Below, one piece after another: positions 1 to 64,000 of a stretch of DNA of 64,000 nucleotides. The stretch's first letter is position 1. Each line of letters starts with the position of its first letter. A model generated the notes under the pieces. It was not told the origin of the DNA. It worked only from the letters and a program-made list of their open reading frames with translations, and ran no database searches. The stretch is taken from the sequence record DRR378314_468; one strand, written 5' to 3'. The translations under genes and the position numbers were made by a program.

Positions 1-36
1 TTGCAGAGCTCTGCCTAGCCACTCGGCCACGATGCC
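1..36 (-). tRNA. tRNA-Cys(GCA), 5' half; truncated by the window start
   Basis: Reverse complement reads GGCATCG TG GCCGAGTGGCTAGGC A GAGCT CT GCA A: acceptor 5' strand, D-arm and anticodon stem with CU-GCA-A loop. Confidence 0.92.
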
Positions 37-46
37 AATTGGATCG

Positions 47-54
47 CAAAGCTA
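47..54 (-). promoter_or_regulatory. Bacteroidota sigma-A -7 box (TAGCTTTG) for tRNA-Cys
   Basis: Exact TAnnTTTG match 10 nt upstream of the tRNA 5' end. Confidence 0.6.
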
Positions 55-112
55 AAAATATTTTGCGAATATTCAGTTTTTATGATAATCTAAATATCTA
101 GCAAAATTATTG

Positions 113-184
113 AGGCATCGGGTGGACTCGAACCACCATAAAAATCCTTGCGGGACTTTGTCTAACCAATTCGACCACAATGCC
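113..184 (-). tRNA. Atypical tRNA-Cys-like gene (GCA anticodon, U73, but C33 and C32-G38)
   Basis: Reverse complement GGCATTG TG GTCG AATTGGTT AGAC A AAGTC CCGCAAG GATTT TTAT GGTGG TTCGAGT CCACC CGATGCC T folds into a full cloverleaf with GG in the D-loop and TTCGA in the T-loop. Confidence 0.8.
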
Positions 185-201
185 GTTCGTAATGGTATTT
201 T

Positions 202-230
202 CAAAATTATTAAAAGATTAACAGTTTCAA
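202..230 (-). promoter_or_regulatory. Sigma-A-like promoter (TTG-N18-TAATTTTG) upstream of the tRNA-like gene
   Basis: + strand CAAAATTA at 202-209 and CAA at 228-230 match the Bacteroidota -7/-33 consensus on the minus strand. Confidence 0.5.
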
Positions 231-248
231 CGGTTAAGATATTGTCAT

Positions 249-605
249 TCAACGAGTAATTGCGAGTTTTACCGAAACGCTTTCCACATCGCCACCAATT
301 GGCGGATTTATTTTGGAAACTTCGACTTCAACCTGGGTTACTTCTATGATTTCCTCGAATATACGATCAATGATTCTTTTGGCTACATGTTCCAATAGAT
401 TGGAACGTACCGTCATTTCTTCTTTTATAATGTTATTGAGATGGACATAGTCCACTGTTTCGCTCAGTTGGTCGGAGGCGGCAGGTTGAGAAAGGTCTGT
501 GGTAATTTCCAGGTCCACCCTGTAATCGCTGCCAATGAGCATTTCCTCCTTTAAACACCCGTGGTTGGAATGTATCCTAATGTTTTTTAACCTAATTTTT
601 CCCAA
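249..605 (-). CDS. folB: Dihydroneopterin aldolase
   Basis: HGC..EE...G..Y.VD, SD.L.ETVDY, LLEHVA and K.NPPIGG motifs; 118 aa; TTG start with TATTTTTG box at 626-633. Confidence 0.93.
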   Translation of the reverse strand: MGKIRLKNIRIHSNHGCLKEEMLIGSDYRVDLEITTDLSQPAASDQLSETVDYVHLNNIIKEEMTVRSNLLEHVAKRIIDRIFEEIIEVTQVEVEVSKINPPIGGDVESVSVKLAITR

Positions 606-650
606 AGCTCTTAGTTACGAAAGGGCAAAAATAGGGTAAAACGCATTAAA

Positions 651-1610
651 TCAATACATACATCTACAGTTACTTATTCCTTGGAAAAGATCCATTCCCA
701 CGGTTAGTACGTGGGTACCGGTACTATACCCTAATATTTCGTTGGTGATAACTTGATAGGAATAGCCAAAATAGAAGTTGCTCTTTTTAAAACCGGCTAT
801 CGGAGCAATGTAAAGCGGTTTTCCCAATTGATCGTTCAAGAAACGGTAGGTAACACCTAAATAGTAGTAATCTTCAAAGTCACGAATACGGAATTTTGTG
901 TTCAAATCAGTAACCGAACGTCCATCGCTTTCAAACCATTGAAAGAACACCGAAGGTTCAATTTCCAATTTACTGTTCTTGCTCTTGGAAAAGCTGTAGC
1001 CTGTGTAAGCGTAGTAATTTCTAAGTTTATTGGGTTCAATACGGATAATATCAGTATTAAAATTAGATAGGTCCTTGTTAAGTATGTTGCCAGCATTCAA
1101 GCTAAAAAAGAACTTATCGTACCGGTAAAGGACTCCCAAATCAAAGTTATGATTGGTTGTGGCCTTATCATCTGCCGGCAATTGACCGTTGTTCTCTTCA
1201 AACTGTTCTACATCTATTCGAAATTGGTTAAAGTTGTAAGAGATACCGAAAGACATGAAAATATCATCATACCTGTCCAATGTCAAATGGTGGGCAAATG
1301 ATACTCTGGCTCCCCGTTGTCTGGTAAAACCATTACTATCATTGTACAATAGCATTCCTACTCCAGACCTGTTCCCAATCCGTGCATCCGCGGCCAAGGT
1401 TTGGGTATCGGGGGCATCTTCTATTCCGACCCATTGGGTAAGACCGTTTAGGCGCACCTTGATATGATCACCAATACCAGCATAAGTCGGGGACATTAAA
1501 AATGGGTTGTCCGCAATATACTGGGATAGTTGGGGTACGGTCAACTCTTGTCCCCTGGCACAAAGTGCCAAGGAAACAAATAGGATAGTTGAATATACTT
1601 TTTTTAACAT
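651..1610 (-). CDS. sprF: T9SS PorP/SprF family outer-membrane barrel, SprF
   Basis: Signal peptide, PxYAG, QWVG...AP.T and terminal G.H...vG motifs; lies directly after sprB. Confidence 0.88.
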   Translation of the reverse strand: MLKKVYSTILFVSLALCARGQELTVPQLSQYIADNPFLMSPTYAGIGDHIKVRLNGLTQWVGIEDAPDTQTLAADARIGNRSGVGMLLYNDSNGFTRQRGARVSFAHHLTLDRYDDIFMSFGISYNFNQFRIDVEQFEENNGQLPADDKATTNHNFDLGVLYRYDKFFFSLNAGNILNKDLSNFNTDIIRIEPNKLRNYYAYTGYSFSKSKNSKLEIEPSVFFQWFESDGRSVTDLNTKFRIRDFEDYYYLGVTYRFLNDQLGKPLYIAPIAGFKKSNFYFGYSYQVITNEILGYSTGTHVLTVGMDLFQGISNCRCMY

Positions 1611-1630
1611 GGGGTCAAGTAGGTTAAGCG

Positions 1631-4600
1631 TTAATTTCGGTATAATGTAAAGTGTCCCACAAACTCTCTGTCGTCTTGTTCACCTTTAAGCTGAACAACG
1701 TACCAATAGTCTCCGGTAGGCAATGGTTTTCCATCGTAATTACCGTCCCATCCTTGCACGTTCCGGTCCATCACTTCCACTACTCTACCATAACGATCAT
1801 AAACCTTAATTAGTACGTCAGGGAACCCTTCAATGTTGTCAGGTATCCATATATCGTTAAGACCATCGCCATCTGGTGTAAAGAAATTAGGGAACTCAAC
1901 ATCTATGAACTCCATAAATATTTCAGCTGTGGCCTCACATCCGTTTTGATCTACCACGGTAACGGTATACGTATCGGTTCTATTGATGTAGAAAGTGTTG
2001 TCACTTCCGTTATCCACGTCATTGAAGTAGAAGGTATAATCTTCCACGCCTCCTTCAGCTATAGCTGTAATCTGGTTGATATTATTGTTCTCCAATGTTA
2101 AAACCAGAGGTTCATAAGCTTCAATGGTAAAGTCATACGTCGTCATACATCCATTGGCGTGTGCAATGGTGATGTAGTGGTCACCTGGCGCCATGTTTCT
2201 ATAATCGGCCGTCAATTGCATGTCTGCTGGATCGGTTGAATCCAACGCATACATTAGATCACCAATAATGGATTCGTCTTCGAACACAATATCCAAATAG
2301 TTATCAGGGATATTTCCGGTACACTCGTAAACAGGTGTTACCGTCGCCGCAAGATTAACTCCCGGCTCTATTTCCACGATTACGTTGGTTTCACAACCTT
2401 GGGCATCCCGTACAAATACGACGTGGGTACCTGCAGTCAGGTCTTGGAACAAGAACTGATCTTGAACAAAGTTTGCATCTGCACTGGAGTTTAAGCTTGT
2501 TTCGTAAGGTGCCGTTCCTCCAGAGATTTGCACTTCGAACGAACCATCACCGCTTTCAAAACATACCTCGTCCATAATGTTGATAGCTTCGGCCACAACA
2601 GGTTCTGGTTGGTTGATCTCAAATTGGAAGGTGATGAAACATCCATTCACATCTTGAGCGATCACATCATAGATGCCGGGTTCTAGATCAGTAAATGTGT
2701 TCGTCGTATCAAACTGATCTAGATTGGGTGAAATTGCGTAAAGGATTTCACCTGTACCACCCGACACTTCAACAGTAATAGTACCGTCGTTCATTCCTGA
2801 ACAAGTAATATCTGTAAATTCTTCTCTTTCCACTACCAATGGTTCTGGATCAACTATGGTAACTACAGGAGAGACCTCAACACAGTCTTCACTGGTTACT
2901 CGTACATAGTAATCACCAGCCAATAGACCACTGAATGTTCCATTGGTTTGCGGACCATCAACTAGGTTGGTCAAGGCCGCATCGCTGAACAATTCATAGT
3001 TGTAGTTGCCAAGACCACCTGTTGCTTGTGCAATTATGGTTGCAGATGCTTCTCCCATACAGTTTATTATGGCCGCTGAATCATCTATTTCCAACATCAA
3101 TTCTGGCACTTCATCTACGGTAACTTGGTTGGATATCAATGCATCACAACCATTGGCATCTCGCACGTAATACTGGTATGCTCCTGGTCCTACATTAAAG
3201 GTATGAGTATCTCCACCGCTCATTGCAGTAAAGGTGATTCCATCGGTACTATAGAAATATGGTGCTGTACCACCCGCTGCGCTCAACATGATTTCTGCAT
3301 CGTTGTTACACGTCATGGCACTTACTTGAACAAGACTTGCCATTACCTCTGTTGGTTCTGTAATGGTTACCCTTGGGGTTTCCATACCACAGTTCCAACC
3401 ATCGGAAACCGTGATGCTATAAATCCCGGCACCAAGTCCATTGAAGGTATTGTTGCTCTGCTCACCTGTGGTGAACACGATGTTGTTACCTGATGGGTCG
3501 TAGTAGTTTAACTGGTAGACATAAGAACCACTTCCTCCAGCAACATTATCTGCCCAAACGGAAGCGCTTTCGGCTCCGTAGCATAATAGATCAATTGGAG
3601 CAGCATCAATATCTGCAGTAATTGGGTCTGGCACTTCCAAAGGCAATCCTCTATCTTCAAAACAACCACCATCATCGGTAACTCTTACAGTATATGTTCC
3701 GGCTGATAATCCTGTGAACACATAACTATTTACATTGTTCATCGTGTAAACCTCTGTTGTTGTGGTATTGGTCAATACAATATCGTAAGGGGCATAACCT
3801 CCTGTTGGATTGATCAATATCTCACCTTGATCATTGGTACAGGTTACATTAGCCACTTCTTGTGGGGTATAATCCAAAGCTGAACTAGGAGAAACAATGG
3901 TTACTGTGCCAGATACTGCTGGACAGAACGGTGCACTGGTTCCCACAATTTCCACATAGTAGTTTCCACCGATCAAAGCGGATGTTGGGTCTGGAATTTC
4001 GAATGGATTGGCACTTGTGTTGCCGCTTCCTGTTAGTCCAGTGGTTGTTCCGTTTGCGTTGAACACTTCGTAGTCATAAGGACCAACATATCCGGTTACA
4101 TCAATTTCGATGGTTCCTGCATCACCAAAGCAGACTGCTGGCGCTGTTGCAGTGGCCACCACATCAATGGTATCGAAAGGCGCAATGGTATGTGTTGTTT
4201 CTACGTAACAACCTGTTGTATCATTGGTTGCCCTGAAGGTATAGCTGCCTGGTTGTGTCAAATCAAAAGTTGCCGTAGTCGCTGTTGAAGCCGTTATAGC
4301 TCCAAAAGGATTTCCTGCTGGCAACAATTCGAAGGTATAGGTATCACCTCCAAAGGTTTCCGTTACATTCAATGTTACTGTTTCAGGGTTGTTACAGGTA
4401 ATCGCCACAACTTGATTGACATCCAGCGTAAAGGTATTCAACGGTTGCACCGTAATACTATCTGGGTATTCACATCCATTGGCATCTCTAACCACATAGT
4501 TGATGGTTTGTGCACTTCCATTGTCAACGATATCGAAGGTAGCATCGGAAGTGAAGCTGTTTCCGTTAAAGCTATAGAAATAAGGAGTTGTTCCACCTGT

Positions 4601-7600
4601 TGCTGTTACGGTTATGGTTGACTCATCAACAGAGTTACTTGGAGCACACACAAAATCAGTTGCGGTTGCAGAAGCATCCAATACGGTTGGTTCGCCAACA
4701 GTGGCATCAAAAGTATCATCACATTCCCTAGATGAGATAACACGTACTCGGTAATCGCCGGCTGGAAGATTATCAAATACCAGACTTGAATGAGCAAATC
4801 GATAAGGATTTACCAAGTCGGACATTTGATATAGTTCATAAGTATAGACAGGATCAACAACAGTTGCTGGGTCCATTACTACGGTTAAACTTCCATCGGA
4901 ACCTCCAAAGCAGCTCACGTCATCCACAATAACATCATCGATAACAGGATCCACCTTATCATCCAACTCTTGTGTAACAACATAAGTACAAGGTTCCGTG
5001 GTGTCCAAGTCTGTAATGGTAAATACATATGTTCCTGGTTCGGTCAGGTTAGTGAAAATACCGTCATTGTTGGTAATCACGGTTGTCGAAATTGGAGAAA
5101 TAGTACTGTATTCAAGATTAGCCGAACCACCAGAAACATTAATGGTGATTTGCCCTCCTGGATCCATTGTACAATCAATAGGCTTAACCACAGTAGCATT
5201 GGCTGTCATAGCATCCGTAAGCACTACTGGACCAACTGTTGTGTCACAGCCCCATTGGTCTATAATATAAACCTCATAGGTTCCAGCACCGAGACCGGAG
5301 AATATGGTACTTGTTTGTGGAGAACCTACATTAGATCCATTTCTGATCAATTGATATGTATAGTTGCTTCCTTGTCCACCACTTACAGGGTCGGTTGCGG
5401 GGATGCCCACAACTTCAATTTCTCCTTGCAGGTTGGTACAATTAGCTTGATTGATTTGCAAATCAGCAAGAATAGGATCAGGAATGGTCAGGTCAACATC
5501 CAGTAACTGCGTGGCACATTCTTCTTGATCCATGATCCAAACCTCATAAGTACCTGCCGTAAGGTTTTCGAACCTTGGGGTGGACACATAGTTGGATGGA
5601 TCGTTGGGATCAGGGTTTGGTGTGGTGCTCACATAGTAGGAGTATCCACCCCATCCACCTTGCACATCAACAACTTCAATGATACCATCGTTTCCTGGGT
5701 TACAGGTTATGGGGGTAACTTCAGTATTTCCTGTAATGGCTGCTGAAGGTCCTGCGATGTTGAAGGCTTCTATGTTTGTACATTCTGGGAATGCGTCTTG
5801 TGATATTTCAACAATATAACTTCCGGCTGGCAACGAAATTGGAGCCGTAGGACCGGTTGTACTGGAATTTCCATTGGTAACTGAAATATCGTCAAGTCTA
5901 TCGTTAGGGGTTCCATTGGTATCATAAATGGTCCAATCGAATCCATTGGAATATGTGGCATCCAAAAGTTCAAAAGTAACTTCACCAGTGGCGGTACCAT
6001 AACAGATGACATCACTTACCACATTTACATCTATGGTAAAGGTATTTGGATCTTCAATGGTTTCCGAGGCAGTCACGGTACAACCCGTATCGAGGTGTCG
6101 AACCAAGAAATTGTGTGTTCCTGCGCTCAATCCACTGAATATGTTGGATGCTTGCCAAGAAGTTCCATTGTCAATACTGTACTCAAAACGAGTTGGGTCT
6201 CCTGCTGTTGAGGTTACGGAAATGGTTATTTCTCCATCGTTACCTGGACTACAGCTTATAGGATTGGTTATCGAAGCAGTAGCATTGGTTATTTCATCAA
6301 AAGGAGCAATAGTTGCAGTAGTTGTTCCCAAACAGCCATTGTCATCATATACATTGATGGTGTAGTTGCCACCAGCAGTATTTGTTTCGGTATAAACGGG
6401 ATTACCTCCATTTTGAACCACTACGGAACCAGCATCGTTGATAAACTCATAACGGATATAGTTTCCACTTCCACCGGTTATAGACCCTGTATCCACGGTA
6501 ATGGTTGCATTGTTGGTATTGTTGCCTGCGGTACAGGCGAATTCTAGTACGCTTGCATTCACGTTTGCTATTGCCGCAGGTTCTGAAATGACGATAGAGA
6601 AAATGTCGTCAAAACAACTGTTGATTCCCGTTCCACGAACATCATATGTTCCCGCAGGAAGGTTTTCAAAAGTGTTTCCGTTCAACACGGCACCAACAGG
6701 CATCGGAGTAAGGGTATAAGTCAAAGGCCCAACCCCATTATCTATTTCTGTTAGTGTAATGCTTCCATCGCTACCTCCGAAACAAGTTACATCTATATGT
6801 GTTTCGGTGAAGCTTGGCAGTGGAGCATCAGGAACATCTATAGTGATTGTTTGAGGACAGTTTGGTGGTGCTGTGCCCATATCAAACACAATGACATCGT
6901 AGCTTCCGGCTGCTGTAGCTCCTGTCCAAGTGAATTGATTGAATGCGTCTAAAGTAAGAGCAGTTCTAGTAACGTCATTGACTCCAGTGCCAGGACCATC
7001 GATCCTATATTCGTAGTTTCCTGAACCAGAAATTACTTCTATCAATATTTCTGCATTTGCAGCTGCACCTAGCTCACAATCCAAGGCGACAGTTTGCGTT
7101 ACCGTGAATTCAAGAGGCGGAGCAATATTGAATGTATCCGTATCGGCACAACCATTCAAATCTCTAACAGCTATAGTCTGGCCCGAGCCCGAGCTTAAGC
7201 CTGAAACTGTGTATTGGTTGCTGCCATCAAAAGTAAAGTTTTGATATGCTGATCCATTCACACTGATTTGGAATGGGGACATGGCCACGGCAGGATTGTC
7301 CAAAGTAACCAATACCTCGAACAGACCTTCGTCTACACACTCATCGACAACTGTTAAGGTTATTTCGGGTGTTGGATCTTCGTCAACCGTAATAGGTCTT
7401 TGAAAGATACAGCCGTAGTCATCCATTACATAAACAATGTAGTCGCCAGCTTCAACATTGGCAGAAGTACTGCTTGTCCAACCAGCCGTAGCTGCGGTAG
7501 GAGCAGGAGCGGAATCCAACAAATATTGATAGGTATATGGGGCTGTACCAAACCTTCCTGTTGCTGTGATTACACCCGCATTTGGGTTACAGTTATCATT

Positions 7601-10600
7601 TTGTGGGCTTGCCACATCCAAATCCAAAGCATTGGCAGATTCACGGATAGTAAATTCACCACCGTTTACGGAACACCCGTTGTTTGGTCCACCTACTTCA
7701 GAAAGCAATAGGTAATATTCTCCTGGAGGGAGTGTTGCAAAATTGTCAACAGTCACCGAAGTTGGCGTATTAACCGTTGCAGTTCCACTATGTCCTGTTG
7801 AAACATTGGATTGTCTGTTGAAAATTTCGTAGTCCACTGCGGTTGCTCCTGCGTCGAATCCTGTGAACGTAAATGAAATGTTTCCATCAGCAGAACCAGT
7901 ACAACTCACGTTGTTCACGGCATCCAAATTCGCTGTCATGTTAGATGGCGTATTGATGGGTGCCGCCGCCTCTTCAAAATAGTAGCAATTGGTGGTAAGG
8001 TCATAAACCACAAAGGTATACGTGATACCAGGGGTAAGGCCGGTAAAGGTAGCTGTATCTCCTCCAACAGTATCAGGGGTCTGATAGGTAGTTGAATAAG
8101 GTGCGGTATAGTTTTCCAAAATCGCAAATTCATAGTTTCCGCTTCCTACGGCAGAACCTACCGTAACAATTGCTGTACCCCCAGAAACGCAATCTGAAGT
8201 GGCGGTGCTTACATCGATATCAAGGTCATTTGGCGGTGATGCGATGATTTCCGTCGTAAACGAGGCACAACCATTGGCATCAACTACATCAACCTGATAA
8301 ATACCAAACTCCAATACAGTGAATGTATGATCTCTTGCACCGGAAGTAGTAGTGTAGGTTTGTGGAGCAATACCATTATTCGCCGTTAATATGTATGTGT
8401 ATTCAGCTGTTCCGCCAGAAACACCAGAAACCGTAATGGAACCAGGATTGGTAACACCAGTACCGGTATCACAGGTAATAGGAACATCTGTTGTAGTATA
8501 GGTAATCGGGTTGGGTTCGGAGATTACAACAGGGAATGGCACAGATACGCACCCTTTATCATCGGTTATCGTAACTTCATAAGAGCCGGCAGGTAATCCT
8601 GTGGTTTGACTTCCATAATTGGTTGGACCACTAGTTTCAACAACATTGATGGTATAAGGAGGCACTCCTACGGAAGTATCGATTACCACATCCAAGGCAC
8701 CTGTACTTTCCCCATGACATAAAATGTCGGTCGGTGTAACGTTACTGATTACGGGCGGTACAGCAGGAGTTATTACAATGCTGCTGGTTACCACGCTACA
8801 GGTTGGTGTGGATGTATCGGTTACACGGAAAATGTAGGTGCCATCCGTATTTGTATTGAATACGTTACCAGTAAATCCAGTGTTATTATAGGTAGTTCCA
8901 CCATCGTTGGACCATTCGTAGGTGTATGATCCCGAACCTCCATTTGCATTTATGGTAATGGTTGCATCAGCCAAACAGGTTAAATCATTGTCCAAGAAAG
9001 CAGAAGCTGTCAGTGCTGGGTTTATAGTGGCAGTATCCGTAGCAGTACAACCATAGTCATCACGAACATCGATAGTGTAAGTTCCTGCAACTAAGTTTTC
9101 AAATGTATATGTTGTATCAGTTGATGGAGAAGGCGTAATCCATGCACCACCGTTCAAACGGAACTGATAATTTCCGTTTCCGTCGGTTACGTCCACTTGG
9201 ATACTTCCATCATTGTTGCCACTATAACATGCTGTTGGAGTCAAGTCAAAGGCAATAGTTGCTGGCGGGTCAACGGTTATAACTGAGGTGGTATCCTCGC
9301 AAGAATTAGTGTCTGTTGCTCTTACTACATAATCACCTGCCGCTAAACCGGTAAATACATTGGATGATTGGAATGCGGTAATTACTGCACCCAAATCGTC
9401 TTCCAATTGATATTGATAAGTTGGGGTTCCGTCTGTAGCTGTAGCAGTAATTGTTGCACCACCATTGGTACAGGTAAGCTCATTGGTAATGGATGCTGTA
9501 ACATCCAATACATCCGGTTGGGTCAATGTTTGATTCAACACAACTGAACATGAAGGGTCTCTTAAATCGACAATTTCAATGGTATGGGCACCTGCTGCTA
9601 AACCATTAACGGTAATCGGACTTGCAAATTGAGCAGCGGAAACAGCCCCACCATCAACTTGAAAGGTAAATCCGATTGCTGGGTCAAAGTTTTCGGCCTC
9701 AAAAGTGATGGTTCCATCGGTATCTCCGTTACAAGTAATATCGGTATAAGCGGTAATGGCTCCATCAAAAGCATGGCCATCCTCAACATTCACATCAAGC
9801 GTGATGAATCCACCACAAACTTCTGGAATTTGAAAAGCTTCAATATCGTCTATAGCTATATCATTACCATTGATTACGGCCGAATTTGTTCTAATAACGA
9901 TATCCAGGTTCGAATTTGCCCCTGGGTTGAGGTCAACAGAATAATTATGCCAATCATTGGCCCCCGTGTTTTTGGGCACGCTTCCCGTGGTTGTACTTGC
10001 AATGATGTTCCCTCCAGCATCCACCAATTGGATTTCAATGGAAGGATCACCTCCACCCGTTCCGCTTCTTAATAAGTTGAAAGCGTGAAGAGAGACGGTA
10101 ATATCTCTGTTTGGTATTACCTCTACACCTGTTTTTTGGTAAACGATACCGCCAACTCCGGCCACCCCACCCACATTGATGGCGAGGAATCTTCCGCTGG
10201 CCAAACCAGTATGATCATTAGGGCTTAGCCAAGAACCATAGGGATTTACAATATTTTGTGTTACGGAATACTCCCCATCTTGAATATGAGTGTCCGTACC
10301 AAAACCGCATAGGCTTGCGCTACCATCTTGTGGTTCGTAACAATAGGCAGGATCAATTTCTGAAATACTTGTATTTGGTCCTACTCCAAAATTTTCGGAA
10401 AGCAAAATACTTGGACTTGGCGCCGAATTGCTTACGTAGTTTACGGTGATGGTGTGGCTTCCCACAGGTACATCTCCGAACACGTTTGAAGTGTTTGGCG
10501 TATTTGGATTACCGTCAATCTCGTAAGTGTAATCAAAATCTGTACTATTAGGTGTAACGGTAATAGTTCCCTCACCATCACACTCATAATCAATAGCAGC

Positions 10601-13600
10601 TGTTGCGCTTGGAGGTGTTGGTTCTGGGTCTATCGTCACGTTCATTGGATAAGTACACAGGTTGGCATCCCTTATGTAAAGGGTGTGTGTACCCGGAAGC
10701 AAATAACCAATTGAAGTAGTATCGTAAGTAGAACCTCCATCAAAACTATATTCGTATGGGGCTGTTCCACCAATGGCATTGGTAATACGCACCTCAGCAC
10801 CCATTCCTGGATAGCATTCCGCCAAAGCGGTAACTGCTGCGGAAGCTGAAAGCGTCAATGGCTCGTTAATAGCGTAAATTTCGGTTACTTCACAGTTATT
10901 TGCATCCCTTACACGAATATTGTAGCTGCCTGCGGGAAGGTTTGCAAAAGTATTTGATGTTTGATAAGTAGCACCGTTGTTGATACTATAGGAATATGGC
11001 GCTTCACCACCTGTTGGTGTTATGGTAATTTGTGCCTGTGATTCACCGCTACAAAGGATATCGGTATTGGTGACAGAAATTGCCAATGGATCATCTTGAA
11101 CAATGGTAATGTCGTAAGTAGCCTCACAATAATCGGTACCACCCGCATTATCCCTTACATAAACATCGTAATCTCCGACACTTGTTACGGTAATTGGATT
11201 GGTTGGTGAAAAATCTCCTGCAGTTGGCGTCGCTCCATCTGCGACAACGGCATATACATAGTTTCCATCTCCACCGGCGGCTGAAACAGTTATATCGGTG
11301 TCTGTTCCACAAGCTGTAATGTTCGGGGCCGAAGCGACCAAACTTAATTCAGGGTCGATAGTTATGGATGCTGAATCGGTACAATCATTTCCGTCTCTAA
11401 CATTAATGGTGTACGTTCCAGAACCCAAACCAGTAAATACATTGCTGGATTGGAAAGGCCCTCCATTCAAATTGTATTCATAGTTTCCGTCTCCACCAGA
11501 AGTAATGTTCGCTGTCAGGGTCAAGCCTGTGGCATCATCATAACAAATATTGTTGGGAACAATATCGAGCACTGGTGCAATGGCTTCGTTAATTACAAAG
11601 TCATCCGTGACTACACATCCATTGGCGTCGGTTACGGTGAACTGATAGGTTCCGCCAATGTCCAGTCCGCTGAACAAACCACTTGTCTGCGAAGCAGGCA
11701 GAGTGTAACCCCCTGGACCGGAAATAATTTCGTACGTATAGCTTCCCCATCCACCAGAGGCAGCAATGTTAACCGAACCATCGGCCAAACAAGTTGGTTG
11801 GGTAAGGGTTATAGGTGCTGTTATAGCTGCAGGAGGAGCGGCGATTGTAACATCGGCCGTATCCGTACAGTTGGTAAAATTGTCAGTTACTGTTATGGAG
11901 TAGGTTCCTTCGGCCAATCCGGTAAGTGATATGGTTCCGTTGGTTTCCGCAGTTCCTGAAAAATTTGCAGGACCTGTTACGGAATAATCATAATCTGTAT
12001 TGAAGTTGTTTACGGTGTATTCGATTTCACCGTCGTTATCACCAAAACAAGTAATATTGCCCACCAATTGACCAGATACTGAAATTTCTGTTACCGGGGC
12101 AATAGTGAAACTTTCATCATAAAAACAACCATCATTATCAGTAACCCTGAACATATAAGTTCCAGGTGCCAATCCGGCAAAGGTGTTGTTGTTTCCATTG
12201 TTTACAGCGCTTCCTGCAGGGGATATAAGCTCATAAACCAAGTTGGGCTCACCTCCTGTTACGGACAAGGTCACATCTGAAACAAATGTTGGACAAAGCG
12301 GGTTGGTCGCTGTAAAATCGATATCCGTTGGAGGGTCCAAAGGATCTATGGTGATGGCATTGGTTGTGAATATACATCCTAAATCATCTCTAACGGTAAC
12401 CGTGTAGGTTCCGTCAGTAAGGTTGTTGAACGTTGATGCACTACCAAAGTTCACACCATCGATACTGTATTCATAAGGTGCTGTTCCGCCCGTTACATTT
12501 TGAGCTTCTATAATACCGTCTTGCAAACAAGTGTAATCTTGTGTCAATACGGCATCAGCATCCAAAGCGAAGGATGGTGCAGAGATACTGGCATATTCAA
12601 AGTAATCACAGTCTGCGCTGCCTTTTCGTTGGTAGATGACTACTGCATAATCACCATCAGTCAAACCTGGAAAATAGCCTGATGTGTTGGTAGCCAAGGC
12701 AGTGGTTAGATCGTAGTTGTTCTCGTCGAAAGTTGTTGCATCAAACAAATAGTAAGTGAGTTGGAAGCCATTGTCGTCGACCAAATTAAAGGTGATCGCC
12801 CCAGAAGCATCACCATAACAAACCACATCGGTAACAGTAGTCGCGTTATACTCTGCTGCCGGCCTAAATTCAATAGAAACTGTGTTTGATATATCGTAAC
12901 AGTTATTTCTGTCCACAACCACAAAAGTGTAATCTCCTGGATCATAGATATCAAAAATTTGACTGGTTTGATATTCCGAAGCAGGGATATCGTTTACTGA
13001 TGGATAAGATAGTTGGGTAACGCCGTTCTCATCAACATAAGACCAAATGGCATAGACATGCGGGGTTTGACCTCCTGAAGATTCCATTTGAATGTTACCT
13101 TCCCTGCAGGTGATATGCTGGGATATTCTTGCATTAAGTTCAAGGTCGGTCAAGTCGTTAATGGTAACTTGCTCGGTGTAGGCACAACCATCGTCCGTGG
13201 AAACGGCAATATCGTATACGCCATCGCTAAGGTTTTCAAAGGTATAGTTGTTGTCGTTGGACGGTCCAAAAGTATCAACTACAGTACCACCAGAAGAGAT
13301 TTCATAATAGTATTGTGCTTCTACGTTGAGCACAGAAATGGCAATTTCACCCAATCCGTTGCAGTCGGTATCTTGAGGGACTACATCAACTTGAAAATCC
13401 CTGTCCAAAATGCCAATGTTATCCAACACAAATACACAACCATCGGCAACGCCCTGCTGTCTCATTTCTACCATATAGGCACCGTTGTTGGCGATGTCGA
13501 AACTTGGATTTGAGCTATAAGGAACAACAACATTCCCAGTGGATTGATCTACAAGTTGAAACTCGTAGGTCAACGGCATATTGGTTACGGTAATATTTCC

Positions 13601-15901
13601 GTCCGTGTCGCAAATAATATCTCTAGAGGTATATTGCGGGTCAAGCGGGTTTTTGTAAATATCGAAATAAAACCTACTAAAACACCCATTTTGATAGTTG
13701 ATTACCAAACGGTATTGACCGTCATTTTCGGCTAAAAAGTCGTTTCCTGTATCAACTGTGTTCCATGTACAGCCAGCGTTGGTGTTGGCACAGCCATCAA
13801 CAGATGCGCCACAACTTGTTTCATCCAATTGTTCCCAAACAATACTTGTGGCATCCGGGATGTTTATTTGAATGAGCTCGGTATCGTTAAGTCCACACAA
13901 GAATATTTCCGGAAGCTCACTACCATCGTTGGGGCATATTTCAATATCACCATCAATAGTATTGGAGGTGTCGTTTATCAATGCGGTGATCGGGTTGGAT
14001 TGTACTGAACCGAACAACTCCACCGTAATAATTTCCTGAAAATCTTTGCAAGGGTCTTCAACTTGCTTGTCCACCAAATAGGTGCCGATGTCGCTTACCA
14101 AAAGTGTACTTGGGTCGTTATCGGCGTCGGCATCTGTAATGACGGTATCCGTTCCTAGATCGATTTGATTGTTTCCGTTCTCATCACGGTACCATACGTA
14201 GTTATCAAAATTGTCACCTGCATCCAGCAACACATTTTCGCCACATAATTGAACGGTTCTAGTAAAACTACAAGCACTTAGGTCGTCCAACAAAAAGTTA
14301 GTGGCCCCCGGTGTTCCAAAACCACAATCATCAAAATCATATACACTGGGGTCATCCGTAATCTGGTTAGGGTTGATAATACCCTCATATGTGGAATAAG
14401 CCAAATTCTGAATGACATCGGTACATGCATCCACAAAATCGAAGCAATTTTGAGCCACTTGTACCCGCATTCTAATTTCTGAAAAGGGGTCTCCTACCTC
14501 GATCAGATTGTCTGGAATTGTGAATATAACCTCTCTTGAAACAGGATCGTAGGTATATGTTACTCCAGTTGGAACGGTAATGGATGTTTCGTCTAAGTCA
14601 ACATTTACGGGAAGGACATCTCTAATGGTATAATTTGTGGCATCGTCGTTTCCGTTATTTTGAAAAGAAAGGACATAGTCCAAGTATTGCCCAAGGTTTA
14701 CACCCGCTCCTGTAATATCATTTCCGCCAATGTCCTCAACGGTTTTTTCCAGTATCATATTGGGCTCTATTACTTCAATACCGAAGGTTACCAAAAAGGC
14801 GCCAAAACCATCTCCTTGCGTATAAAGTCTAAGGGTGGCATCGGTCTCTCCATTGGCTATAATACTGTTGGAGGGGTTGTTGATCTCGAAGATATCGGCA
14901 TCGTACCCCAAAGTATTGGTGGCATAAATGTCTCTGTTCGTAACATCTGCACCATCAATGGTTATGTTGGAATTAAAAAAGTTGTTAGCGGGGTTGGATG
15001 CGTTCGAAAGGTTGGTAAAACCAGGATTCATAGGTGTTTCAATACGAAAAGCATCACCGGTTATCCCTCTATCTCCCTCAACAACACTGGCGCCCAAACG
15101 CGCTCTTACGGGACCTGCGGGAATTGTGTTAAACCCAGAAACATTGATGTCAGCACTTGAATTTCCGGAAACCCCTGCGTATCCATCAAAAACAGAAATA
15201 TATTTCCCGGGAAGGTTCGGGTTTTCATAAATAACAACTAAGGTCCATCCACCGGCACCACCAACGCTTCTACCTCTTGTTGCCCTGATATTGGCAACAG
15301 TATATTCACCTGCAGGATTAGCCAAGGCTTGGAGTTGATTGGTAACATTGGCAAAACAAGTATAAGGCGAATCTTTAAAATTGACGTCATCATGAATAAC
15401 GGCATCCTCCTCTCCCACAGGGTCAGGATTGTTGTCGGCAACGATATCGATGTAGCTTCCCCCTGGAACCTTAAATTTTATCTCCCTGAAATCCAATCTT
15501 CTTGAATCACTGCTTGGAAGGCTAGAGATTTGACTATTGTTCATCACCTCTTGTTGATAATTGGCGGACCAGTATAGCCCTGCCCAATAGATTCTTGAAC
15601 AATCAGGAAGTGTCAATGTAGAGCTACTGGAGCTAAATGTTGATGGGTCCCCATCAATATCAATGTAGTCCCTGTGAAAACCATTGTTGTTGCTGGAACC
15701 ATTATAGGGGTCGTTGGCGGTATTGCTGCCGTCCACCCTATTTAGGATAGAGTTGGCCAAAAAGGTATAATCCCCCTTAATGTTTATATAGGAATTGTCC
15801 AACCTAGGGGTAAAAGGAACTTCTACCTGAGCGTTAACCGTAGAGCTAAGAAGCCCTATGCCCAATAGGCAAACTAAAGATTTTAGTAAAAGTTTGGTCA
15901 T
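1631..15901 (-). CDS. sprB: Gliding motility adhesin SprB (SprB repeats, T9SS type B C-terminal domain), 4756 aa
   Basis: Dozens of 'C...G.I.....GG..PY.Y...F..L.AG.Y.V.V.D..GC' repeats; C-terminal PNFFTPDGDGLND.W...IYDRYGR...WDG.Y.G..LP.GDYWY...GHFTLYR. Confidence 0.9.
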   Translation of the reverse strand: MTKLLLKSLVCLLGIGLLSSTVNAQVEVPFTPRLDNSYINIKGDYTFLANSILNRVDGSNTANDPYNGSSNNNGFHRDYIDIDGDPSTFSSSSSTLTLPDCSRIYWAGLYWSANYQQEVMNNSQISSLPSSDSRRLDFREIKFKVPGGSYIDIVADNNPDPVGEEDAVIHDDVNFKDSPYTCFANVTNQLQALANPAGEYTVANIRATRGRSVGGAGGWTLVVIYENPNLPGKYISVFDGYAGVSGNSSADINVSGFNTIPAGPVRARLGASVVEGDRGITGDAFRIETPMNPGFTNLSNASNPANNFFNSNITIDGADVTNRDIYATNTLGYDADIFEINNPSNSIIANGETDATLRLYTQGDGFGAFLVTFGIEVIEPNMILEKTVEDIGGNDITGAGVNLGQYLDYVLSFQNNGNDDATNYTIRDVLPVNVDLDETSITVPTGVTYTYDPVSREVIFTIPDNLIEVGDPFSEIRMRVQVAQNCFDFVDACTDVIQNLAYSTYEGIINPNQITDDPSVYDFDDCGFGTPGATNFLLDDLSACSFTRTVQLCGENVLLDAGDNFDNYVWYRDENGNNQIDLGTDTVITDADADNDPSTLLVSDIGTYLVDKQVEDPCKDFQEIITVELFGSVQSNPITALINDTSNTIDGDIEICPNDGSELPEIFLCGLNDTELIQINIPDATSIVWEQLDETSCGASVDGCANTNAGCTWNTVDTGNDFLAENDGQYRLVINYQNGCFSRFYFDIYKNPLDPQYTSRDIICDTDGNITVTNMPLTYEFQLVDQSTGNVVVPYSSNPSFDIANNGAYMVEMRQQGVADGCVFVLDNIGILDRDFQVDVVPQDTDCNGLGEIAISVLNVEAQYYYEISSGGTVVDTFGPSNDNNYTFENLSDGVYDIAVSTDDGCAYTEQVTINDLTDLELNARISQHITCREGNIQMESSGGQTPHVYAIWSYVDENGVTQLSYPSVNDIPASEYQTSQIFDIYDPGDYTFVVVDRNNCYDISNTVSIEFRPAAEYNATTVTDVVCYGDASGAITFNLVDDNGFQLTYYLFDATTFDENNYDLTTALATNTSGYFPGLTDGDYAVVIYQRKGSADCDYFEYASISAPSFALDADAVLTQDYTCLQDGIIEAQNVTGGTAPYEYSIDGVNFGSASTFNNLTDGTYTVTVRDDLGCIFTTNAITIDPLDPPTDIDFTATNPLCPTFVSDVTLSVTGGEPNLVYELISPAGSAVNNGNNNTFAGLAPGTYMFRVTDNDGCFYDESFTIAPVTEISVSGQLVGNITCFGDNDGEIEYTVNNFNTDYDYSVTGPANFSGTAETNGTISLTGLAEGTYSITVTDNFTNCTDTADVTIAAPPAAITAPITLTQPTCLADGSVNIAASGGWGSYTYEIISGPGGYTLPASQTSGLFSGLDIGGTYQFTVTDANGCVVTDDFVINEAIAPVLDIVPNNICYDDATGLTLTANITSGGDGNYEYNLNGGPFQSSNVFTGLGSGTYTINVRDGNDCTDSASITIDPELSLVASAPNITACGTDTDITVSAAGGDGNYVYAVVADGATPTAGDFSPTNPITVTSVGDYDVYVRDNAGGTDYCEATYDITIVQDDPLAISVTNTDILCSGESQAQITITPTGGEAPYSYSINNGATYQTSNTFANLPAGSYNIRVRDANNCEVTEIYAINEPLTLSASAAVTALAECYPGMGAEVRITNAIGGTAPYEYSFDGGSTYDTTSIGYLLPGTHTLYIRDANLCTYPMNVTIDPEPTPPSATAAIDYECDGEGTITVTPNSTDFDYTYEIDGNPNTPNTSNVFGDVPVGSHTITVNYVSNSAPSPSILLSENFGVGPNTSISEIDPAYCYEPQDGSASLCGFGTDTHIQDGEYSVTQNIVNPYGSWLSPNDHTGLASGRFLAINVGGVAGVGGIVYQKTGVEVIPNRDITVSLHAFNLLRSGTGGGDPSIEIQLVDAGGNIIASTTTGSVPKNTGANDWHNYSVDLNPGANSNLDIVIRTNSAVINGNDIAIDDIEAFQIPEVCGGFITLDVNVEDGHAFDGAITAYTDITCNGDTDGTITFEAENFDPAIGFTFQVDGGAVSAAQFASPITVNGLAAGAHTIEIVDLRDPSCSVVLNQTLTQPDVLDVTASITNELTCTNGGATITATATDGTPTYQYQLEDDLGAVITAFQSSNVFTGLAAGDYVVRATDTNSCEDTTSVITVDPPATIAFDLTPTACYSGNNDGSIQVDVTDGNGNYQFRLNGGAWITPSPSTDTTYTFENLVAGTYTIDVRDDYGCTATDTATINPALTASAFLDNDLTCLADATITINANGGSGSYTYEWSNDGGTTYNNTGFTGNVFNTNTDGTYIFRVTDTSTPTCSVVTSSIVITPAVPPVISNVTPTDILCHGESTGALDVVIDTSVGVPPYTINVVETSGPTNYGSQTTGLPAGSYEVTITDDKGCVSVPFPVVISEPNPITYTTTDVPITCDTGTGVTNPGSITVSGVSGGTAEYTYILTANNGIAPQTYTTTSGARDHTFTVLEFGIYQVDVVDANGCASFTTEIIASPPNDLDIDVSTATSDCVSGGTAIVTVGSAVGSGNYEFAILENYTAPYSTTYQTPDTVGGDTATFTGLTPGITYTFVVYDLTTNCYYFEEAAAPINTPSNMTANLDAVNNVSCTGSADGNISFTFTGFDAGATAVDYEIFNRQSNVSTGHSGTATVNTPTSVTVDNFATLPPGEYYLLLSEVGGPNNGCSVNGGEFTIRESANALDLDVASPQNDNCNPNAGVITATGRFGTAPYTYQYLLDSAPAPTAATAGWTSSTSANVEAGDYIVYVMDDYGCIFQRPITVDEDPTPEITLTVVDECVDEGLFEVLVTLDNPAVAMSPFQISVNGSAYQNFTFDGSNQYTVSGLSSGSGQTIAVRDLNGCADTDTFNIAPPLEFTVTQTVALDCELGAAANAEILIEVISGSGNYEYRIDGPGTGVNDVTRTALTLDAFNQFTWTGATAAGSYDVIVFDMGTAPPNCPQTITIDVPDAPLPSFTETHIDVTCFGGSDGSITLTEIDNGVGPLTYTLTPMPVGAVLNGNTFENLPAGTYDVRGTGINSCFDDIFSIVISEPAAIANVNASVLEFACTAGNNTNNATITVDTGSITGGSGNYIRYEFINDAGSVVVQNGGNPVYTETNTAGGNYTINVYDDNGCLGTTTATIAPFDEITNATASITNPISCSPGNDGEITISVTSTAGDPTRFEYSIDNGTSWQASNIFSGLSAGTHNFLVRHLDTGCTVTASETIEDPNTFTIDVNVVSDVICYGTATGEVTFELLDATYSNGFDWTIYDTNGTPNDRLDDISVTNGNSSTTGPTAPISLPAGSYIVEISQDAFPECTNIEAFNIAGPSAAITGNTEVTPITCNPGNDGIIEVVDVQGGWGGYSYYVSTTPNPDPNDPSNYVSTPRFENLTAGTYEVWIMDQEECATQLLDVDLTIPDPILADLQINQANCTNLQGEIEVVGIPATDPVSGGQGSNYTYQLIRNGSNVGSPQTSTIFSGLGAGTYEVYIIDQWGCDTTVGPVVLTDAMTANATVVKPIDCTMDPGGQITINVSGGSANLEYSTISPISTTVITNNDGIFTNLTEPGTYVFTITDLDTTEPCTYVVTQELDDKVDPVIDDVIVDDVSCFGGSDGSLTVVMDPATVVDPVYTYELYQMSDLVNPYRFAHSSLVFDNLPAGDYRVRVISSRECDDTFDATVGEPTVLDASATATDFVCAPSNSVDESTITVTATGGTTPYFYSFNGNSFTSDATFDIVDNGSAQTINYVVRDANGCEYPDSITVQPLNTFTLDVNQVVAITCNNPETVTLNVTETFGGDTYTFELLPAGNPFGAITASTATTATFDLTQPGSYTFRATNDTTGCYVETTHTIAPFDTIDVVATATAPAVCFGDAGTIEIDVTGYVGPYDYEVFNANGTTTGLTGSGNTSANPFEIPDPTSALIGGNYYVEIVGTSAPFCPAVSGTVTIVSPSSALDYTPQEVANVTCTNDQGEILINPTGGYAPYDIVLTNTTTTEVYTMNNVNSYVFTGLSAGTYTVRVTDDGGCFEDRGLPLEVPDPITADIDAAPIDLLCYGAESASVWADNVAGGSGSYVYQLNYYDPSGNNIVFTTGEQSNNTFNGLGAGIYSITVSDGWNCGMETPRVTITEPTEVMASLVQVSAMTCNNDAEIMLSAAGGTAPYFYSTDGITFTAMSGGDTHTFNVGPGAYQYYVRDANGCDALISNQVTVDEVPELMLEIDDSAAIINCMGEASATIIAQATGGLGNYNYELFSDAALTNLVDGPQTNGTFSGLLAGDYYVRVTSEDCVEVSPVVTIVDPEPLVVEREEFTDITCSGMNDGTITVEVSGGTGEILYAISPNLDQFDTTNTFTDLEPGIYDVIAQDVNGCFITFQFEINQPEPVVAEAINIMDEVCFESGDGSFEVQISGGTAPYETSLNSSADANFVQDQFLFQDLTAGTHVVFVRDAQGCETNVIVEIEPGVNLAATVTPVYECTGNIPDNYLDIVFEDESIIGDLMYALDSTDPADMQLTADYRNMAPGDHYITIAHANGCMTTYDFTIEAYEPLVLTLENNNINQITAIAEGGVEDYTFYFNDVDNGSDNTFYINRTDTYTVTVVDQNGCEATAEIFMEFIDVEFPNFFTPDGDGLNDIWIPDNIEGFPDVLIKVYDRYGRVVEVMDRNVQGWDGNYDGKPLPTGDYWYVVQLKGEQDDREFVGHFTLYRN

Positions 15902-15903
15902 GG

Positions 15904-17979
15904 TTAGCTATTAGTGTTTGGTTTTATTCGCATGATCCACATATCGTCGTCATACGAAGCGTTTAGTTTGGTGTAATAAGAGGTCAAGGCGTTGTTCCAG
16001 GTTTCGTGTTTTTTCAAATACACGTACCTGTTTTTGTCTGCAGGGCTGACGAAATAGCTTGCATGCAAACCTCTTGCATTCAGCTCTTTAACAAATTGTT
16101 TTGCACTTGAAGAGTTTTCGAAAACGTTGGCAATGATGTAGTATCCTTCGGGCAATCCATCTCCGGATTGTGTTCTGAGTACTACATGCTTACCGCCTTT
16201 TCCAACAGTGTTATTGGTCACATTTTTGGAAAGGACATTGCTGCTGTATTTTGAGTTTGATGCTGTTGCTTGTCCATTGTAACCGGCAATAGGGGAATTG
16301 CTGCCGTTGACGTTCATGACCCAGGCGTCACCTTGGTATTTCCCGTTCATTTTACTGTGGTAAGCATCCAAAGCATCGTTTTTGTTGCCAAAGTCCCCAA
16401 TGTAAACGTAGTTAAGTCCATTTTTTGGGTTTTGGAAGTAGTCTGCATCTATCCCTTGGGCCCTTAGTTTTTCAATGAATGCATCCACGTTGTCGGGGTT
16501 TCTAAAGACGTTGGCGATCAAATAATGACCACTTTCCACATTGGGTACCGCGTGTGATTTGAAACCTGCTTTTTTACTTTTTGCAGGTCTATAGGTATTA
16601 TCCTTTTTCGCTTTGGAATTTGAGGCATAGGTGGACTTGGTGTTATCCTTGGCCTCATTTATTTTAATCACCTTTTTGGTCGAGGTATTGTTCGATAACC
16701 CGTGGTTCGCAATGGGTTGTTTTCTTCGAGTCACGATATCGGCACTGTCCATATTGGCGAAGTACACCTCCTTGGCTTTTTCCTCCAAAGCTGGATTTTG
16801 ACCTCGGGTTTCACGCTGAACCATTTTCATAACGGTCTCAAAGCGTCTTTCCAAATCTTGTTTGCGGGTAGATTCGATGGAATCCTGGCGCATCAACAAT
16901 TCATCCAATATGGCATCGTTTTCGGCCAGTTTTTCTTGTAATTGAGCAATTTCAAGGTCTTTATCGGTAATGTTTAAACTGTCTTGCGGAACATTTTCAT
17001 CATTGGAAACCATTTCTTCCCCCTCGGCTTCGAGCATTACGCGATCTTCGGTAAGGTTTGGCGTAAAGGAGTAAGCCAAAGAAATTTCGTGGGTAACGCC
17101 AAAGTTTTCAAATTCGTTGGACAATCCCTTTTCTACCGTATATCCAAGCGAAATATTTTTGGTCAAGTTGAAACCTAGACCAGCCGATGCTCCGTAGAAA
17201 TCATCATAACCTGCTTGCACCCAACCTAATTTAGGTAGGTCAAGGATCAAATTTCCTCCCAGTGTTAGGTTTTCCTCACCTACTTTTCTCACCCGTGCCA
17301 AAGGCATTAAACGGGCTTTTTCCATAATACCTCTTCCGTTTTCGAACTGATGGGTATATTGTAGGTGTCCAGAGTATGTTTTTTCATTAAAATCGGTGAT
17401 TGATTCGCTTGTTTTTAGGTTGTAGTCAAAAAGGTTTTCCGCATAACCACCAATGTCAAAACGGCCGACGGAAAAGTTAAAACCTGGCTGAAAGCTTACC
17501 AATGAACTACTTTCCAAAGTGTTCAAAAAAGGATCTACTTCAACAGAGTTTACCCTGTCTTGGTTAAAGGCACTTTGGTAATAGCTTATGTTGGCCCCAA
17601 AGGTGAAAGTGCTTTTTGGGCTTAAGCGCACACCGTAAGCATAGTTGGCGTGTACACCAAAGTTGTTGAACAGGCCTTCGCGGTTAGTAAATAAACTTAC
17701 ACCGACTCCACTCCGGTCACTAACCCTACCACTATAACTTAAGAAATATACTTGGTTGTTGTCATCAAAAGATACCGACTGGTTTCTATGAAAAAGATTG
17801 ATGTACGACTTGTCTTCCCTTACCGTTGAAAAGGTAGGGTTAAGCAAGAACCTGTTAAACTTTAAAAGGTTTTGGGAAGGTACGTTATAGGGTATATAGT
17901 TACCTTCTTCCTGCCCCCTCATTCCAGAGAAGGCAAGTAGCAAGATAGCAAGTAAAAGTAGAGGTTTTTTAATTTGCAT
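15904..17979 (-). CDS. sprD: SprD: PorP/SprF-type barrel + coiled coil + two SPOR-like repeats
   Basis: N-terminal PorP-like barrel (NPTFS, G.THEISLAY); tandem C-terminal 'G.Y.IANVF' repeats; position in the sprCDBF order. Confidence 0.82.
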   Translation of the reverse strand: MQIKKPLLLLAILLLAFSGMRGQEEGNYIPYNVPSQNLLKFNRFLLNPTFSTVREDKSYINLFHRNQSVSFDDNNQVYFLSYSGRVSDRSGVGVSLFTNREGLFNNFGVHANYAYGVRLSPKSTFTFGANISYYQSAFNQDRVNSVEVDPFLNTLESSSLVSFQPGFNFSVGRFDIGGYAENLFDYNLKTSESITDFNEKTYSGHLQYTHQFENGRGIMEKARLMPLARVRKVGEENLTLGGNLILDLPKLGWVQAGYDDFYGASAGLGFNLTKNISLGYTVEKGLSNEFENFGVTHEISLAYSFTPNLTEDRVMLEAEGEEMVSNDENVPQDSLNITDKDLEIAQLQEKLAENDAILDELLMRQDSIESTRKQDLERRFETVMKMVQRETRGQNPALEEKAKEVYFANMDSADIVTRRKQPIANHGLSNNTSTKKVIKINEAKDNTKSTYASNSKAKKDNTYRPAKSKKAGFKSHAVPNVESGHYLIANVFRNPDNVDAFIEKLRAQGIDADYFQNPKNGLNYVYIGDFGNKNDALDAYHSKMNGKYQGDAWVMNVNGSNSPIAGYNGQATASNSKYSSNVLSKNVTNNTVGKGGKHVVLRTQSGDGLPEGYYIIANVFENSSSAKQFVKELNARGLHASYFVSPADKNRYVYLKKHETWNNALTSYYTKLNASYDDDMWIMRIKPNTNS

Positions 17980-17985
17980 TGCTGC

Positions 17986-20247
17986 TTATTTAATGACAGT
18001 GATAGTTCCTTGTTTCAGGCTTTTGCCACCACGAGTGATCTTGTAATAGAAAATCATGCTTTGTTTGTTAAAGGAAGTGGTGGATTGTGGCCAGTTGTTT
18101 TCATAGCCTGCTTGGCTAAATACCTGTTCTCCTCGCTCATTAAATATGGTGACAAGAACATTGGGGTCTCTGGAATAGGAGTTGGGCAATACCCATAGAT
18201 CGTTAATACCATCGCCATTGGTGGTAATAACATTGGGTATGGCAAACATATCCCTGTAGGTCACAGTAATCACTTTGCTTACAGTACATGTCCCGAAGGA
18301 TGCAATCAACAGGTACTCCCCTTCTTCGGTAAAGTCGTAAAAACTGCTCGAAGAAATTAGGTTGTTACCGGCATCATACCATTCATAGGAATCTGCACCG
18401 CTAGCGGTAAGAGTTTGGGTCTCTCCCTCAATAATGATGAGGTCTTTGGGTTTGTCGAGCACCAATAGCGATTCATCGAATTCACTAATAGTAATCTCGT
18501 TGGACATCAATGCACATTCGTTGGAAGTGATAACAAGCTGATACACACCTGTTTCGCTAACGGTGAAACTTTCGGATGATGTATCAACCACGGTTCCATC
18601 TTTCTTCCATTCAAAAGATTCATTGGTTAAGTCTGTTGTACTTTCAAGAACGATGGCCTCGCCTCCTTCACACAACACGGTACCATTGGCGGTAATCTGC
18701 AAGGTTTCGTTTGATGCGAGCTTTATCTGTAGGCTATTGGATGATGCCTCAAAAGCATCAATAGAACCAAACAAATCATATTGGCCATTGTCCTCCTGAT
18801 CGGATATTGTGATAGTTTTTGAAGTCTCGCCTGAAACATCGGCCCCATTCAATTTCCACTGATAATCAAAAGCGTTTTGTAAATCTTGGGTAACATCGGT
18901 TTTGGCACCACTATCACTCACGGCATTTATTGTGGTAAGGCTCAGGGTGGCATCAACACTTTCGCAAGAAGTGTATGTTCCCACGTAGTCCACAACAAAC
19001 TCAAAAGAATCTGGGGTCACAACGGTGGTTGTGGCCGATGCCACGGGAGCTGGGGTACAAGGACCGCCATTATTGGTAACTTCTACATAGTATTCTCCTG
19101 TTTCACCAATAACCAAGGTGTTGCTGGTTGCATCGGTAATCGCAGCACCATCTTTATACCATTGGTATGCCGCACTTGATGCTGTTGTACTAACGGACAA
19201 TGTTTTGGTTTGCGAAGGAAGTAGTACAATATTTTCTTGGTTGTTCAACGTGATTTCAAAAGAACCTGAACTTGAGACCGTTACAGGGTCCGACAACTCG
19301 GTACAAATCCCAGAACCAGAGATTTCAACCTCATAAGAGCCTTCGAATCCGCTTATTCCTGCATTAACAGTATAGGTGCTGGCCTCGACGGTTGGACCGC
19401 TGACGATGCTTCCGTCTTTGTACCACGTATAGGTATATCCTTGTCCGCTTATGCTGGCCTCCAACAATTGCGTTTCTCCTGGGCAAACCTCTATGTTGCT
19501 AGCACCATTAATGGCCAATCCAGAACTGGTTCCGGTGGATATTTCAATAGTGTTGGATAAGGTATTGGCAGAACCGGAGCAATTTCCATAATCCAGTTCC
19601 ACATAGTACATGCCCGACTCAGAAACGGTGATGCTTTCTGATTTTTCTGCAAGCAATGTACCACTGCGGTACCAATTATATATATAAGTATCTGCATTAG
19701 GGATGTTGTGTGGTTTTAAGGTTACAGAACCTCCGCCACAAATTTGTATTTGACCTCCAGAAGGAATGTCTCCGCTTCCGTCCTCGCTAATCAATAAAGG
19801 AGCGTTATAGTCTATGAAGTACATGGAGAAAGCATCAGAAGCTGGGCTCGTCTTGGCCGGACTGGTGCTTCGAACCCTCATTTTAAAGCTTTCTCCCCTC
19901 ATTTCCGCGGGAAGGGCAAACTGGAATTCAAAGTCAAAAGTTGTATTCTTGTCGCTTGCACGTGCAAGTTCGGTAGGGTTGGAAAAGTAACCGTCAGCAT
20001 CGGATAATTCAAGGATAAATTCGTTATTGCTGTCCACCATGGGAGGATCCCAGGTAAAGTTTACAAAATATTCGTTGAAGCCACCGGATGCACAAACTGC
20101 TGTCCAAGCAGAGTTACCGGCAAGGTTGGGGTTGTCCGCCGGTACGGGTTTGTTCAGTACTTGAGCTTGGGATACGAAGGTACCAAGCAGCACAAAGGCA
20201 AAGGCCAATACCAGAATGCTATACGTTGAATTACTTTTTTTCATCAC
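17986..20247 (-). CDS. sprC: SprC: Ig-like repeat protein with T9SS type B C-terminal domain
   Basis: YQWYKDG Ig-like repeats; C-terminal IPNVITTNGDGINDLW...; first gene of the operon. Confidence 0.82.
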   Translation of the reverse strand: MMKKSNSTYSILVLAFAFVLLGTFVSQAQVLNKPVPADNPNLAGNSAWTAVCASGGFNEYFVNFTWDPPMVDSNNEFILELSDADGYFSNPTELARASDKNTTFDFEFQFALPAEMRGESFKMRVRSTSPAKTSPASDAFSMYFIDYNAPLLISEDGSGDIPSGGQIQICGGGSVTLKPHNIPNADTYIYNWYRSGTLLAEKSESITVSESGMYYVELDYGNCSGSANTLSNTIEISTGTSSGLAINGASNIEVCPGETQLLEASISGQGYTYTWYKDGSIVSGPTVEASTYTVNAGISGFEGSYEVEISGSGICTELSDPVTVSSSGSFEITLNNQENIVLLPSQTKTLSVSTTASSAAYQWYKDGAAITDATSNTLVIGETGEYYVEVTNNGGPCTPAPVASATTTVVTPDSFEFVVDYVGTYTSCESVDATLSLTTINAVSDSGAKTDVTQDLQNAFDYQWKLNGADVSGETSKTITISDQEDNGQYDLFGSIDAFEASSNSLQIKLASNETLQITANGTVLCEGGEAIVLESTTDLTNESFEWKKDGTVVDTSSESFTVSETGVYQLVITSNECALMSNEITISEFDESLLVLDKPKDLIIIEGETQTLTASGADSYEWYDAGNNLISSSSFYDFTEEGEYLLIASFGTCTVSKVITVTYRDMFAIPNVITTNGDGINDLWVLPNSYSRDPNVLVTIFNERGEQVFSQAGYENNWPQSTTSFNKQSMIFYYKITRGGKSLKQGTITVIK

Positions 20248-20485
20248 CGTTAGATTTTAAGAGGTTACGGGCTTACATAGCCCTGTTAGTTTGTGCCCCT
20301 TAATTGTAATTCTTTCTGAAGACGGTGTTCAAGCGTCTTTTTAACATATAGTATTCGAATAACAAATATGTCTCTAATTTGGACGAAAGGAAAGATATTG
20401 TTGTAGGCTATACCAAAACTGTTGTGAAATCGCCTACTTTGTATACACGTAAGCACGAAAAATAGCTATCAACAAGGGATTTTAC

Positions 20486-20493
20486 TACATTTG
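20486..20493 (+). promoter_or_regulatory. -7 box (TACATTTG) for glnS
   Basis: TAnnTTTG match 17 nt upstream of the ATG. Confidence 0.55.
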
Positions 20494-20510
20494 CCCATCA
20501 AATAATTGGT

Positions 20511-22196
20511 ATGTCAGAAGAAGCTAGATCGCTCAATTTTATAGAACACATTGTTGAGGAGGACCTTACAAAAGGTTACACAAGGAATGACTTAAGATTC
20601 CGTTTTCCTCCGGAGCCAAATGGGTATTTGCACATAGGCCACGCAAGCTCCATTTGCCTCAATTTTGGCTTGGGGCTGCGTTACAATGCTCCGGTTAATC
20701 TACGTTTTGATGATACCAACCCTGCAAAGGAAGAGAAAGAGTATGTGGAGGCCATTAAAAATGATGTGTCCTGGCTTGGTTTTGAATGGGATACGGAGTG
20801 TTATGCTTCGGATTACTTTCAACAACTTTATGACTGGGCAGTGAAATTGATTCAGGAGGGCAAAGCCTATGTGGACAGCCAATCTTCTGAAGATATTGCG
20901 AGTCAAAAGGGAACTCCTACCGAACCGGGAAAGGAAAGTCCGTTTAGAAATCGCTCCGTTGAAGAGAATTTAAAGCTCTTCAAGGGGATGAAGGACGGTG
21001 AATTCAAGGATGGCGAACACGTGTTGCGCGCCAAAATTGATATGGCCTCCTCCAATATGTTGATGCGGGACCCAGTGATGTACCGTGTTTTGCACAAAGC
21101 GCACCATCGCACCAATACCGATTGGTGTATTTATCCAATGTACGACTGGACCCATGGCGAAAGTGATTATATAGAACAGGTATCCCACTCCTTGTGTACC
21201 TTGGAGTTTTTACCGCACAGAGAACTTTATGACTGGTTTTTAGACCAAGTGGTATCTTCCGATAAATTACGACCAAAACAACGAGAATTTGCTCGCAGGA
21301 ACCTGAGTCATACGGTTGTGAGCAAGCGTAAATTGCTTCAATTAGTGGAAAAAGGCATTGTAACAGGATGGGACGACCCTCGAATGCCGACAATTTCAGG
21401 ACTTCGAAGAAGAGGTTTTACACCCGAGTCCATAAGAAATTTTGCGGACACTATTGGGATTGCCAAACGCGAAAATGTTGTGGATGTATCCTTACTCGAT
21501 TTTCACGTCAGGGAACATTTGAACAAAATTTCGCCTCGTGTTATGGGAGTTCTTAATCCATTAAAGTTGGTTATTACGAATTATGAAGAAGGACAAGAGG
21601 AATGGTTGGAAGCGGAAAATAATCCAGAGGATGAATCTGCAGGAAGCAGAAAGGTGCCATTTTCTCGCGAGCTTTATATAGAGCAAGAAGACTTTAGGGA
21701 AGAGGCCAATCGGAAGTTTTTCAGATTAAAGCTAGGGGGCGAAGTCCGTTTGAAGAACGGGTATATCATAAAAGCTGAAAGCTGTACCAAAGATGATGAG
21801 GGAAAAATCACAGAAGTGCAATGTGTCTATGACCCTAAAAGTAAAAGTGGTTCCGGTACCGAGGAAAGCTTGCGCAAAGTGAAGGGAACATTGCATTGGG
21901 TTTCCATACCTCATGCCATTACCGCAGAGGTTAGGTTGTACGACCGTTTATTCACCGATGCTACACCAGATAGCCATAAGGATAAAGATTTTTTGGAGTT
22001 TATAAATCCTGATTCGCTTCAAAAGGTTACTGGATATTTGGAACCGAGCTTGAAGGATGCTGAAGTTGGACATAGAGTTCAGTTTCAACGGTTGGGTTAC
22101 TTTAATGTGGATAAAGATTCAACTCCAGGAAATTTGGTGTTCAACCGAACGGTTACCTTAAGGGATACTTGGGCCAAATTGGAACAAAAAGAGTAG
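20511..22196 (+). CDS. glnS: Glutamine--tRNA ligase
   Basis: RFPPEPNGYLHIGH (HIGH motif), VSKRKL, GWDDPRMPTISGLRRRG, QFQRLGYF. Confidence 0.97.
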   Translation: MSEEARSLNFIEHIVEEDLTKGYTRNDLRFRFPPEPNGYLHIGHASSICLNFGLGLRYNAPVNLRFDDTNPAKEEKEYVEAIKNDVSWLGFEWDTECYASDYFQQLYDWAVKLIQEGKAYVDSQSSEDIASQKGTPTEPGKESPFRNRSVEENLKLFKGMKDGEFKDGEHVLRAKIDMASSNMLMRDPVMYRVLHKAHHRTNTDWCIYPMYDWTHGESDYIEQVSHSLCTLEFLPHRELYDWFLDQVVSSDKLRPKQREFARRNLSHTVVSKRKLLQLVEKGIVTGWDDPRMPTISGLRRRGFTPESIRNFADTIGIAKRENVVDVSLLDFHVREHLNKISPRVMGVLNPLKLVITNYEEGQEEWLEAENNPEDESAGSRKVPFSRELYIEQEDFREEANRKFFRLKLGGEVRLKNGYIIKAESCTKDDEGKITEVQCVYDPKSKSGSGTEESLRKVKGTLHWVSIPHAITAEVRLYDRLFTDATPDSHKDKDFLEFINPDSLQKVTGYLEPSLKDAEVGHRVQFQRLGYFNVDKDSTPGNLVFNRTVTLRDTWAKLEQKE

Positions 22197-22513
22197 CATA
22201 ACATTTCTTTATTTTATCGGCTGAGTTTATTGGGAATTCTTATTAGAAAGGAGTCTCCAGGATTTCTTTTGCGGTGGTTTTTCAATTTCCAGTGCCGAAT
22301 CTGTGCCAAGCGGTAAAACCTCTCGTTAAAGGGGCTTATTTGCAATTTTTAATCAAATTTTAGCTAAAGCGTCAAGGTTTAGAGCGATTGAATCGATCAT
22401 TGGACGGACCCCTTTTTATATTTGAGTAAATCGATTGGGAAGGTAGAACGAACTAATCCAAAGATTATTGCCAATTGATTTTTCACTGAAGTTTAATTAA
22501 AATCAAAAACATT

Positions 22514-22843
22514 ATGTCAAATAACACTGGAAACGTATTAACCGCATTATTGACCGGAGCAGTAGTAGGAGCTGGAATAGGAATCTTGTATGCACCGGAT
22601 AAAGGAAAAAAGACAAGGAAGAAAATCAAAAAAAGTGCTGTTAAGGCTAAAGATGATATTTCCACGAGCTTAAGCAATGCCAAGGAAGAATTCAGTAGAA
22701 CGGCCGATGCCAAAAAAGAGGAGTTTGAAGAAAAATTGGAAGATACGCTATCCAATATGAGCTACAAGGCCGATGATATATTGGTAGCCTTGGAGAAGAA
22801 ACTGGAAGACCTTAGAGAAAAGAACGCCCAACTACAGAAATAA
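22514..22843 (+). CDS. YtxH domain protein
   Basis: GAVVGAGIGILYAPDKGKKTR signature followed by a charged helical tail; TATATTTG box at 22417-22424. Confidence 0.85.
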   Translation: MSNNTGNVLTALLTGAVVGAGIGILYAPDKGKKTRKKIKKSAVKAKDDISTSLSNAKEEFSRTADAKKEEFEEKLEDTLSNMSYKADDILVALEKKLEDLREKNAQLQK

Positions 22844-22846
22844 TAT

Positions 22847-23197
22847 ATGGCATTCGAAGACATAAAAGAGCAGATAGACCATGTGGAAGAAGGGGTAAGG
22901 TCCTATGTAAAGAACAGCTTGGACTTTTATAGACTTCAGAGTTTTAGGTCTATGATGATGGGCATAACAATGGCCACCAAAGTCCTGCTTATCGGGGGAG
23001 TGGGATTCATTGCCCTACTGTTTCTTTCATTGAGTGCAGCTTTTTGGCTCGGGACAATGCTTGGCAACACCGCCCAAGGCTTTTTACTTGTCGGTGGATT
23101 CTATATACTGGCTGGCATAATAATTTTTCTCTTAAGAAGTAAAATCGAAAAGCCGTTATTGAAAAAGTTTTCTAAATTTTATTTTGATGAACTATGA
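22847..23197 (+). CDS. Two-TM membrane protein, holin-like (YqjE/Phage_holin_3_6-like)
   Basis: Amphipathic N-terminus plus two hydrophobic helices (…GFLLVGGFY…); follows the YtxH gene. Confidence 0.65.
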
Positions 23198-23409
23198 TAC
23201 AAAGACAATATACATCATTCGAGGATATTGATCGTGACCTCAGGGTTTTGAAATTACAACGGCAGATTGAAGAGGAAAAAGTGAAGTTGGCGATTCAGAA
23301 TACAAAAAAGGAATTGTATCTCACAAACATTCTTGGTGGATTGGCACCTTTGCTTCAAAAAATAGCGATTTCCTTGATAGCGAAAAAACTACTAAAGAAA
23401 TTAGATTAG
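23194..23409 (+). CDS. Small conserved protein (DUF6327-like)
   Basis: [20 protein letters not shown] motif; ATGA overlap with the upstream gene. Confidence 0.65.
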
Positions 23410-23429
23410 GTTAAAACCAACATAAGAAT

Positions 23430-23458
23430 AAAAAGGCTCCTGCGAAGGAGCCTTTTTT
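23430..23458. terminator. Bidirectional intrinsic terminator
   Basis: AAAAAGGCTCCT-GCGA-AGGAGCCTTTTTT between convergent genes. Confidence 0.88.
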
Positions 23459-23473
23459 CTCTTAAATAGTAGT

Positions 23474-24409
23474 CTAAGAGTCAGCAGAACCTTTTTCGTT
23501 CTGTTTGCGTTTCATGGCCTCACCAATTTGGTTGCTGGCCGTAAAGGAGGCTACCATATTGTTCAGCATATCGCTACCGGCTTGGGGAGAGTTCGGCAAC
23601 AAAATCAGATTTGTATCGGTTGCTTCGCCAATGGCCTGTAGAGTATCATAGTGTTGGGTAACAACGATCAATGCAGATGCTTCTTGGGAATTGATGCCCA
23701 CTTTGTTCAATACCTCAACGGATTCTTCGAGGCCTCGGGCAATTTCTCTACGCTGATCGGCAATACCTTGTCCTTGCAATCTTTTGCTCTCAGCTTCAGC
23801 CTTGGCTTTTTCAACTATCAAAATACGTTGTGCATCACCTTCAAACTGGGCTGCTATTTTTTCACGCTCCGATGCGTTGATTCGGTTCATCGCCGACTTC
23901 ACCTGTGCATCCGGGTCGATATCCGTCACCAGGGTTTTTATAATGTCAAAACCATAATCCAACATCGCATCTTGCAATTCTGATTTAACAGCGATGGCGA
24001 TGTCATCTTTTTTGACGAAGACGTCATCCAACTTCATTTTAGGAACTTCGGCACGAACTACATCAAACACATAAGAGGTAATTTGATCGTGTGGATATTC
24101 CAATTGATAGAATGCTTCGTATACTTTTTCCTTGATGACAACGTATTGCACAGACACTTTGAGCTTCACGAATACATCGTCTAAAGTTTTGGTCTCAACA
24201 ATTACATCCAATTGCTGTATTTTAAGGCTCAACCTGCCCGCGATACGGTCCACAATCGGTATTTTCATTTGAAGACCGGAACTTCGGATACTGTGAAATT
24301 TTCCAAAACGTTCCACAGCAACAGCCGTTTGTTGCTTAACAATAAAGAAAAATTTGAATAGAATGATCAGCGCTACAAACGCAATAGGTATAAAAAGATA
24401 GTTGCCCAT
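23474..24409 (-). CDS. SPFH/band 7 domain protein
   Basis: N-terminal TM, ERFGKF...GL, ETKT.D.VFV, AEAESKRLQGQGIA. Confidence 0.92.
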   Translation of the reverse strand: MGNYLFIPIAFVALIILFKFFFIVKQQTAVAVERFGKFHSIRSSGLQMKIPIVDRIAGRLSLKIQQLDVIVETKTLDDVFVKLKVSVQYVVIKEKVYEAFYQLEYPHDQITSYVFDVVRAEVPKMKLDDVFVKKDDIAIAVKSELQDAMLDYGFDIIKTLVTDIDPDAQVKSAMNRINASEREKIAAQFEGDAQRILIVEKAKAEAESKRLQGQGIADQRREIARGLEESVEVLNKVGINSQEASALIVVTQHYDTLQAIGEATDTNLILLPNSPQAGSDMLNNMVASFTASNQIGEAMKRKQNEKGSADS

Positions 24410-24501
24410 AGTGTTTAGATTTTATGTTAGAAATGGAAATTACAAAACTTGGCCATAGTATTAGTAGCCATTCGTCAAATAATGTTACACATCTGTCAAT
24501 T

Positions 24502-25998
24502 CTAAAGCAGGGCGATCGCTGTTTTAATGCGGTTAATACTTTCCTTTTTACCAATTAACTCCATAATATCAAAAAGGTGAGGCCCTTTCATATCGCCAAC
24601 AATAACCAAACGTAGTGGTGGCATAACTTTCCCGAAAGAAAGTTCGCTTTCGGAAATCCAGGCTTTCACTTTTTCCTCTATTGTTGCTGATTCGAATTCC
24701 TTGATATGATCTAAGACCGTGGAGACACCTTGCATAATTTCAGGGGTATCTTCTTTCCATTGTTTTTTGGCAGCTTTTTCGTTGTAAGACGTGGGGGCTT
24801 GGAAAAAGTAGTCGGATAGACCCCAGAAATCTTTGACAAACACAGCACGTTCCTTAATGGCCGACACTACTTTTTTAATATATGCTGGTTCTGCTGAAAT
24901 TCCTTTTTGAGTAAGTACTTTAGTGAACATTTCTGCAAGTTCTTCATCACTTTTTAGCTGTAACCACTGCTGATTATACCAGTTGTTTTTTTCTGGGTCA
25001 AAGCGTGCTCCGGACCTGTTAACACGTTCCAAGGTAAAGGCATCCACTAATTCATTCAGACTGAAAATCTCCTGCTCCGTTCCGGGGTTCCATCCCAACA
25101 ACGCCAAGAAGTTAACGACGGCTTCCGGGAAAAAACCTGCTTCGCGATACCCTTCGGATTGGTGCCACGTGAGCGGAAATATAGGAAAACCTCCTTTTTC
25201 ACCATCACGTTTGCTCAATTTTCCTTTACCAACGGGCTTCATGATCAGGGGTAAATGGGCAAATTCGGGAGCATCCCATCCAAAGGCATCATATAGTAGG
25301 GTGTGTAAAGCTAAGGACGGTAGCCATTCCTCGCCACGGATAACATGGGTAATCTGCATTTGATGGTCATCCACAATATTGGCCAAATGATAGGTGGGCA
25401 TGCCGTCACTTTTAAACAAAACTTTGTCGTCAAGAATGTTAGTGTCTATTTTTATTTCTCCGCGGATGATGTCGTTCAGCATTAATTCTTCATTCTCGGG
25501 AGATTTGAATCGGATAACATAATCTTCACCTGCAGCTATTTTTTCTTTCACCTCTTCATTGGAGAGTGATAACGAGTTAGTCAACTTTAGGCGGTTATGC
25601 CAATTATAGATAAAAGTTTTTCCTTTGGCTTCGTGTTCTTTTCGATGTTGATCTAAAGTTTCAGCCGTGTCAAAAGCGTAATAGGCCTTGTCTTTTTCAA
25701 TTAGCTTTAGCGCATAGGATTTGTACAATTGTTTGCGCTCACTTTGTCGGTACGGTCCAAAATCACCCTCTTTGCCAGGACCTTCATCAAACGGAATTCC
25801 ACACCAGTTCAAGGCTTCAATGATATATTCTTCGGCACCTTCCACAAAACGGTTTTGATCGGTATCTTCAATTCGAAGTACAAAATCCCCGCCCTTTTTC
25901 TTGGCAAATAAATAATTGAACAAGGCGGTACGAAGGCCTCCAATATGTAAGGGCCCTGTGGGGCTGGGTGCAAATCGAACACGGACTTTTTGACTCAT
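24502..25998 (-). CDS. gltX: Glutamate--tRNA ligase
   Basis: RFAPSPTGPLHIGG, KLSKR, LRIEDTDQ; TATCTTTG box at 26019-26026. Confidence 0.97.
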   Translation of the reverse strand: MSQKVRVRFAPSPTGPLHIGGLRTALFNYLFAKKKGGDFVLRIEDTDQNRFVEGAEEYIIEALNWCGIPFDEGPGKEGDFGPYRQSERKQLYKSYALKLIEKDKAYYAFDTAETLDQHRKEHEAKGKTFIYNWHNRLKLTNSLSLSNEEVKEKIAAGEDYVIRFKSPENEELMLNDIIRGEIKIDTNILDDKVLFKSDGMPTYHLANIVDDHQMQITHVIRGEEWLPSLALHTLLYDAFGWDAPEFAHLPLIMKPVGKGKLSKRDGEKGGFPIFPLTWHQSEGYREAGFFPEAVVNFLALLGWNPGTEQEIFSLNELVDAFTLERVNRSGARFDPEKNNWYNQQWLQLKSDEELAEMFTKVLTQKGISAEPAYIKKVVSAIKERAVFVKDFWGLSDYFFQAPTSYNEKAAKKQWKEDTPEIMQGVSTVLDHIKEFESATIEEKVKAWISESELSFGKVMPPLRLVIVGDMKGPHLFDIMELIGKKESINRIKTAIALL

Positions 25999-26163
25999 AA
26001 TAGGGTTTGATTATGTCGCAAAGATACATTGCCGCCAATGAACAGGAAAGCATTTATAAGTTGTCTTTTGTTTGGACTGGAAAGGTTGATAGATCAAGGT
26101 TTAACAAAATTTTTCTATTGATTTCCTACGGATCAGGTAATTTGGTAATAATTATACTCCATT

Positions 26164-29100
26164 TTGAACGCATATAACAACATATTAGCAAAGCTAGAGC
26201 AGTTTATCAAACGGTTTTACACGAAACAATTGATAAAGGGAATCTTTCTGTTTTTGACTTTGGGTACGTTGTTTTGGATGGCTGTTACGTATTTTGAATA
26301 TGTGTTGTGGTTAAATGAGTCGTGGAGGCTTAACCTTTTTATCCTGTTTCTTGTGGTGGAACTTTATCTTTTGTATCGGTTCATCTTTGTTCCTCTACTG
26401 TACCTTTTTAAGATTCGGGCTGGCATCGACAATAGAGCAGCTTCACAATTAATTGGGAAACATTTCCCCAATGTTGATGACAAACTCCTCAATTTATTGG
26501 AGTTGTCCGAGGACCAAGAAAAGTCAGATTTGTTGATGGCCAGTATAGAGCAACGTGCTTCTAATTTAGGGCCCGTTCCTTTTGCCGAGGCCATCAATTT
26601 TAAGGACAGTTATAGGTATGCAAAGTATATTTTGATTCCTGTGGTCTTGTTTGCCTTTATTTGGATTACTGGAGATATCGTTTCTTTCTTCAATTCGCAC
26701 CAAAGAGTGATGCATTACGATATGGCCTACGAACGGCCAGCTCCGTTTTCTTTCCAAGTGATGAATGCCAGTTTGGAGGTAATGGACAATGAACCATTGA
26801 CGATTCAGGTTAAAACCGTTGGAGAGCTGCGGCCCGACAATGTACAAATGATGGTTAACGGAGAGGCACTGCTAATGAAGCAAAGAGGAGAGTTTTTCGA
26901 GTATACTTTTGAAGCGCCTGTTTCAGAAACCAGTTTCTATTTAACTGCTAATGGTTGGGATTCGAGAATCTATTCCGTTAATAGTTACCGAACACCAACT
27001 GTGGTTGATTTTGCCTTGGAACTGGATTATCCTAAGTACCTTAATTTGATTCCAGAGGTGATTACCGGAACTGGAAATGCTGAGGTTCCAGAGGGGACAA
27101 AAGTGACTTGGAAAATACAAGGAGATTATGTTGATGAGATTAAAATGATTGCTGCTGATTCGACACTTTTTTTTAATAAAGAAGACAACTTGTTTAGTAA
27201 TTCCAAACGTCTGTTCAATGACTTCGATTATGAACTTAGCACATCAAACGAGCGGGTTCGGGATTTTGAAAAATTGGCATATCGATTGAATGTTATTAAG
27301 GATGCGAAGGCAACCGTTCAGGTAGATCAGGTACTCGATTCATTAAATCCCAATCAGTTATATTTTACGGGCCAAGCGGCAGATGACCATGGTTTGAAAG
27401 AAATACGTTTGGTTAGTTATCCTACGGATGATGTGAACAACGTTCAAAGAATTTCACTGGAGGCACCAAACACGAATGTGTATCAGTTTTATTATACGTT
27501 TCCATCGGGATTAAACCTTCAGCCGGGCAAAAAGTATAAACTTTATTTCGAAGTTGTTGATAATGACGGTATTAGAGGGGGTAAAGTTACCAAAAGTGCG
27601 GTTTTCAATGCATCCTTGTATGATGATAATGAATTGAATAACAAGGAATTAGAGTTTCAAAACTCCACTTTAAACAAAATGGGGGAATCCCTGAAGAATT
27701 TTAAACGCCAAGAAGAAACACTGTCCAAAATAAATAATATTCAGAAGGAAGAGAAGTCGCTTAGTTTTGAAGAAAAGAGTCAGATTAAAAATTTTTTGAA
27801 AAAGCAGAACATGCAAGAAGAGCAGATGCAGAAATTTAGTAAGGACTTGAATAAAAGCATAGATAAAAATGCTCAAGACTCAGAGATGAAGAAGATGCTC
27901 CAAGAACGTTTGGAACGACAGGAGGCCGAGGCAAAAAAGAATGCGAAGTTGTTGGAAGAACTAAACGAGATTGCAGAAAAAATTGATAAAGAAGATTTAC
28001 AAAAACGACTTGAGGAACTTGGAAAAAACCAAGGGAAGAACACACGGAACCTTGAACAGATTTTAGAGTTAACGAAACGTTATTATGTTACCGAAAAAGC
28101 GTCGCAAATATCCAAGGAGTTGGATGAACTTGCAGAAAGACAAGAAATATTATCTGACTTAAAATTAGGTCAAGACTTTAGCGATAAGGAGCAGGAAAAA
28201 TTGAACGAGGAATTTAAGGAGTTGGAAAAGGAAATTCAGGAATTAGAAAAGGACAATGAAGAGCTCCAAAAACCTTTAGACTTGGATACCGATAAAAAGA
28301 AAACTGACAGTGTAAAGGAAGACCAAAAAGACGCTTTGGATGAAATCAATAAACATCAGGGCATGGAGGAATCTTCACAATCTAAAGAGAAGCTAGAGGC
28401 TGGAAGCAATGCTTCCAAGAAACAAAAATCTGCCGCCCAGAAAATGCGAGAGATGAGCCAATCTATGAAATCCAGTTCAATGGGTGGGGGTGAAACGGAC
28501 GCGGAAGATGCCGAGATGTTACGTCAGATTCTGGATAATCTGGTTACTTTTTCATTTAAGCAAGAGAATCTTTTTGATAACCTTCAAAGTGCTGATGTAG
28601 ACATCTCCCAGTTTTCACGAACCGTTAAAAATCAACAAAACCTGAGAAGGTTATTCGAGCACGTTGATGATAGTTTGTTTTCACTGTCATTGCGTAGGGT
28701 TGAACTTTCAGAATTAGTTAATGAACAGATTACGGAGGTCTATTACAATATCGATAAATCTTTGGAAAGTATTGCCGAGAATCAAATTTATCAAGGGGCT
28801 TCGTACCAACAATATGTTATCAATGCCACTAACGCTTTGGCAGATTTCCTGGCTAATATTCTGGATAATATGCAGCAGAATATGAGCCCGGGTCAAGGAC
28901 AAGGCAAGGGACAGGACTTTCAATTGCCCGATATCATTAAAGGACAGCAGGGCATTCAAGAGAAGATGAATGGTTCCGGTAAAAAGGGTAAACCGTCTCA
29001 GGGTGAAGGCGAAGAACAAGGCGAGAATGAGGGCGGTCAACAAGAAGGTGAAAAAGGAAGTGAGGGACAAGGGGAGAATGGTGAAAAGGGAAATGAAGGA

Positions 29101-29601
29101 AATGGACAAGGTGGCCATGAAGGTTCTCAAAGAGAAAATGGTTCACAGCCTGTTGGAAACGGATTAGGAGAGATGGACCTTGATGAGGTATATCAAATTT
29201 ATAAAGAGCAACAGTTCTTACGGGAGAATCTTGAAAAGCAACTAGAGGATATGATGCGTGAATCCGACAAAAATTTAGCACAGAAATTGATTCGTCAAAT
29301 GGAGGACTTTGAGAATGATTTGTTGGAGAATGGCATTACAGAGCGTACCCGGAATAAAGCAAATAACATTCAGCACCAACTGATGAAATTGGAAAATGCC
29401 TCAATGGAGCAAGGTGAGAAAAAGGAGCGCGAAAGCAAGACAAACCTAAATCAGTTTAGTAACCCTATTACCACCAAACCCGAACTGCTTCAAAATTACC
29501 AGAATAGCATTGAAATATTAAACAGACAAGCTTTACCTTTGCGGCAAAATTTCGAGGATAAAGTAAAGGTGTATTTCGATAATGATAGCGTTCCATTTTA
29601 A
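26164..29601 (+). CDS. DUF4175-like membrane protein with Ig-like region and long coiled coil
   Basis: Three N-terminal TM segments, a beta-rich middle (DDHGL, FEVVDNDG motifs), a long K/E/Q coiled coil and a G/E/Q-rich linker; TTG start. Confidence 0.75.
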   Translation: MNAYNNILAKLEQFIKRFYTKQLIKGIFLFLTLGTLFWMAVTYFEYVLWLNESWRLNLFILFLVVELYLLYRFIFVPLLYLFKIRAGIDNRAASQLIGKHFPNVDDKLLNLLELSEDQEKSDLLMASIEQRASNLGPVPFAEAINFKDSYRYAKYILIPVVLFAFIWITGDIVSFFNSHQRVMHYDMAYERPAPFSFQVMNASLEVMDNEPLTIQVKTVGELRPDNVQMMVNGEALLMKQRGEFFEYTFEAPVSETSFYLTANGWDSRIYSVNSYRTPTVVDFALELDYPKYLNLIPEVITGTGNAEVPEGTKVTWKIQGDYVDEIKMIAADSTLFFNKEDNLFSNSKRLFNDFDYELSTSNERVRDFEKLAYRLNVIKDAKATVQVDQVLDSLNPNQLYFTGQAADDHGLKEIRLVSYPTDDVNNVQRISLEAPNTNVYQFYYTFPSGLNLQPGKKYKLYFEVVDNDGIRGGKVTKSAVFNASLYDDNELNNKELEFQNSTLNKMGESLKNFKRQEETLSKINNIQKEEKSLSFEEKSQIKNFLKKQNMQEEQMQKFSKDLNKSIDKNAQDSEMKKMLQERLERQEAEAKKNAKLLEELNEIAEKIDKEDLQKRLEELGKNQGKNTRNLEQILELTKRYYVTEKASQISKELDELAERQEILSDLKLGQDFSDKEQEKLNEEFKELEKEIQELEKDNEELQKPLDLDTDKKKTDSVKEDQKDALDEINKHQGMEESSQSKEKLEAGSNASKKQKSAAQKMREMSQSMKSSSMGGGETDAEDAEMLRQILDNLVTFSFKQENLFDNLQSADVDISQFSRTVKNQQNLRRLFEHVDDSLFSLSLRRVELSELVNEQITEVYYNIDKSLESIAENQIYQGASYQQYVINATNALADFLANILDNMQQNMSPGQGQGKGQDFQLPDIIKGQQGIQEKMNGSGKKGKPSQGEGEEQGENEGGQQEGEKGSEGQGENGEKGNEGNGQGGHEGSQRENGSQPVGNGLGEMDLDEVYQIYKEQQFLRENLEKQLEDMMRESDKNLAQKLIRQMEDFENDLLENGITERTRNKANNIQHQLMKLENASMEQGEKKERESKTNLNQFSNPITTKPELLQNYQNSIEILNRQALPLRQNFEDKVKVYFDNDSVPF

Positions 29602-30001
29602 AAGTGAATTGGTAATCCAAAAGAAAACCGATTATGCCGATTGGATAAATAGAGTTGTTGATTCGGAGGGATTTTCGGTGGGACAAATTGATTACATTTT
29701 TTGTACCGATGATTACTTATTGAAACTTAATAAAGATTATTTAAACCACGACACTTTTACGGATATCATCACTTTTGATTATACAGAGGGCAAAATAATT
29801 TCTGGGGATATTTTTATATCTACAGATAGGGTTCAAGATAATGCCAAGAAGTTTGATGTTGAATTTTCAAATGAATTGAGAAGAGTGATGATTCATGGAA
29901 TTCTTCACTTGGCTGGATTCGGAGACAAGTCCAAAGAAGAGAAGGATATAATGAGGCTAAAGGAAGATGAAAAAATAAAAATGTTCCACGTGGAACCATA
30001 G
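29582..30001 (+). CDS. ybeY: rRNA maturation endoribonuclease YbeY
   Basis: TDIITF, GDIFIS and HGILHLAGF.D metal-binding motif. Confidence 0.94.
   Translation: MIAFHFKSELVIQKKTDYADWINRVVDSEGFSVGQIDYIFCTDDYLLKLNKDYLNHDTFTDIITFDYTEGKIISGDIFISTDRVQDNAKKFDVEFSNELRRVMIHGILHLAGFGDKSKEEKDIMRLKEDEKIKMFHVEP
29982..29997. promoter_or_regulatory. parS site (inside the ybeY 3' end)
   Basis: TGTTCCACGTGGAACC, 15/16 match to the parS palindrome. Confidence 0.82.
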
Positions 30002-30003
30002 AT

Positions 30004-31872
30004 ATGTTTGAAAAGGAATATGATGTAATTGTTGTAGGAGGAGGACACGCAGGCGCTGAGGCAACCGCCGCAGCTGCCAACATGGGCTCACGGACTTTGT
30101 TGGTTACAATGAACCTTCAGACTATTGGACAAATGTCTTGTAATCCTGCTATGGGCGGAATCGCCAAAGGACAAATTGTTAGAGAGATTGATGCCCTGGG
30201 AGGGTATAGTGGGATTGTAACCGATAAGTCCGCTATACAGTTTAAAATGCTTAATAAGTCCAAAGGGCCAGCGATGTGGAGTCCGCGAGCACAGAGCGAC
30301 AGAATGCGTTTTGCAGAGGAGTGGAGAATGGCTTTGGAGAACACCCCGAATGCCGATTTCTATCAGGAAATGGTTAATGGTTTATTGATTGAGGGGGATA
30401 AAGTTGTTGGTGTAAAAACAAGTCTTGGTTTAGAGATTCGTGGCAAATCTGTAGTACTTACCAACGGTACTTTTTTAAACGGTCTAATCCATATTGGAGA
30501 AAAGCAATTGGGTGGAGGAAGAGCCGGTGAAAAAGCCGCTACAGGAATTACAGAGCAGCTGGTGGATTTGGGTTTTGATAGTGGTCGAATGAAAACAGGA
30601 ACACCTCCGAGAGTTGATGGCAGATCTTTGGATTATTCCAAAATGATTGTGCAGCCGGGAGATGATGTTCCTGAAAAATTCTCTTATTTAAACACTCCCG
30701 TTCTTCAAACACAACGGGATTGTTATATGACTCATACCAGCAAATTGGTTCATGATTTACTCCGTGAAGGATTCGAAAGGTCTCCAATGTTCAATGGTAG
30801 AATCAAAAGTATTGGACCAAGATATTGTCCTTCTATCGAGGATAAAATCAATCGGTTTGCAGATAAAGATTCACACCAAATTTTTGTGGAGCCGGAGGGG
30901 TGGGATACGGTAGAAATGTATGTGAATGGTTTCTCAACTTCCCTACCAGAGGATGTTCAATATAGAGCTTTGAAATCCGTAAAAGGATTTGAGCATGTCA
31001 AGTTCTTTAGACCTGGTTATGCGATCGAATATGATTATTTTCCGCCTACCCAGTTAAAGCACACCCTTGAAACTAAGTTGGTGAACAATCTTTATTTTGC
31101 AGGTCAAATTAATGGCACTACAGGATACGAGGAAGCTGCTTCTCAAGGTTTGATGGCAGGTATTAATGCCCATCTCAAAATCAATGGAAAGGAACCCTTT
31201 ATTTTGAAAAGGGATGAAGCTTACATAGGTGTTTTGGTGGATGATTTGATTACAAAGGGTACAGAAGAACCTTATCGAATGTTTACTTCAAGAGCCGAAT
31301 ACCGAACACTATTGCGCCAAGATAATGCTGATTTGCGACTTACACCCAAAGGTTATGAAATTGGTTTGGCCAAGGAAGAACGCCTTAAAAGGATGGAAGA
31401 AAAGATGAGCAAATCTGACCGTTTTGTGTACTTCTTTAAAAAGACGAGTTTCACTACGGATGAAATCAATCCAATTTTGGAGTCCTTGGATTCATCTTTG
31501 GTTAAGCAATCCGACAAACTTTTTAAGGTGTTTTCTAGACCTAAAGTCACAATGGACCATATGCTTCAATTGGATGCGGTTTCCGAATTTGTAAAGGAAA
31601 ACGACTTGGATTCAGAGGTCTTGGAACAGGCAGAAATCCAAGTAAAATATTCAGGATATATTGCGAAGGAAAAAACGAATGCGGACAAGCTTCAGCGATT
31701 GGAGAATGTTCGCATCCCGGATAACTTTGATTATTCCAAACTAAAATCCTTGTCCTACGAGGCACGGGAAAAGTTGGAATCCATACAACCAGTTACCATA
31801 TCCCAGGCCTCAAGAATTAGCGGTGTTTCGCCCGCAGACATTAGTGTGCTTTTAGTTTATTTAGGAAGATAA
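30004..31872 (+). CDS. mnmG: tRNA U34 carboxymethylaminomethyl modification enzyme MnmG (GidA)
   Basis: GGGHAG.EA, MSCNPAMGG, GPRYCPSIEDK, AGQINGTTGYEEAA. Confidence 0.98.
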   Translation: MFEKEYDVIVVGGGHAGAEATAAAANMGSRTLLVTMNLQTIGQMSCNPAMGGIAKGQIVREIDALGGYSGIVTDKSAIQFKMLNKSKGPAMWSPRAQSDRMRFAEEWRMALENTPNADFYQEMVNGLLIEGDKVVGVKTSLGLEIRGKSVVLTNGTFLNGLIHIGEKQLGGGRAGEKAATGITEQLVDLGFDSGRMKTGTPPRVDGRSLDYSKMIVQPGDDVPEKFSYLNTPVLQTQRDCYMTHTSKLVHDLLREGFERSPMFNGRIKSIGPRYCPSIEDKINRFADKDSHQIFVEPEGWDTVEMYVNGFSTSLPEDVQYRALKSVKGFEHVKFFRPGYAIEYDYFPPTQLKHTLETKLVNNLYFAGQINGTTGYEEAASQGLMAGINAHLKINGKEPFILKRDEAYIGVLVDDLITKGTEEPYRMFTSRAEYRTLLRQDNADLRLTPKGYEIGLAKEERLKRMEEKMSKSDRFVYFFKKTSFTTDEINPILESLDSSLVKQSDKLFKVFSRPKVTMDHMLQLDAVSEFVKENDLDSEVLEQAEIQVKYSGYIAKEKTNADKLQRLENVRIPDNFDYSKLKSLSYEAREKLESIQPVTISQASRISGVSPADISVLLVYLGR

Positions 31873-31882
31873 TTTTTTAATT

Positions 31883-31898
31883 TGTTCCACGTGGAACA
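31883..31898. promoter_or_regulatory. parS site
   Basis: Perfect palindrome TGTTCCACGTGGAACA, 10 nt after the mnmG stop. Confidence 0.9.
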
Positions 31899-31966
31899 CA
31901 GTTTTTATTCCGTCATAAACTAAATGGTGTGGTTTTTGATTTCATTTTGGCCTAACACCACACCAA

Positions 31967-32512
31967 ATGAAAAGAGCATTGCTAACCATTTTTGTTTTTG
32001 TCTTTTTGAGTTCTTGTATCCCAATTCGGATTGCACCGGACATTAAAGACTATAAAGTGACGAAGGGAAAAAGATTCAAAAAAGGACTGCCAAAAAAGAA
32101 TGTATTTGTTTTTGAAGACCCAAAAGAAACCAACGAGTTTTATGATTACATCAATACAAAATTTCACCTCAACGATTATTATGTAGATGTGCAGGTTCCC
32201 TTTTTGGTCGAGGGCAGAACCTTTTATTTTTCTTTTTATGAAATTGAAATTCCAACCAAGACCATAAATTTGATTCCATTGGCTTTGGACGCTGCTTTGA
32301 ACCAAGCGACGGATATGGAACCGGTTTTTGAAGAGGCACATACCTCACGTGTTGGAAATTGGTATATTGCTATGGAAGTTTTTAGCGATACCGAAGAAGA
32401 TTGTTTGTTGGAAGGTTCCGTTTCAAGGGAATTGGTTTTATCCTATCTTCGGGAATTGAAGAACGAATATTTGGCTACTGATAATTACAATGAAGTTGTT
32501 TTTAAAAACTAA
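31967..32512 (+). CDS. Hypothetical lipoprotein
   Basis: MKR + hydrophobic stretch + LSSC lipobox. Confidence 0.7.
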   Translation: MKRALLTIFVFVFLSSCIPIRIAPDIKDYKVTKGKRFKKGLPKKNVFVFEDPKETNEFYDYINTKFHLNDYYVDVQVPFLVEGRTFYFSFYEIEIPTKTINLIPLALDAALNQATDMEPVFEEAHTSRVGNWYIAMEVFSDTEEDCLLEGSVSRELVLSYLRELKNEYLATDNYNEVVFKN

Positions 32513-33320
32513 AGATTACGCTATTTCTGGTGAACAGTTCGAATTGCATTGGGACCAAAAATTGGATATGCTGGTTACAAAGCCACAGCCTCAAAATCTG
32601 GTACCCTATTATGAAAGTGAGGACTACATTTCCCATACGGACTCCAAAAGCTCCTTCACGGACCGATTATACCAACTAGTAAAGTCAAAAAATCTTAAAA
32701 AAAAGATTCAATTAGTTGAAAATCAAGTAGATAAAATCAAAAATTTACTGGATTTAGGTGCTGGGACCGGAGATTTTTTGATTTGTGCCCAGAATTCGGG
32801 ATTTAAAACAACTGGAGTAGAACCAAATGACAATGCTCGGCTGCTGGCCCATCAAAAAGGTGTTGAACTTCAGGCAAGTTTAAAAGGTGTATCAGGTCAA
32901 AAGTTTCAAGCCATCACACTTTGGCATGTTTTGGAGCATTTGCCCAATTTGGAACAACAGGTAAAAGCATTGGTCGATCTTTTAGAGGATGATGGAGTTT
33001 TGGTCGTAGCCGTTCCCAACTTCAAATCCTTTGATGCAAAATATTATAAAAGCCACTGGGCGGCGTTTGATGTTCCCAGACACCTTTGGCATTTTTCAAA
33101 AGCGTCCATTACAAAACTTTTTGCACCTCATAAATTGGAAGTGGTAAAAATAAAACCCATGTGGTTCGATGCTTTTTATGTTTCCTTGCTTTCCGAAAAA
33201 TACAAAGGCAACAAGTTGTACTTGATCAGCGCATTTTTTGTGGGATTGTGGTCCAATCTTACCGCTATCTTGACAAAAGAACAATCCTCACTGATTTACA
33301 TCCTCAAAAAGAAGAAATAA
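32490..33320 (+). CDS. Class I SAM-dependent methyltransferase
   Basis: LLDLGAGTG motif I, ITLWHVLEH, DVPRHLWHF. Confidence 0.9.
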   Translation: MKLFLKTKDYAISGEQFELHWDQKLDMLVTKPQPQNLVPYYESEDYISHTDSKSSFTDRLYQLVKSKNLKKKIQLVENQVDKIKNLLDLGAGTGDFLICAQNSGFKTTGVEPNDNARLLAHQKGVELQASLKGVSGQKFQAITLWHVLEHLPNLEQQVKALVDLLEDDGVLVVAVPNFKSFDAKYYKSHWAAFDVPRHLWHFSKASITKLFAPHKLEVVKIKPMWFDAFYVSLLSEKYKGNKLYLISAFFVGLWSNLTAILTKEQSSLIYILKKKK

Positions 33321-33558
33321 GCCGTTTTTAAGCCCGCTCTTGGCCTAAGTGAGCAAAAGGAGCACAATTATATTAAGCAAAAAAGATCTGCCCATATCGC
33401 CCTGTTTCTGCGAGCCATTAAAATAAGCACGTTCAATCAAAGTGATAGTTTTTCATAAGAATTATTTATGGGTTGTTGTGCCCAAGATTTCATATCAGAA
33501 AAACTTAATGCCAGCTTTCCAAAAAGCTTTGCTATTTTTGCGCATCGATAAAAATCAA

Positions 33559-34068
33559 ATGATGAAAAAATTAGTAGTGCTTGCGATTGCCATCACCGCC
33601 ATGGCATGTCAGCAAAACAAAATTGGATATGTGGATAGTGTAAAGATCATGGATGACTATCAAGAAAAAGTTGATGTCGATGCCAGGTTCCAAACCAAAG
33701 CACAGGCCATGACCAGAAAAAGGGACAGTATTTCACAAGCCTTTCAAATGGAATTGCAACAATTTCAAAGCAAGGCCCAGAGCATGTCGCAGCAAAATGC
33801 ACAAGAGCAGTATTCCCAAATACAGCAACGAGGTCAACAAATAGGGCAACAGTTGCAACAAGAGGAGCAACAACTGCAGCAAAAAAGCCAGGCCGAAATG
33901 GACACTTTGGTAAGAAAGGTAAAAAAGGAGATCAGGGCTTACGGTAAGGCCAACGGATACACCTATATTTTGGGTGGTGGCGATGGCGGTTCTGTAATTT
34001 ATGGAGACGATGCCAAAGACTTAACCGACGAGATCCTTAAGATCTTGAACGATAAGTACGAGAACTAA
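33559..34068 (+). CDS. OmpH/Skp family chaperone (lipoprotein-type signal)
   Basis: MMKKLVVLAIAITAMAC; KIGYVD; Q-rich helices; GYTYIL...DLTDEILK. Start re-assigned downstream of the TATTTTTG box at 33533-33540. Confidence 0.87.
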   Translation: MMKKLVVLAIAITAMACQQNKIGYVDSVKIMDDYQEKVDVDARFQTKAQAMTRKRDSISQAFQMELQQFQSKAQSMSQQNAQEQYSQIQQRGQQIGQQLQQEEQQLQQKSQAEMDTLVRKVKKEIRAYGKANGYTYILGGGDGGSVIYGDDAKDLTDEILKILNDKYEN

Positions 34069-34093
34069 ACGCAATAAAACATAAGTTAAGAAG

Positions 34094-34118
34094 GCCCACT
34101 CTTTTGAGTGGGTTTTTT
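34094..34118. terminator. Intrinsic terminator after ompH/skp
   Basis: GCCCACTC-TTTT-GAGTGGGT followed by a T tract. Confidence 0.82.
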
Positions 34119-34122
34119 GTTG

Positions 34123-34698
34123 TTATGATTTTGTTTTCCGGTAAGAAAGAAACATAAAAATTCCAAACCCAAGCTCTAGTAAGGAACCCGATAGTGCGGA
34201 TATGGCCGGATTAGCTTTAAAAAAGAACAAAGCAAACGCCGCAGCGCCCAACATACCGCCCAAGACCCAATACGTTTTGATGCCATAAAGCGAACTAAAC
34301 GTTAAATACCTTCCACCAATGACCAACAGCATACCCTGAAAAAACCAAGCATGTTCCTGTAATGAAAGGAGTAGGGCCAAGGGAATGCACATCAACATAA
34401 AAAAGGTCCCTTCCATAATCAATTTTCCCAATGGGTTTTGTTTGGAATGACTGCCTTTAACGCCTATCAATTTAGCCATTAACAGGCCTAAAGGATGAAT
34501 GAGCATACCACCAAAAAACAAGGTCCATATTGCGGTTTGTGAAGAAACCAAAAAAGCTGCCAAAGCGGCTGCCATCCAAACAGTTCCTGAAGCTAAAACC
34601 CCCAACGCGCCATCAGCATAGCCTTCACGTAAATCGGCTTGTGCAATTGAAATGGAATCAATAGGAGTTTCCTCTATATTTTGTGTTTGTTTGTTCAT
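34123..34698 (-). CDS. Hypothetical multi-pass membrane protein
   Basis: About six hydrophobic segments; NPLG.L and G.RYL.F..LYG motifs. Confidence 0.7.
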   Translation of the reverse strand: MNKQTQNIEETPIDSISIAQADLREGYADGALGVLASGTVWMAAALAAFLVSSQTAIWTLFFGGMLIHPLGLLMAKLIGVKGSHSKQNPLGKLIMEGTFFMLMCIPLALLLSLQEHAWFFQGMLLVIGGRYLTFSSLYGIKTYWVLGGMLGAAAFALFFFKANPAISALSGSLLELGFGIFMFLSYRKTKS

Positions 34699-34717
34699 TT
34701 TTGATGATGAGTTGTAG

Positions 34718-34894
34718 TTACCTTTTTGACTTTTTCTCTCGAATCACGGCAACCATTGCCACAATCAGTAAAATGTTGGAGATGATTCCCCATAGTGCAC
34801 TATTGCCTTTTTTCAATTCTATCAGGTTGATAACCAAAAGCGCTAAACTAATCACAATAAGAAGTACTGGGGCAATCCCTTTTTTTACAAACAT
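34718..34894 (-). CDS. Small two-TM protein, 58 aa (not in the ORF track)
   Basis: MFVKKGIAPVLLIVISLALLVINLIELKKGNSALWGIISNILLIVAMVAVIREKKSKR; fills the gap between co-oriented genes. Confidence 0.65.
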   Translation of the reverse strand: MFVKKGIAPVLLIVISLALLVINLIELKKGNSALWGIISNILLIVAMVAVIREKKSKR

Positions 34895-34908
34895 GATTAC
34901 AGTTACAT

Positions 34909-35358
34909 TTAAAGTTCAATATCAAGTTGTCTTCCCTCTTCCTTGGCCTTGTTGTCCATACGTGAACCCATGGCAAGTCCGATGGACATTCCAACTGGCA
35001 GGCCGATGCCCAAATAGGCCATATTGTTTAGGCTGAGCCCGAATGCTGCACCAATGGGAATTCCAAAAACCGTCATGCCCAAGACAAACCAGGTTTTTCT
35101 GAAATAATTTATGGGAACAATTTTTAGCTTCTGGGCCAACATACCAACAATTTTGGATTGCTCTTTTCGAATCTCGTTCCGCAATGTTTTGTCGGTATCC
35201 GTTATGGAATTAAGTTGCGTTATGTGCTTATTTATCAACAATTTAATCTCTTCGGGCAGCTTCTTTTTTTTGATTTCCAGAATCAACCGTTCAAATTGTT
35301 CGTAGGCACTTTTGGTTTTATCAGTGAGTTCAGGGCGTTGGATAGGTTCTAGAATCAT
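34909..35358 (-). CDS. Hypothetical protein with C-terminal Gly-rich TM hairpin
   Basis: Helical N-terminus; GIPIGAAFG...GIGLPVGMSIG. Confidence 0.72.
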   Translation of the reverse strand: MILEPIQRPELTDKTKSAYEQFERLILEIKKKKLPEEIKLLINKHITQLNSITDTDKTLRNEIRKEQSKIVGMLAQKLKIVPINYFRKTWFVLGMTVFGIPIGAAFGLSLNNMAYLGIGLPVGMSIGLAMGSRMDNKAKEEGRQLDIEL

Positions 35359-35371
35359 ATTCGGAAAGGTC

Positions 35372-35767
35372 TTATTGCATCAAATACACTAAAAAAACAG
35401 TCGGAATTAAATAGACCACAATGGTTTGTGCTCCAACATAGTCCTTGGCAACCCGCTGGCCCAGCAACAGCATCAATAAGGTTAGGGTTGAAAGCAAGGC
35501 TCCGTAGAACCCAAAAACACTTTCTCCATCAATGGCAGATTGAAAAACACCAACGCCACAAAGTATTCCCGAAAGCATTTCGAGCACCAAAACTACGCCA
35601 AGCAATAACGGAACGGCCCCATTGAAAATCGATTTTGAAAAATGGTCTGTCAACCACCCAAGATTGCCCTTCCAATCCAAAAGCTTATCGATTCCGCTCT
35701 GTAAAAAAGTTATGGTCAAAAACAACAACAACAAAATTTCTGTGGCATTGGAAATTAAATGGTTCAT
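35372..35767 (-). CDS. DoxX-like membrane protein
   Basis: FLQSGIDKLLDW..N..WL..HF; four TM segments. Confidence 0.78.
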   Translation of the reverse strand: MNHLISNATEILLLLFLTITFLQSGIDKLLDWKGNLGWLTDHFSKSIFNGAVPLLLGVVLVLEMLSGILCGVGVFQSAIDGESVFGFYGALLSTLTLLMLLLGQRVAKDYVGAQTIVVYLIPTVFLVYLMQ

Positions 35768-35779
35768 GGTCAGTTTTAT

Positions 35780-36931
35780 TTAAGCGGCCTTAGCGTGCAA
35801 GAGCCGTGTAAGTTTAATGGACAGGTCCGTGAAAATCAATTTGGAGTTTCCGTTGCGTTCCACGTGAAAAATCGCTTCTTCCAACTCCTCTACAATATCC
35901 AAAATATTGTTTTCATGTACAAAAGGGGCAAACTTGTTCAAGTCAAAACCCTCCATGTGCACTTTGACGTGTACAAGTTCGTTGGCTTTGTAATTGAGCA
36001 AAAGCGCCTGACGCATCATGGTTAGGCAATAGTTGAGGAACTTTTTTTGGACCTCGCGACCTGTTTTCGCCACTTCTTCGCTCCACAAAATCAACTCTTG
36101 GATTGCGCCTTTGTTGCCCTTGGCCTTAAAAGCGCTTCGCACCCATTGTACAAACCAGCGTTCGAACACCAAGTCTTCCGAATCCTTGTTCAATAAATCA
36201 AGCGCCTTGTTAAAATTACCGTTTGCTTCCAAGGCAATCGTGAGTGCCTCTGTCTGTGAAACTCCCCTGAGCAAAAGCGTATCGGTAATAACCTGCTCCG
36301 TCAATGGCGGGAAATTCAAGATTTGGCAACGTGACCGAATCGTGTTGATGATCTGCTCTTCATCTTCTGCCAAAAGAAGTAAAATAGTTTTGTTGGGCGG
36401 TTCCTCGATCAACTTTAACAACTTGTTGGCGGCAGAGGTGTTCATCTTTTCGGCCATCCAAACAATCAAGATCTTGTATCCTCCTTCGTAAGATTTCAAG
36501 GATAGTTTTTTAACCATATCCTGGGCTTCATCCACCCCGATTTGGCCCTGCTTTTTTTCAATGCCTATGTGTCGGTACCAATCAAACAGGTTTCCATAGG
36601 GCTGTTCTTTTACAAATTGACGCCATTCTTCCAAATAATGATCGCTCACCGCATGCGACTTTACCTTATCAGAATTGGAAACCGGAAAGGCAAAATGAAG
36701 GTCAGGGTGTGTTAATGAATTGCATTTGGTGTTGCAAACCGTATTTCCCCCATCATTTTCACCACCAGTATTGCCACAGAGCAAATACTGCGCATAAGCA
36801 ATGGCCATGGGAAGTACGCCGGAACCTTCGGGTCCCACGAACAATTGAGCATGCGCCACTCGACCTGTTTCCGCCGTGGTCAGCAAATGGTTCTTGATGT
36901 GCTCAAGCCCTAAAACATTTTTAAAAAGCAT
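35780..36931 (-). CDS. holB: DNA polymerase III delta-prime subunit
   Basis: HAQLFVGPEG, HPDLHF, AANKLLKLIEEPP, TIRSRCQ; start placed at MLFKNVLG, just after a TATCTTTG box. Confidence 0.92.
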   Translation of the reverse strand: MLFKNVLGLEHIKNHLLTTAETGRVAHAQLFVGPEGSGVLPMAIAYAQYLLCGNTGGENDGGNTVCNTKCNSLTHPDLHFAFPVSNSDKVKSHAVSDHYLEEWRQFVKEQPYGNLFDWYRHIGIEKKQGQIGVDEAQDMVKKLSLKSYEGGYKILIVWMAEKMNTSAANKLLKLIEEPPNKTILLLLAEDEEQIINTIRSRCQILNFPPLTEQVITDTLLLRGVSQTEALTIALEANGNFNKALDLLNKDSEDLVFERWFVQWVRSAFKAKGNKGAIQELILWSEEVAKTGREVQKKFLNYCLTMMRQALLLNYKANELVHVKVHMEGFDLNKFAPFVHENNILDIVEELEEAIFHVERNGNSKLIFTDLSIKLTRLLHAKAA

Positions 36932-37112
36932 GTTCCAAAGATACATTTTTAAGTGGTGAAGTTTTGTTAAGAACGGACCATGTAGCATGGAATGCATTAA
37001 CAGATTATACATAAAAGGTTAAAAACCGTGAAACTTTGAAATATTAGGCCCGTCCGACCCTTGAAAAAGCAGGAAATCTTTACATTTGAAATTCTCAAAA
37101 AAGACACACTAC

Positions 37113-38303
37113 ATGAAGACGATAGACGATTTTAATTTCGAAGGAAAGAAAGCATTGATCAGGGTTGATTTCAACGTGCCGTTGGATGGCGATTTTAATG
37201 TTACCGACACCAGCCGTATTGATGCCGCAAAACCTAGTATCCTTAAAGTTTTGGAAGATGGGGGATCCGCCATATTAATGAGCCATATGGGAAGACCAAA
37301 AGGAAAGGTAAATCCAGCAATGTCCCTTTCCCACATCACGGAAACTGTATCCAATATTATTGGGGTACAGGTAAAATTTGTAGAAGATTGTGTCGGCACC
37401 AAAGCTGAGGAAGCGGTTGCTGGATTACAAAGCGGGGAGGTGCTTTTGTTGGAAAATCTACGTTTTCATGCCGCAGAGGAAGCTGGTGATGAAGCTTTTG
37501 CTGAACAATTGTCCAAACACGGCGATGTTTATGTGAACGATGCTTTCGGTACTGCTCACCGCGCGCACGCCTCAACAACCATTGTTGCCAAATTTTTTCC
37601 CGAAAACAAATGTTTCGGATATCTGTTGGCCAAAGAAATCAAAGCGATAGATAAGGTTATGGAAACAGGTGAAAAACCTGTTACCGCTATTTTGGGAGGA
37701 GCCAAGGTTTCTTCCAAGATCACCATCATCGAAAACATATTGGACAAAGTGGACAACCTGATCATTGGCGGAGGAATGACCTACACTTTTGTGAAAGCAA
37801 AAGGTGGTAAAGTAGGGGACTCCATCTGCGAAGATGATAAAATGGAGTTGGCTTTGGAGATTCTTAAACAAGCAGAGGCCAAAAATGTAAAGGTGTATTT
37901 GCCAGTCGATGTTTTGGCCGCCGATGATTTTGACAATGGTGCCAACACACAATTTGTAGATGTGGACAAAATTCCTGATGGATGGCAAGGATTGGATGCT
38001 GGTCCAAAAACTCTGGAAATTTTCAAGCAAGTGATTTTGGCTTCCAAGACTATTTTGTGGAACGGGCCAGTAGGTGTTTTTGAAATGGAAAACTTTGCCA
38101 AGGGCACCATTGCCGTAGGCAATTATATTGATGAAGCCACGCAAAGTGGGGCATTTTCCCTTGTTGGTGGCGGAGATTCCGTCGCAGCCGTGAAGCAATT
38201 CGGGTTCGAGGAGAAAGTAAGCTATGTATCGACAGGTGGTGGGGCCATGTTGGAAAGCCTGGAAGGAAAGACCTTGCCGGGCATTGCCGCAATATTAAGC
38301 TAA
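37113..38303 (+). CDS. pgk: Phosphoglycerate kinase
   Basis: [49 protein letters not shown] box at 37081-37088. Confidence 0.98.
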
Positions 38304-38422
38304 GTCTCACGTTGTGAGTTATTGGGGAAAACGTTAAAAGAGGGGAAATTTTTTCTCTGGGCTTTACTATTTCGGAAAAAAAAGCCATTTTAGTTTATCC
38401 CAACAAATCAAACCTTGTCCAA

Positions 38423-40015
38423 ATGAACCAAAAATTGAAAATAGCTGTTCTGGCGGCCATACTGTTCGCAGCTCCATTTTTAAGCGCTCAACAACAAGAT
38501 AGCCAACCAACCTCCGAGAAGGATTCCACTTTGCTCCAAGAAGAGGAAAAGGGGACCATAGCGGTATCCACGATTGAAATCGATGGTCAACTGATGGCCT
38601 TGGAAACAAAAGAGGACGGAAAATTCAGACTGCGCGATTTGGAAGAAGCTTGGCGATATGACAGTCTTTGGTTGAACGAGTTGCACAGCAATGCAGAGTT
38701 ATTCAGCGATATGTTGTTGGAAATCCAGAATGGTCCAGAGCACGATTCCATTGTGGTGGTAGATTTGCCAACGGATACCTTAAAGGCTCGATTGGCTCGC
38801 TTGGATGCAAAAACGCCGTTCAAGATTACCTATAATTCATCCTTGGAAAGTGTGATAAAATCGTTTTTGACACGAAGGAGGGATTTGATGCAGCGCATGA
38901 TGACCGCCAGCCAGTTTTACTTTCCGCTGTTCGAACAGGAGCTGGACAACCAAAACATTCCTTTGGAAATTAAATATTTGGCCATTGTCGAATCTGCCCT
39001 TAATCCTAAGGCACGATCACGAGTGGGCGCCAAAGGGCTTTGGCAATTTATGTACAGCACGGGCAAAATGTACGGACTTGACGTGAGCAGTTATGTGGAC
39101 GAAAGACACGACCCTATTATGGCCACCAAGGCCGCGAGCAAATACCTTTCCAGACTCTATGGTATTTTTGGGGACTGGGATTTGGCTTTGGCAGCATATA
39201 ATTCAGGGCCAGGAAATGTAAATAAGGCCATTCGTCGTTCTGGCGGATATGAGAACTATTGGAACATTAGGCCATTTCTTCCACGTGAAACGGCGGGGTA
39301 TCTTCCAGCTTTCTTGGCCACAATGTATATTTTTGAATATGCCGAAGAACACGGACTGCAATACAAGAAAGCAGAACGCCCGTATTTTGAAACGGACACC
39401 GTCCACGTGAAAAATATGATTACGTTCGATCAAATTTCCAAGTTGGTGGACATTAGCACGGAGGAATTGGAAATGTTGAACCCAGCGTACAAGTTGAACA
39501 TCATACCCAAAGTAGAAGGCAAAAATTATACGTTGCGATTGCCTACAGCCAAAATTGGCAAGTTCGTATCCAATGAAGAGGAAATTTATGCTTTTGTAAA
39601 GAAGGAACTCGATTCCCTGGAAAAGCCATTGCCCAATATGGTGACGGCGCAAGACCAGATTCGTTATCGGGTGAAGAGCGGGGATTATTTGGGAAAAATT
39701 GCGGAGCGATACGGGGTTGGTGTTAGCCAGATCAAAAGATGGAACGGATTGCGAAGCAACAACCTTCGAATAGGTCAACGCCTGACCATTTACCCCAGAA
39801 AACCATATATCGCCAAAAACACTAGTTCCAAACCCACTGGAAATGCGGTTGCGGGAGGTTCCAAAATCCATACGGTAAGATCGGGCGATTCGCTTTGGAC
39901 GATATCCAAACAATACCCTGGAGTTTCCATTGAAAATTTGCGAGAATGGAACGGTATTAGCGGTAATAACCTAAAACCGGGCACAAAACTTAAATTGTGC
40001 GATTGTTCTTCGTAA
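38423..40015 (+). CDS. mltD: MltD-like lytic transglycosylase with LysM domains
   Basis: AIVESALNP, GLWQFM, LAAYNSGPG SLT motifs; two C-terminal LysM repeats. Confidence 0.88.
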   Translation: MNQKLKIAVLAAILFAAPFLSAQQQDSQPTSEKDSTLLQEEEKGTIAVSTIEIDGQLMALETKEDGKFRLRDLEEAWRYDSLWLNELHSNAELFSDMLLEIQNGPEHDSIVVVDLPTDTLKARLARLDAKTPFKITYNSSLESVIKSFLTRRRDLMQRMMTASQFYFPLFEQELDNQNIPLEIKYLAIVESALNPKARSRVGAKGLWQFMYSTGKMYGLDVSSYVDERHDPIMATKAASKYLSRLYGIFGDWDLALAAYNSGPGNVNKAIRRSGGYENYWNIRPFLPRETAGYLPAFLATMYIFEYAEEHGLQYKKAERPYFETDTVHVKNMITFDQISKLVDISTEELEMLNPAYKLNIIPKVEGKNYTLRLPTAKIGKFVSNEEEIYAFVKKELDSLEKPLPNMVTAQDQIRYRVKSGDYLGKIAERYGVGVSQIKRWNGLRSNNLRIGQRLTIYPRKPYIAKNTSSKPTGNAVAGGSKIHTVRSGDSLWTISKQYPGVSIENLREWNGISGNNLKPGTKLKLCDCSS

Positions 40016-40027
40016 ATTTAACACAAG

Positions 40028-41029
40028 ATGAAAAAATTAGGAACACTTTTAGTCGCCACAGCTTTGTTGGCATTGGGAGCCTGTAAGGACTCGGGATCAA
40101 AGAAAAAATTTTTACCACCTTCAACTGGGGGAATCAACTCCTTGATGGTTATTATGGACACCGAACTTTGGAGAGGTCCCGTAGGTGAGAAAATCAGGGA
40201 TGAATTTGCAGCGCAGATTGTTGGTTTGCCGCAAATAGAGCCCAAGTTTTCCATTACACAAATACCACCAAAGGTTTTTAAGGGCACAACTACCCATTCC
40301 AGATCCATTCTTTATGTGGAACAAGATTCAACGTCTTTGGCGCATATTAAGGACAATGCGTATTCCAAGCCACAAAAGGTAGCTGTAGTTACAGGCCCAA
40401 CGGAAGAAATAATGATCAAAAACCTGGATTCTTTGGCGGATAGAGCCATACAGGAATTTAAAGCGAACGAAATAGCCGAAGCACAAAGAAGGTTCGAGCG
40501 TTCTTTGAGCAAGGACAAGGCTTTGGAAGAACAATTTGGAATTCAACTGAACGTCCCATCACTCTATAAGGTGGGCAGAAGAGAAGAGAACTTTGTTTGG
40601 ATGGACATTCAGATTCCGAAGGGAACCATGAACATCATTGCCTATGAAATGCCTTGGGACTACTTTAGCAACGATTCCACATTTGTGCAGGACATTGTAA
40701 GAATGCGGGACTCGGTTGGCCAAAAGTATATCCCCGGCCCCTATGAAAACACTTATATGATTACGGAAAAGGCGTTTGCTCCCTACGTTTTTCCTGCGGA
40801 AATAGGCGGGAAAAAGGCAGCTGAGGTCAAAGGGGTTTGGGAAATCCATGGATACCCGATGGCAGGCCCATTTTTAACATACATCATCAACGATAAACCC
40901 AACAACAGAAAATTGATTCTAGAAGGCTTCACTTTTGCTCCCTCTGAGGCAAAAAGGGATTATATGTTTGAGCTGGAAGCGATATTAAAAACCGTGGATT
41001 TTACACCTTCAGATGCCGCATCGGACTAG
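40028..41029 (+). CDS. DUF4837-like lipoprotein
   Basis: LGAC lipobox; GLPQ.EP.F, G.W......MAGPF, KRDYMFELEAI. Confidence 0.72.
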   Translation: MKKLGTLLVATALLALGACKDSGSKKKFLPPSTGGINSLMVIMDTELWRGPVGEKIRDEFAAQIVGLPQIEPKFSITQIPPKVFKGTTTHSRSILYVEQDSTSLAHIKDNAYSKPQKVAVVTGPTEEIMIKNLDSLADRAIQEFKANEIAEAQRRFERSLSKDKALEEQFGIQLNVPSLYKVGRREENFVWMDIQIPKGTMNIIAYEMPWDYFSNDSTFVQDIVRMRDSVGQKYIPGPYENTYMITEKAFAPYVFPAEIGGKKAAEVKGVWEIHGYPMAGPFLTYIINDKPNNRKLILEGFTFAPSEAKRDYMFELEAILKTVDFTPSDAASD

Positions 41030-41048
41030 AGCAGTACAATTTATCAAA

Positions 41049-41087
41049 AACAAAGAGGCCCGGATGTAACATCCGGGCCTCTTTGTT
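41049..41087. terminator. Bidirectional terminator (19-bp perfect inverted repeat)
   Basis: AACAAAGAGGCCCGGATGT-A-ACATCCGGGCCTCTTTGTT between convergent genes. Confidence 0.85.
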
Positions 41088-41104
41088 CTTTAAAGCTTAG
41101 GGGG

Positions 41105-41275
41105 TTAATCAAACGCAAAGCCCGTAGCTATTCTGTACACAAATGCGTAAAGCACTATAAAGAACATGATAAAGCTGAACCAAGCGAATATTTTAAAATA
41201 TTTTTCTAGAATGATGTGTCCCAAATTGCGGAACCCTTCCAAATAAATTTCTTTAACGAGTAGTAATTTTTTCAT
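41105..41275 (-). CDS. Small membrane protein, 56 aa (DUF6747-like; not in the ORF track)
   Basis: MKKLLLVKEIYLEGFRNLGHIILEKYFKIFAWFSFIMFFIVLYAFVYRIATGFAFD; ends just before the terminator. Confidence 0.75.
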   Translation of the reverse strand: MKKLLLVKEIYLEGFRNLGHIILEKYFKIFAWFSFIMFFIVLYAFVYRIATGFAFD

Positions 41276-41529
41276 AAGTATGCTTTTTAAGATTTAAAGA
41301 CAGGTCAAAGATTTGAATTCGCCAAGGAGAACCGAAAATACGGGGATGAAAAACAAGAATACTCGGGTGAAAGACTTTGGTACATGGCAATAATCTGTAA
41401 GACCGTTGGTTTGATCGATAAAATACATATTGCCCCAAACAGGTCAACGAACAAAAACATCGTTGAAATACGATAATCCACTCAAAAAAAGACTAAAATC
41501 TTCCGAAAAAGGAATGATAAGAATACGTT

Positions 41530-43581
41530 TTATTCGGAAACAAGGATAAATTCGGACCTTCTGTTCAATCGATGGTCATCTGGGGCGCAAGGGTGCCCAT
41601 TGGAACAATTGTTCAACAAACGCTCTTCACCAAAGCCTTTGGCACTGATAATTCTTGAAGGGTCCACACCTTGCGAAATCATATAATCACGAGTTGATTT
41701 GGCACGTTTATCGGATAAATATTTGTTGTAGGCTTCCGGACCAATGGCATCGGTATGGGATTCAATTTTCAAGGACAGATTTTCGTTTTCCTTTAGTACC
41801 GTTATCAGTTTGTCCAATTCTTGTGCAGCTTTTGGGGTAACTTGGTAGCTATCAAAACCGAAATATACGTTGCTGGGCTCAAAAACCTCGGCAACAGGCT
41901 TTTCCTCAACGATTTGTTTGAGGTATTGAGATACTTGAATGTTTTCGTTGGTCTTGGTTTTAACGGATAGACTATCTTTTGTAAAACCTTTTTTAGTGGC
42001 TACGAGCGTGTAATCCGTTGTTGGGTTCAGGTATTTAAAAGTGTAGCTTCCCGTTGTATCCGCAATGGCTTTGTTGATCAAATCCTCATCTGTACCGTAC
42101 AGGGCAATATTTGCGCTGCCTATGGGCTCCCCAGTGGACAAGTTTTGGACAGCACCGGAAATACCATTCAAATTAAGGGTGTATACAAAGGAATAAATAT
42201 CATCATCGCCCTTGCCTCCTTTGCGATTGGATGCGAAATACCCCTTTTCTCCGGTTGCATCAACAATATAGGAGAAATCGTCTCTGTTACTGTTGATGGG
42301 CGCGCCCAAGTTAATGCCGACACTGAATTGCCCGTCCGAGCCATCAGATTTATATACATCCAACCCCCCAAGTCCCATTGGCCTATTGGAGGAGAAATAA
42401 AGGGCGTTTTCGGTCACGTAAGGGAACATTTCCTTGGCATTGGTGTTGATGGTCCTTCCAAGGTTTTTTGGCTCGGAGAACGCGCCGTTTTCGTAAATGT
42501 CCACCACATAAATGTCCGTGCCACCAAAACCCCCAGGTCTATCGGAAACAAAATACATTTTTTTGCCATTCGGACTGATGGATGGGTGGCCCGTGGAGTA
42601 GTCTTCGCTATTGAAAGGAAGTTCCTCGGCCTTGGACCACTCATCGTTAACGAATCGGGAACGGTAGATTTTTAAATGGTTGATGCCGTTCTTTCCCCTT
42701 TTAAGTCGCTTGCCATAGTTGTTTCGGGTAAAATAAATGGTCTTTTGGTCGGGGGAGAAAGCCAAAGAGGCCTCGTGGTATTTGGTATTGATGTTTTTGG
42801 AGAATTTTTTGGGGGATGATAAATCTCCTTCCTCGTTCTTGCTTTTTGCTATATAAAGATCCAAAAAAGGCTGATTGGTCCAACGATACTTTCTTGTGGT
42901 CAAAACGGAGGAATCCTTTGCCGACGAATAAACAATATCGGAACCATTATGAAACATGGGTGAAAAGTCGGAATAAGGGGAGTTGATGCCCAAATTTTTG
43001 ATAGTTACCGAGTATGCCCCTTTCCAAGTATTGTTTTTGATTTTTTCAAGCTCGTTTAAGGGTTCTCCTCTTTTTTCTCTTAAGATTTTGGTCAGGGCTG
43101 CAGCCCTTCTGTACTTGCCGGTTCCCTTAAGGGTTTGGGTATATTTAAAAAAAGTATCGTCCTGCATCTCATTTTGGTACAATTGATACAGCTCGTTGTA
43201 CCACTTGTAGGACTTTTCCAAATTACCGATGTAATAATGAGAATCCCCGGCTTTGGACAATAGTGGCAAAGTATGCTCAGCTTCGGTTTTTTCCAGCACA
43301 ATGTCGAACATGCGAGCTGCCTCGGCATACCACATTTTATCAAAGTACGCGTTAGCTTTTTCAATAAGTTTATCGGCAATCCCTTCTTTTTGAAGGTGTT
43401 TGCTAAGGTCTGTTTCGCTTAAACCATCTAAATTATCGACTAAACGGGCATTATCGGAAACCGATACATTGGCTTTTTTATGAGGCGTGGAAGGTGTCCC
43501 GTCATATTGGGATAGCGCAAGCTCTTGGGAAAACATCCCAAGGGAACAGAACAATAAAATGAGCAAGATCAGTCTTTTCAT
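41530..43581 (-). CDS. PorE-like protein: TPR, PD40 propeller, carboxypeptidase-regulatory-like domain, OmpA_C
   Basis: YFVSDRPGGFGGTDIY repeats; ESHTD...YN..LS..RA and NRRSEF OmpA motifs. Confidence 0.88.
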   Translation of the reverse strand: MKRLILLILLFCSLGMFSQELALSQYDGTPSTPHKKANVSVSDNARLVDNLDGLSETDLSKHLQKEGIADKLIEKANAYFDKMWYAEAARMFDIVLEKTEAEHTLPLLSKAGDSHYYIGNLEKSYKWYNELYQLYQNEMQDDTFFKYTQTLKGTGKYRRAAALTKILREKRGEPLNELEKIKNNTWKGAYSVTIKNLGINSPYSDFSPMFHNGSDIVYSSAKDSSVLTTRKYRWTNQPFLDLYIAKSKNEEGDLSSPKKFSKNINTKYHEASLAFSPDQKTIYFTRNNYGKRLKRGKNGINHLKIYRSRFVNDEWSKAEELPFNSEDYSTGHPSISPNGKKMYFVSDRPGGFGGTDIYVVDIYENGAFSEPKNLGRTINTNAKEMFPYVTENALYFSSNRPMGLGGLDVYKSDGSDGQFSVGINLGAPINSNRDDFSYIVDATGEKGYFASNRKGGKGDDDIYSFVYTLNLNGISGAVQNLSTGEPIGSANIALYGTDEDLINKAIADTTGSYTFKYLNPTTDYTLVATKKGFTKDSLSVKTKTNENIQVSQYLKQIVEEKPVAEVFEPSNVYFGFDSYQVTPKAAQELDKLITVLKENENLSLKIESHTDAIGPEAYNKYLSDKRAKSTRDYMISQGVDPSRIISAKGFGEERLLNNCSNGHPCAPDDHRLNRRSEFILVSE

Positions 43582-43801
43582 TACCACTCCATCTGCGCAA
43601 ACGAACAATTGGTGTTCATTTGGAGGTTAAGCATATAGAGGCCTAACAGTTTAGTTTGAACCGCTAAAATAGGATAAGGTAAGTGGGGTGATAATTTTTT
43701 GTTGTGAAAGGGCGAATTTGCGACGTTGAATACCAAAAAAATGTTGTTGTTGGTCGAAAACCATTTAAGAACACAGTGTGTTTCAGGCCACAAGAATCAA
43801 T

Positions 43802-43999
43802 TTAGGATTTTGACTCGTTTGCTTCACCTTCCAATTTGTCGTCTTCTTTGGTGGCGTTCTTAAATTCTTTAATTCCGCTTCCAAGCCCCTTCATAAGTTC
43901 TGGAATCTTTCTGCCTCCAAATAGCAAAACTACCACGGCAACGATCAAAACAATCTGCCAAGGACCTAGCATACCAAGAAATATAGTTTGAGCAATCAT
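43802..43999 (-). CDS. tatA: Twin-arginine translocase TatA/E subunit
   Basis: LLFGGRKIPELMKGLGSGIKEFK. Confidence 0.95.
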   Translation of the reverse strand: MIAQTIFLGMLGPWQIVLIVAVVVLLFGGRKIPELMKGLGSGIKEFKNATKEDDKLEGEANESKS

Positions 44000-44165
44000 A
44001 TCTACAAAACCTTTAATTAGAAATGTAAAAGTACTAAAAAGAAGTGGAAGAGTATGTTCGATTAACGAAAATTAGCATTTCAAAATGAATTTTAAGAACT
44101 TATCGGCTTCAGCTTTTTAAAAAGCTTAACATGCATATTAAAATCTAAGACTATCTTTGTTATCC

Positions 44166-45035
44166 ATGGCAAAGGACAAAAAGAAAAGAAAGGAGATAAA
44201 ACGCAAGCTACTGCACAAGTACCGTTTGGTGATTCTGAACGAAAGCACCTTTGAGGAAAAGATATCCTTTAAGCTGAACAGGCTCAATGTTTTTGTCACG
44301 GGGACTTTGTTCATCATTGTGCTGATAGGGGTTACCACCTTGATCATTGCATTTACACCCTTGAGGGAATATATCCCGGGATATTCATCAACCAGATTAA
44401 AAAGACAGGCCACGGAGCTTACCTATAAAACGGATTCCTTGGTTACCGTCCTCAATTATACCAATAGGTATTTGGACAATGTGAGAAAAGTGTTACGAGG
44501 CGATATAGAGAACAACCAAATGAATCGCGACTCCCTATTTGAGCAATACAAGTTGGACCCGGCTTCCGTGGACCTTACCCCTATTCGGCAAGACCTGCTT
44601 TTAAGGGAAGAGGTGGAACTTGAAGATAAGTACAATCTTTTTGAAAGGGATGTGGAGAATCTGGGAACGTTGTTTTTTTCGCCTGTAAACGGTACCGTAT
44701 CCCAAGAATTTGACCAAAAAACAAAACATTATGCGGTAGATTTAGTGGCCCCACGAGAAACACCGGTAAAATCAATCGCCGATGGCACCGTGCTTTTTGC
44801 CGAATGGACTACCGAAACAGGGTATGTCATCATCATAGAGCATCAAGAGGGCATTACCTCTGTTTACAAGCACAACGGTTCCTTGAGCAAAACTCAAGGC
44901 GATTTGGTAAAGGCGGGCGAAGTAATAGCCTCCATCGGAAATACGGGAGAGCTCACAACAGGGCCACACCTCCATTTTGAACTTTGGAGAAAAGGAAAAC
45001 CCGTGAATCCTCAGAACTACATTGATTTTAACTAA
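44166..45035 (+). CDS. M23 family metallopeptidase with N-terminal TM
   Basis: HYAVD, YKHNG, TGPHLHFE motifs. Confidence 0.92.
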   Translation: MAKDKKKRKEIKRKLLHKYRLVILNESTFEEKISFKLNRLNVFVTGTLFIIVLIGVTTLIIAFTPLREYIPGYSSTRLKRQATELTYKTDSLVTVLNYTNRYLDNVRKVLRGDIENNQMNRDSLFEQYKLDPASVDLTPIRQDLLLREEVELEDKYNLFERDVENLGTLFFSPVNGTVSQEFDQKTKHYAVDLVAPRETPVKSIADGTVLFAEWTTETGYVIIIEHQEGITSVYKHNGSLSKTQGDLVKAGEVIASIGNTGELTTGPHLHFELWRKGKPVNPQNYIDFN

Positions 45036-46535
45036 ATGTCCTTAAAAGCATTTGCAGCAAAAATATTTGCCAATCGGATAGCCAAAAAGACCAAAAAATG
45101 GGTGGACCAGCCGGTGAAAACCCAACAAAAGGTGTTTAATCAGCTGGTGGCTCAAGCAACGAACACTGTTTTTGGCAAGGAGCATCAGTTCCAAACAATT
45201 AAGTCTCATCAGGATTTTGTAGAACGGGTTCCGATTCGTGATTATGAAGAATTAAAAGGCTACGTGCAGCAAATCATTGAAGGGGAAGAAGATGTACTTT
45301 GGCCAGGAAAGCCCATTTACTTTGCTAAAACATCGGGCACTACTTCGGGAGCAAAATATATCCCTATTACCAAACCATCCATTAAGAATCAAGTAGAGGC
45401 TTCACGCAATGCCATTCTCAACTATATCCACGAAACAGGGAATGCCGATTTTGTGGATGGCAGAATGATTTTTTTACAGGGAAGCCCAATTTTGGAAGAA
45501 AAGAACGGCATTAAGTTGGGGAGACTCTCTGGAATATCGGCACACTACGTGCCCAACTACCTTCAAAAAAACCGATTGCCCAGCTGGGAAACCAATTGTA
45601 TTGAAGACTGGGAAACCAAGGTCGAAAAAATTGTTGAGGAAACCGAAAAGGAAAATATGACTGTTATTGCAGGGATTCCTTCTTGGGTACAGATGTATTT
45701 TGAAAAACTCAACGCCAAGACGGGAAAAAAAGTGGGCGATCTTTTCAAGGAGTTCCAATTGTTCATTTACGGTGGTGTGAATTACGAGCCCTACCGTGCC
45801 AAGTTTGAAAACCTGATAGGAAGAAAAGTGGACAGCATTGAGCTGTTTCCCGCAAGTGAAGGATTTTTTGCCTATCAAAACTCGCAAAAGGAAAAGGGCA
45901 TGCTTTTGCTTTTGGATGCCGGTATTTTTTATGAGTTTGTAAAAGCAGATCAGTTTTTTGACGAAAGTCCCAAAAGGTTGACCCTTGCGGAAGTGGAACT
46001 GGATGTGGACTATGCCATGGTAATTTCCACCAATGCGGGGCTGTGGGGCTACAACCTAGGGGATACCGTTCGGTTTACTTCTAAAGATCCTTATAAAATA
46101 GTGGTTTCGGGAAGAATCAAACATTTTATATCCGCTTTTGGAGAGCACGTAATAGCCAAGGAAGTGGAGGAAGCCTTAAGATTGGCCATGGAACAGACGG
46201 ATGCCGTAGTCAACGAGTTTACCGTGGCGCCGCAAACGAATCCAGATGAAGGGGAGCTTCCCTATCACGAATGGTTTATCGAGTTTCAACAGGAACCAAC
46301 GGACTGGGATAAATTTTCCGAAATCATTGAGGAAAGCATGAAAAAGCAGAACAGCTATTATTTTGATTTGATAGATGGGAACATCCTTCAACCATTAAAA
46401 ATCAGTAGCATCAAACCCAATGGTTTTCAAGATTATATGAAATCCATTGGAAAACTGGGAGGGCAAAACAAGGTACAGCGCCTTGCCAACGACCGTAAAG
46501 TGGCTGATGGATTGCAACCCTTTAAAATAAGTTGA
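45036..46535 (+). CDS. GH3 family acyl-acid amido synthetase
   Basis: KTSGTTSGAKYIP, FPASEGFF and GLWGY.LGDTV correspond to GH3 motifs I-III. Confidence 0.88.
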   Translation: MSLKAFAAKIFANRIAKKTKKWVDQPVKTQQKVFNQLVAQATNTVFGKEHQFQTIKSHQDFVERVPIRDYEELKGYVQQIIEGEEDVLWPGKPIYFAKTSGTTSGAKYIPITKPSIKNQVEASRNAILNYIHETGNADFVDGRMIFLQGSPILEEKNGIKLGRLSGISAHYVPNYLQKNRLPSWETNCIEDWETKVEKIVEETEKENMTVIAGIPSWVQMYFEKLNAKTGKKVGDLFKEFQLFIYGGVNYEPYRAKFENLIGRKVDSIELFPASEGFFAYQNSQKEKGMLLLLDAGIFYEFVKADQFFDESPKRLTLAEVELDVDYAMVISTNAGLWGYNLGDTVRFTSKDPYKIVVSGRIKHFISAFGEHVIAKEVEEALRLAMEQTDAVVNEFTVAPQTNPDEGELPYHEWFIEFQQEPTDWDKFSEIIEESMKKQNSYYFDLIDGNILQPLKISSIKPNGFQDYMKSIGKLGGQNKVQRLANDRKVADGLQPFKIS

Positions 46536-46572
46536 CCTAGAACAGCTCTATTTTTATAGGAAATCACTTATT

Positions 46573-48273
46573 TTGCCAGAAGATATGACGGCAACAGAAG
46601 TAAAACAGACTACCAGGGCACAGGAGTCCACCAATGCAATTGAGCGTTTGTACATTACTATGCGCCATTTGCTCAATCGTGGATTCTACAAACCATCGGG
46701 CGTTTCCGGCAATGCTCTTCGGAACGCACTTTTATTGTTAAGGCCCGAAATTTATGGAACTATTGCGGAGGACAAGGCCGAACTCAATGGGTTGATTTAT
46801 GTATTGGAGCGTTTGCCCGAAGGCATAGAAGAGTGTCGATTCATCAACCTAACATCGGATGAAGGCTTTGCAAAATCTCACCTAATAGCAATAGTGCCCC
46901 CAAAAAGAAGAAGAAACTGCTACCGAATCGATGACGAACAGATGAACATCGAGATTACTCGGGGCAGAAGCGATATCTATGATATTTTGACCCACCTTAC
47001 CTTTTTGTTCGTAGAGTCCGGTAAAATCTCAAGAAGGGTATTGGTCGATGATGGCAATGCCACCATTCGCGATTGGGACAAGCTTACCGAGTTTGTCCTC
47101 AGCGAGGAAAAAGACAACGATGAAAGGGAAGTCGCCATGATACATTGTGCCAATATTTTAGGGAGAACCTTTGATGAGGTCGTTGATATTCAAAATAAAT
47201 TGAAAACTGCCGAGGATCCCGACCGCTTTTTAAATGTAATCTATTGGTTGGGCAAATTGGCGATTGAGGAAGAAACCACGGGGAATAAAAGGACGATCAC
47301 TTTCAGTCCCTTGTTGCGGGAGCGCTTGGGACACCACTTGCACGGAGAAAAATGGGCGGACAAAATCAAGAAGACTTTAAAGGAGAACAACTTAATCCAT
47401 AGGCCTCTTCATATTATCAGTGCCAATATGCACAGTGTGATGAACTCGTTGTTCGCAAAAAAGGCCTTGGCAAAAGAATTCCCCGACAACGAGTCATTGG
47501 ATATCTATGAAGCGTTGGGCTCGGCAAAACATAGGAGCTTGAACAAAAAGGTGCAAAATCTAGCGGAAAAGAGCGGGATGATATTTTTGGATGACGAATC
47601 CGGTGCCAATATTGATGTGCAGATTTTTGACACGGCCAAGTTCGGAAAACAAAGTTGTTGCTATACCCTGCCCGACAATGTTCTGCAGGAAGAAAAACCC
47701 GTTATATTTGTGATGGATTACGCCTTTGGGGAACAGGCCTATGAAACCATAGATGAACTATTGAAACCGATGGAAGAAGGAGATGAAAAGATTTTTCTGA
47801 ATGTAGATTCAGTTTCCATAATGGGAAAGGCAGGAATTCTGGAAGGAGGCAAGGGTGATTTGATGATTCCATCCGCCCATATTTTTGAAGGGACAGCGGA
47901 CAACTACCCTTTTAAGAATGAATTGAACGGCTCGGATTTTGAAGGCCACGGCTTAAAGGTAATGGAAGGAACTATGGTCACCGTATTGGGAACATCGCTT
48001 CAAAACCGCGATATTCTCCAGTTTTTCCATGAATCCACTTGGAATGTGATAGGTTTGGAAATGGAAGGCGTGCATTATCAAAAGGCAATACAATCGGCAT
48101 CCCAAATACGAAAAAGCATAAAAAATGATGTTAAGGTACGATATGCTTACTATGCATCGGACAATCCTTTGGAAACAGGAAGCACATTGGCTTCGGGAGG
48201 ATTGGGAACAACAGGGGTAAAGCCCACATATTTAATTACGGACAGGATTTTAAAACAAATATTCAACTCATAG
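46573..48273 (+). CDS. Conserved protein (DUF6909-like) with a C-terminal nucleoside phosphorylase/AMP nucleosidase-like domain
   Basis: MGKAG...GDLMIP, GLEMEG, ASDNPL motifs; true start may be the ATG at 46585. Confidence 0.7.
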   Translation: MPEDMTATEVKQTTRAQESTNAIERLYITMRHLLNRGFYKPSGVSGNALRNALLLLRPEIYGTIAEDKAELNGLIYVLERLPEGIEECRFINLTSDEGFAKSHLIAIVPPKRRRNCYRIDDEQMNIEITRGRSDIYDILTHLTFLFVESGKISRRVLVDDGNATIRDWDKLTEFVLSEEKDNDEREVAMIHCANILGRTFDEVVDIQNKLKTAEDPDRFLNVIYWLGKLAIEEETTGNKRTITFSPLLRERLGHHLHGEKWADKIKKTLKENNLIHRPLHIISANMHSVMNSLFAKKALAKEFPDNESLDIYEALGSAKHRSLNKKVQNLAEKSGMIFLDDESGANIDVQIFDTAKFGKQSCCYTLPDNVLQEEKPVIFVMDYAFGEQAYETIDELLKPMEEGDEKIFLNVDSVSIMGKAGILEGGKGDLMIPSAHIFEGTADNYPFKNELNGSDFEGHGLKVMEGTMVTVLGTSLQNRDILQFFHESTWNVIGLEMEGVHYQKAIQSASQIRKSIKNDVKVRYAYYASDNPLETGSTLASGGLGTTGVKPTYLITDRILKQIFNS

Positions 48274-48275
48274 GT

Positions 48276-49325
48276 ATGGCAGACCAACCAGTAAATCAGA
48301 ATAATTCGGATGAAATAGATTTGGGACAATTGTTCCAAATGATAGGAAGGGGCTTTCAAAAGTTCTTCAACTTCATCGGTAACATTTTTAAAGGAATTTT
48401 CCATGTAATCATGCTATTTCTTCTTTTTGTTCAAAAGAATATTATAGTTATTGGAGCTGCAGTAATTATCGGAGGTGTTGGAGGTTTTATTTTAGATAGG
48501 GTACTGCCGGAAAAGTATATTTCCAGAATGGTGGTGGAACCTAACTTTAATAGTGTTCAGCAGCTGTACAACAACATAGCCTTTTATAATGATTTGGCTA
48601 AAGCACAGGACTCTGTGGCTTTGGCCACGGCATTGAACATTACAGAGCACGAAGCGGCCAGTATTAAAGAAATTTTCACCGACTCATATTCCGATGAAAA
48701 CCAGAAGATAAAGCTCTTTGACCAATTTATCCGTGGATTGGACACTACTACGGTAAAGGCAATAGATTATGAGAACTACTTGCAAAACTTTAATTCTATG
48801 GATGCGAGGTTTCACCAGATTTCAGTGATCAGCACCGATAATAGAGTGGCCAAGAAAACACAACCAGCAATTATAAACTCTATTTCCGTCAATGAATACT
48901 TCAAGTTACAGAAGAGAATCAATGATGAAAACCTGGAACTTCAAGAAGATATTTACAAAAACCAATTGGTGGAAATAGACTCGCTTCAAAGCTTATACAG
49001 GACTGTTTTGGTCAAGGAAGCGGACAAACCAATGCAGGGCACCAGCATCAATATGGCCGAGGGAGGAGACTCTAAAGGAAGAGAACTTGCCCTTATACAA
49101 GAAAAGGATGTGTTAAAAGAACGATTGGTCGAATTGAATGAAGAAAGGGCCAATAAGTCAACGATTATAAACGTGATCAGTGATTTCCCCACAAGAGGTG
49201 TAGAGCAGAAGGGAATCTGGAGCAGCTATAAGTTTAAACTCCCTATTTTACTATTGATATTGGTGTTCGGTATCTTGGCATTGTTGGAGCTTAACAGGTA
49301 TTTGAAATCCTACAATCAAAAATAA
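48276..49325 (+). CDS. Wzz-like polysaccharide chain-length determinant
   Basis: DEIDL..LF N-terminus, TM segments at both ends, coiled coil in between. Confidence 0.7.
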   Translation: MADQPVNQNNSDEIDLGQLFQMIGRGFQKFFNFIGNIFKGIFHVIMLFLLFVQKNIIVIGAAVIIGGVGGFILDRVLPEKYISRMVVEPNFNSVQQLYNNIAFYNDLAKAQDSVALATALNITEHEAASIKEIFTDSYSDENQKIKLFDQFIRGLDTTTVKAIDYENYLQNFNSMDARFHQISVISTDNRVAKKTQPAIINSISVNEYFKLQKRINDENLELQEDIYKNQLVEIDSLQSLYRTVLVKEADKPMQGTSINMAEGGDSKGRELALIQEKDVLKERLVELNEERANKSTIINVISDFPTRGVEQKGIWSSYKFKLPILLLILVFGILALLELNRYLKSYNQK

Positions 49326-49366
49326 TCTGGGTTTTTAGTTTGGGGGAAAATCAAAAAGGGAGTACA

Positions 49367-50143
49367 ATGAGACGAATCTTGGTAACCGGTTCGGGTGGTC
49401 AACTAGGACTAACGCTACAGGAACAGGCCCATGATTTTACAGAAGCTTCTTTTGATTTCAGAACATCCAAGGAACTTGATATTACCCGACGCGCCCAAGT
49501 AACCCAAGTTTTTCAACAAGGGGAGTATGATTTCTGCATCAATTGTGCTGCATATACGAATGTGGAGGAAGCAGAGAAAAATCCCAACAAGGCATTTGCC
49601 GTCAATGCAGAAGGGGTAAAAAACCTTGCTGAGGCCTGTAGAATAAAAGGAACCACCTTAATACATCTGTCTACGGACTATGTTTTTGATGGGGAAAAGA
49701 AGGGAGGCTATACCAGTGATGACACTACCAATCCAATCAACATATATGGAAAGTCCAAGTTGGCCGGGGAAAAATTTATTCAACAGATATTACCCAACCA
49801 TTTTATAATTCGCGCATCTTGGTTGTATAGCAAAAAGTACGGTCATAATTTCTATCGTACAATTGTTAAAAAGGCTAAATTGGGAGAGGAGCTTCACATT
49901 ACCGATGCCCAAAAAGGATGTCCGACCAGTACAGAGGCATTGGCGATATTTATTTTGAAAGAAATCGTAATGGGGAACAAACCTTTTGGCATTTATCATT
50001 TTACGGATGGCAAACCCATGACATGGTTTGACTTTGCAAAACAAATAGTGGATGAGAATGGGCTGACAGGCAAGGTAAAGCTTGTTTTGGATTCGAATTA
50101 TCGTACTTTCGCAAAGAGGCCAAAAAACAGTGTTCTTTCCTAA
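49367..50143 (+). CDS. rfbD: dTDP-4-dehydrorhamnose reductase
   Basis: GSGGQLG, NCAAYTNV, STDYVFDG, YGKSKLAGE. Confidence 0.92.
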   Translation: MRRILVTGSGGQLGLTLQEQAHDFTEASFDFRTSKELDITRRAQVTQVFQQGEYDFCINCAAYTNVEEAEKNPNKAFAVNAEGVKNLAEACRIKGTTLIHLSTDYVFDGEKKGGYTSDDTTNPINIYGKSKLAGEKFIQQILPNHFIIRASWLYSKKYGHNFYRTIVKKAKLGEELHITDAQKGCPTSTEALAIFILKEIVMGNKPFGIYHFTDGKPMTWFDFAKQIVDENGLTGKVKLVLDSNYRTFAKRPKNSVLS

Positions 50144-50178
50144 CATTTTGGGGATACTAAGATTTTAAGGGAGCTTAT

Positions 50179-51240
50179 ATGGAAAAGAATACCCGTAAAA
50201 ATATTTTGATTACTGGAGGAGCCGGTTTTATTGGCTCTCATGTAGTTCGGCAGTTTGTCACCAAGTACGGCGATTATCACATCTTCAATCTGGATGCCTT
50301 GACCTATGCCGGGAATTTGGAAAATCTTAAAGATATAGAAAAAGCTCCAAATTATACATTTGTAAAAGGGGATATCACCGATGCAGATTTTATAAATCAT
50401 CTTTTCTTTCAAAATAGCTTTGACGGTGTAATTCATTTGGCAGCTGAGTCCCATGTGGATCGTTCCATTACCAATCCATTGTCTTTTGTGCGGACCAATG
50501 TTTTGGGTACCGTCAATTTATTGAATGCCTCTTTGGAACTGGTCAAGGACAATCCAAACTTTTTGTTTTATCATATCAGTACCGATGAGGTGTTTGGAAG
50601 CTTGGGCAAAGATGGATTTTTCACGGAAAACACATCCTATGACCCAAACTCTCCCTATTCTGCATCCAAGGCAAGTTCAGATCACTTTGTCCGTGCGTAT
50701 GGGGAAACCTATAAATTACCATTTGTTATTTCCAATTGCTCCAACAATTATGGTCCCAATCAATTCCCCGAGAAATTGATTCCATTGTTCATTAACAATA
50801 TCATACAAAATAAGCCGTTGCCTGTATATGGCGATGGAAATTATACTCGAGACTGGCTGTTTGTAAAAGATCATGCCAAGGCAATTGATTTAATATTTCA
50901 CGCGGGAAATAGGGGCGAAACCTATAATGTTGGCGGTTTTAATGAATGGAAGAACATTGATTTGACCCAATTGTTGTGCCGATTGATGGACAAAAAACTC
51001 AACAGACAGGAAGGAGCTTCAGAAAAGCTGATAACCTTTGTCAAAGATCGTCCCGGACACGATTTAAGATATGCGATTGATGCTACCAAAATCAATCAAG
51101 AATTGGGCTGGAAGCCATCCGTAACATTTGAGGAAGGACTGGAGAAAACCATAGATTGGTATTTTGATAATCAGGAGTGGTTAGATCATGTTACCTCGGG
51201 AGATTATTTGGAATATTATAAAAAGCAATATCAAGCATAA
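50179..51240 (+). CDS. rfbB: dTDP-glucose 4,6-dehydratase
   Basis: [32 protein letters not shown]. Confidence 0.96.
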
Positions 51241-51245
51241 ATACA

Positions 51246-52115
51246 ATGAAGGGAATCATTTTGGCAGGCGGTACAGGCAGTAGATTGCACCCACTTACCC
51301 TTTCGGTGAGCAAACAGTTGATGCCCATTTACGATAAACCGATGATCTATTATCCCTTGTCCACCCTAATGTATGCTGGAATCAAGGAAATACTTATTAT
51401 TTCCACACCAAAGGATCTTCCATTATTCAAAGAACTATTGGGCGATGGACAAAAGTACGGTTGTTCCTTTTCCTACGCAGTACAAGAGTCTCCCAACGGA
51501 TTGGCGGAAGCCTTTATTATAGGGAAAAAATTTATTGGCAAGGACAAGGTAGCCCTCATTTTGGGGGACAATGTTTTTTACGGCGCAGGTTTGTCCAAAT
51601 TGTTGCAAGCAAATAATGAACCTGATGGAGGAATTATTTATGCGTACCGAGTCAACGATCCACAGCGATATGGTGTGGTCGAGTTTGATGAAAATGGAAA
51701 AGCCATCAGTATTGAAGAGAAACCAAAGAAGCCCAAATCCAATTATGTGGTGCCAGGGATTTATTTTTATGACAATGAAGTTATCTCCATAGCCAAAAGC
51801 GTTAACCCCAGTACTAGGGGCGAATTGGAGATTACGGATGTGAACAAAGAATATTTAAAAAGAGGTAAGCTCAACGTAAGCATATTGGACAGGGGCACGG
51901 CTTGGCTGGATACAGGAACATTTCAGGCTTTGATGCAAGCATCTCAATTTGTGGAAGTCATTGAAGAGCGTCAAGGCTTGATTACAGGATCTATTGAGGT
52001 GGCCGCCTACGAAATGGGATATATCACTGAAAAGCAATTAAAGGATTTGGCCGAGCCCCTGATGAAGAGCGGTTATGGAGAAAGATTGTTGGCCATATTG
52101 AACAAAGAAGCATGA
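51246..52115 (+). CDS. rfbA: Glucose-1-phosphate thymidylyltransferase
   Basis: GIILAGG.GSRL.P.T...[23 protein letters not shown]. Confidence 0.96.
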
Positions 52116-52645
52116 TAAAAGCGACAGAGACAAAGCTGAAGGGGTGCTTTATTTTGGAACCCGAGATTTTTGAAGATGAGCGGGGCTATTTTTTTGAGAG
52201 CTATAACCACAGGGATTTTTGTGAAGCTATTGGCAGGGAAGTAAATTTTGTGCAGGATAACCAATCTTTTTCCAAAAAAGGAGTGTTGAGAGGTTTGCAT
52301 TTCCAAAAAGGAGAGCATGCCCAGGCCAAGTTGGTTTCCGTGTTGCAAGGAAGAATTCAGGATGTGGTGGTCGATTTGCGTAAAAAATCCCCTACTTTTG
52401 GCGAGTATTTATCCATTGAGCTGGGTAGCGATGACAAAAAACAGTTGTTTGTTCCTAGAGGCTTTGCTCATGGGTTTTTAACTTTGAGTGATACTGCAGA
52501 AGTGTTTTATAAGTGCGATAATTATTATAATAAAGAGGCTGAGGGAGGGATTAGATATGATGATGCAGTACTTGGCATCAATTGGAATTTGTATGAGGAT
52601 AGTATAACTGCCTCCATTCGGGATTTGACGTTAGGTACTTTTTGA
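52112..52645 (+). CDS. rfbC: dTDP-4-dehydrorhamnose 3,5-epimerase
   Basis: [23 protein letters not shown]. Confidence 0.95.
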
Positions 52646-52739
52646 TGGGTGATTGTTTAAGAACTTATTAAAAACAAATTCCATCTTCTGGTAAGTAAAA
52701 GCTGTTTATATTTTAATTAAGGTTATAAATAATAATTTA

Positions 52740-53756
52740 ATGAAATTTGAAGGAAAATCAATTTTAATAACTGGAGGCACAGGTTCCTTGGGTAAAGCTT
52801 TAACCAAACATATTTTTGAAAGCCATCGAGATGTTCGTAGGGTAATCATTTTTTCTAGAGATGAGCAAAAGCAATTCCAAATGGCTCAGGAGTACCCCCA
52901 AGAAGAATATCCGCAAATCCGTTTTTTTATTGGCGATGTAAGAGATAAAGACAGGTTAATAAGAGCGTTCAAGGGGGTTGATTATGTAATACATGCGGCA
53001 GCTATGAAACATGTCCACTTGGCTGAATACAACCCAGAAGAATGTATCAAAACGAACATAGGAGGGGCACAAAATGTAGTAGATGCGTGTTTTGAAACCA
53101 ATGTTCAACGAGTTGTTGCTTTGTCAACAGATAAGGCATGTGCCCCTATCAATTTATATGGAGCAACCAAATTGACTTCCGACAAGCTCTTTATAGCCGC
53201 TAATAATATTAAAGGCGATAGCCCAATTCGATTTTCGGTGGTACGATATGGAAATGTAATGGGTTCTAATGGTTCCGTGATACCGTTTTTCATAAGCAAA
53301 AAGAAGTCTGAGGGGAGACTCCCGATCACAGACCCAAGTATGACTAGGTTTAATATTTCATTGCAAGGAGGTGTTGATATGGTTATGCATGCATTGGAAA
53401 ATGCTTGGGGAGGAGAACTTTTTGTTCCAAAAATCCCATCATATAAAATCATGGATGTTGCAGAGGCAATAGGTCCCCATTGTGACAAACCTATTGTAGG
53501 AATAAGACCAGGCGAAAAGGTTCACGAGGAAATGATAACGCCATCTGATTCCTTTTACACTTACGATTTGGGTAAGTATTATGCCATATTACCTTCAACT
53601 CCAAATTGGAACATGGAATACTTCATTGAATCGTTTAACGCCAAGAAAGTACCAAAAGGTTTCAGCTACAACTCAGGGAACAATGAAGTTTGGGAAAGTG
53701 TCGAAACCTTAAGAGAATTGATAAAAAACCATGTAGATCCAACATTTTCTGTATAG
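52740..53756 (+). CDS. pseB: UDP-GlcNAc 4,6-dehydratase (inverting)
   Basis: GGTGSLG, SRDEQKQ, AEYNP.ECIKTN, YGATKL, GIRPGEK.HE. Confidence 0.93.
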   Translation: MKFEGKSILITGGTGSLGKALTKHIFESHRDVRRVIIFSRDEQKQFQMAQEYPQEEYPQIRFFIGDVRDKDRLIRAFKGVDYVIHAAAMKHVHLAEYNPEECIKTNIGGAQNVVDACFETNVQRVVALSTDKACAPINLYGATKLTSDKLFIAANNIKGDSPIRFSVVRYGNVMGSNGSVIPFFISKKKSEGRLPITDPSMTRFNISLQGGVDMVMHALENAWGGELFVPKIPSYKIMDVAEAIGPHCDKPIVGIRPGEKVHEEMITPSDSFYTYDLGKYYAILPSTPNWNMEYFIESFNAKKVPKGFSYNSGNNEVWESVETLRELIKNHVDPTFSV

Positions 53757-54911
53757 ATGAAATCAATGGACGCAATACCCTATGGAAGACAGGACATATC
53801 CGAAGAGGATATTGAGGCTGTGGTCTCCACATTGAAAGCAGATTTTTTAACACAAGGACCAAAAGTGCTAGAGTTTGAAGAAGCTTTTGCTAATTATGTG
53901 GGGTCTAAATATGCAGTTGCCGTAAATAATGCAACGGCGGGACTGCACCTTGCGGTTCTTTCTTTGGGCCTGAAAAAAGGCGACCGAATCATAACTACTC
54001 CAATAACTTTTGCTGCTTCCGCCAACTGTGCCAGATACGTAGGAGCGGAAGTGTGGTTTGCGGACATTGACCCTGACACCTATTTATTGTCCTTGGACAA
54101 TACTAGAAGGCTATTGGAAAGTAAGCCTAAAGGTTTTTTTCAAGGTATAATCCCAGTAGATTTTGCAGGTTTACCAGTAGACGCGGAAGAATTTAGAAAG
54201 CTTGCAGATGAGTTTGGCCTATGGATTATCGAAGATGCGTGTCATGCTCCTGGGGGTTATTTCATAGATTCGTCCGGTAAAAGACAAATGTGTGGCAATT
54301 CAACGTTTTCAGATGCATGTGTATTCTCTTTTCACCCCGTTAAACATATAGCTTGTGGCGAAGGTGGAATGGTAACAACAAATAATGAAGGGATTTACAA
54401 AAAGCTTTCTTTGTTGCGAACCCATGGTATAACCAAAGAGAAAATGGAAGAGAATCATGGTGGGTGGTACTATGAGATGCAGGAATTGGGATATAATTAT
54501 AGGCTGACAGACATTCAATCAGCCTTGGGTATTTCACAATTAAAGAAAAATCCAGAGGGGGTTAGACTCAGAAATTTAATTTCGGATAGATATAAAAGTG
54601 CCTTTAAAGGGAAAATAAAATTTCAATCTTTGCCTAAAAATAGCTATAATGCTCACCATCTCTTTATAATTGAGGTAGACGATAGAAAGGGCCTTTATAA
54701 TTTTTTAAAGGAAAGCAAAATTTATGCACAAATACATTATATCCCTGTTCATACCTTGCCCTACTATAAGAAGATTGGATATGATGATGCAGATTTAGCA
54801 AATTCAGAAAGATACTATAACAAATGTATCAGTCTGCCCATGTATCCTACATTAAAAGAAAAAGAACAAGCATTTGTGATTGAAAAAGTACTTGAATTTA
54901 GTAATGGATAA
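53757..54911 (+). CDS. pseC: UDP-4-amino-4,6-dideoxy-N-acetyl-beta-L-altrosamine transaminase
   Basis: IPYGRQ, LTQGP, EDACHA, FSFHPVKHI..GEGG. Confidence 0.92.
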   Translation: MKSMDAIPYGRQDISEEDIEAVVSTLKADFLTQGPKVLEFEEAFANYVGSKYAVAVNNATAGLHLAVLSLGLKKGDRIITTPITFAASANCARYVGAEVWFADIDPDTYLLSLDNTRRLLESKPKGFFQGIIPVDFAGLPVDAEEFRKLADEFGLWIIEDACHAPGGYFIDSSGKRQMCGNSTFSDACVFSFHPVKHIACGEGGMVTTNNEGIYKKLSLLRTHGITKEKMEENHGGWYYEMQELGYNYRLTDIQSALGISQLKKNPEGVRLRNLISDRYKSAFKGKIKFQSLPKNSYNAHHLFIIEVDDRKGLYNFLKESKIYAQIHYIPVHTLPYYKKIGYDDADLANSERYYNKCISLPMYPTLKEKEQAFVIEKVLEFSNG

Positions 54912-55596
54912 ATTATGTATCATACCAGCTAGAGGCGGAAGCAAGAGAATACTAAAAAAAAACATTAAACCCTTTTTGGGTAGGCCCATTATCGCTTATT
55001 CAATTGAAGCTGCTTTGAAGAGTAACCTATTCGATGAGATTATGGTTTCTACGGATAATGAAGAAATTGCATCCAAGGCAATTGAGTATGGGGCTAAAGT
55101 CCCTTTTTTCCGAAGTAAGAAAACCTCCGATGATTTTGCAACAACTTATGACGTAATAGAGGAGGTTTTAGGGATATACCATGACCAAAACAGGAGTTTT
55201 GAATATGTTTGCTGTCTCTATCCGTGTGCTCCTTTGATTAATTCAGATAATTTAAGAAATGCCTATGCCAAACTAAATAATACCTTTCAGGCAGTTATAC
55301 CTATCGTCCGATTTTCATTTCCTGTACAACGGGCTTTTAAAACGAAAGGCGAACACTTAAATTTTGTAAATCCCGAATTCGAAAAAACAAGAAGTCAAGA
55401 TTTAGAAATAACATACCATGACGCAGGTCAATATTATTTTTTTAAGCCTCAAACCATTTTAAATCAGAAAACATTGATGCCCAAAAACACGACTTTTATT
55501 GAGCTAGATGAATTACATGTGCAGGACATTGATACGGAAATGGATTGGAAATTAGCTGAATTAAAATATCAACTGAGACAGAATGAAATTTCCTGA
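54904..55596 (+). CDS. pseF: Pseudaminic acid cytidylyltransferase
   Basis: IIPARGGSKRI..KN, RSQDL...YHDAGQ, QDIDT..DW..AE. Confidence 0.9.
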   Translation: MDKLCIIPARGGSKRILKKNIKPFLGRPIIAYSIEAALKSNLFDEIMVSTDNEEIASKAIEYGAKVPFFRSKKTSDDFATTYDVIEEVLGIYHDQNRSFEYVCCLYPCAPLINSDNLRNAYAKLNNTFQAVIPIVRFSFPVQRAFKTKGEHLNFVNPEFEKTRSQDLEITYHDAGQYYFFKPQTILNQKTLMPKNTTFIELDELHVQDIDTEMDWKLAELKYQLRQNEIS

Positions 55597-56149
55597 AGAG
55601 TACTCAATTCTAGAAAAAAGCAGGCTCTTTTTTGAAGATTTTGCATTGGTGCCAATTAGATACGAAGATAGGTTCGATATAATGAATTGGCGAAATGATC
55701 AGATATATCATTTAAGACAATCTGAGTTACTTACCAAAGAAAATCAAGATAATTATTTTAATAATGTTGTTGCCAACCTTTTTCTTCAAAAAGAACCTAA
55801 TCAAATACTTTTCTCGTTTCTTAAAAATGATGTATGTATTGGATATGGTGGACTAGTTCATATGAATTGGATTGATAAGCATGCGGAGATTTCATTTATT
55901 ATGAACACAGGTTTGGAGGGAAGCGATTTTCACAAAAACTGGTCAATCTTTTTAACCTTGATTGAAGAAGTGGCATTTAAAGGATTATTTCTGCATAAGA
56001 TTTTTGTTTATGCATTCGATTTGCGACCGCATCTTTACAAAACTTTGACAGAGAATAATTATTTTTTAGACGCAAGATTAATGGATCACTGCTATTTTGA
56101 CGGAAGTTTTAAGGATGTGGTTATTTATTCAAAATTGTCAAATCAATGA
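55583..56149 (+). CDS. GNAT N-acyltransferase (PseH-like)
   Basis: I.NWRN motif and RimJ/RimL-type GNAT layout; located in the pse cluster. Confidence 0.72.
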   Translation: MKFPEEYSILEKSRLFFEDFALVPIRYEDRFDIMNWRNDQIYHLRQSELLTKENQDNYFNNVVANLFLQKEPNQILFSFLKNDVCIGYGGLVHMNWIDKHAEISFIMNTGLEGSDFHKNWSIFLTLIEEVAFKGLFLHKIFVYAFDLRPHLYKTLTENNYFLDARLMDHCYFDGSFKDVVIYSKLSNQ

Positions 56150-57012
56150 GAATAGGACTTTTAATCAGTGGGGGTTTGGGAAGTATTGTATTGAGTGGAA
56201 TACAAACTTCAAATCAATTAATTTTTGTAATGACTGACAAGGAATCTACGGAGATTATCAATGCTTGCGACAAATTGGGGATAAAAACCTATGTGGGAAA
56301 CCCAAGAGGCGGAAGATGTTCAGAGTTTATTAGGGATGTTGATATCGATGTATTAATATCTGTTAATTATTTATTTTTAATAGAGGCTGATTTAATCAAT
56401 TTACCAAAAAAACTGGCCTTCAATCTCCATGGGTCTCTATTGCCAAAGTACAGGGGGAGAACGCCACATGTTTGGGCCATTATTAACAATGAAAAGTGGA
56501 CTGGGGTTACGGCTCACCTTATTGATAAAGGATGTGATACAGGAGATATTCTTGAACAACAAAAAATACGAATTGAATCAAGTGATACTGGCGCGACCAT
56601 TTTGGAAAAATATGCTAAAGTATATCCTGTTTTGCTTAATTCAGTCTTAAAGAGCATTAAAAAGAACAGCTTAAACCCTAAACCACAAAAAGCTGAGGAG
56701 GCTACTTATTTTGGAAAAAGAACGCCAAAGGATGGACTGATAAACTGGGATTGGCACAGAAAGAGAATCCATAATTGGATTCGTGCCCAGGCACCTCCTT
56801 ATCCTGGTGCTTTTAGTATTGTCAACAAAAAGAAAATAGTTTTTGAATCAAGTGCTAATAGTAATCTTGGGTTTGATTATAACACAAAAAATGGCACTAT
56901 TCTTTCAGAATCACCTTTGATTGTGAAAACGCCAAATGGTGCTTTGGAATTGAATTTATATCAGAAGTCAGATATGAAAATGCTTAAAGTAAATCAGCAA
57001 TTGGAATGGTAA
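56146..57012 (+). CDS. Sugar N-formyltransferase (Fmt/ArnA-like)
   Basis: NLHGSLLPKYRG, DTGDI, IRA..PPYPGAF. Confidence 0.85.
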   Translation: MRIGLLISGGLGSIVLSGIQTSNQLIFVMTDKESTEIINACDKLGIKTYVGNPRGGRCSEFIRDVDIDVLISVNYLFLIEADLINLPKKLAFNLHGSLLPKYRGRTPHVWAIINNEKWTGVTAHLIDKGCDTGDILEQQKIRIESSDTGATILEKYAKVYPVLLNSVLKSIKKNSLNPKPQKAEEATYFGKRTPKDGLINWDWHRKRIHNWIRAQAPPYPGAFSIVNKKKIVFESSANSNLGFDYNTKNGTILSESPLIVKTPNGALELNLYQKSDMKMLKVNQQLEW

Positions 57013-57022
57013 TATAAACAAT

Positions 57023-58063
57023 ATGAAAATAGACAATTTTGAAATAAATGAAACGTCCCCTTGCTTTATCATTGCTGAATTATCGGCTAACCACAATGGG
57101 GATATTGATATTGCCAAGAGAACAATAATTGAAGCAAAAAAGGCAGGTGCCAATGCGGTAAAACTCCAAACCTATACTCCTGACACCCTAACTATTGATT
57201 GTAACAACGAATACTTTCAGATTCATGGAGGGACCTTATGGGACGGAAAGACTCTTTATGAGCTATATGGGGAGGCCTATACGCCTTGGGAATGGCATGA
57301 AGAGCTTTTTGAATTGGCAAAGAGCGAGGGTTTGATTTGCTTTTCATCTCCTTTTGATAAATCCGCAGTGGATTTTTTAGAAGAGTTAAATGTTCCTGCA
57401 TACAAAATTGCCTCTTTTGAGATTCAAGACATCCCCCTAATAGAGTATGCCGCATCAAAGCGCAAACCTATGATTATATCAACAGGAATTGCTAATGAAG
57501 AAGACATAAGTTTGGCTATTGAGGCATGCCACAAAATGAATAATCAAGAGATTATCTTGTTAAAGTGTACGTCTTCATATCCTGCTCCATTGGAGCTTGC
57601 CAACCTAAACACTATACCCGATTTAAAACAAAAGTTTAATGTCCAGGTTGGATTTAGTGACCATACTTATGGTAGTTTGGCCCCTACAGTAGCGGTTACT
57701 TTAGGAGCAAGGGTTATTGAAAAACATTTCATTCTGGAGAAATCCATTGGAGGTCCAGATGCAGACTTTTCTTTGGACGTGGATGAGTTCAAAGCGATGG
57801 TTGATAAAGTGCGGGATACGGAAAGATTATTAGGTAGGGTTTCTTATGAAATTTCTGAAAAGGTAAAAAAGAACAGGAAATTTGCTCGCTCTCTATTTTT
57901 GGTCTCGGATGTCAAGGCGGGGGAACGAGTCACAGAAGACAATGTTAGGTCAATTAGACCAGGTTATGGGATGCACCCCAAATTTTTGAATAAAGTATTG
58001 GGAAAAACATTTACAGGAGATTTTATGAAAGGAACTCCTTTAAATAAGAAGATGATAAAATGA
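57023..58063 (+). CDS. pseI: Pseudaminic acid synthase
   Basis: IAELSANHNG, KLQTYT.DT.T, KIASFE, GFSDHT, IEKHF; C-terminal SAF/AFP-like domain. Confidence 0.93.
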   Translation: MKIDNFEINETSPCFIIAELSANHNGDIDIAKRTIIEAKKAGANAVKLQTYTPDTLTIDCNNEYFQIHGGTLWDGKTLYELYGEAYTPWEWHEELFELAKSEGLICFSSPFDKSAVDFLEELNVPAYKIASFEIQDIPLIEYAASKRKPMIISTGIANEEDISLAIEACHKMNNQEIILLKCTSSYPAPLELANLNTIPDLKQKFNVQVGFSDHTYGSLAPTVAVTLGARVIEKHFILEKSIGGPDADFSLDVDEFKAMVDKVRDTERLLGRVSYEISEKVKKNRKFARSLFLVSDVKAGERVTEDNVRSIRPGYGMHPKFLNKVLGKTFTGDFMKGTPLNKKMIK

Positions 58064-58079
58064 AAATCTTGATATCAAT

Positions 58080-59291
58080 TTGAGAACTGGGATTTATAAT
58101 GTTTTTTTCAGAAGTCTGACTTTATTTGCCAAGTTCCTGTTTATCCTGTTCTTAGGAAGGTATTCCCCAAACGAGCTAAACTTGGGGGTATATGGACTAT
58201 TTGTGACCTCGGTAACTTTATTGATTTATTTTATAGGGTTTGATTTTTATGTGTTCAACACACGAGAAATTATAAGTGATCGAACTCACCTGTCAGAAAA
58301 ACTCTCAAATCAACTTATACTTCACTTAATAGTATATGTGGCGATTATTCCTGTTGCGGTATTCATATTAGGGCGAACGGGAATTATTGGTAGTAGTTAT
58401 CTATGGGTTTTTGTTTTCTTAGTGGTGGCGGAACACCTAGGTCAAGAGTTTTATCGACTTTTTACAACTCTTGAGAAATCAGTATTTGCAAATATTATTT
58501 TATTCATTAGATCAGGGTTTTGGGTCCTTATAGTATTTTTTGATTTTTTTGTTCTCAAAAACCCTGTTGATTTAAAAAAGTACCTGATTTTTTGGCTTTG
58601 CTGCTCTAGTTCTGCCGTAGCGTTCTCTACAATCTTTGTGGGTAAGAACTATAATATTTTGTTTAGCCCTCCTGATTTTGGTTGGATAGTAAAAGGGCTA
58701 AAGACAGCCTCAGTCTTTTTTTTAAGTTCAATTTCCTTTCAAGTGATTCAATTCTCCGACAGATTTATTATAGATTTTTTTTATGGAAAAAAAATGGTGG
58801 GGATTTATACTATGTATTCTCAATTTACAAATGCCATTGAAATATTTACTTTTTCGGCAATTACAATGGTGGCTTATCCAAAAATGATTAAAGTTTTTGA
58901 AAAAAAGGATATATACGAGAAAACAAAAAACACTTTTTTCAAAAGACTCATTTCAATGACCATTCTTTTAGTTGTATTTTGCGCTTTATTATCCCCTCTA
59001 ATTTTTAGTTTTTTGAATAAAGATTCTATAATGGATGAATTAGATACTTTTTATATACTCCTTGGGGGAGGGATTTTTCTAATAATGTCCAATGTATATC
59101 ATTATGATTTATTTGTGAAGAAAAAGGACCCCATCATTTTAAAAACGGCAATAGGTGGAATGGTTTTAAACATTATTCTTAATTTGATAATGATTCCAAA
59201 ATGGTCAATTGAAGGAGCTGCTTGGTCGACAGGCATAACCTTCCTTTTGATTTTCACAACAAAATATTATTATAGTAAAAAGCAAGCATGA
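58080..59291 (+). CDS. wzx: Wzx-type oligosaccharide flippase
   Basis: About 12 TM; DRFII.....VGIY and LN..MIP.W.I.GAA motifs. Confidence 0.82.
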   Translation: MRTGIYNVFFRSLTLFAKFLFILFLGRYSPNELNLGVYGLFVTSVTLLIYFIGFDFYVFNTREIISDRTHLSEKLSNQLILHLIVYVAIIPVAVFILGRTGIIGSSYLWVFVFLVVAEHLGQEFYRLFTTLEKSVFANIILFIRSGFWVLIVFFDFFVLKNPVDLKKYLIFWLCCSSSAVAFSTIFVGKNYNILFSPPDFGWIVKGLKTASVFFLSSISFQVIQFSDRFIIDFFYGKKMVGIYTMYSQFTNAIEIFTFSAITMVAYPKMIKVFEKKDIYEKTKNTFFKRLISMTILLVVFCALLSPLIFSFLNKDSIMDELDTFYILLGGGIFLIMSNVYHYDLFVKKKDPIILKTAIGGMVLNIILNLIMIPKWSIEGAAWSTGITFLLIFTTKYYYSKKQA

Positions 59292-60718
59292 TAATAGTTG
59301 ACTTGATAAACGACGAAGCACTTTTATTTATTGAAGCCTTTAAAAAACTTATAGACACATCTGCTTTGGAGTCTAAAAACATTGATTGGGTGACTGAAGG
59401 GAATAGATGGGCTAAAGAAACTACAGGTTTACAGCTCTTGAATCGTCTAAAGTTTTTCGATGAACTCGATGAAAAACAAATTGACCTTGAAAGCGAATTA
59501 TCGAGACTTTCTAGAGAGTATGATAATTTTAATATATATGCCTGTGACAGATATTTGACACAGTTAGATAGGCAAATGCAGGTGAAATTGCTGGTCTACA
59601 CTTTTCTGTTTTATGAAAAAATATTTGAGTCAGGTAAAACAACCCACTATTTTACTACTGGCATAGCATATACTTACAATTTGGTTTCTTTCCAAGTGGC
59701 AAGAAAAAGAAATATCAAACACATTTCATTTTACGGGACCCGTTATGACAATCGGACGGCTATTTCTTTGGATATAAAAAACACGTTTAATGAAGTGGAT
59801 AAACATTATCAAAACTATAGTTTTGACAAGGTTTCTCCGAAAATGTATGGTAGGGTTAAAGGCTTTATAAATAGACCCATTCAACCTGCATACATGAAAA
59901 ATGCTATCAATGCCTCATCTATAAAAGGAGTGTTTATCAAAGAGTTTTTTATTAGGGCCAATCAGTACTATTTCTCAAATAAGCATAAGTATGATTTTTT
60001 TACCAGGAGCCCATTAGAATTGAGCAGATTTAAACTCAATAAAATTTTACAAGCAAAGAAAATTAATGCTTTTCATAATAACGTTTTTGATAAGCCAAAT
60101 TATAAAGACAGGTATTTTATTTTTCCATTGCACATGCAACCAGAGGCGAGCACACTTATCTTATCTCCATTTTACGTGGATCAAAAGACAACAATAATTA
60201 ATATTAGCAAATGTCTGCCTTTAGATACAATAATTTATGTAAAGGAGCATAAAAGTGCATTGGGACAGCACAGTCTGGGTTTTTATAAGGACCTTAAGAA
60301 ATATGCCAACATTAAATTGATTTCATATAGAGAAAACATGTTTGATTTAATAAAACATAGTTTGGGGACCATCAATCTTTCAAGTACAGTTGGTTTTGAA
60401 TCATTGTTCTTGAAAAAACCAGCTGTTGTTTTGGGAGATGTTTTTTATAATTCAACAGGGCTTGTATTTAAAGTAGATTCTTTTAAAGAGTTAAACGAGG
60501 TTTTGGAAAAAGTTTCCAAAGAGGGTTTTGATGTTGACAATGAGTTTGATGAATACGATGCAAGGTTCGCCTTTTATTTGGATTCGTTGATTAATGCCTC
60601 CTATCCTTTCGAGTTCAATGTTGCCAAATTAGATACTAAGAAAAGGGTTCTTAAAGGTGAGAATATAGATGAATTTAAAAAATGCCTTTTCAGACTAATT
60701 AATAAGCAGAAAAAATAG
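59288..60718 (+). CDS. KpsS/Capsule_synth-like glycosyltransferase (candidate pseudaminyltransferase)
   Basis: FPLH.QPEAS, YVKEH, SSTVGFE..F..KP...LG..FY motifs. Confidence 0.72.
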   Translation: MIIVDLINDEALLFIEAFKKLIDTSALESKNIDWVTEGNRWAKETTGLQLLNRLKFFDELDEKQIDLESELSRLSREYDNFNIYACDRYLTQLDRQMQVKLLVYTFLFYEKIFESGKTTHYFTTGIAYTYNLVSFQVARKRNIKHISFYGTRYDNRTAISLDIKNTFNEVDKHYQNYSFDKVSPKMYGRVKGFINRPIQPAYMKNAINASSIKGVFIKEFFIRANQYYFSNKHKYDFFTRSPLELSRFKLNKILQAKKINAFHNNVFDKPNYKDRYFIFPLHMQPEASTLILSPFYVDQKTTIINISKCLPLDTIIYVKEHKSALGQHSLGFYKDLKKYANIKLISYRENMFDLIKHSLGTINLSSTVGFESLFLKKPAVVLGDVFYNSTGLVFKVDSFKELNEVLEKVSKEGFDVDNEFDEYDARFAFYLDSLINASYPFEFNVAKLDTKKRVLKGENIDEFKKCLFRLINKQKK

Positions 60719-61909
60719 ATGCTAAAAAAACAACAATTTCTATTTTTTGTTTTTGCCACTAATGCACTTTTGTATTCTTTGGTTTATTTTTTCCCTGTTA
60801 ATAATTACGGAGAACCCCAAATCCCAATTATTTTAAAATTGATTTTTGATTTTTTTTCTTTGGGTCTTTTAGTTGTTTTTGGTCTAAAAAGAAAAATGGA
60901 CGATGTCCGACTTACTGGACTGTTTTTTTTGATAATAATTGTTTTAGTTGGGATTTTACATATTCCGCACACATCTATTGCTGACTATCTACATTTTACA
61001 ATTAGAAACATCTGTTTTTATGCATTATTACTATTTGTTGATTATTATCCCAAAATCAACAAGGAAAGCTTTAGACGCTTTCATGAAGGCCTTTTTAAAT
61101 TTATTTTGATTTTTGGATTAATCCTCTTCACTCTTCAAAAAGCTGGAGTCCCAAATCCATTTCCTTTTAAAACATGGTTATGGGAAGGGAATAGACTGAT
61201 TACTTCTTGGCTCAACCCAAATTCATTGGGATTCTACTTGATTTTTTATCTTTTCTATTTTTATAGTAAGTACGGTAGATTAATTCCTTTAGTTGGACTA
61301 ATAATCATAAGTATTTTCTTAACTGGTTCTATTACTGCAATTATTGGTACTATTCTTTTTTTAATTTTTTTGCTCTTAAAATTCTTTTCTTCAAAAAAGC
61401 TGAAGGCAAGTTATATATTGGCTATTTTGATTTTATTGCCGGCAGGAGCATATTTTGCAGTTTCCTTAGGAGCATTGGATTATATTTTATTTAAAATCGA
61501 TGTCCTTTTTATAAAAAAGGAAAAAATTTACACATCTGTTTCAACCAGGATTGAAAACATAAATGATTTGATAGTATATCTTAGGCCTGAAAACATTTTG
61601 TCTATTCTTTTGGGTGATTTTAACACTGATACCTATAGAAGACTAGATAGTCAATATCTAAATGTTTTTTATAACTATGGATTAATAGGATTAATGAGCT
61701 ACCTTGTTTTTTTAATATCGGTTTTTCTTAAGCTAAAAAACCATTTGAATAACGAATATTCAAGAGCATTTTTTTTGCTTAGTATCTGGCTTTATTTAGT
61801 AGCCTTTAATCTGACTGCTTATTTGTACAGACCCAATGTTGCAGTGTTTTACTATCTTATGTTAGTATATACGTTATCCAACCAAAAAAAGCAAACAGTA
61901 TTTGATTAA
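60719..61909 (+). CDS. Putative Wzy polysaccharide polymerase
   Basis: About 11 TM; NPNSLG and DSQYL..F.NYGLIG loop motifs. Confidence 0.65.
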   Translation: MLKKQQFLFFVFATNALLYSLVYFFPVNNYGEPQIPIILKLIFDFFSLGLLVVFGLKRKMDDVRLTGLFFLIIIVLVGILHIPHTSIADYLHFTIRNICFYALLLFVDYYPKINKESFRRFHEGLFKFILIFGLILFTLQKAGVPNPFPFKTWLWEGNRLITSWLNPNSLGFYLIFYLFYFYSKYGRLIPLVGLIIISIFLTGSITAIIGTILFLIFLLLKFFSSKKLKASYILAILILLPAGAYFAVSLGALDYILFKIDVLFIKKEKIYTSVSTRIENINDLIVYLRPENILSILLGDFNTDTYRRLDSQYLNVFYNYGLIGLMSYLVFLISVFLKLKNHLNNEYSRAFFLLSIWLYLVAFNLTAYLYRPNVAVFYYLMLVYTLSNQKKQTVFD

Positions 61910-63185
61910 GATCTTTCAAAACATCAAACCTATAAAAGTTGAGGCATTTGTGACACATTCGAGAATAAACATAAACGAGATTTTGTTGGGACTTGTACTC
62001 TTCTCGCTACCTATATCCCTAAAAATCAACTCTCTTTGCCTAATAATTTTGGCCATTTATAATTTTACTCTCAGAGTAAGACTACGATCAACCGCTGGCT
62101 TAAATATTTTTGGAGTTTTGTTAGTTTTTTTTTTAATTCAATTGTTGAGTTTTTTTTTAAGTTCAAACGGTGAAGAAGCAACAAAAAAACTCATATTATT
62201 CCTATGTTTTCCGACATTTTTCCTGATATATCCCACAAATAAAATTAGAGTTGAAAAAATATTTCTCTATTTGATTTATGGAACTTTGAGTATTGGCATA
62301 TATGCATTTATAAGGGCTACTTATGAGGTTTTAATTTATAATGTAAGATATGATTACGGAAGAGGCCCTGAATTACTTTTGAAATTTGTTCCACACCACG
62401 CCTATTTTTCGATGTTTATTATAATATCGATTCTTACTATTTTTTGTTTAGTTGGCAATAAAAAGGTAAAACCGGCATTTTTGTTACTTACCCCAGCACT
62501 TTTATTCTACCTATTTATCTTGCCGTCTAGAACGGCTCTTTTAGTTACTTTTCTTGTTTTGCCGTTTTTTTTGTTTTCGTTTTTAAGGAAACGATATGAT
62601 ATAAAAATAATTGTTGGTATCGGCATTTTGGCATTAACCATTGTAGCCTTTATTGGGTTTCATATTGACTTTACCAGAGATAAACTAATTTATGCCTTCT
62701 ACGAGTTATTCAATATTGCCACCGAGGAAAAGCCCTTTATGGGAATATCTAAGAGGGAAAAAATATGGCATTCAAGTATTGGCCTTTTTCAAAACTTACC
62801 CATCTGGGGATATGGTATTGGAGATGTCCAAGAAGTTCTGGACAAAAAATATATGGAATTGGGATATGATGAGGTTAAAGGTTATAATGCCCATAACCAA
62901 TTTCTGCAGTTTGTGTTACAGTATGGATTTCTCCTTTCAATTCTAATTTTAATTCTTATAGCGAGAATATTGACTTTGCTGGTAAAAAAGAAAGAAGAGC
63001 TTTTATTGTCTTTTTGGATTGTATTGTTGATGTTCTGTCTTTCAGAATCTATATTGAACAGACAATGGGGAGTGGTTTTTTTTTCCATACTTTTATGCTT
63101 TTCTTGTTATAAAATTTATTTTGAAAAATTACATAATTATAATTCTTTTCATACCCTAGAAACGGGAAAGACAAAAGACCCTTGA
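61902..63185 (+). CDS. O-antigen ligase-like (Wzy_C) membrane protein
   Basis: SRTA, R..IW.....P.WGYG.G, NAHNQFL motifs. Confidence 0.78.
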   Translation: MIKIFQNIKPIKVEAFVTHSRININEILLGLVLFSLPISLKINSLCLIILAIYNFTLRVRLRSTAGLNIFGVLLVFFLIQLLSFFLSSNGEEATKKLILFLCFPTFFLIYPTNKIRVEKIFLYLIYGTLSIGIYAFIRATYEVLIYNVRYDYGRGPELLLKFVPHHAYFSMFIIISILTIFCLVGNKKVKPAFLLLTPALLFYLFILPSRTALLVTFLVLPFFLFSFLRKRYDIKIIVGIGILALTIVAFIGFHIDFTRDKLIYAFYELFNIATEEKPFMGISKREKIWHSSIGLFQNLPIWGYGIGDVQEVLDKKYMELGYDEVKGYNAHNQFLQFVLQYGFLLSILILILIARILTLLVKKKEELLLSFWIVLLMFCLSESILNRQWGVVFFSILLCFSCYKIYFEKLHNYNSFHTLETGKTKDP

Positions 63186-63356
63186 AAAAAGGAGACTATT
63201 GAAATGAAGTCAGGGATGAATTTACGAATCTTTCAAACATTCGATGCCGTTAGTGGTTTAGCGGAAATAGTTGTGTTATTAGTACGTTTCAATAGTCTTC
63301 TATTTTTAAGATTATTGTTTAATGGCCCTGTTAATAATAATTAGTAGATAGTTTTA

Positions 63357-64000
63357 ATGAAAGTTGCTATTATTTTTGGTGGTTCAGGTTATATAGGATC
63401 ACATTTGGTAGAAATATTGTCCAATGGGGACGTGTTTGATCGATTGTTTGTTTGTGACATTCATGAACCAAAATTTTGTATAGAATCGCATTCTAAGGAT
63501 AACGTTTCTTTTTTCTTATGCGATGTTAGGGTTCCAATAAATATTCCGTTGCACAAGATTGATATGGATAATAGCTGGGTTTTCAATTTCGCGGCGGTAC
63601 ATAGAGAACCTGGGCATGAATTTCAAGAGTATTTTGATACAAATATACCAGGGGCGGAGAACATTATTAAATTCGCCAATAAAACAGGTGTAAAGAATAT
63701 TTTGTTCACAAGCAGCATTGCCCCGTATGGTAAATCTATAGAAGAACGAACTGAAAAATCACCACTCTATCCGGAAACAGGCTATGGTATATCCAAGGCG
63801 CTTGCAGAGCAAATACATCAAAAATGGTTGGCAGAAGACCAATCTAAAAGACTTATTATTGTAAGACCCAGTGTTATTTTTGGCCCCAAAGACCCAGGTA
63901 ATGTTTATAGAATGATAAAGGGCATTAAAAAAGGAACATTTGTATTGCCCAATGGAGGAAATATCATCAAAGCCTACGGGTATATTTATGGATTGATTGA
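63357..64000 (+). CDS. NAD-dependent epimerase/dehydratase, truncated at the window end
   Basis: MKVAIIFGGSGYIG, FNFAAVHREPGH, FTSS, YGISK; open frame to the end of the window. Confidence 0.88.
   Translation, partial: MKVAIIFGGSGYIGSHLVEILSNGDVFDRLFVCDIHEPKFCIESHSKDNVSFFLCDVRVPINIPLHKIDMDNSWVFNFAAVHREPGHEFQEYFDTNIPGAENIIKFANKTGVKNILFTSSIAPYGKSIEERTEKSPLYPETGYGISKALAEQIHQKWLAEDQSKRLIIVRPSVIFGPKDPGNVYRMIKGIKKGTFVLPNGGNIIKAYGYIYGLI

What the first reader, a model, noticed from the sequence alone, without database searches (positions are those of the whole stretch)
113..230. Second tRNA-Cys paralogue with an intact fold, its own promoter motif and a non-canonical anticodon loop
Seen: a 72-nt full cloverleaf 76 nt upstream of the normal tRNA-Cys. 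It keeps the GCA anticodon, U73 and a nearly identical acceptor stem (GGCAUUG/CGAUGCC). Its differences from the neighbour preserve structure: D-stem U11-A24 instead of C11-G24, and A15 matched by U48. The anticodon loop is CCGCAAG, so the near-invariant U33 is C and C32-G38 can close the loop to 5 nt. A TTG-N18-TAATTTTG promoter motif precedes it. Known: U73 and the GCA anticodon are CysRS identity elements, and U33 forms the U-turn needed for decoding; non-ribosomal tRNAs exist (staphylococcal tRNA-Gly for Fem ligases). Inference: this may be a chargeable but translation-poor tRNA-Cys serving as a cysteinyl donor, decoy or regulator, rather than a decaying pseudogene.
Basis: partly seen in the sequence, partly recalled or inferred. 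Interest (0 to 1): 0.72.

Follow-up and report, generated by a model that had tools for sequence, protein, structure and literature searches.

The report
Conserved extra cysteine tRNA with C33
A second cysteine tRNA gene that carries C instead of the almost universal U33 is real, conserved and under selection, and it belongs to a widespread, apparently undescribed class found in many bacteria and phages, but what it is for is still open.

Summary
On the minus strand (window 184..113) lies a 72-nt tRNA-Cys with anticodon GCA, U73 and the loop CCGCAAG (C33). It sits 76 nt upstream of the canonical tRNA-Cys, which has the loop CUGCAAA.

It is not a decaying copy. In 14 of 14 relatives found by BLAST, C33, GCA and A37 are invariant. 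Eight of 21 stem pairs show compensatory changes. Ten of 14 loci keep their own TAnnTTTG promoter box.

By pattern search, 23 of 401 family genomes carry a C33 tRNA-Cys, and all 22 of those examined also have a canonical copy. The same kind of extra C33 tRNA-Cys turns up in at least 9 phyla and in 50 viral loci, where it is often the only C33 tRNA in a phage tRNA array.

No second CysRS, no T-box and no link to Fem, LanB/PEARL, aaPGS or CDPS enzymes was found.

My best reading (about 0.4) is a chargeable spare tRNA-Cys that can still decode, with an altered loop that escapes some factor acting on the canonical loop. Nine literature searches found no description of it.

The parts
113..184 (-). 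Extra tRNA-Cys(GCA) with C33. It is 72 nt up to U73, and no CCA is encoded.
   Evidence: ARAGORN. Rfam RF00005 at 45.8 bits. Cloverleaf kept in 99.2% of pair cells across 14 relatives, with 8 of 21 pairs showing compensatory change.
147..153 (-). Anticodon loop C32 C33 G34 C35 A36 A37 G38. C33 is window 152.
   Evidence: Sequence. C33, G34, C35, A36 and A37 are invariant in 14 of 14. The 32/38 pair is CG 8, UG 2, GC 1 and other 1 among 12 distinct rows. The 32-38 pair is predicted with p 0.94.
202..230 (-). Promoter-like motif of the C33 copy: TTG (230..228), N18, TAATTTTG (209..202).
   Evidence: Sequence. A TAnnTTTG box lies within 45 nt upstream in 10 of 14 loci, against 0.6 expected from shuffles. 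The consensus itself is recalled, not taken from a call.
37..112 (-). 76-nt spacer. It holds the canonical copy's own -7 box, TAGCTTTG, at 54..47.
   Evidence: A TAnnTTTG box lies upstream of the canonical copy in 13 of 14 loci, against 0.65 expected. In some relatives the spacer holds a terminator-like hairpin (L009, L012, L013).
1..36 (-). First 36 nt of the canonical tRNA-Cys (loop CUGCAA...), cut off by the window start.
   Evidence: Sequence. The full gene is seen in G001 at L001 2165-2236, followed by a hairpin and a T run.
249..605 (-). folB (dihydroneopterin aldolase). This is upstream context, not part of the element.
   Evidence: Pfam PF02152, E 1e-31. The synteny is kept in the clade.

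Best explanation
SHOWN. This is a functional, vertically inherited second tRNA-Cys gene. It has its own promoter box and an intact cloverleaf and elbow. It keeps the CysRS identity elements (GCA, U73, a near-canonical acceptor stem). C33 is invariant, and positions 32 and 38 can usually pair. It always comes in addition to a canonical U33 tRNA-Cys. It belongs to a class of C33 tRNA-Cys genes that recurs in many phyla and in phage tRNA sets.

INFERRED. It is charged by the single CysRS and can still be used by the ribosome. Its altered loop (C33, a frequent 32-38 closing pair, and loss of A38) makes it a poor substrate for some factor that recognises or cuts the canonical tRNA-Cys anticodon loop. 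That factor could be an anticodon-loop nuclease, a toxin or a modifying enzyme. The copy would then act as a protected spare for the cell's only cysteine decoder. The factor has not been identified.
For: Selection on the gene:
- C33, the anticodon and A37 are invariant in 14 of 14 BLAST-found relatives, although 25 of 72 columns vary, against 4 of 71 in the canonical copy.
- 99.2% of pair cells are paired and 8 of 21 pairs show compensatory change; 0 of 500 shuffles reach this.
- Its own -7 box is present in 10 of 14 loci against 0.6 expected.

Always an extra copy:
- 23 of 401 family genomes carry a C33 tRNA-Cys.
- 22 of the 22 examined also have a canonical copy: 17 in the same locus and 5 elsewhere.
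- Outside the family, 8 of 10 whole genomes checked have both.

Recurrence:
- 81 of 120 loci from the all-species scan hold a C33 tRNA-Cys, spread over 9 named phyla.
- A tree puts the C33 copies in several separate groups beside their own lineage's U33 copy.

Specific to cysteine:
- 35 of 36 tRNAs in G001 have U33.
- The matching C33 tRNA-Phe pattern hits 0 of 201 family genomes, while its U33 control hits 5 of 5.

Phages:
- 50 of 61 viral loci that match the pattern hold a C33 tRNA-Cys, with 26 distinct sequences.
- In arrays of 7 to 14 tRNAs (L244, L248, L258, L262) it is the only tRNA with C33. In the 15-tRNA array L277 it is also the only C33 tRNA and sits beside a U33 tRNA-Cys.

Precedents:
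- Phage tRNAs are proposed to escape tRNA-targeting defences through anticodon-loop mutations (PMC10264068; abstract seen).
- A CDI toxin cuts tRNA between positions 32 and 33 (PMC11724271; passages).
- C33 does not substantially impair yeast tRNA-Leu(GAG) (bioRxiv 10.64898/2026.02.20.707122; passages).
Against: - No nuclease or modifier specific for tRNA-Cys is known in these taxa from any call. The tRNA-cleaving defence systems I read about list other tRNAs: ApeA lists Pro, Thr, Met, Ser, Gln, Tyr, Val and Gly, and DARNA cuts most tRNAs.
- U33C leaves cleavage by K. lactis gamma-toxin unchanged, so C33 is not a general shield.
- Decoding competence is not shown. In no complete genome is C33 the only tRNA-Cys. 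The two cases with C33 alone are MAGs (G409, G411), and their relatives do have canonical copies.
- The predicted 32-38 closure and the loss of A38 could impair decoding. The MiaA determinant A36A37A38 is recalled; MiaA itself is present in 5 of 5 carriers.
- The copy evolves about five times faster than the canonical one, which suggests a minor role.
- In Opitutaceae the same paralogue type occurs with U33 or with C33.
- Why a chromosome, as opposed to a phage, would keep a protected spare is not explained.
Confidence: 0.4

Rival explanations
1. A retuned but ordinary isodecoder. C33 together with a 32-38 pair (and no i6A37) lowers or alters ribosome binding. The cell would then hold a second tRNA-Cys with different decoding kinetics, accuracy or expression control, with no enemy factor involved.
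For: The identity elements, elbow and T arm are canonical. The gene has its own promoter, and some relatives have their own terminator, which allows separate regulation. Natural 32-38 Watson-Crick combinations exist in normal decoders; G001 tRNA-Pro(GGG) has A32/U38. That this pair tunes ribosome affinity is recalled knowledge. C33 is tolerated in yeast tRNA-Leu(GAG), and U-to-C is structurally tolerated in another U-turn (PMC6061696; abstract only).
Against: If C33 were nearly neutral, it should drift between U and C. Instead it is as invariant as the anticodon in 14 of 14 relatives, while 32 and 38 vary. This reading does not explain why the same change recurs for Cys only, in many phyla and in phage arrays.
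Confidence: 0.25
2. One reading: a chargeable but translation-poor tRNA-Cys that serves outside the ribosome, as a cysteinyl donor for an unknown transferase, a decoy or sponge, or a sensor or regulator of cysteine supply.
For: The CysRS identity set is kept while the decoding loop is de-optimised: C33, a predicted 5-nt loop and loss of A38. The copy evolves faster than a main decoder. The extra copies in Bradyrhizobium and Afipia also lack G18G19, and one has G33, which recalls non-proteinogenic tRNAs.
Against: - No conserved partner gene lies beside it. The neighbours are lineage-specific housekeeping genes.
- No second CysRS and no T-box in 5 of 5 carriers.
- In 23 carriers against 23 non-carriers: LanB/PEARL N-domain 0 vs 3, FemAB 9 vs 6 (weak partial hits), aaPGS 1 vs 1, CDPS 0 vs 0, L/F-transferase 23 vs 23.
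- In this clade G18G19 and the T loop are intact. In Fulvivirga and Aquimarina the T stem matches that of the canonical copy, so no sign of EF-Tu avoidance is visible.
- Its presence in phage tRNA arrays fits translation better.
Confidence: 0.2
3. C33 is converted to U (or a U-like base) after transcription, so the mature tRNA is an ordinary isodecoder.
For: C-to-U or C-to-pseudouridine editing in bacterial anticodon loops is known from recalled literature (position 32 in Vibrio tRNA-Tyr). No call supports it for position 33.
Against: A contig from a relative's RNA library covers window 1-164, including C33, and shows no difference in 113-164 (run X16, depth 2.9). This is weak evidence: it is a contig, possibly from precursor RNA or from DNA. 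Editing also would not explain why 32 and 38 covary.
Confidence: 0.05
4. A neutral or decaying duplicate (pseudogene), an assembly error, or a remnant of an integration site.
For: It has the lowest Rfam score of the 37 tRNA hits in G001, 45.8 bits, and it evolves faster than the canonical copy.
Against: The same C33 appears in independent assemblies from 19 of the 302 genera in the family sample. Compensatory changes keep every stem, the loop core is invariant and the promoter box is conserved. Both genes are full length, and no mobile-element gene was seen among the neighbouring ORFs I annotated.
Confidence: 0.03

Closest known systems
Phage tRNAs with anticodon-loop changes proposed to evade tRNA-targeting defences (PMC10264068; PMC11555353; PMC11464382; abstracts seen)
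   Same: A full, chargeable-looking tRNA that differs from the host's canonical tRNA in the anticodon loop and is kept alongside it. C33 tRNA-Cys is itself found in phage tRNA arrays.
   Different: Here the variant is chromosomal, vertically inherited across 19 of 302 genera in the family sample, and derived from the host's own tRNA-Cys. A term search of PMC10264068 found no mention of U33, position 33 or Cys. No nuclease that targets tRNA-Cys is known from my calls.
Yeast tRNA-Leu(GAG), a natural elongator tRNA with C33 (bioRxiv 10.64898/2026.02.20.707122; passages read)
   Same: A non-essential elongator tRNA with C in place of U33, working beside another tRNA that reads the same codon.
   Different: It is eukaryotic and a single case. 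Here the change is bacterial and viral, specific to Cys, recurrent in many phyla, and often joined to a 32-38 Watson-Crick pair.
Non-proteinogenic tRNA-Gly of Staphylococcus, used by Fem peptidyltransferases
   Same: An extra isoacceptor copy that keeps synthetase identity but departs from near-universal tRNA nucleotides.
   Different: Those tRNAs change the D loop (G18G19) and the T stem and keep U33. This one keeps G18G19 and the T loop and changes the anticodon loop. FemAB-like hits do not track with it: 9 of 23 carriers against 6 of 23 non-carriers.
Bacillus cereus tRNA-Other, a pseudo-tRNA that does not act in translation (PMC3399842; abstract only)
   Same: A chromosomal tRNA-like gene with a proposed non-translational, regulatory role.
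   Different: tRNA-Other flanks a genomic island and is found in a narrow range of bacteria. The C33 tRNA-Cys has a clean isotype identity, sits next to the canonical gene and is widely distributed.
selC* tRNA-Cys and allo-tRNAs (PMC7609411; passages read)
   Same: Additional tRNA-Cys species with U73 and GCA that coexist with the normal tRNA-Cys.
   Different: Those have 8/4 or 9/3 acceptor/T structures and long variable arms, and some have a dedicated CysRS* and SelB*. This one has a standard 7/5 cloverleaf and a 4-nt variable loop, and G001 has a single CysRS.

Membership tests
tRNA (Rfam RF00005), isotype Cys | Cloverleaf with a 7-bp acceptor stem, D arm, 5-bp anticodon stem and 5-bp T stem | tested here: met
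   Full-length RF00005 match at 45.8 bits against a gathering score of 29. 99.2% of pair cells are paired across 14 relatives.
tRNA (Rfam RF00005), isotype Cys | GCA anticodon and U73 discriminator, the major CysRS identity elements (as cited in PMC7609411) | tested here: met
   Both are invariant in 14 of 14. ARAGORN calls it Cys.
tRNA (Rfam RF00005), isotype Cys | Elbow nucleotides G18 G19 and the T loop UUCGA | tested here: met
   Invariant columns G18, G19 and T53-A57 in alignment A1.
tRNA (Rfam RF00005), isotype Cys | U33 in a 7-nt anticodon loop | tested here: not met
   C33 in 14 of 14. It is the only non-U33 tRNA among 36 in G001. The 32-38 pair is predicted with p 0.94.
tRNA (Rfam RF00005), isotype Cys | Aminoacylation by CysRS and use by EF-Tu and the ribosome | not testable with these tools
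   Only the identity elements and the single CysRS gene can be seen.
Non-proteinogenic donor tRNA (staphylococcal tRNA-Gly type) | Loss of G18G19 and a T stem weakened for EF-Tu binding | tested here: not met
   G18G19 are kept in this clade. EF-Tu affinity itself cannot be tested. The extra copies in Bradyrhizobium and Afipia do lack G18G19.
Non-proteinogenic donor tRNA (staphylococcal tRNA-Gly type) | A co-occurring aminoacyl-tRNA-dependent transferase | tested here: not met
   Carriers against non-carriers (23 each): PF04738 0 vs 3, PF02388 9 vs 6, PF09924 1 vs 1, PF16715 0 vs 0, PF03588 23 vs 23. Unknown transferase families were not tested.
Nuclease-evading spare tRNA (phage type) | An anticodon-loop substitution relative to the co-resident canonical tRNA, with the rest of the tRNA intact | tested here: met
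Nuclease-evading spare tRNA (phage type) | The same variant is carried by phages | tested here: met
   50 of 61 viral loci hold a C33 tRNA-Cys.
Nuclease-evading spare tRNA (phage type) | A nuclease or modifier that acts on the canonical tRNA but not on the variant | not testable with these tools
   None was identified. The literature searches list no such system for these taxa.
T-box effector tRNA | T-box leaders present in the genome | tested here: not met
   RF00230 matches in 0 of 5 carrier genomes. The control rang in 5 known genomes.

The most novel reading that the evidence does not exclude
C33 tRNA-Cys may be the visible trace of a hidden, widespread conflict centred on the cell's single cysteine decoder. 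An as yet unknown nuclease, toxin or modifier would attack the U33 anticodon loop of tRNA-Cys. The same escape variant (C33, often with a closing 32-38 pair) would then have been fixed again and again, both in bacterial chromosomes of at least 9 phyla and in phage tRNA sets.
Probability: 0.3. Interest if true: 0.85.

Novelty: new variant of a known kind. Interest (0 to 1): 0.68.

Why it matters
U33 is among the most conserved nucleotides in biology, and most bacteria rely on a single tRNA-Cys species. A conserved extra tRNA-Cys with C33, recurring across phyla and in phages, gives a concrete and genetically tractable case for two questions: what U33 is needed for, and whether tRNA-Cys is a target in microbial conflicts or has a role outside translation. 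It also bears on annotation. Such genes score low and are easily dismissed as pseudogenes.

Tried and rejected
- The window's own assembly is not held, so I worked through G001, which is 99% identical over window 1-700.
- Neighbourhood clustering of ORFs around C33 copies found only lineage-specific housekeeping neighbours: carB, a SAM methyltransferase and ferritin in Nitrobacteraceae; an MBL-fold protein, a ketoacyl synthase and an acyltransferase in Fulvivirga and Aquimarina; histidine kinases elsewhere.
- Second CysRS: one strong PF01406 hit per genome in all five genomes searched. G402, G404 and G406 each add a weak hit of 31-33 bits, which I did not examine.
- T-box: 0 of 5 carriers.
- Five aminoacyl-tRNA transferase families show no association.
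- I looked for a genome in which C33 is the only tRNA-Cys. Only two MAGs qualify (G409, G411). In their family samples, most genomes have a U33 match and the other C33 carriers also have one. This is not decisive.
- RNA runs are all contigs, so they say nothing about level, strand or ends.
  - X15 matches only window 1-76 and then diverges. X18 matches only 1-30.
  - X14 gives one 130-nt contig over 185-278, with one end exactly one base upstream of the tRNA's 5' end.
  - X16 gives one contig that joins the 3' part of the C33 copy, the spacer and the canonical copy.
  - Both are low depth, and DNA carry-over is not excluded. I count them as hints at most.
- A GNRA reading, C33-G38 closing a GCAA tetraloop, is less supported than a 32-38 pair. 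The fold gives 0.06 against 0.94, and the GCGCAAC variants cannot form it.
- Nine literature searches found no paper on bacterial or phage C33 tRNA-Cys. Supplementary files were not opened and may hold tRNA tables that bear on this.

Full report
1. WHAT IS THERE

The feature lies on the minus strand. ARAGORN finds one tRNA in the 64-kb window, tRNA-Cys(GCA) at 112-184. Rfam's tRNA model matches 113-184 end to end at 45.8 bits, against a gathering score of 29.

- The RNA reads GGCAUUG UG GUCG AAUUGGUU A GAC A AAGUC CCGCAAG GAUUU UUAU GGUGG UUCGAGU CCACC CGAUGCC U.
- It has a standard cloverleaf, G18G19, a normal T loop, anticodon GCA, A37 and U73, but C at position 33 and G at 38.
- Window 36..1 is the first 36 nt of the canonical tRNA-Cys (loop C U G C A A), cut off by the window edge.
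- The window's own assembly is not held. A genome 99% identical over window 1-700 (G001) shows the full layout: folB, the C33 tRNA-Cys, a 76-nt spacer, the canonical tRNA-Cys (CUGCAAA) and a terminator hairpin.
- The two paralogues share 51 of 72 aligned positions.
- Upstream context: a 4756-aa SprB-repeat protein with a CHU_C sorting domain, a PorP/SprF protein, and FolB.

2. IS IT MORE THAN A DECAYING COPY?

BLAST of the 72 nt against 401 genomes of the family gave 15 hits. Fourteen are full length. One (L016) is partial, with no tRNA called. All 14 have the same tandem pair.

- In the alignment of the 14 (A1), C33, G34, C35, A36, A37, U73, G18, G19 and the T loop are invariant.
- On the cloverleaf plus a 32-38 pair, 99.2% of cells are paired.
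- 8 of 21 pairs show changes on both sides, and 0 of 500 shuffles reach the observed covariation score. Sliding the partners drops pairing to 22-48%.
- Across 13 of these genomes (L012 left out because its length differs), 25 of 72 columns vary in the C33 copy and 4 of 71 in the canonical copy. Mean pairwise identity is 0.881 against 0.975.
- So the copy evolves faster but under clear structural selection, and C33 is as fixed as the anticodon.

In G001, 37 Rfam tRNA hits reduce to 36 distinct tRNAs. Thirty-five have U33, and only this one has C33.

3. EXPRESSION SIGNALS

- A TAnnTTTG box lies within 45 nt upstream of the C33 copy in 10 of 14 loci, against 0.6 expected from shuffles. That this is the Bacteroidota -7 consensus is recalled knowledge.
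- The same box lies upstream of the canonical copy in 13 of 14 loci, against 0.65 expected.
- In the window the full TTG-N18-TAATTTTG motif is at 230..202, and the canonical copy's box TAGCTTTG is at 54..47.
- Some relatives have a terminator-like hairpin in the spacer.

Public RNA libraries gave only contigs at low depth.

- One estuary metatranscriptome contig covers exactly 185-278. It ends one base before the tRNA's 5' end, which is where RNase P would cut.
- One contig from a relative's transcriptome joins the 3' part of the C33 copy (including C33, with no difference listed) to the spacer and the canonical copy.

These are hints. DNA carry-over cannot be excluded.

4. DISTRIBUTION

Within the family, a pattern for C33-GCA-A37 plus the T arm plus GCCU hit 23 of 401 genomes. 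That is 19 of 302 genera, and 22 of the 344 high-quality genomes. The reversed control pattern gave 0 hits.

- 17 of the 23 have a canonical copy in the same locus.
- 5 have it elsewhere in the genome.
- One (G111) was not examined.

- 81 of them hold an ARAGORN-called C33 tRNA-Cys, and 29 of those also hold a U33 copy in the same locus. The other 39 hold no C33 tRNA-Cys call.
- By phylum: Bacteroidota 34, Pseudomonadota 16, Chloroflexota 6, Actinomycetota 5, Planctomycetota 4, Verrucomicrobiota 4, Bacillota 4, Acidobacteriota 3, Armatimonadota 1, unlabelled 4.

I built a covariance model from 92 tRNA-Cys sequences and searched 10 whole genomes outside the family.

- 8 have a canonical U33 tRNA-Cys as well: Afipia, Bradyrhizobium, Paenibacillus, Micromonospora, a Phycisphaerales MAG, Actinoplanes, Rhodovulum and a deltaproteobacterial MAG.
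- In two MAGs (G409, G411) only the C33 copy was found.

Sampling the families of those two MAGs with a pattern that accepts either U33 or C33 gave the following.

- Family of G411, Opitutaceae: 88 of 101 genomes match, and C33 occurs in 3 of them, 2 of which also have a canonical copy.
- Family of G409: 62 of 81 genomes match, and C33 occurs in 2 of them, 1 of which also has canonical copies. This tally includes two genomes flagged unpublished (G513, G536), each contributing one U33 row. No other claim rests on them.

So I found no secure case where C33 is the only tRNA-Cys.

A tree of C33 and U33 copies from 12 lineages is weak (73 columns). It groups the main Flavobacteriaceae C33 copies in one clade (support 99/96) next to their own canonical copies. 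One genome's C33 copy pairs with its own U33 copy. The Aquimarina and Fulvivirga copies form a separate group, and the Nitrobacteraceae copies form another (100/99). The variant has therefore arisen, or been kept, several times.

5. SPECIFICITY FOR CYSTEINE

- Within G001 the count is 35 of 36 tRNAs with U33.
- An equivalent C33 pattern for tRNA-Phe hit 0 of 201 family genomes, and its U33 form hit 5 of 5. Ten of those same 201 genomes carry a C33 tRNA-Cys.

6. PHAGES

- The C33 pattern matched 61 stretches of IMG/VR contigs in a complete scan. Fifty hold a C33 tRNA-Cys, with 26 distinct sequences.
- In several arrays it is the only C33 tRNA: L244 (14 tRNAs), L248 (9), L258 (9), L262 (7) and L277 (15, which also has a U33 tRNA-Cys).
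- About 30 related contigs of roughly 100-150 kb from one metagenome carry four tRNAs: Met, Gln, Arg and the C33 Cys.
- Three arrays carry C33 in other isotypes as well. L269 has 17 other tRNAs with C33, L280 has 6 and L278 has 2.
The share of C33 among phage tRNA-Cys genes therefore cannot be stated.

7. THE LOOP

- Among 37 distinct C33 sequences of the GGCAU-type (the Flavobacteriaceae clade), 32/38 is C/G 23, G/C 3, U/G 3, U/A 5 and C/A 3. All 9 canonical sequences are C/A.
- In other lineages (58 distinct sequences) it is C/A 28, C/G 9, U/A 8, G/C 4, U/G 4, C/U 3, U/C 1 and G/G 1, against C/A 15 and U/A 1 in their canonical copies.
- C33 is the common denominator. A closing 32-38 pair and loss of A38 are frequent additions, strongest in the window's clade.
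- Loss of A38 should remove the A36A37A38 determinant of MiaA (recalled). MiaA is present in 5 of 5 carriers.

- No partner gene is shared by the neighbourhoods.
- There is one strong CysRS hit per genome.
- There is no T-box in 5 of 5 carriers.
- In 23 carriers against 23 non-carriers of similar size and completeness: LanB/PEARL N-domain 0 vs 3, FemAB 9 vs 6 (weak partial matches, none in G001), aaPGS C-domain 1 vs 1, CDPS 0 vs 0, L/F-transferase 23 vs 23. The non-carriers were picked by hand, not by kinship, so this is a coarse test.

9. LITERATURE

Nine searches found no description of bacterial or phage C33 tRNA-Cys. Relevant items:

- A preprint shows that natural C33 in yeast tRNA-Leu(GAG) has minimal effect on function, and cites G33 in Candida tRNA-Ser as lowering decoding (passages).
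- Gamma-toxin cleaves a U33C stem-loop like the wild type (passages).
- CdiA-CT(EC536) cuts tRNA between positions 32 and 33 (passages).
- ApeA and DARNA cut anticodon loops of tRNAs; ApeA's strongest targets do not include Cys, and DARNA cuts most tRNAs (passages).
- The phage-tRNA evasion hypothesis (abstract) does not mention U33 or Cys in its text.
- Reviews of odd tRNAs and of tRNA identity do not list this class (passages).
- That M. tuberculosis VapC4 targets tRNA-Cys is recalled and was not confirmed in a call.

10. READING

Shown: a selected extra tRNA-Cys defined by C33, with its own promoter box, belonging to a recurrent bacterial and viral class, and always additional to a canonical copy wherever this could be checked securely.

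Inferred: the intact elbow and T arm, the phage arrays, the yeast precedent and the Cys-specific recurrence together fit best with a spare that can be charged and can decode, and whose loop escapes a factor acting on the canonical tRNA-Cys loop (about 0.4). A retuned ordinary isodecoder (about 0.25) and a non-ribosomal donor, decoy or sensor (about 0.2) remain open. Editing to U (about 0.05) and a pseudogene (about 0.03) are unlikely.

The decisive data are tRNA-seq with charging assays, genetic swaps, and end-mapping of the two tRNA-Cys species under infection or stress.

Noticed in passing
L269 (IMGVR_UViG_3300035564_000075), 8-kb locus: A phage tRNA array of 29 tRNAs in which 17 tRNAs other than the C33 tRNA-Cys also carry C33 (loops such as CCUGCAA, CCCAUAA, CCGAAGA). 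L280 has 6 such tRNAs and L278 has 2. A whole phage tRNA set with C33 suggests that C33 tRNAs can work in translation.
   Followed up: partly
L145, L148, L153 (G404, Bradyrhizobium sp.); L146, L149 (G402, Afipia): Nitrobacteraceae carry two or three dispersed extra tRNA-Cys copies that lack G18G19 (D loop AAUGUCUA). One copy has G33 (loop CGGCAAA). The neighbours are carB, a SAM methyltransferase and a ferritin-like gene.
   Followed up: partly
L152 (G403, Paenibacillus sp. S-38); L062: A tandem pair of extra tRNA-Cys genes, both with C33. One has G37 in place of A37 (loop CCGCAGA). They are separate from the canonical copies, which lie in the rRNA-linked tRNA clusters.
   Followed up: no
G485, G492, G504 against G411, G415, G459: In Opitutaceae a second tRNA-Cys paralogue type (T arm GUUGGUUCGAUUCCAAC, 3' end CCCCCGCCU) occurs with U33 in some genomes and with C33 in others.
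   Followed up: no
L019, L116, L033: tRNA-Cys(GCA)-like genes of 90-96 nt with a long extra arm, reminiscent of selC*-type tRNA-Cys. They were picked up by chance by the pattern scan.
   Followed up: no
window 185-278: A metatranscriptome contig (run X14, depth 5) with adaptor sequence at both ends covers exactly 185-278. One end is one base upstream of the C33 tRNA's 5' end, as expected for an RNase P-released leader read through from folB.
   Followed up: partly
window 1631-15901 (-) and 651-1610 (-): A 4756-aa SprB-repeat protein with a CHU_C type IX secretion sorting domain, followed by a PorP/SprF gene (gliding or adhesin module). It lies directly upstream of folB and the tRNA pair, and this synteny is kept in the clade.
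   Followed up: partly
window 101-112 (-): A second TAATTTTG box lies directly 3' of the C33 tRNA (CUAUAAUUUUG). It is not conserved in relatives.
   Followed up: no
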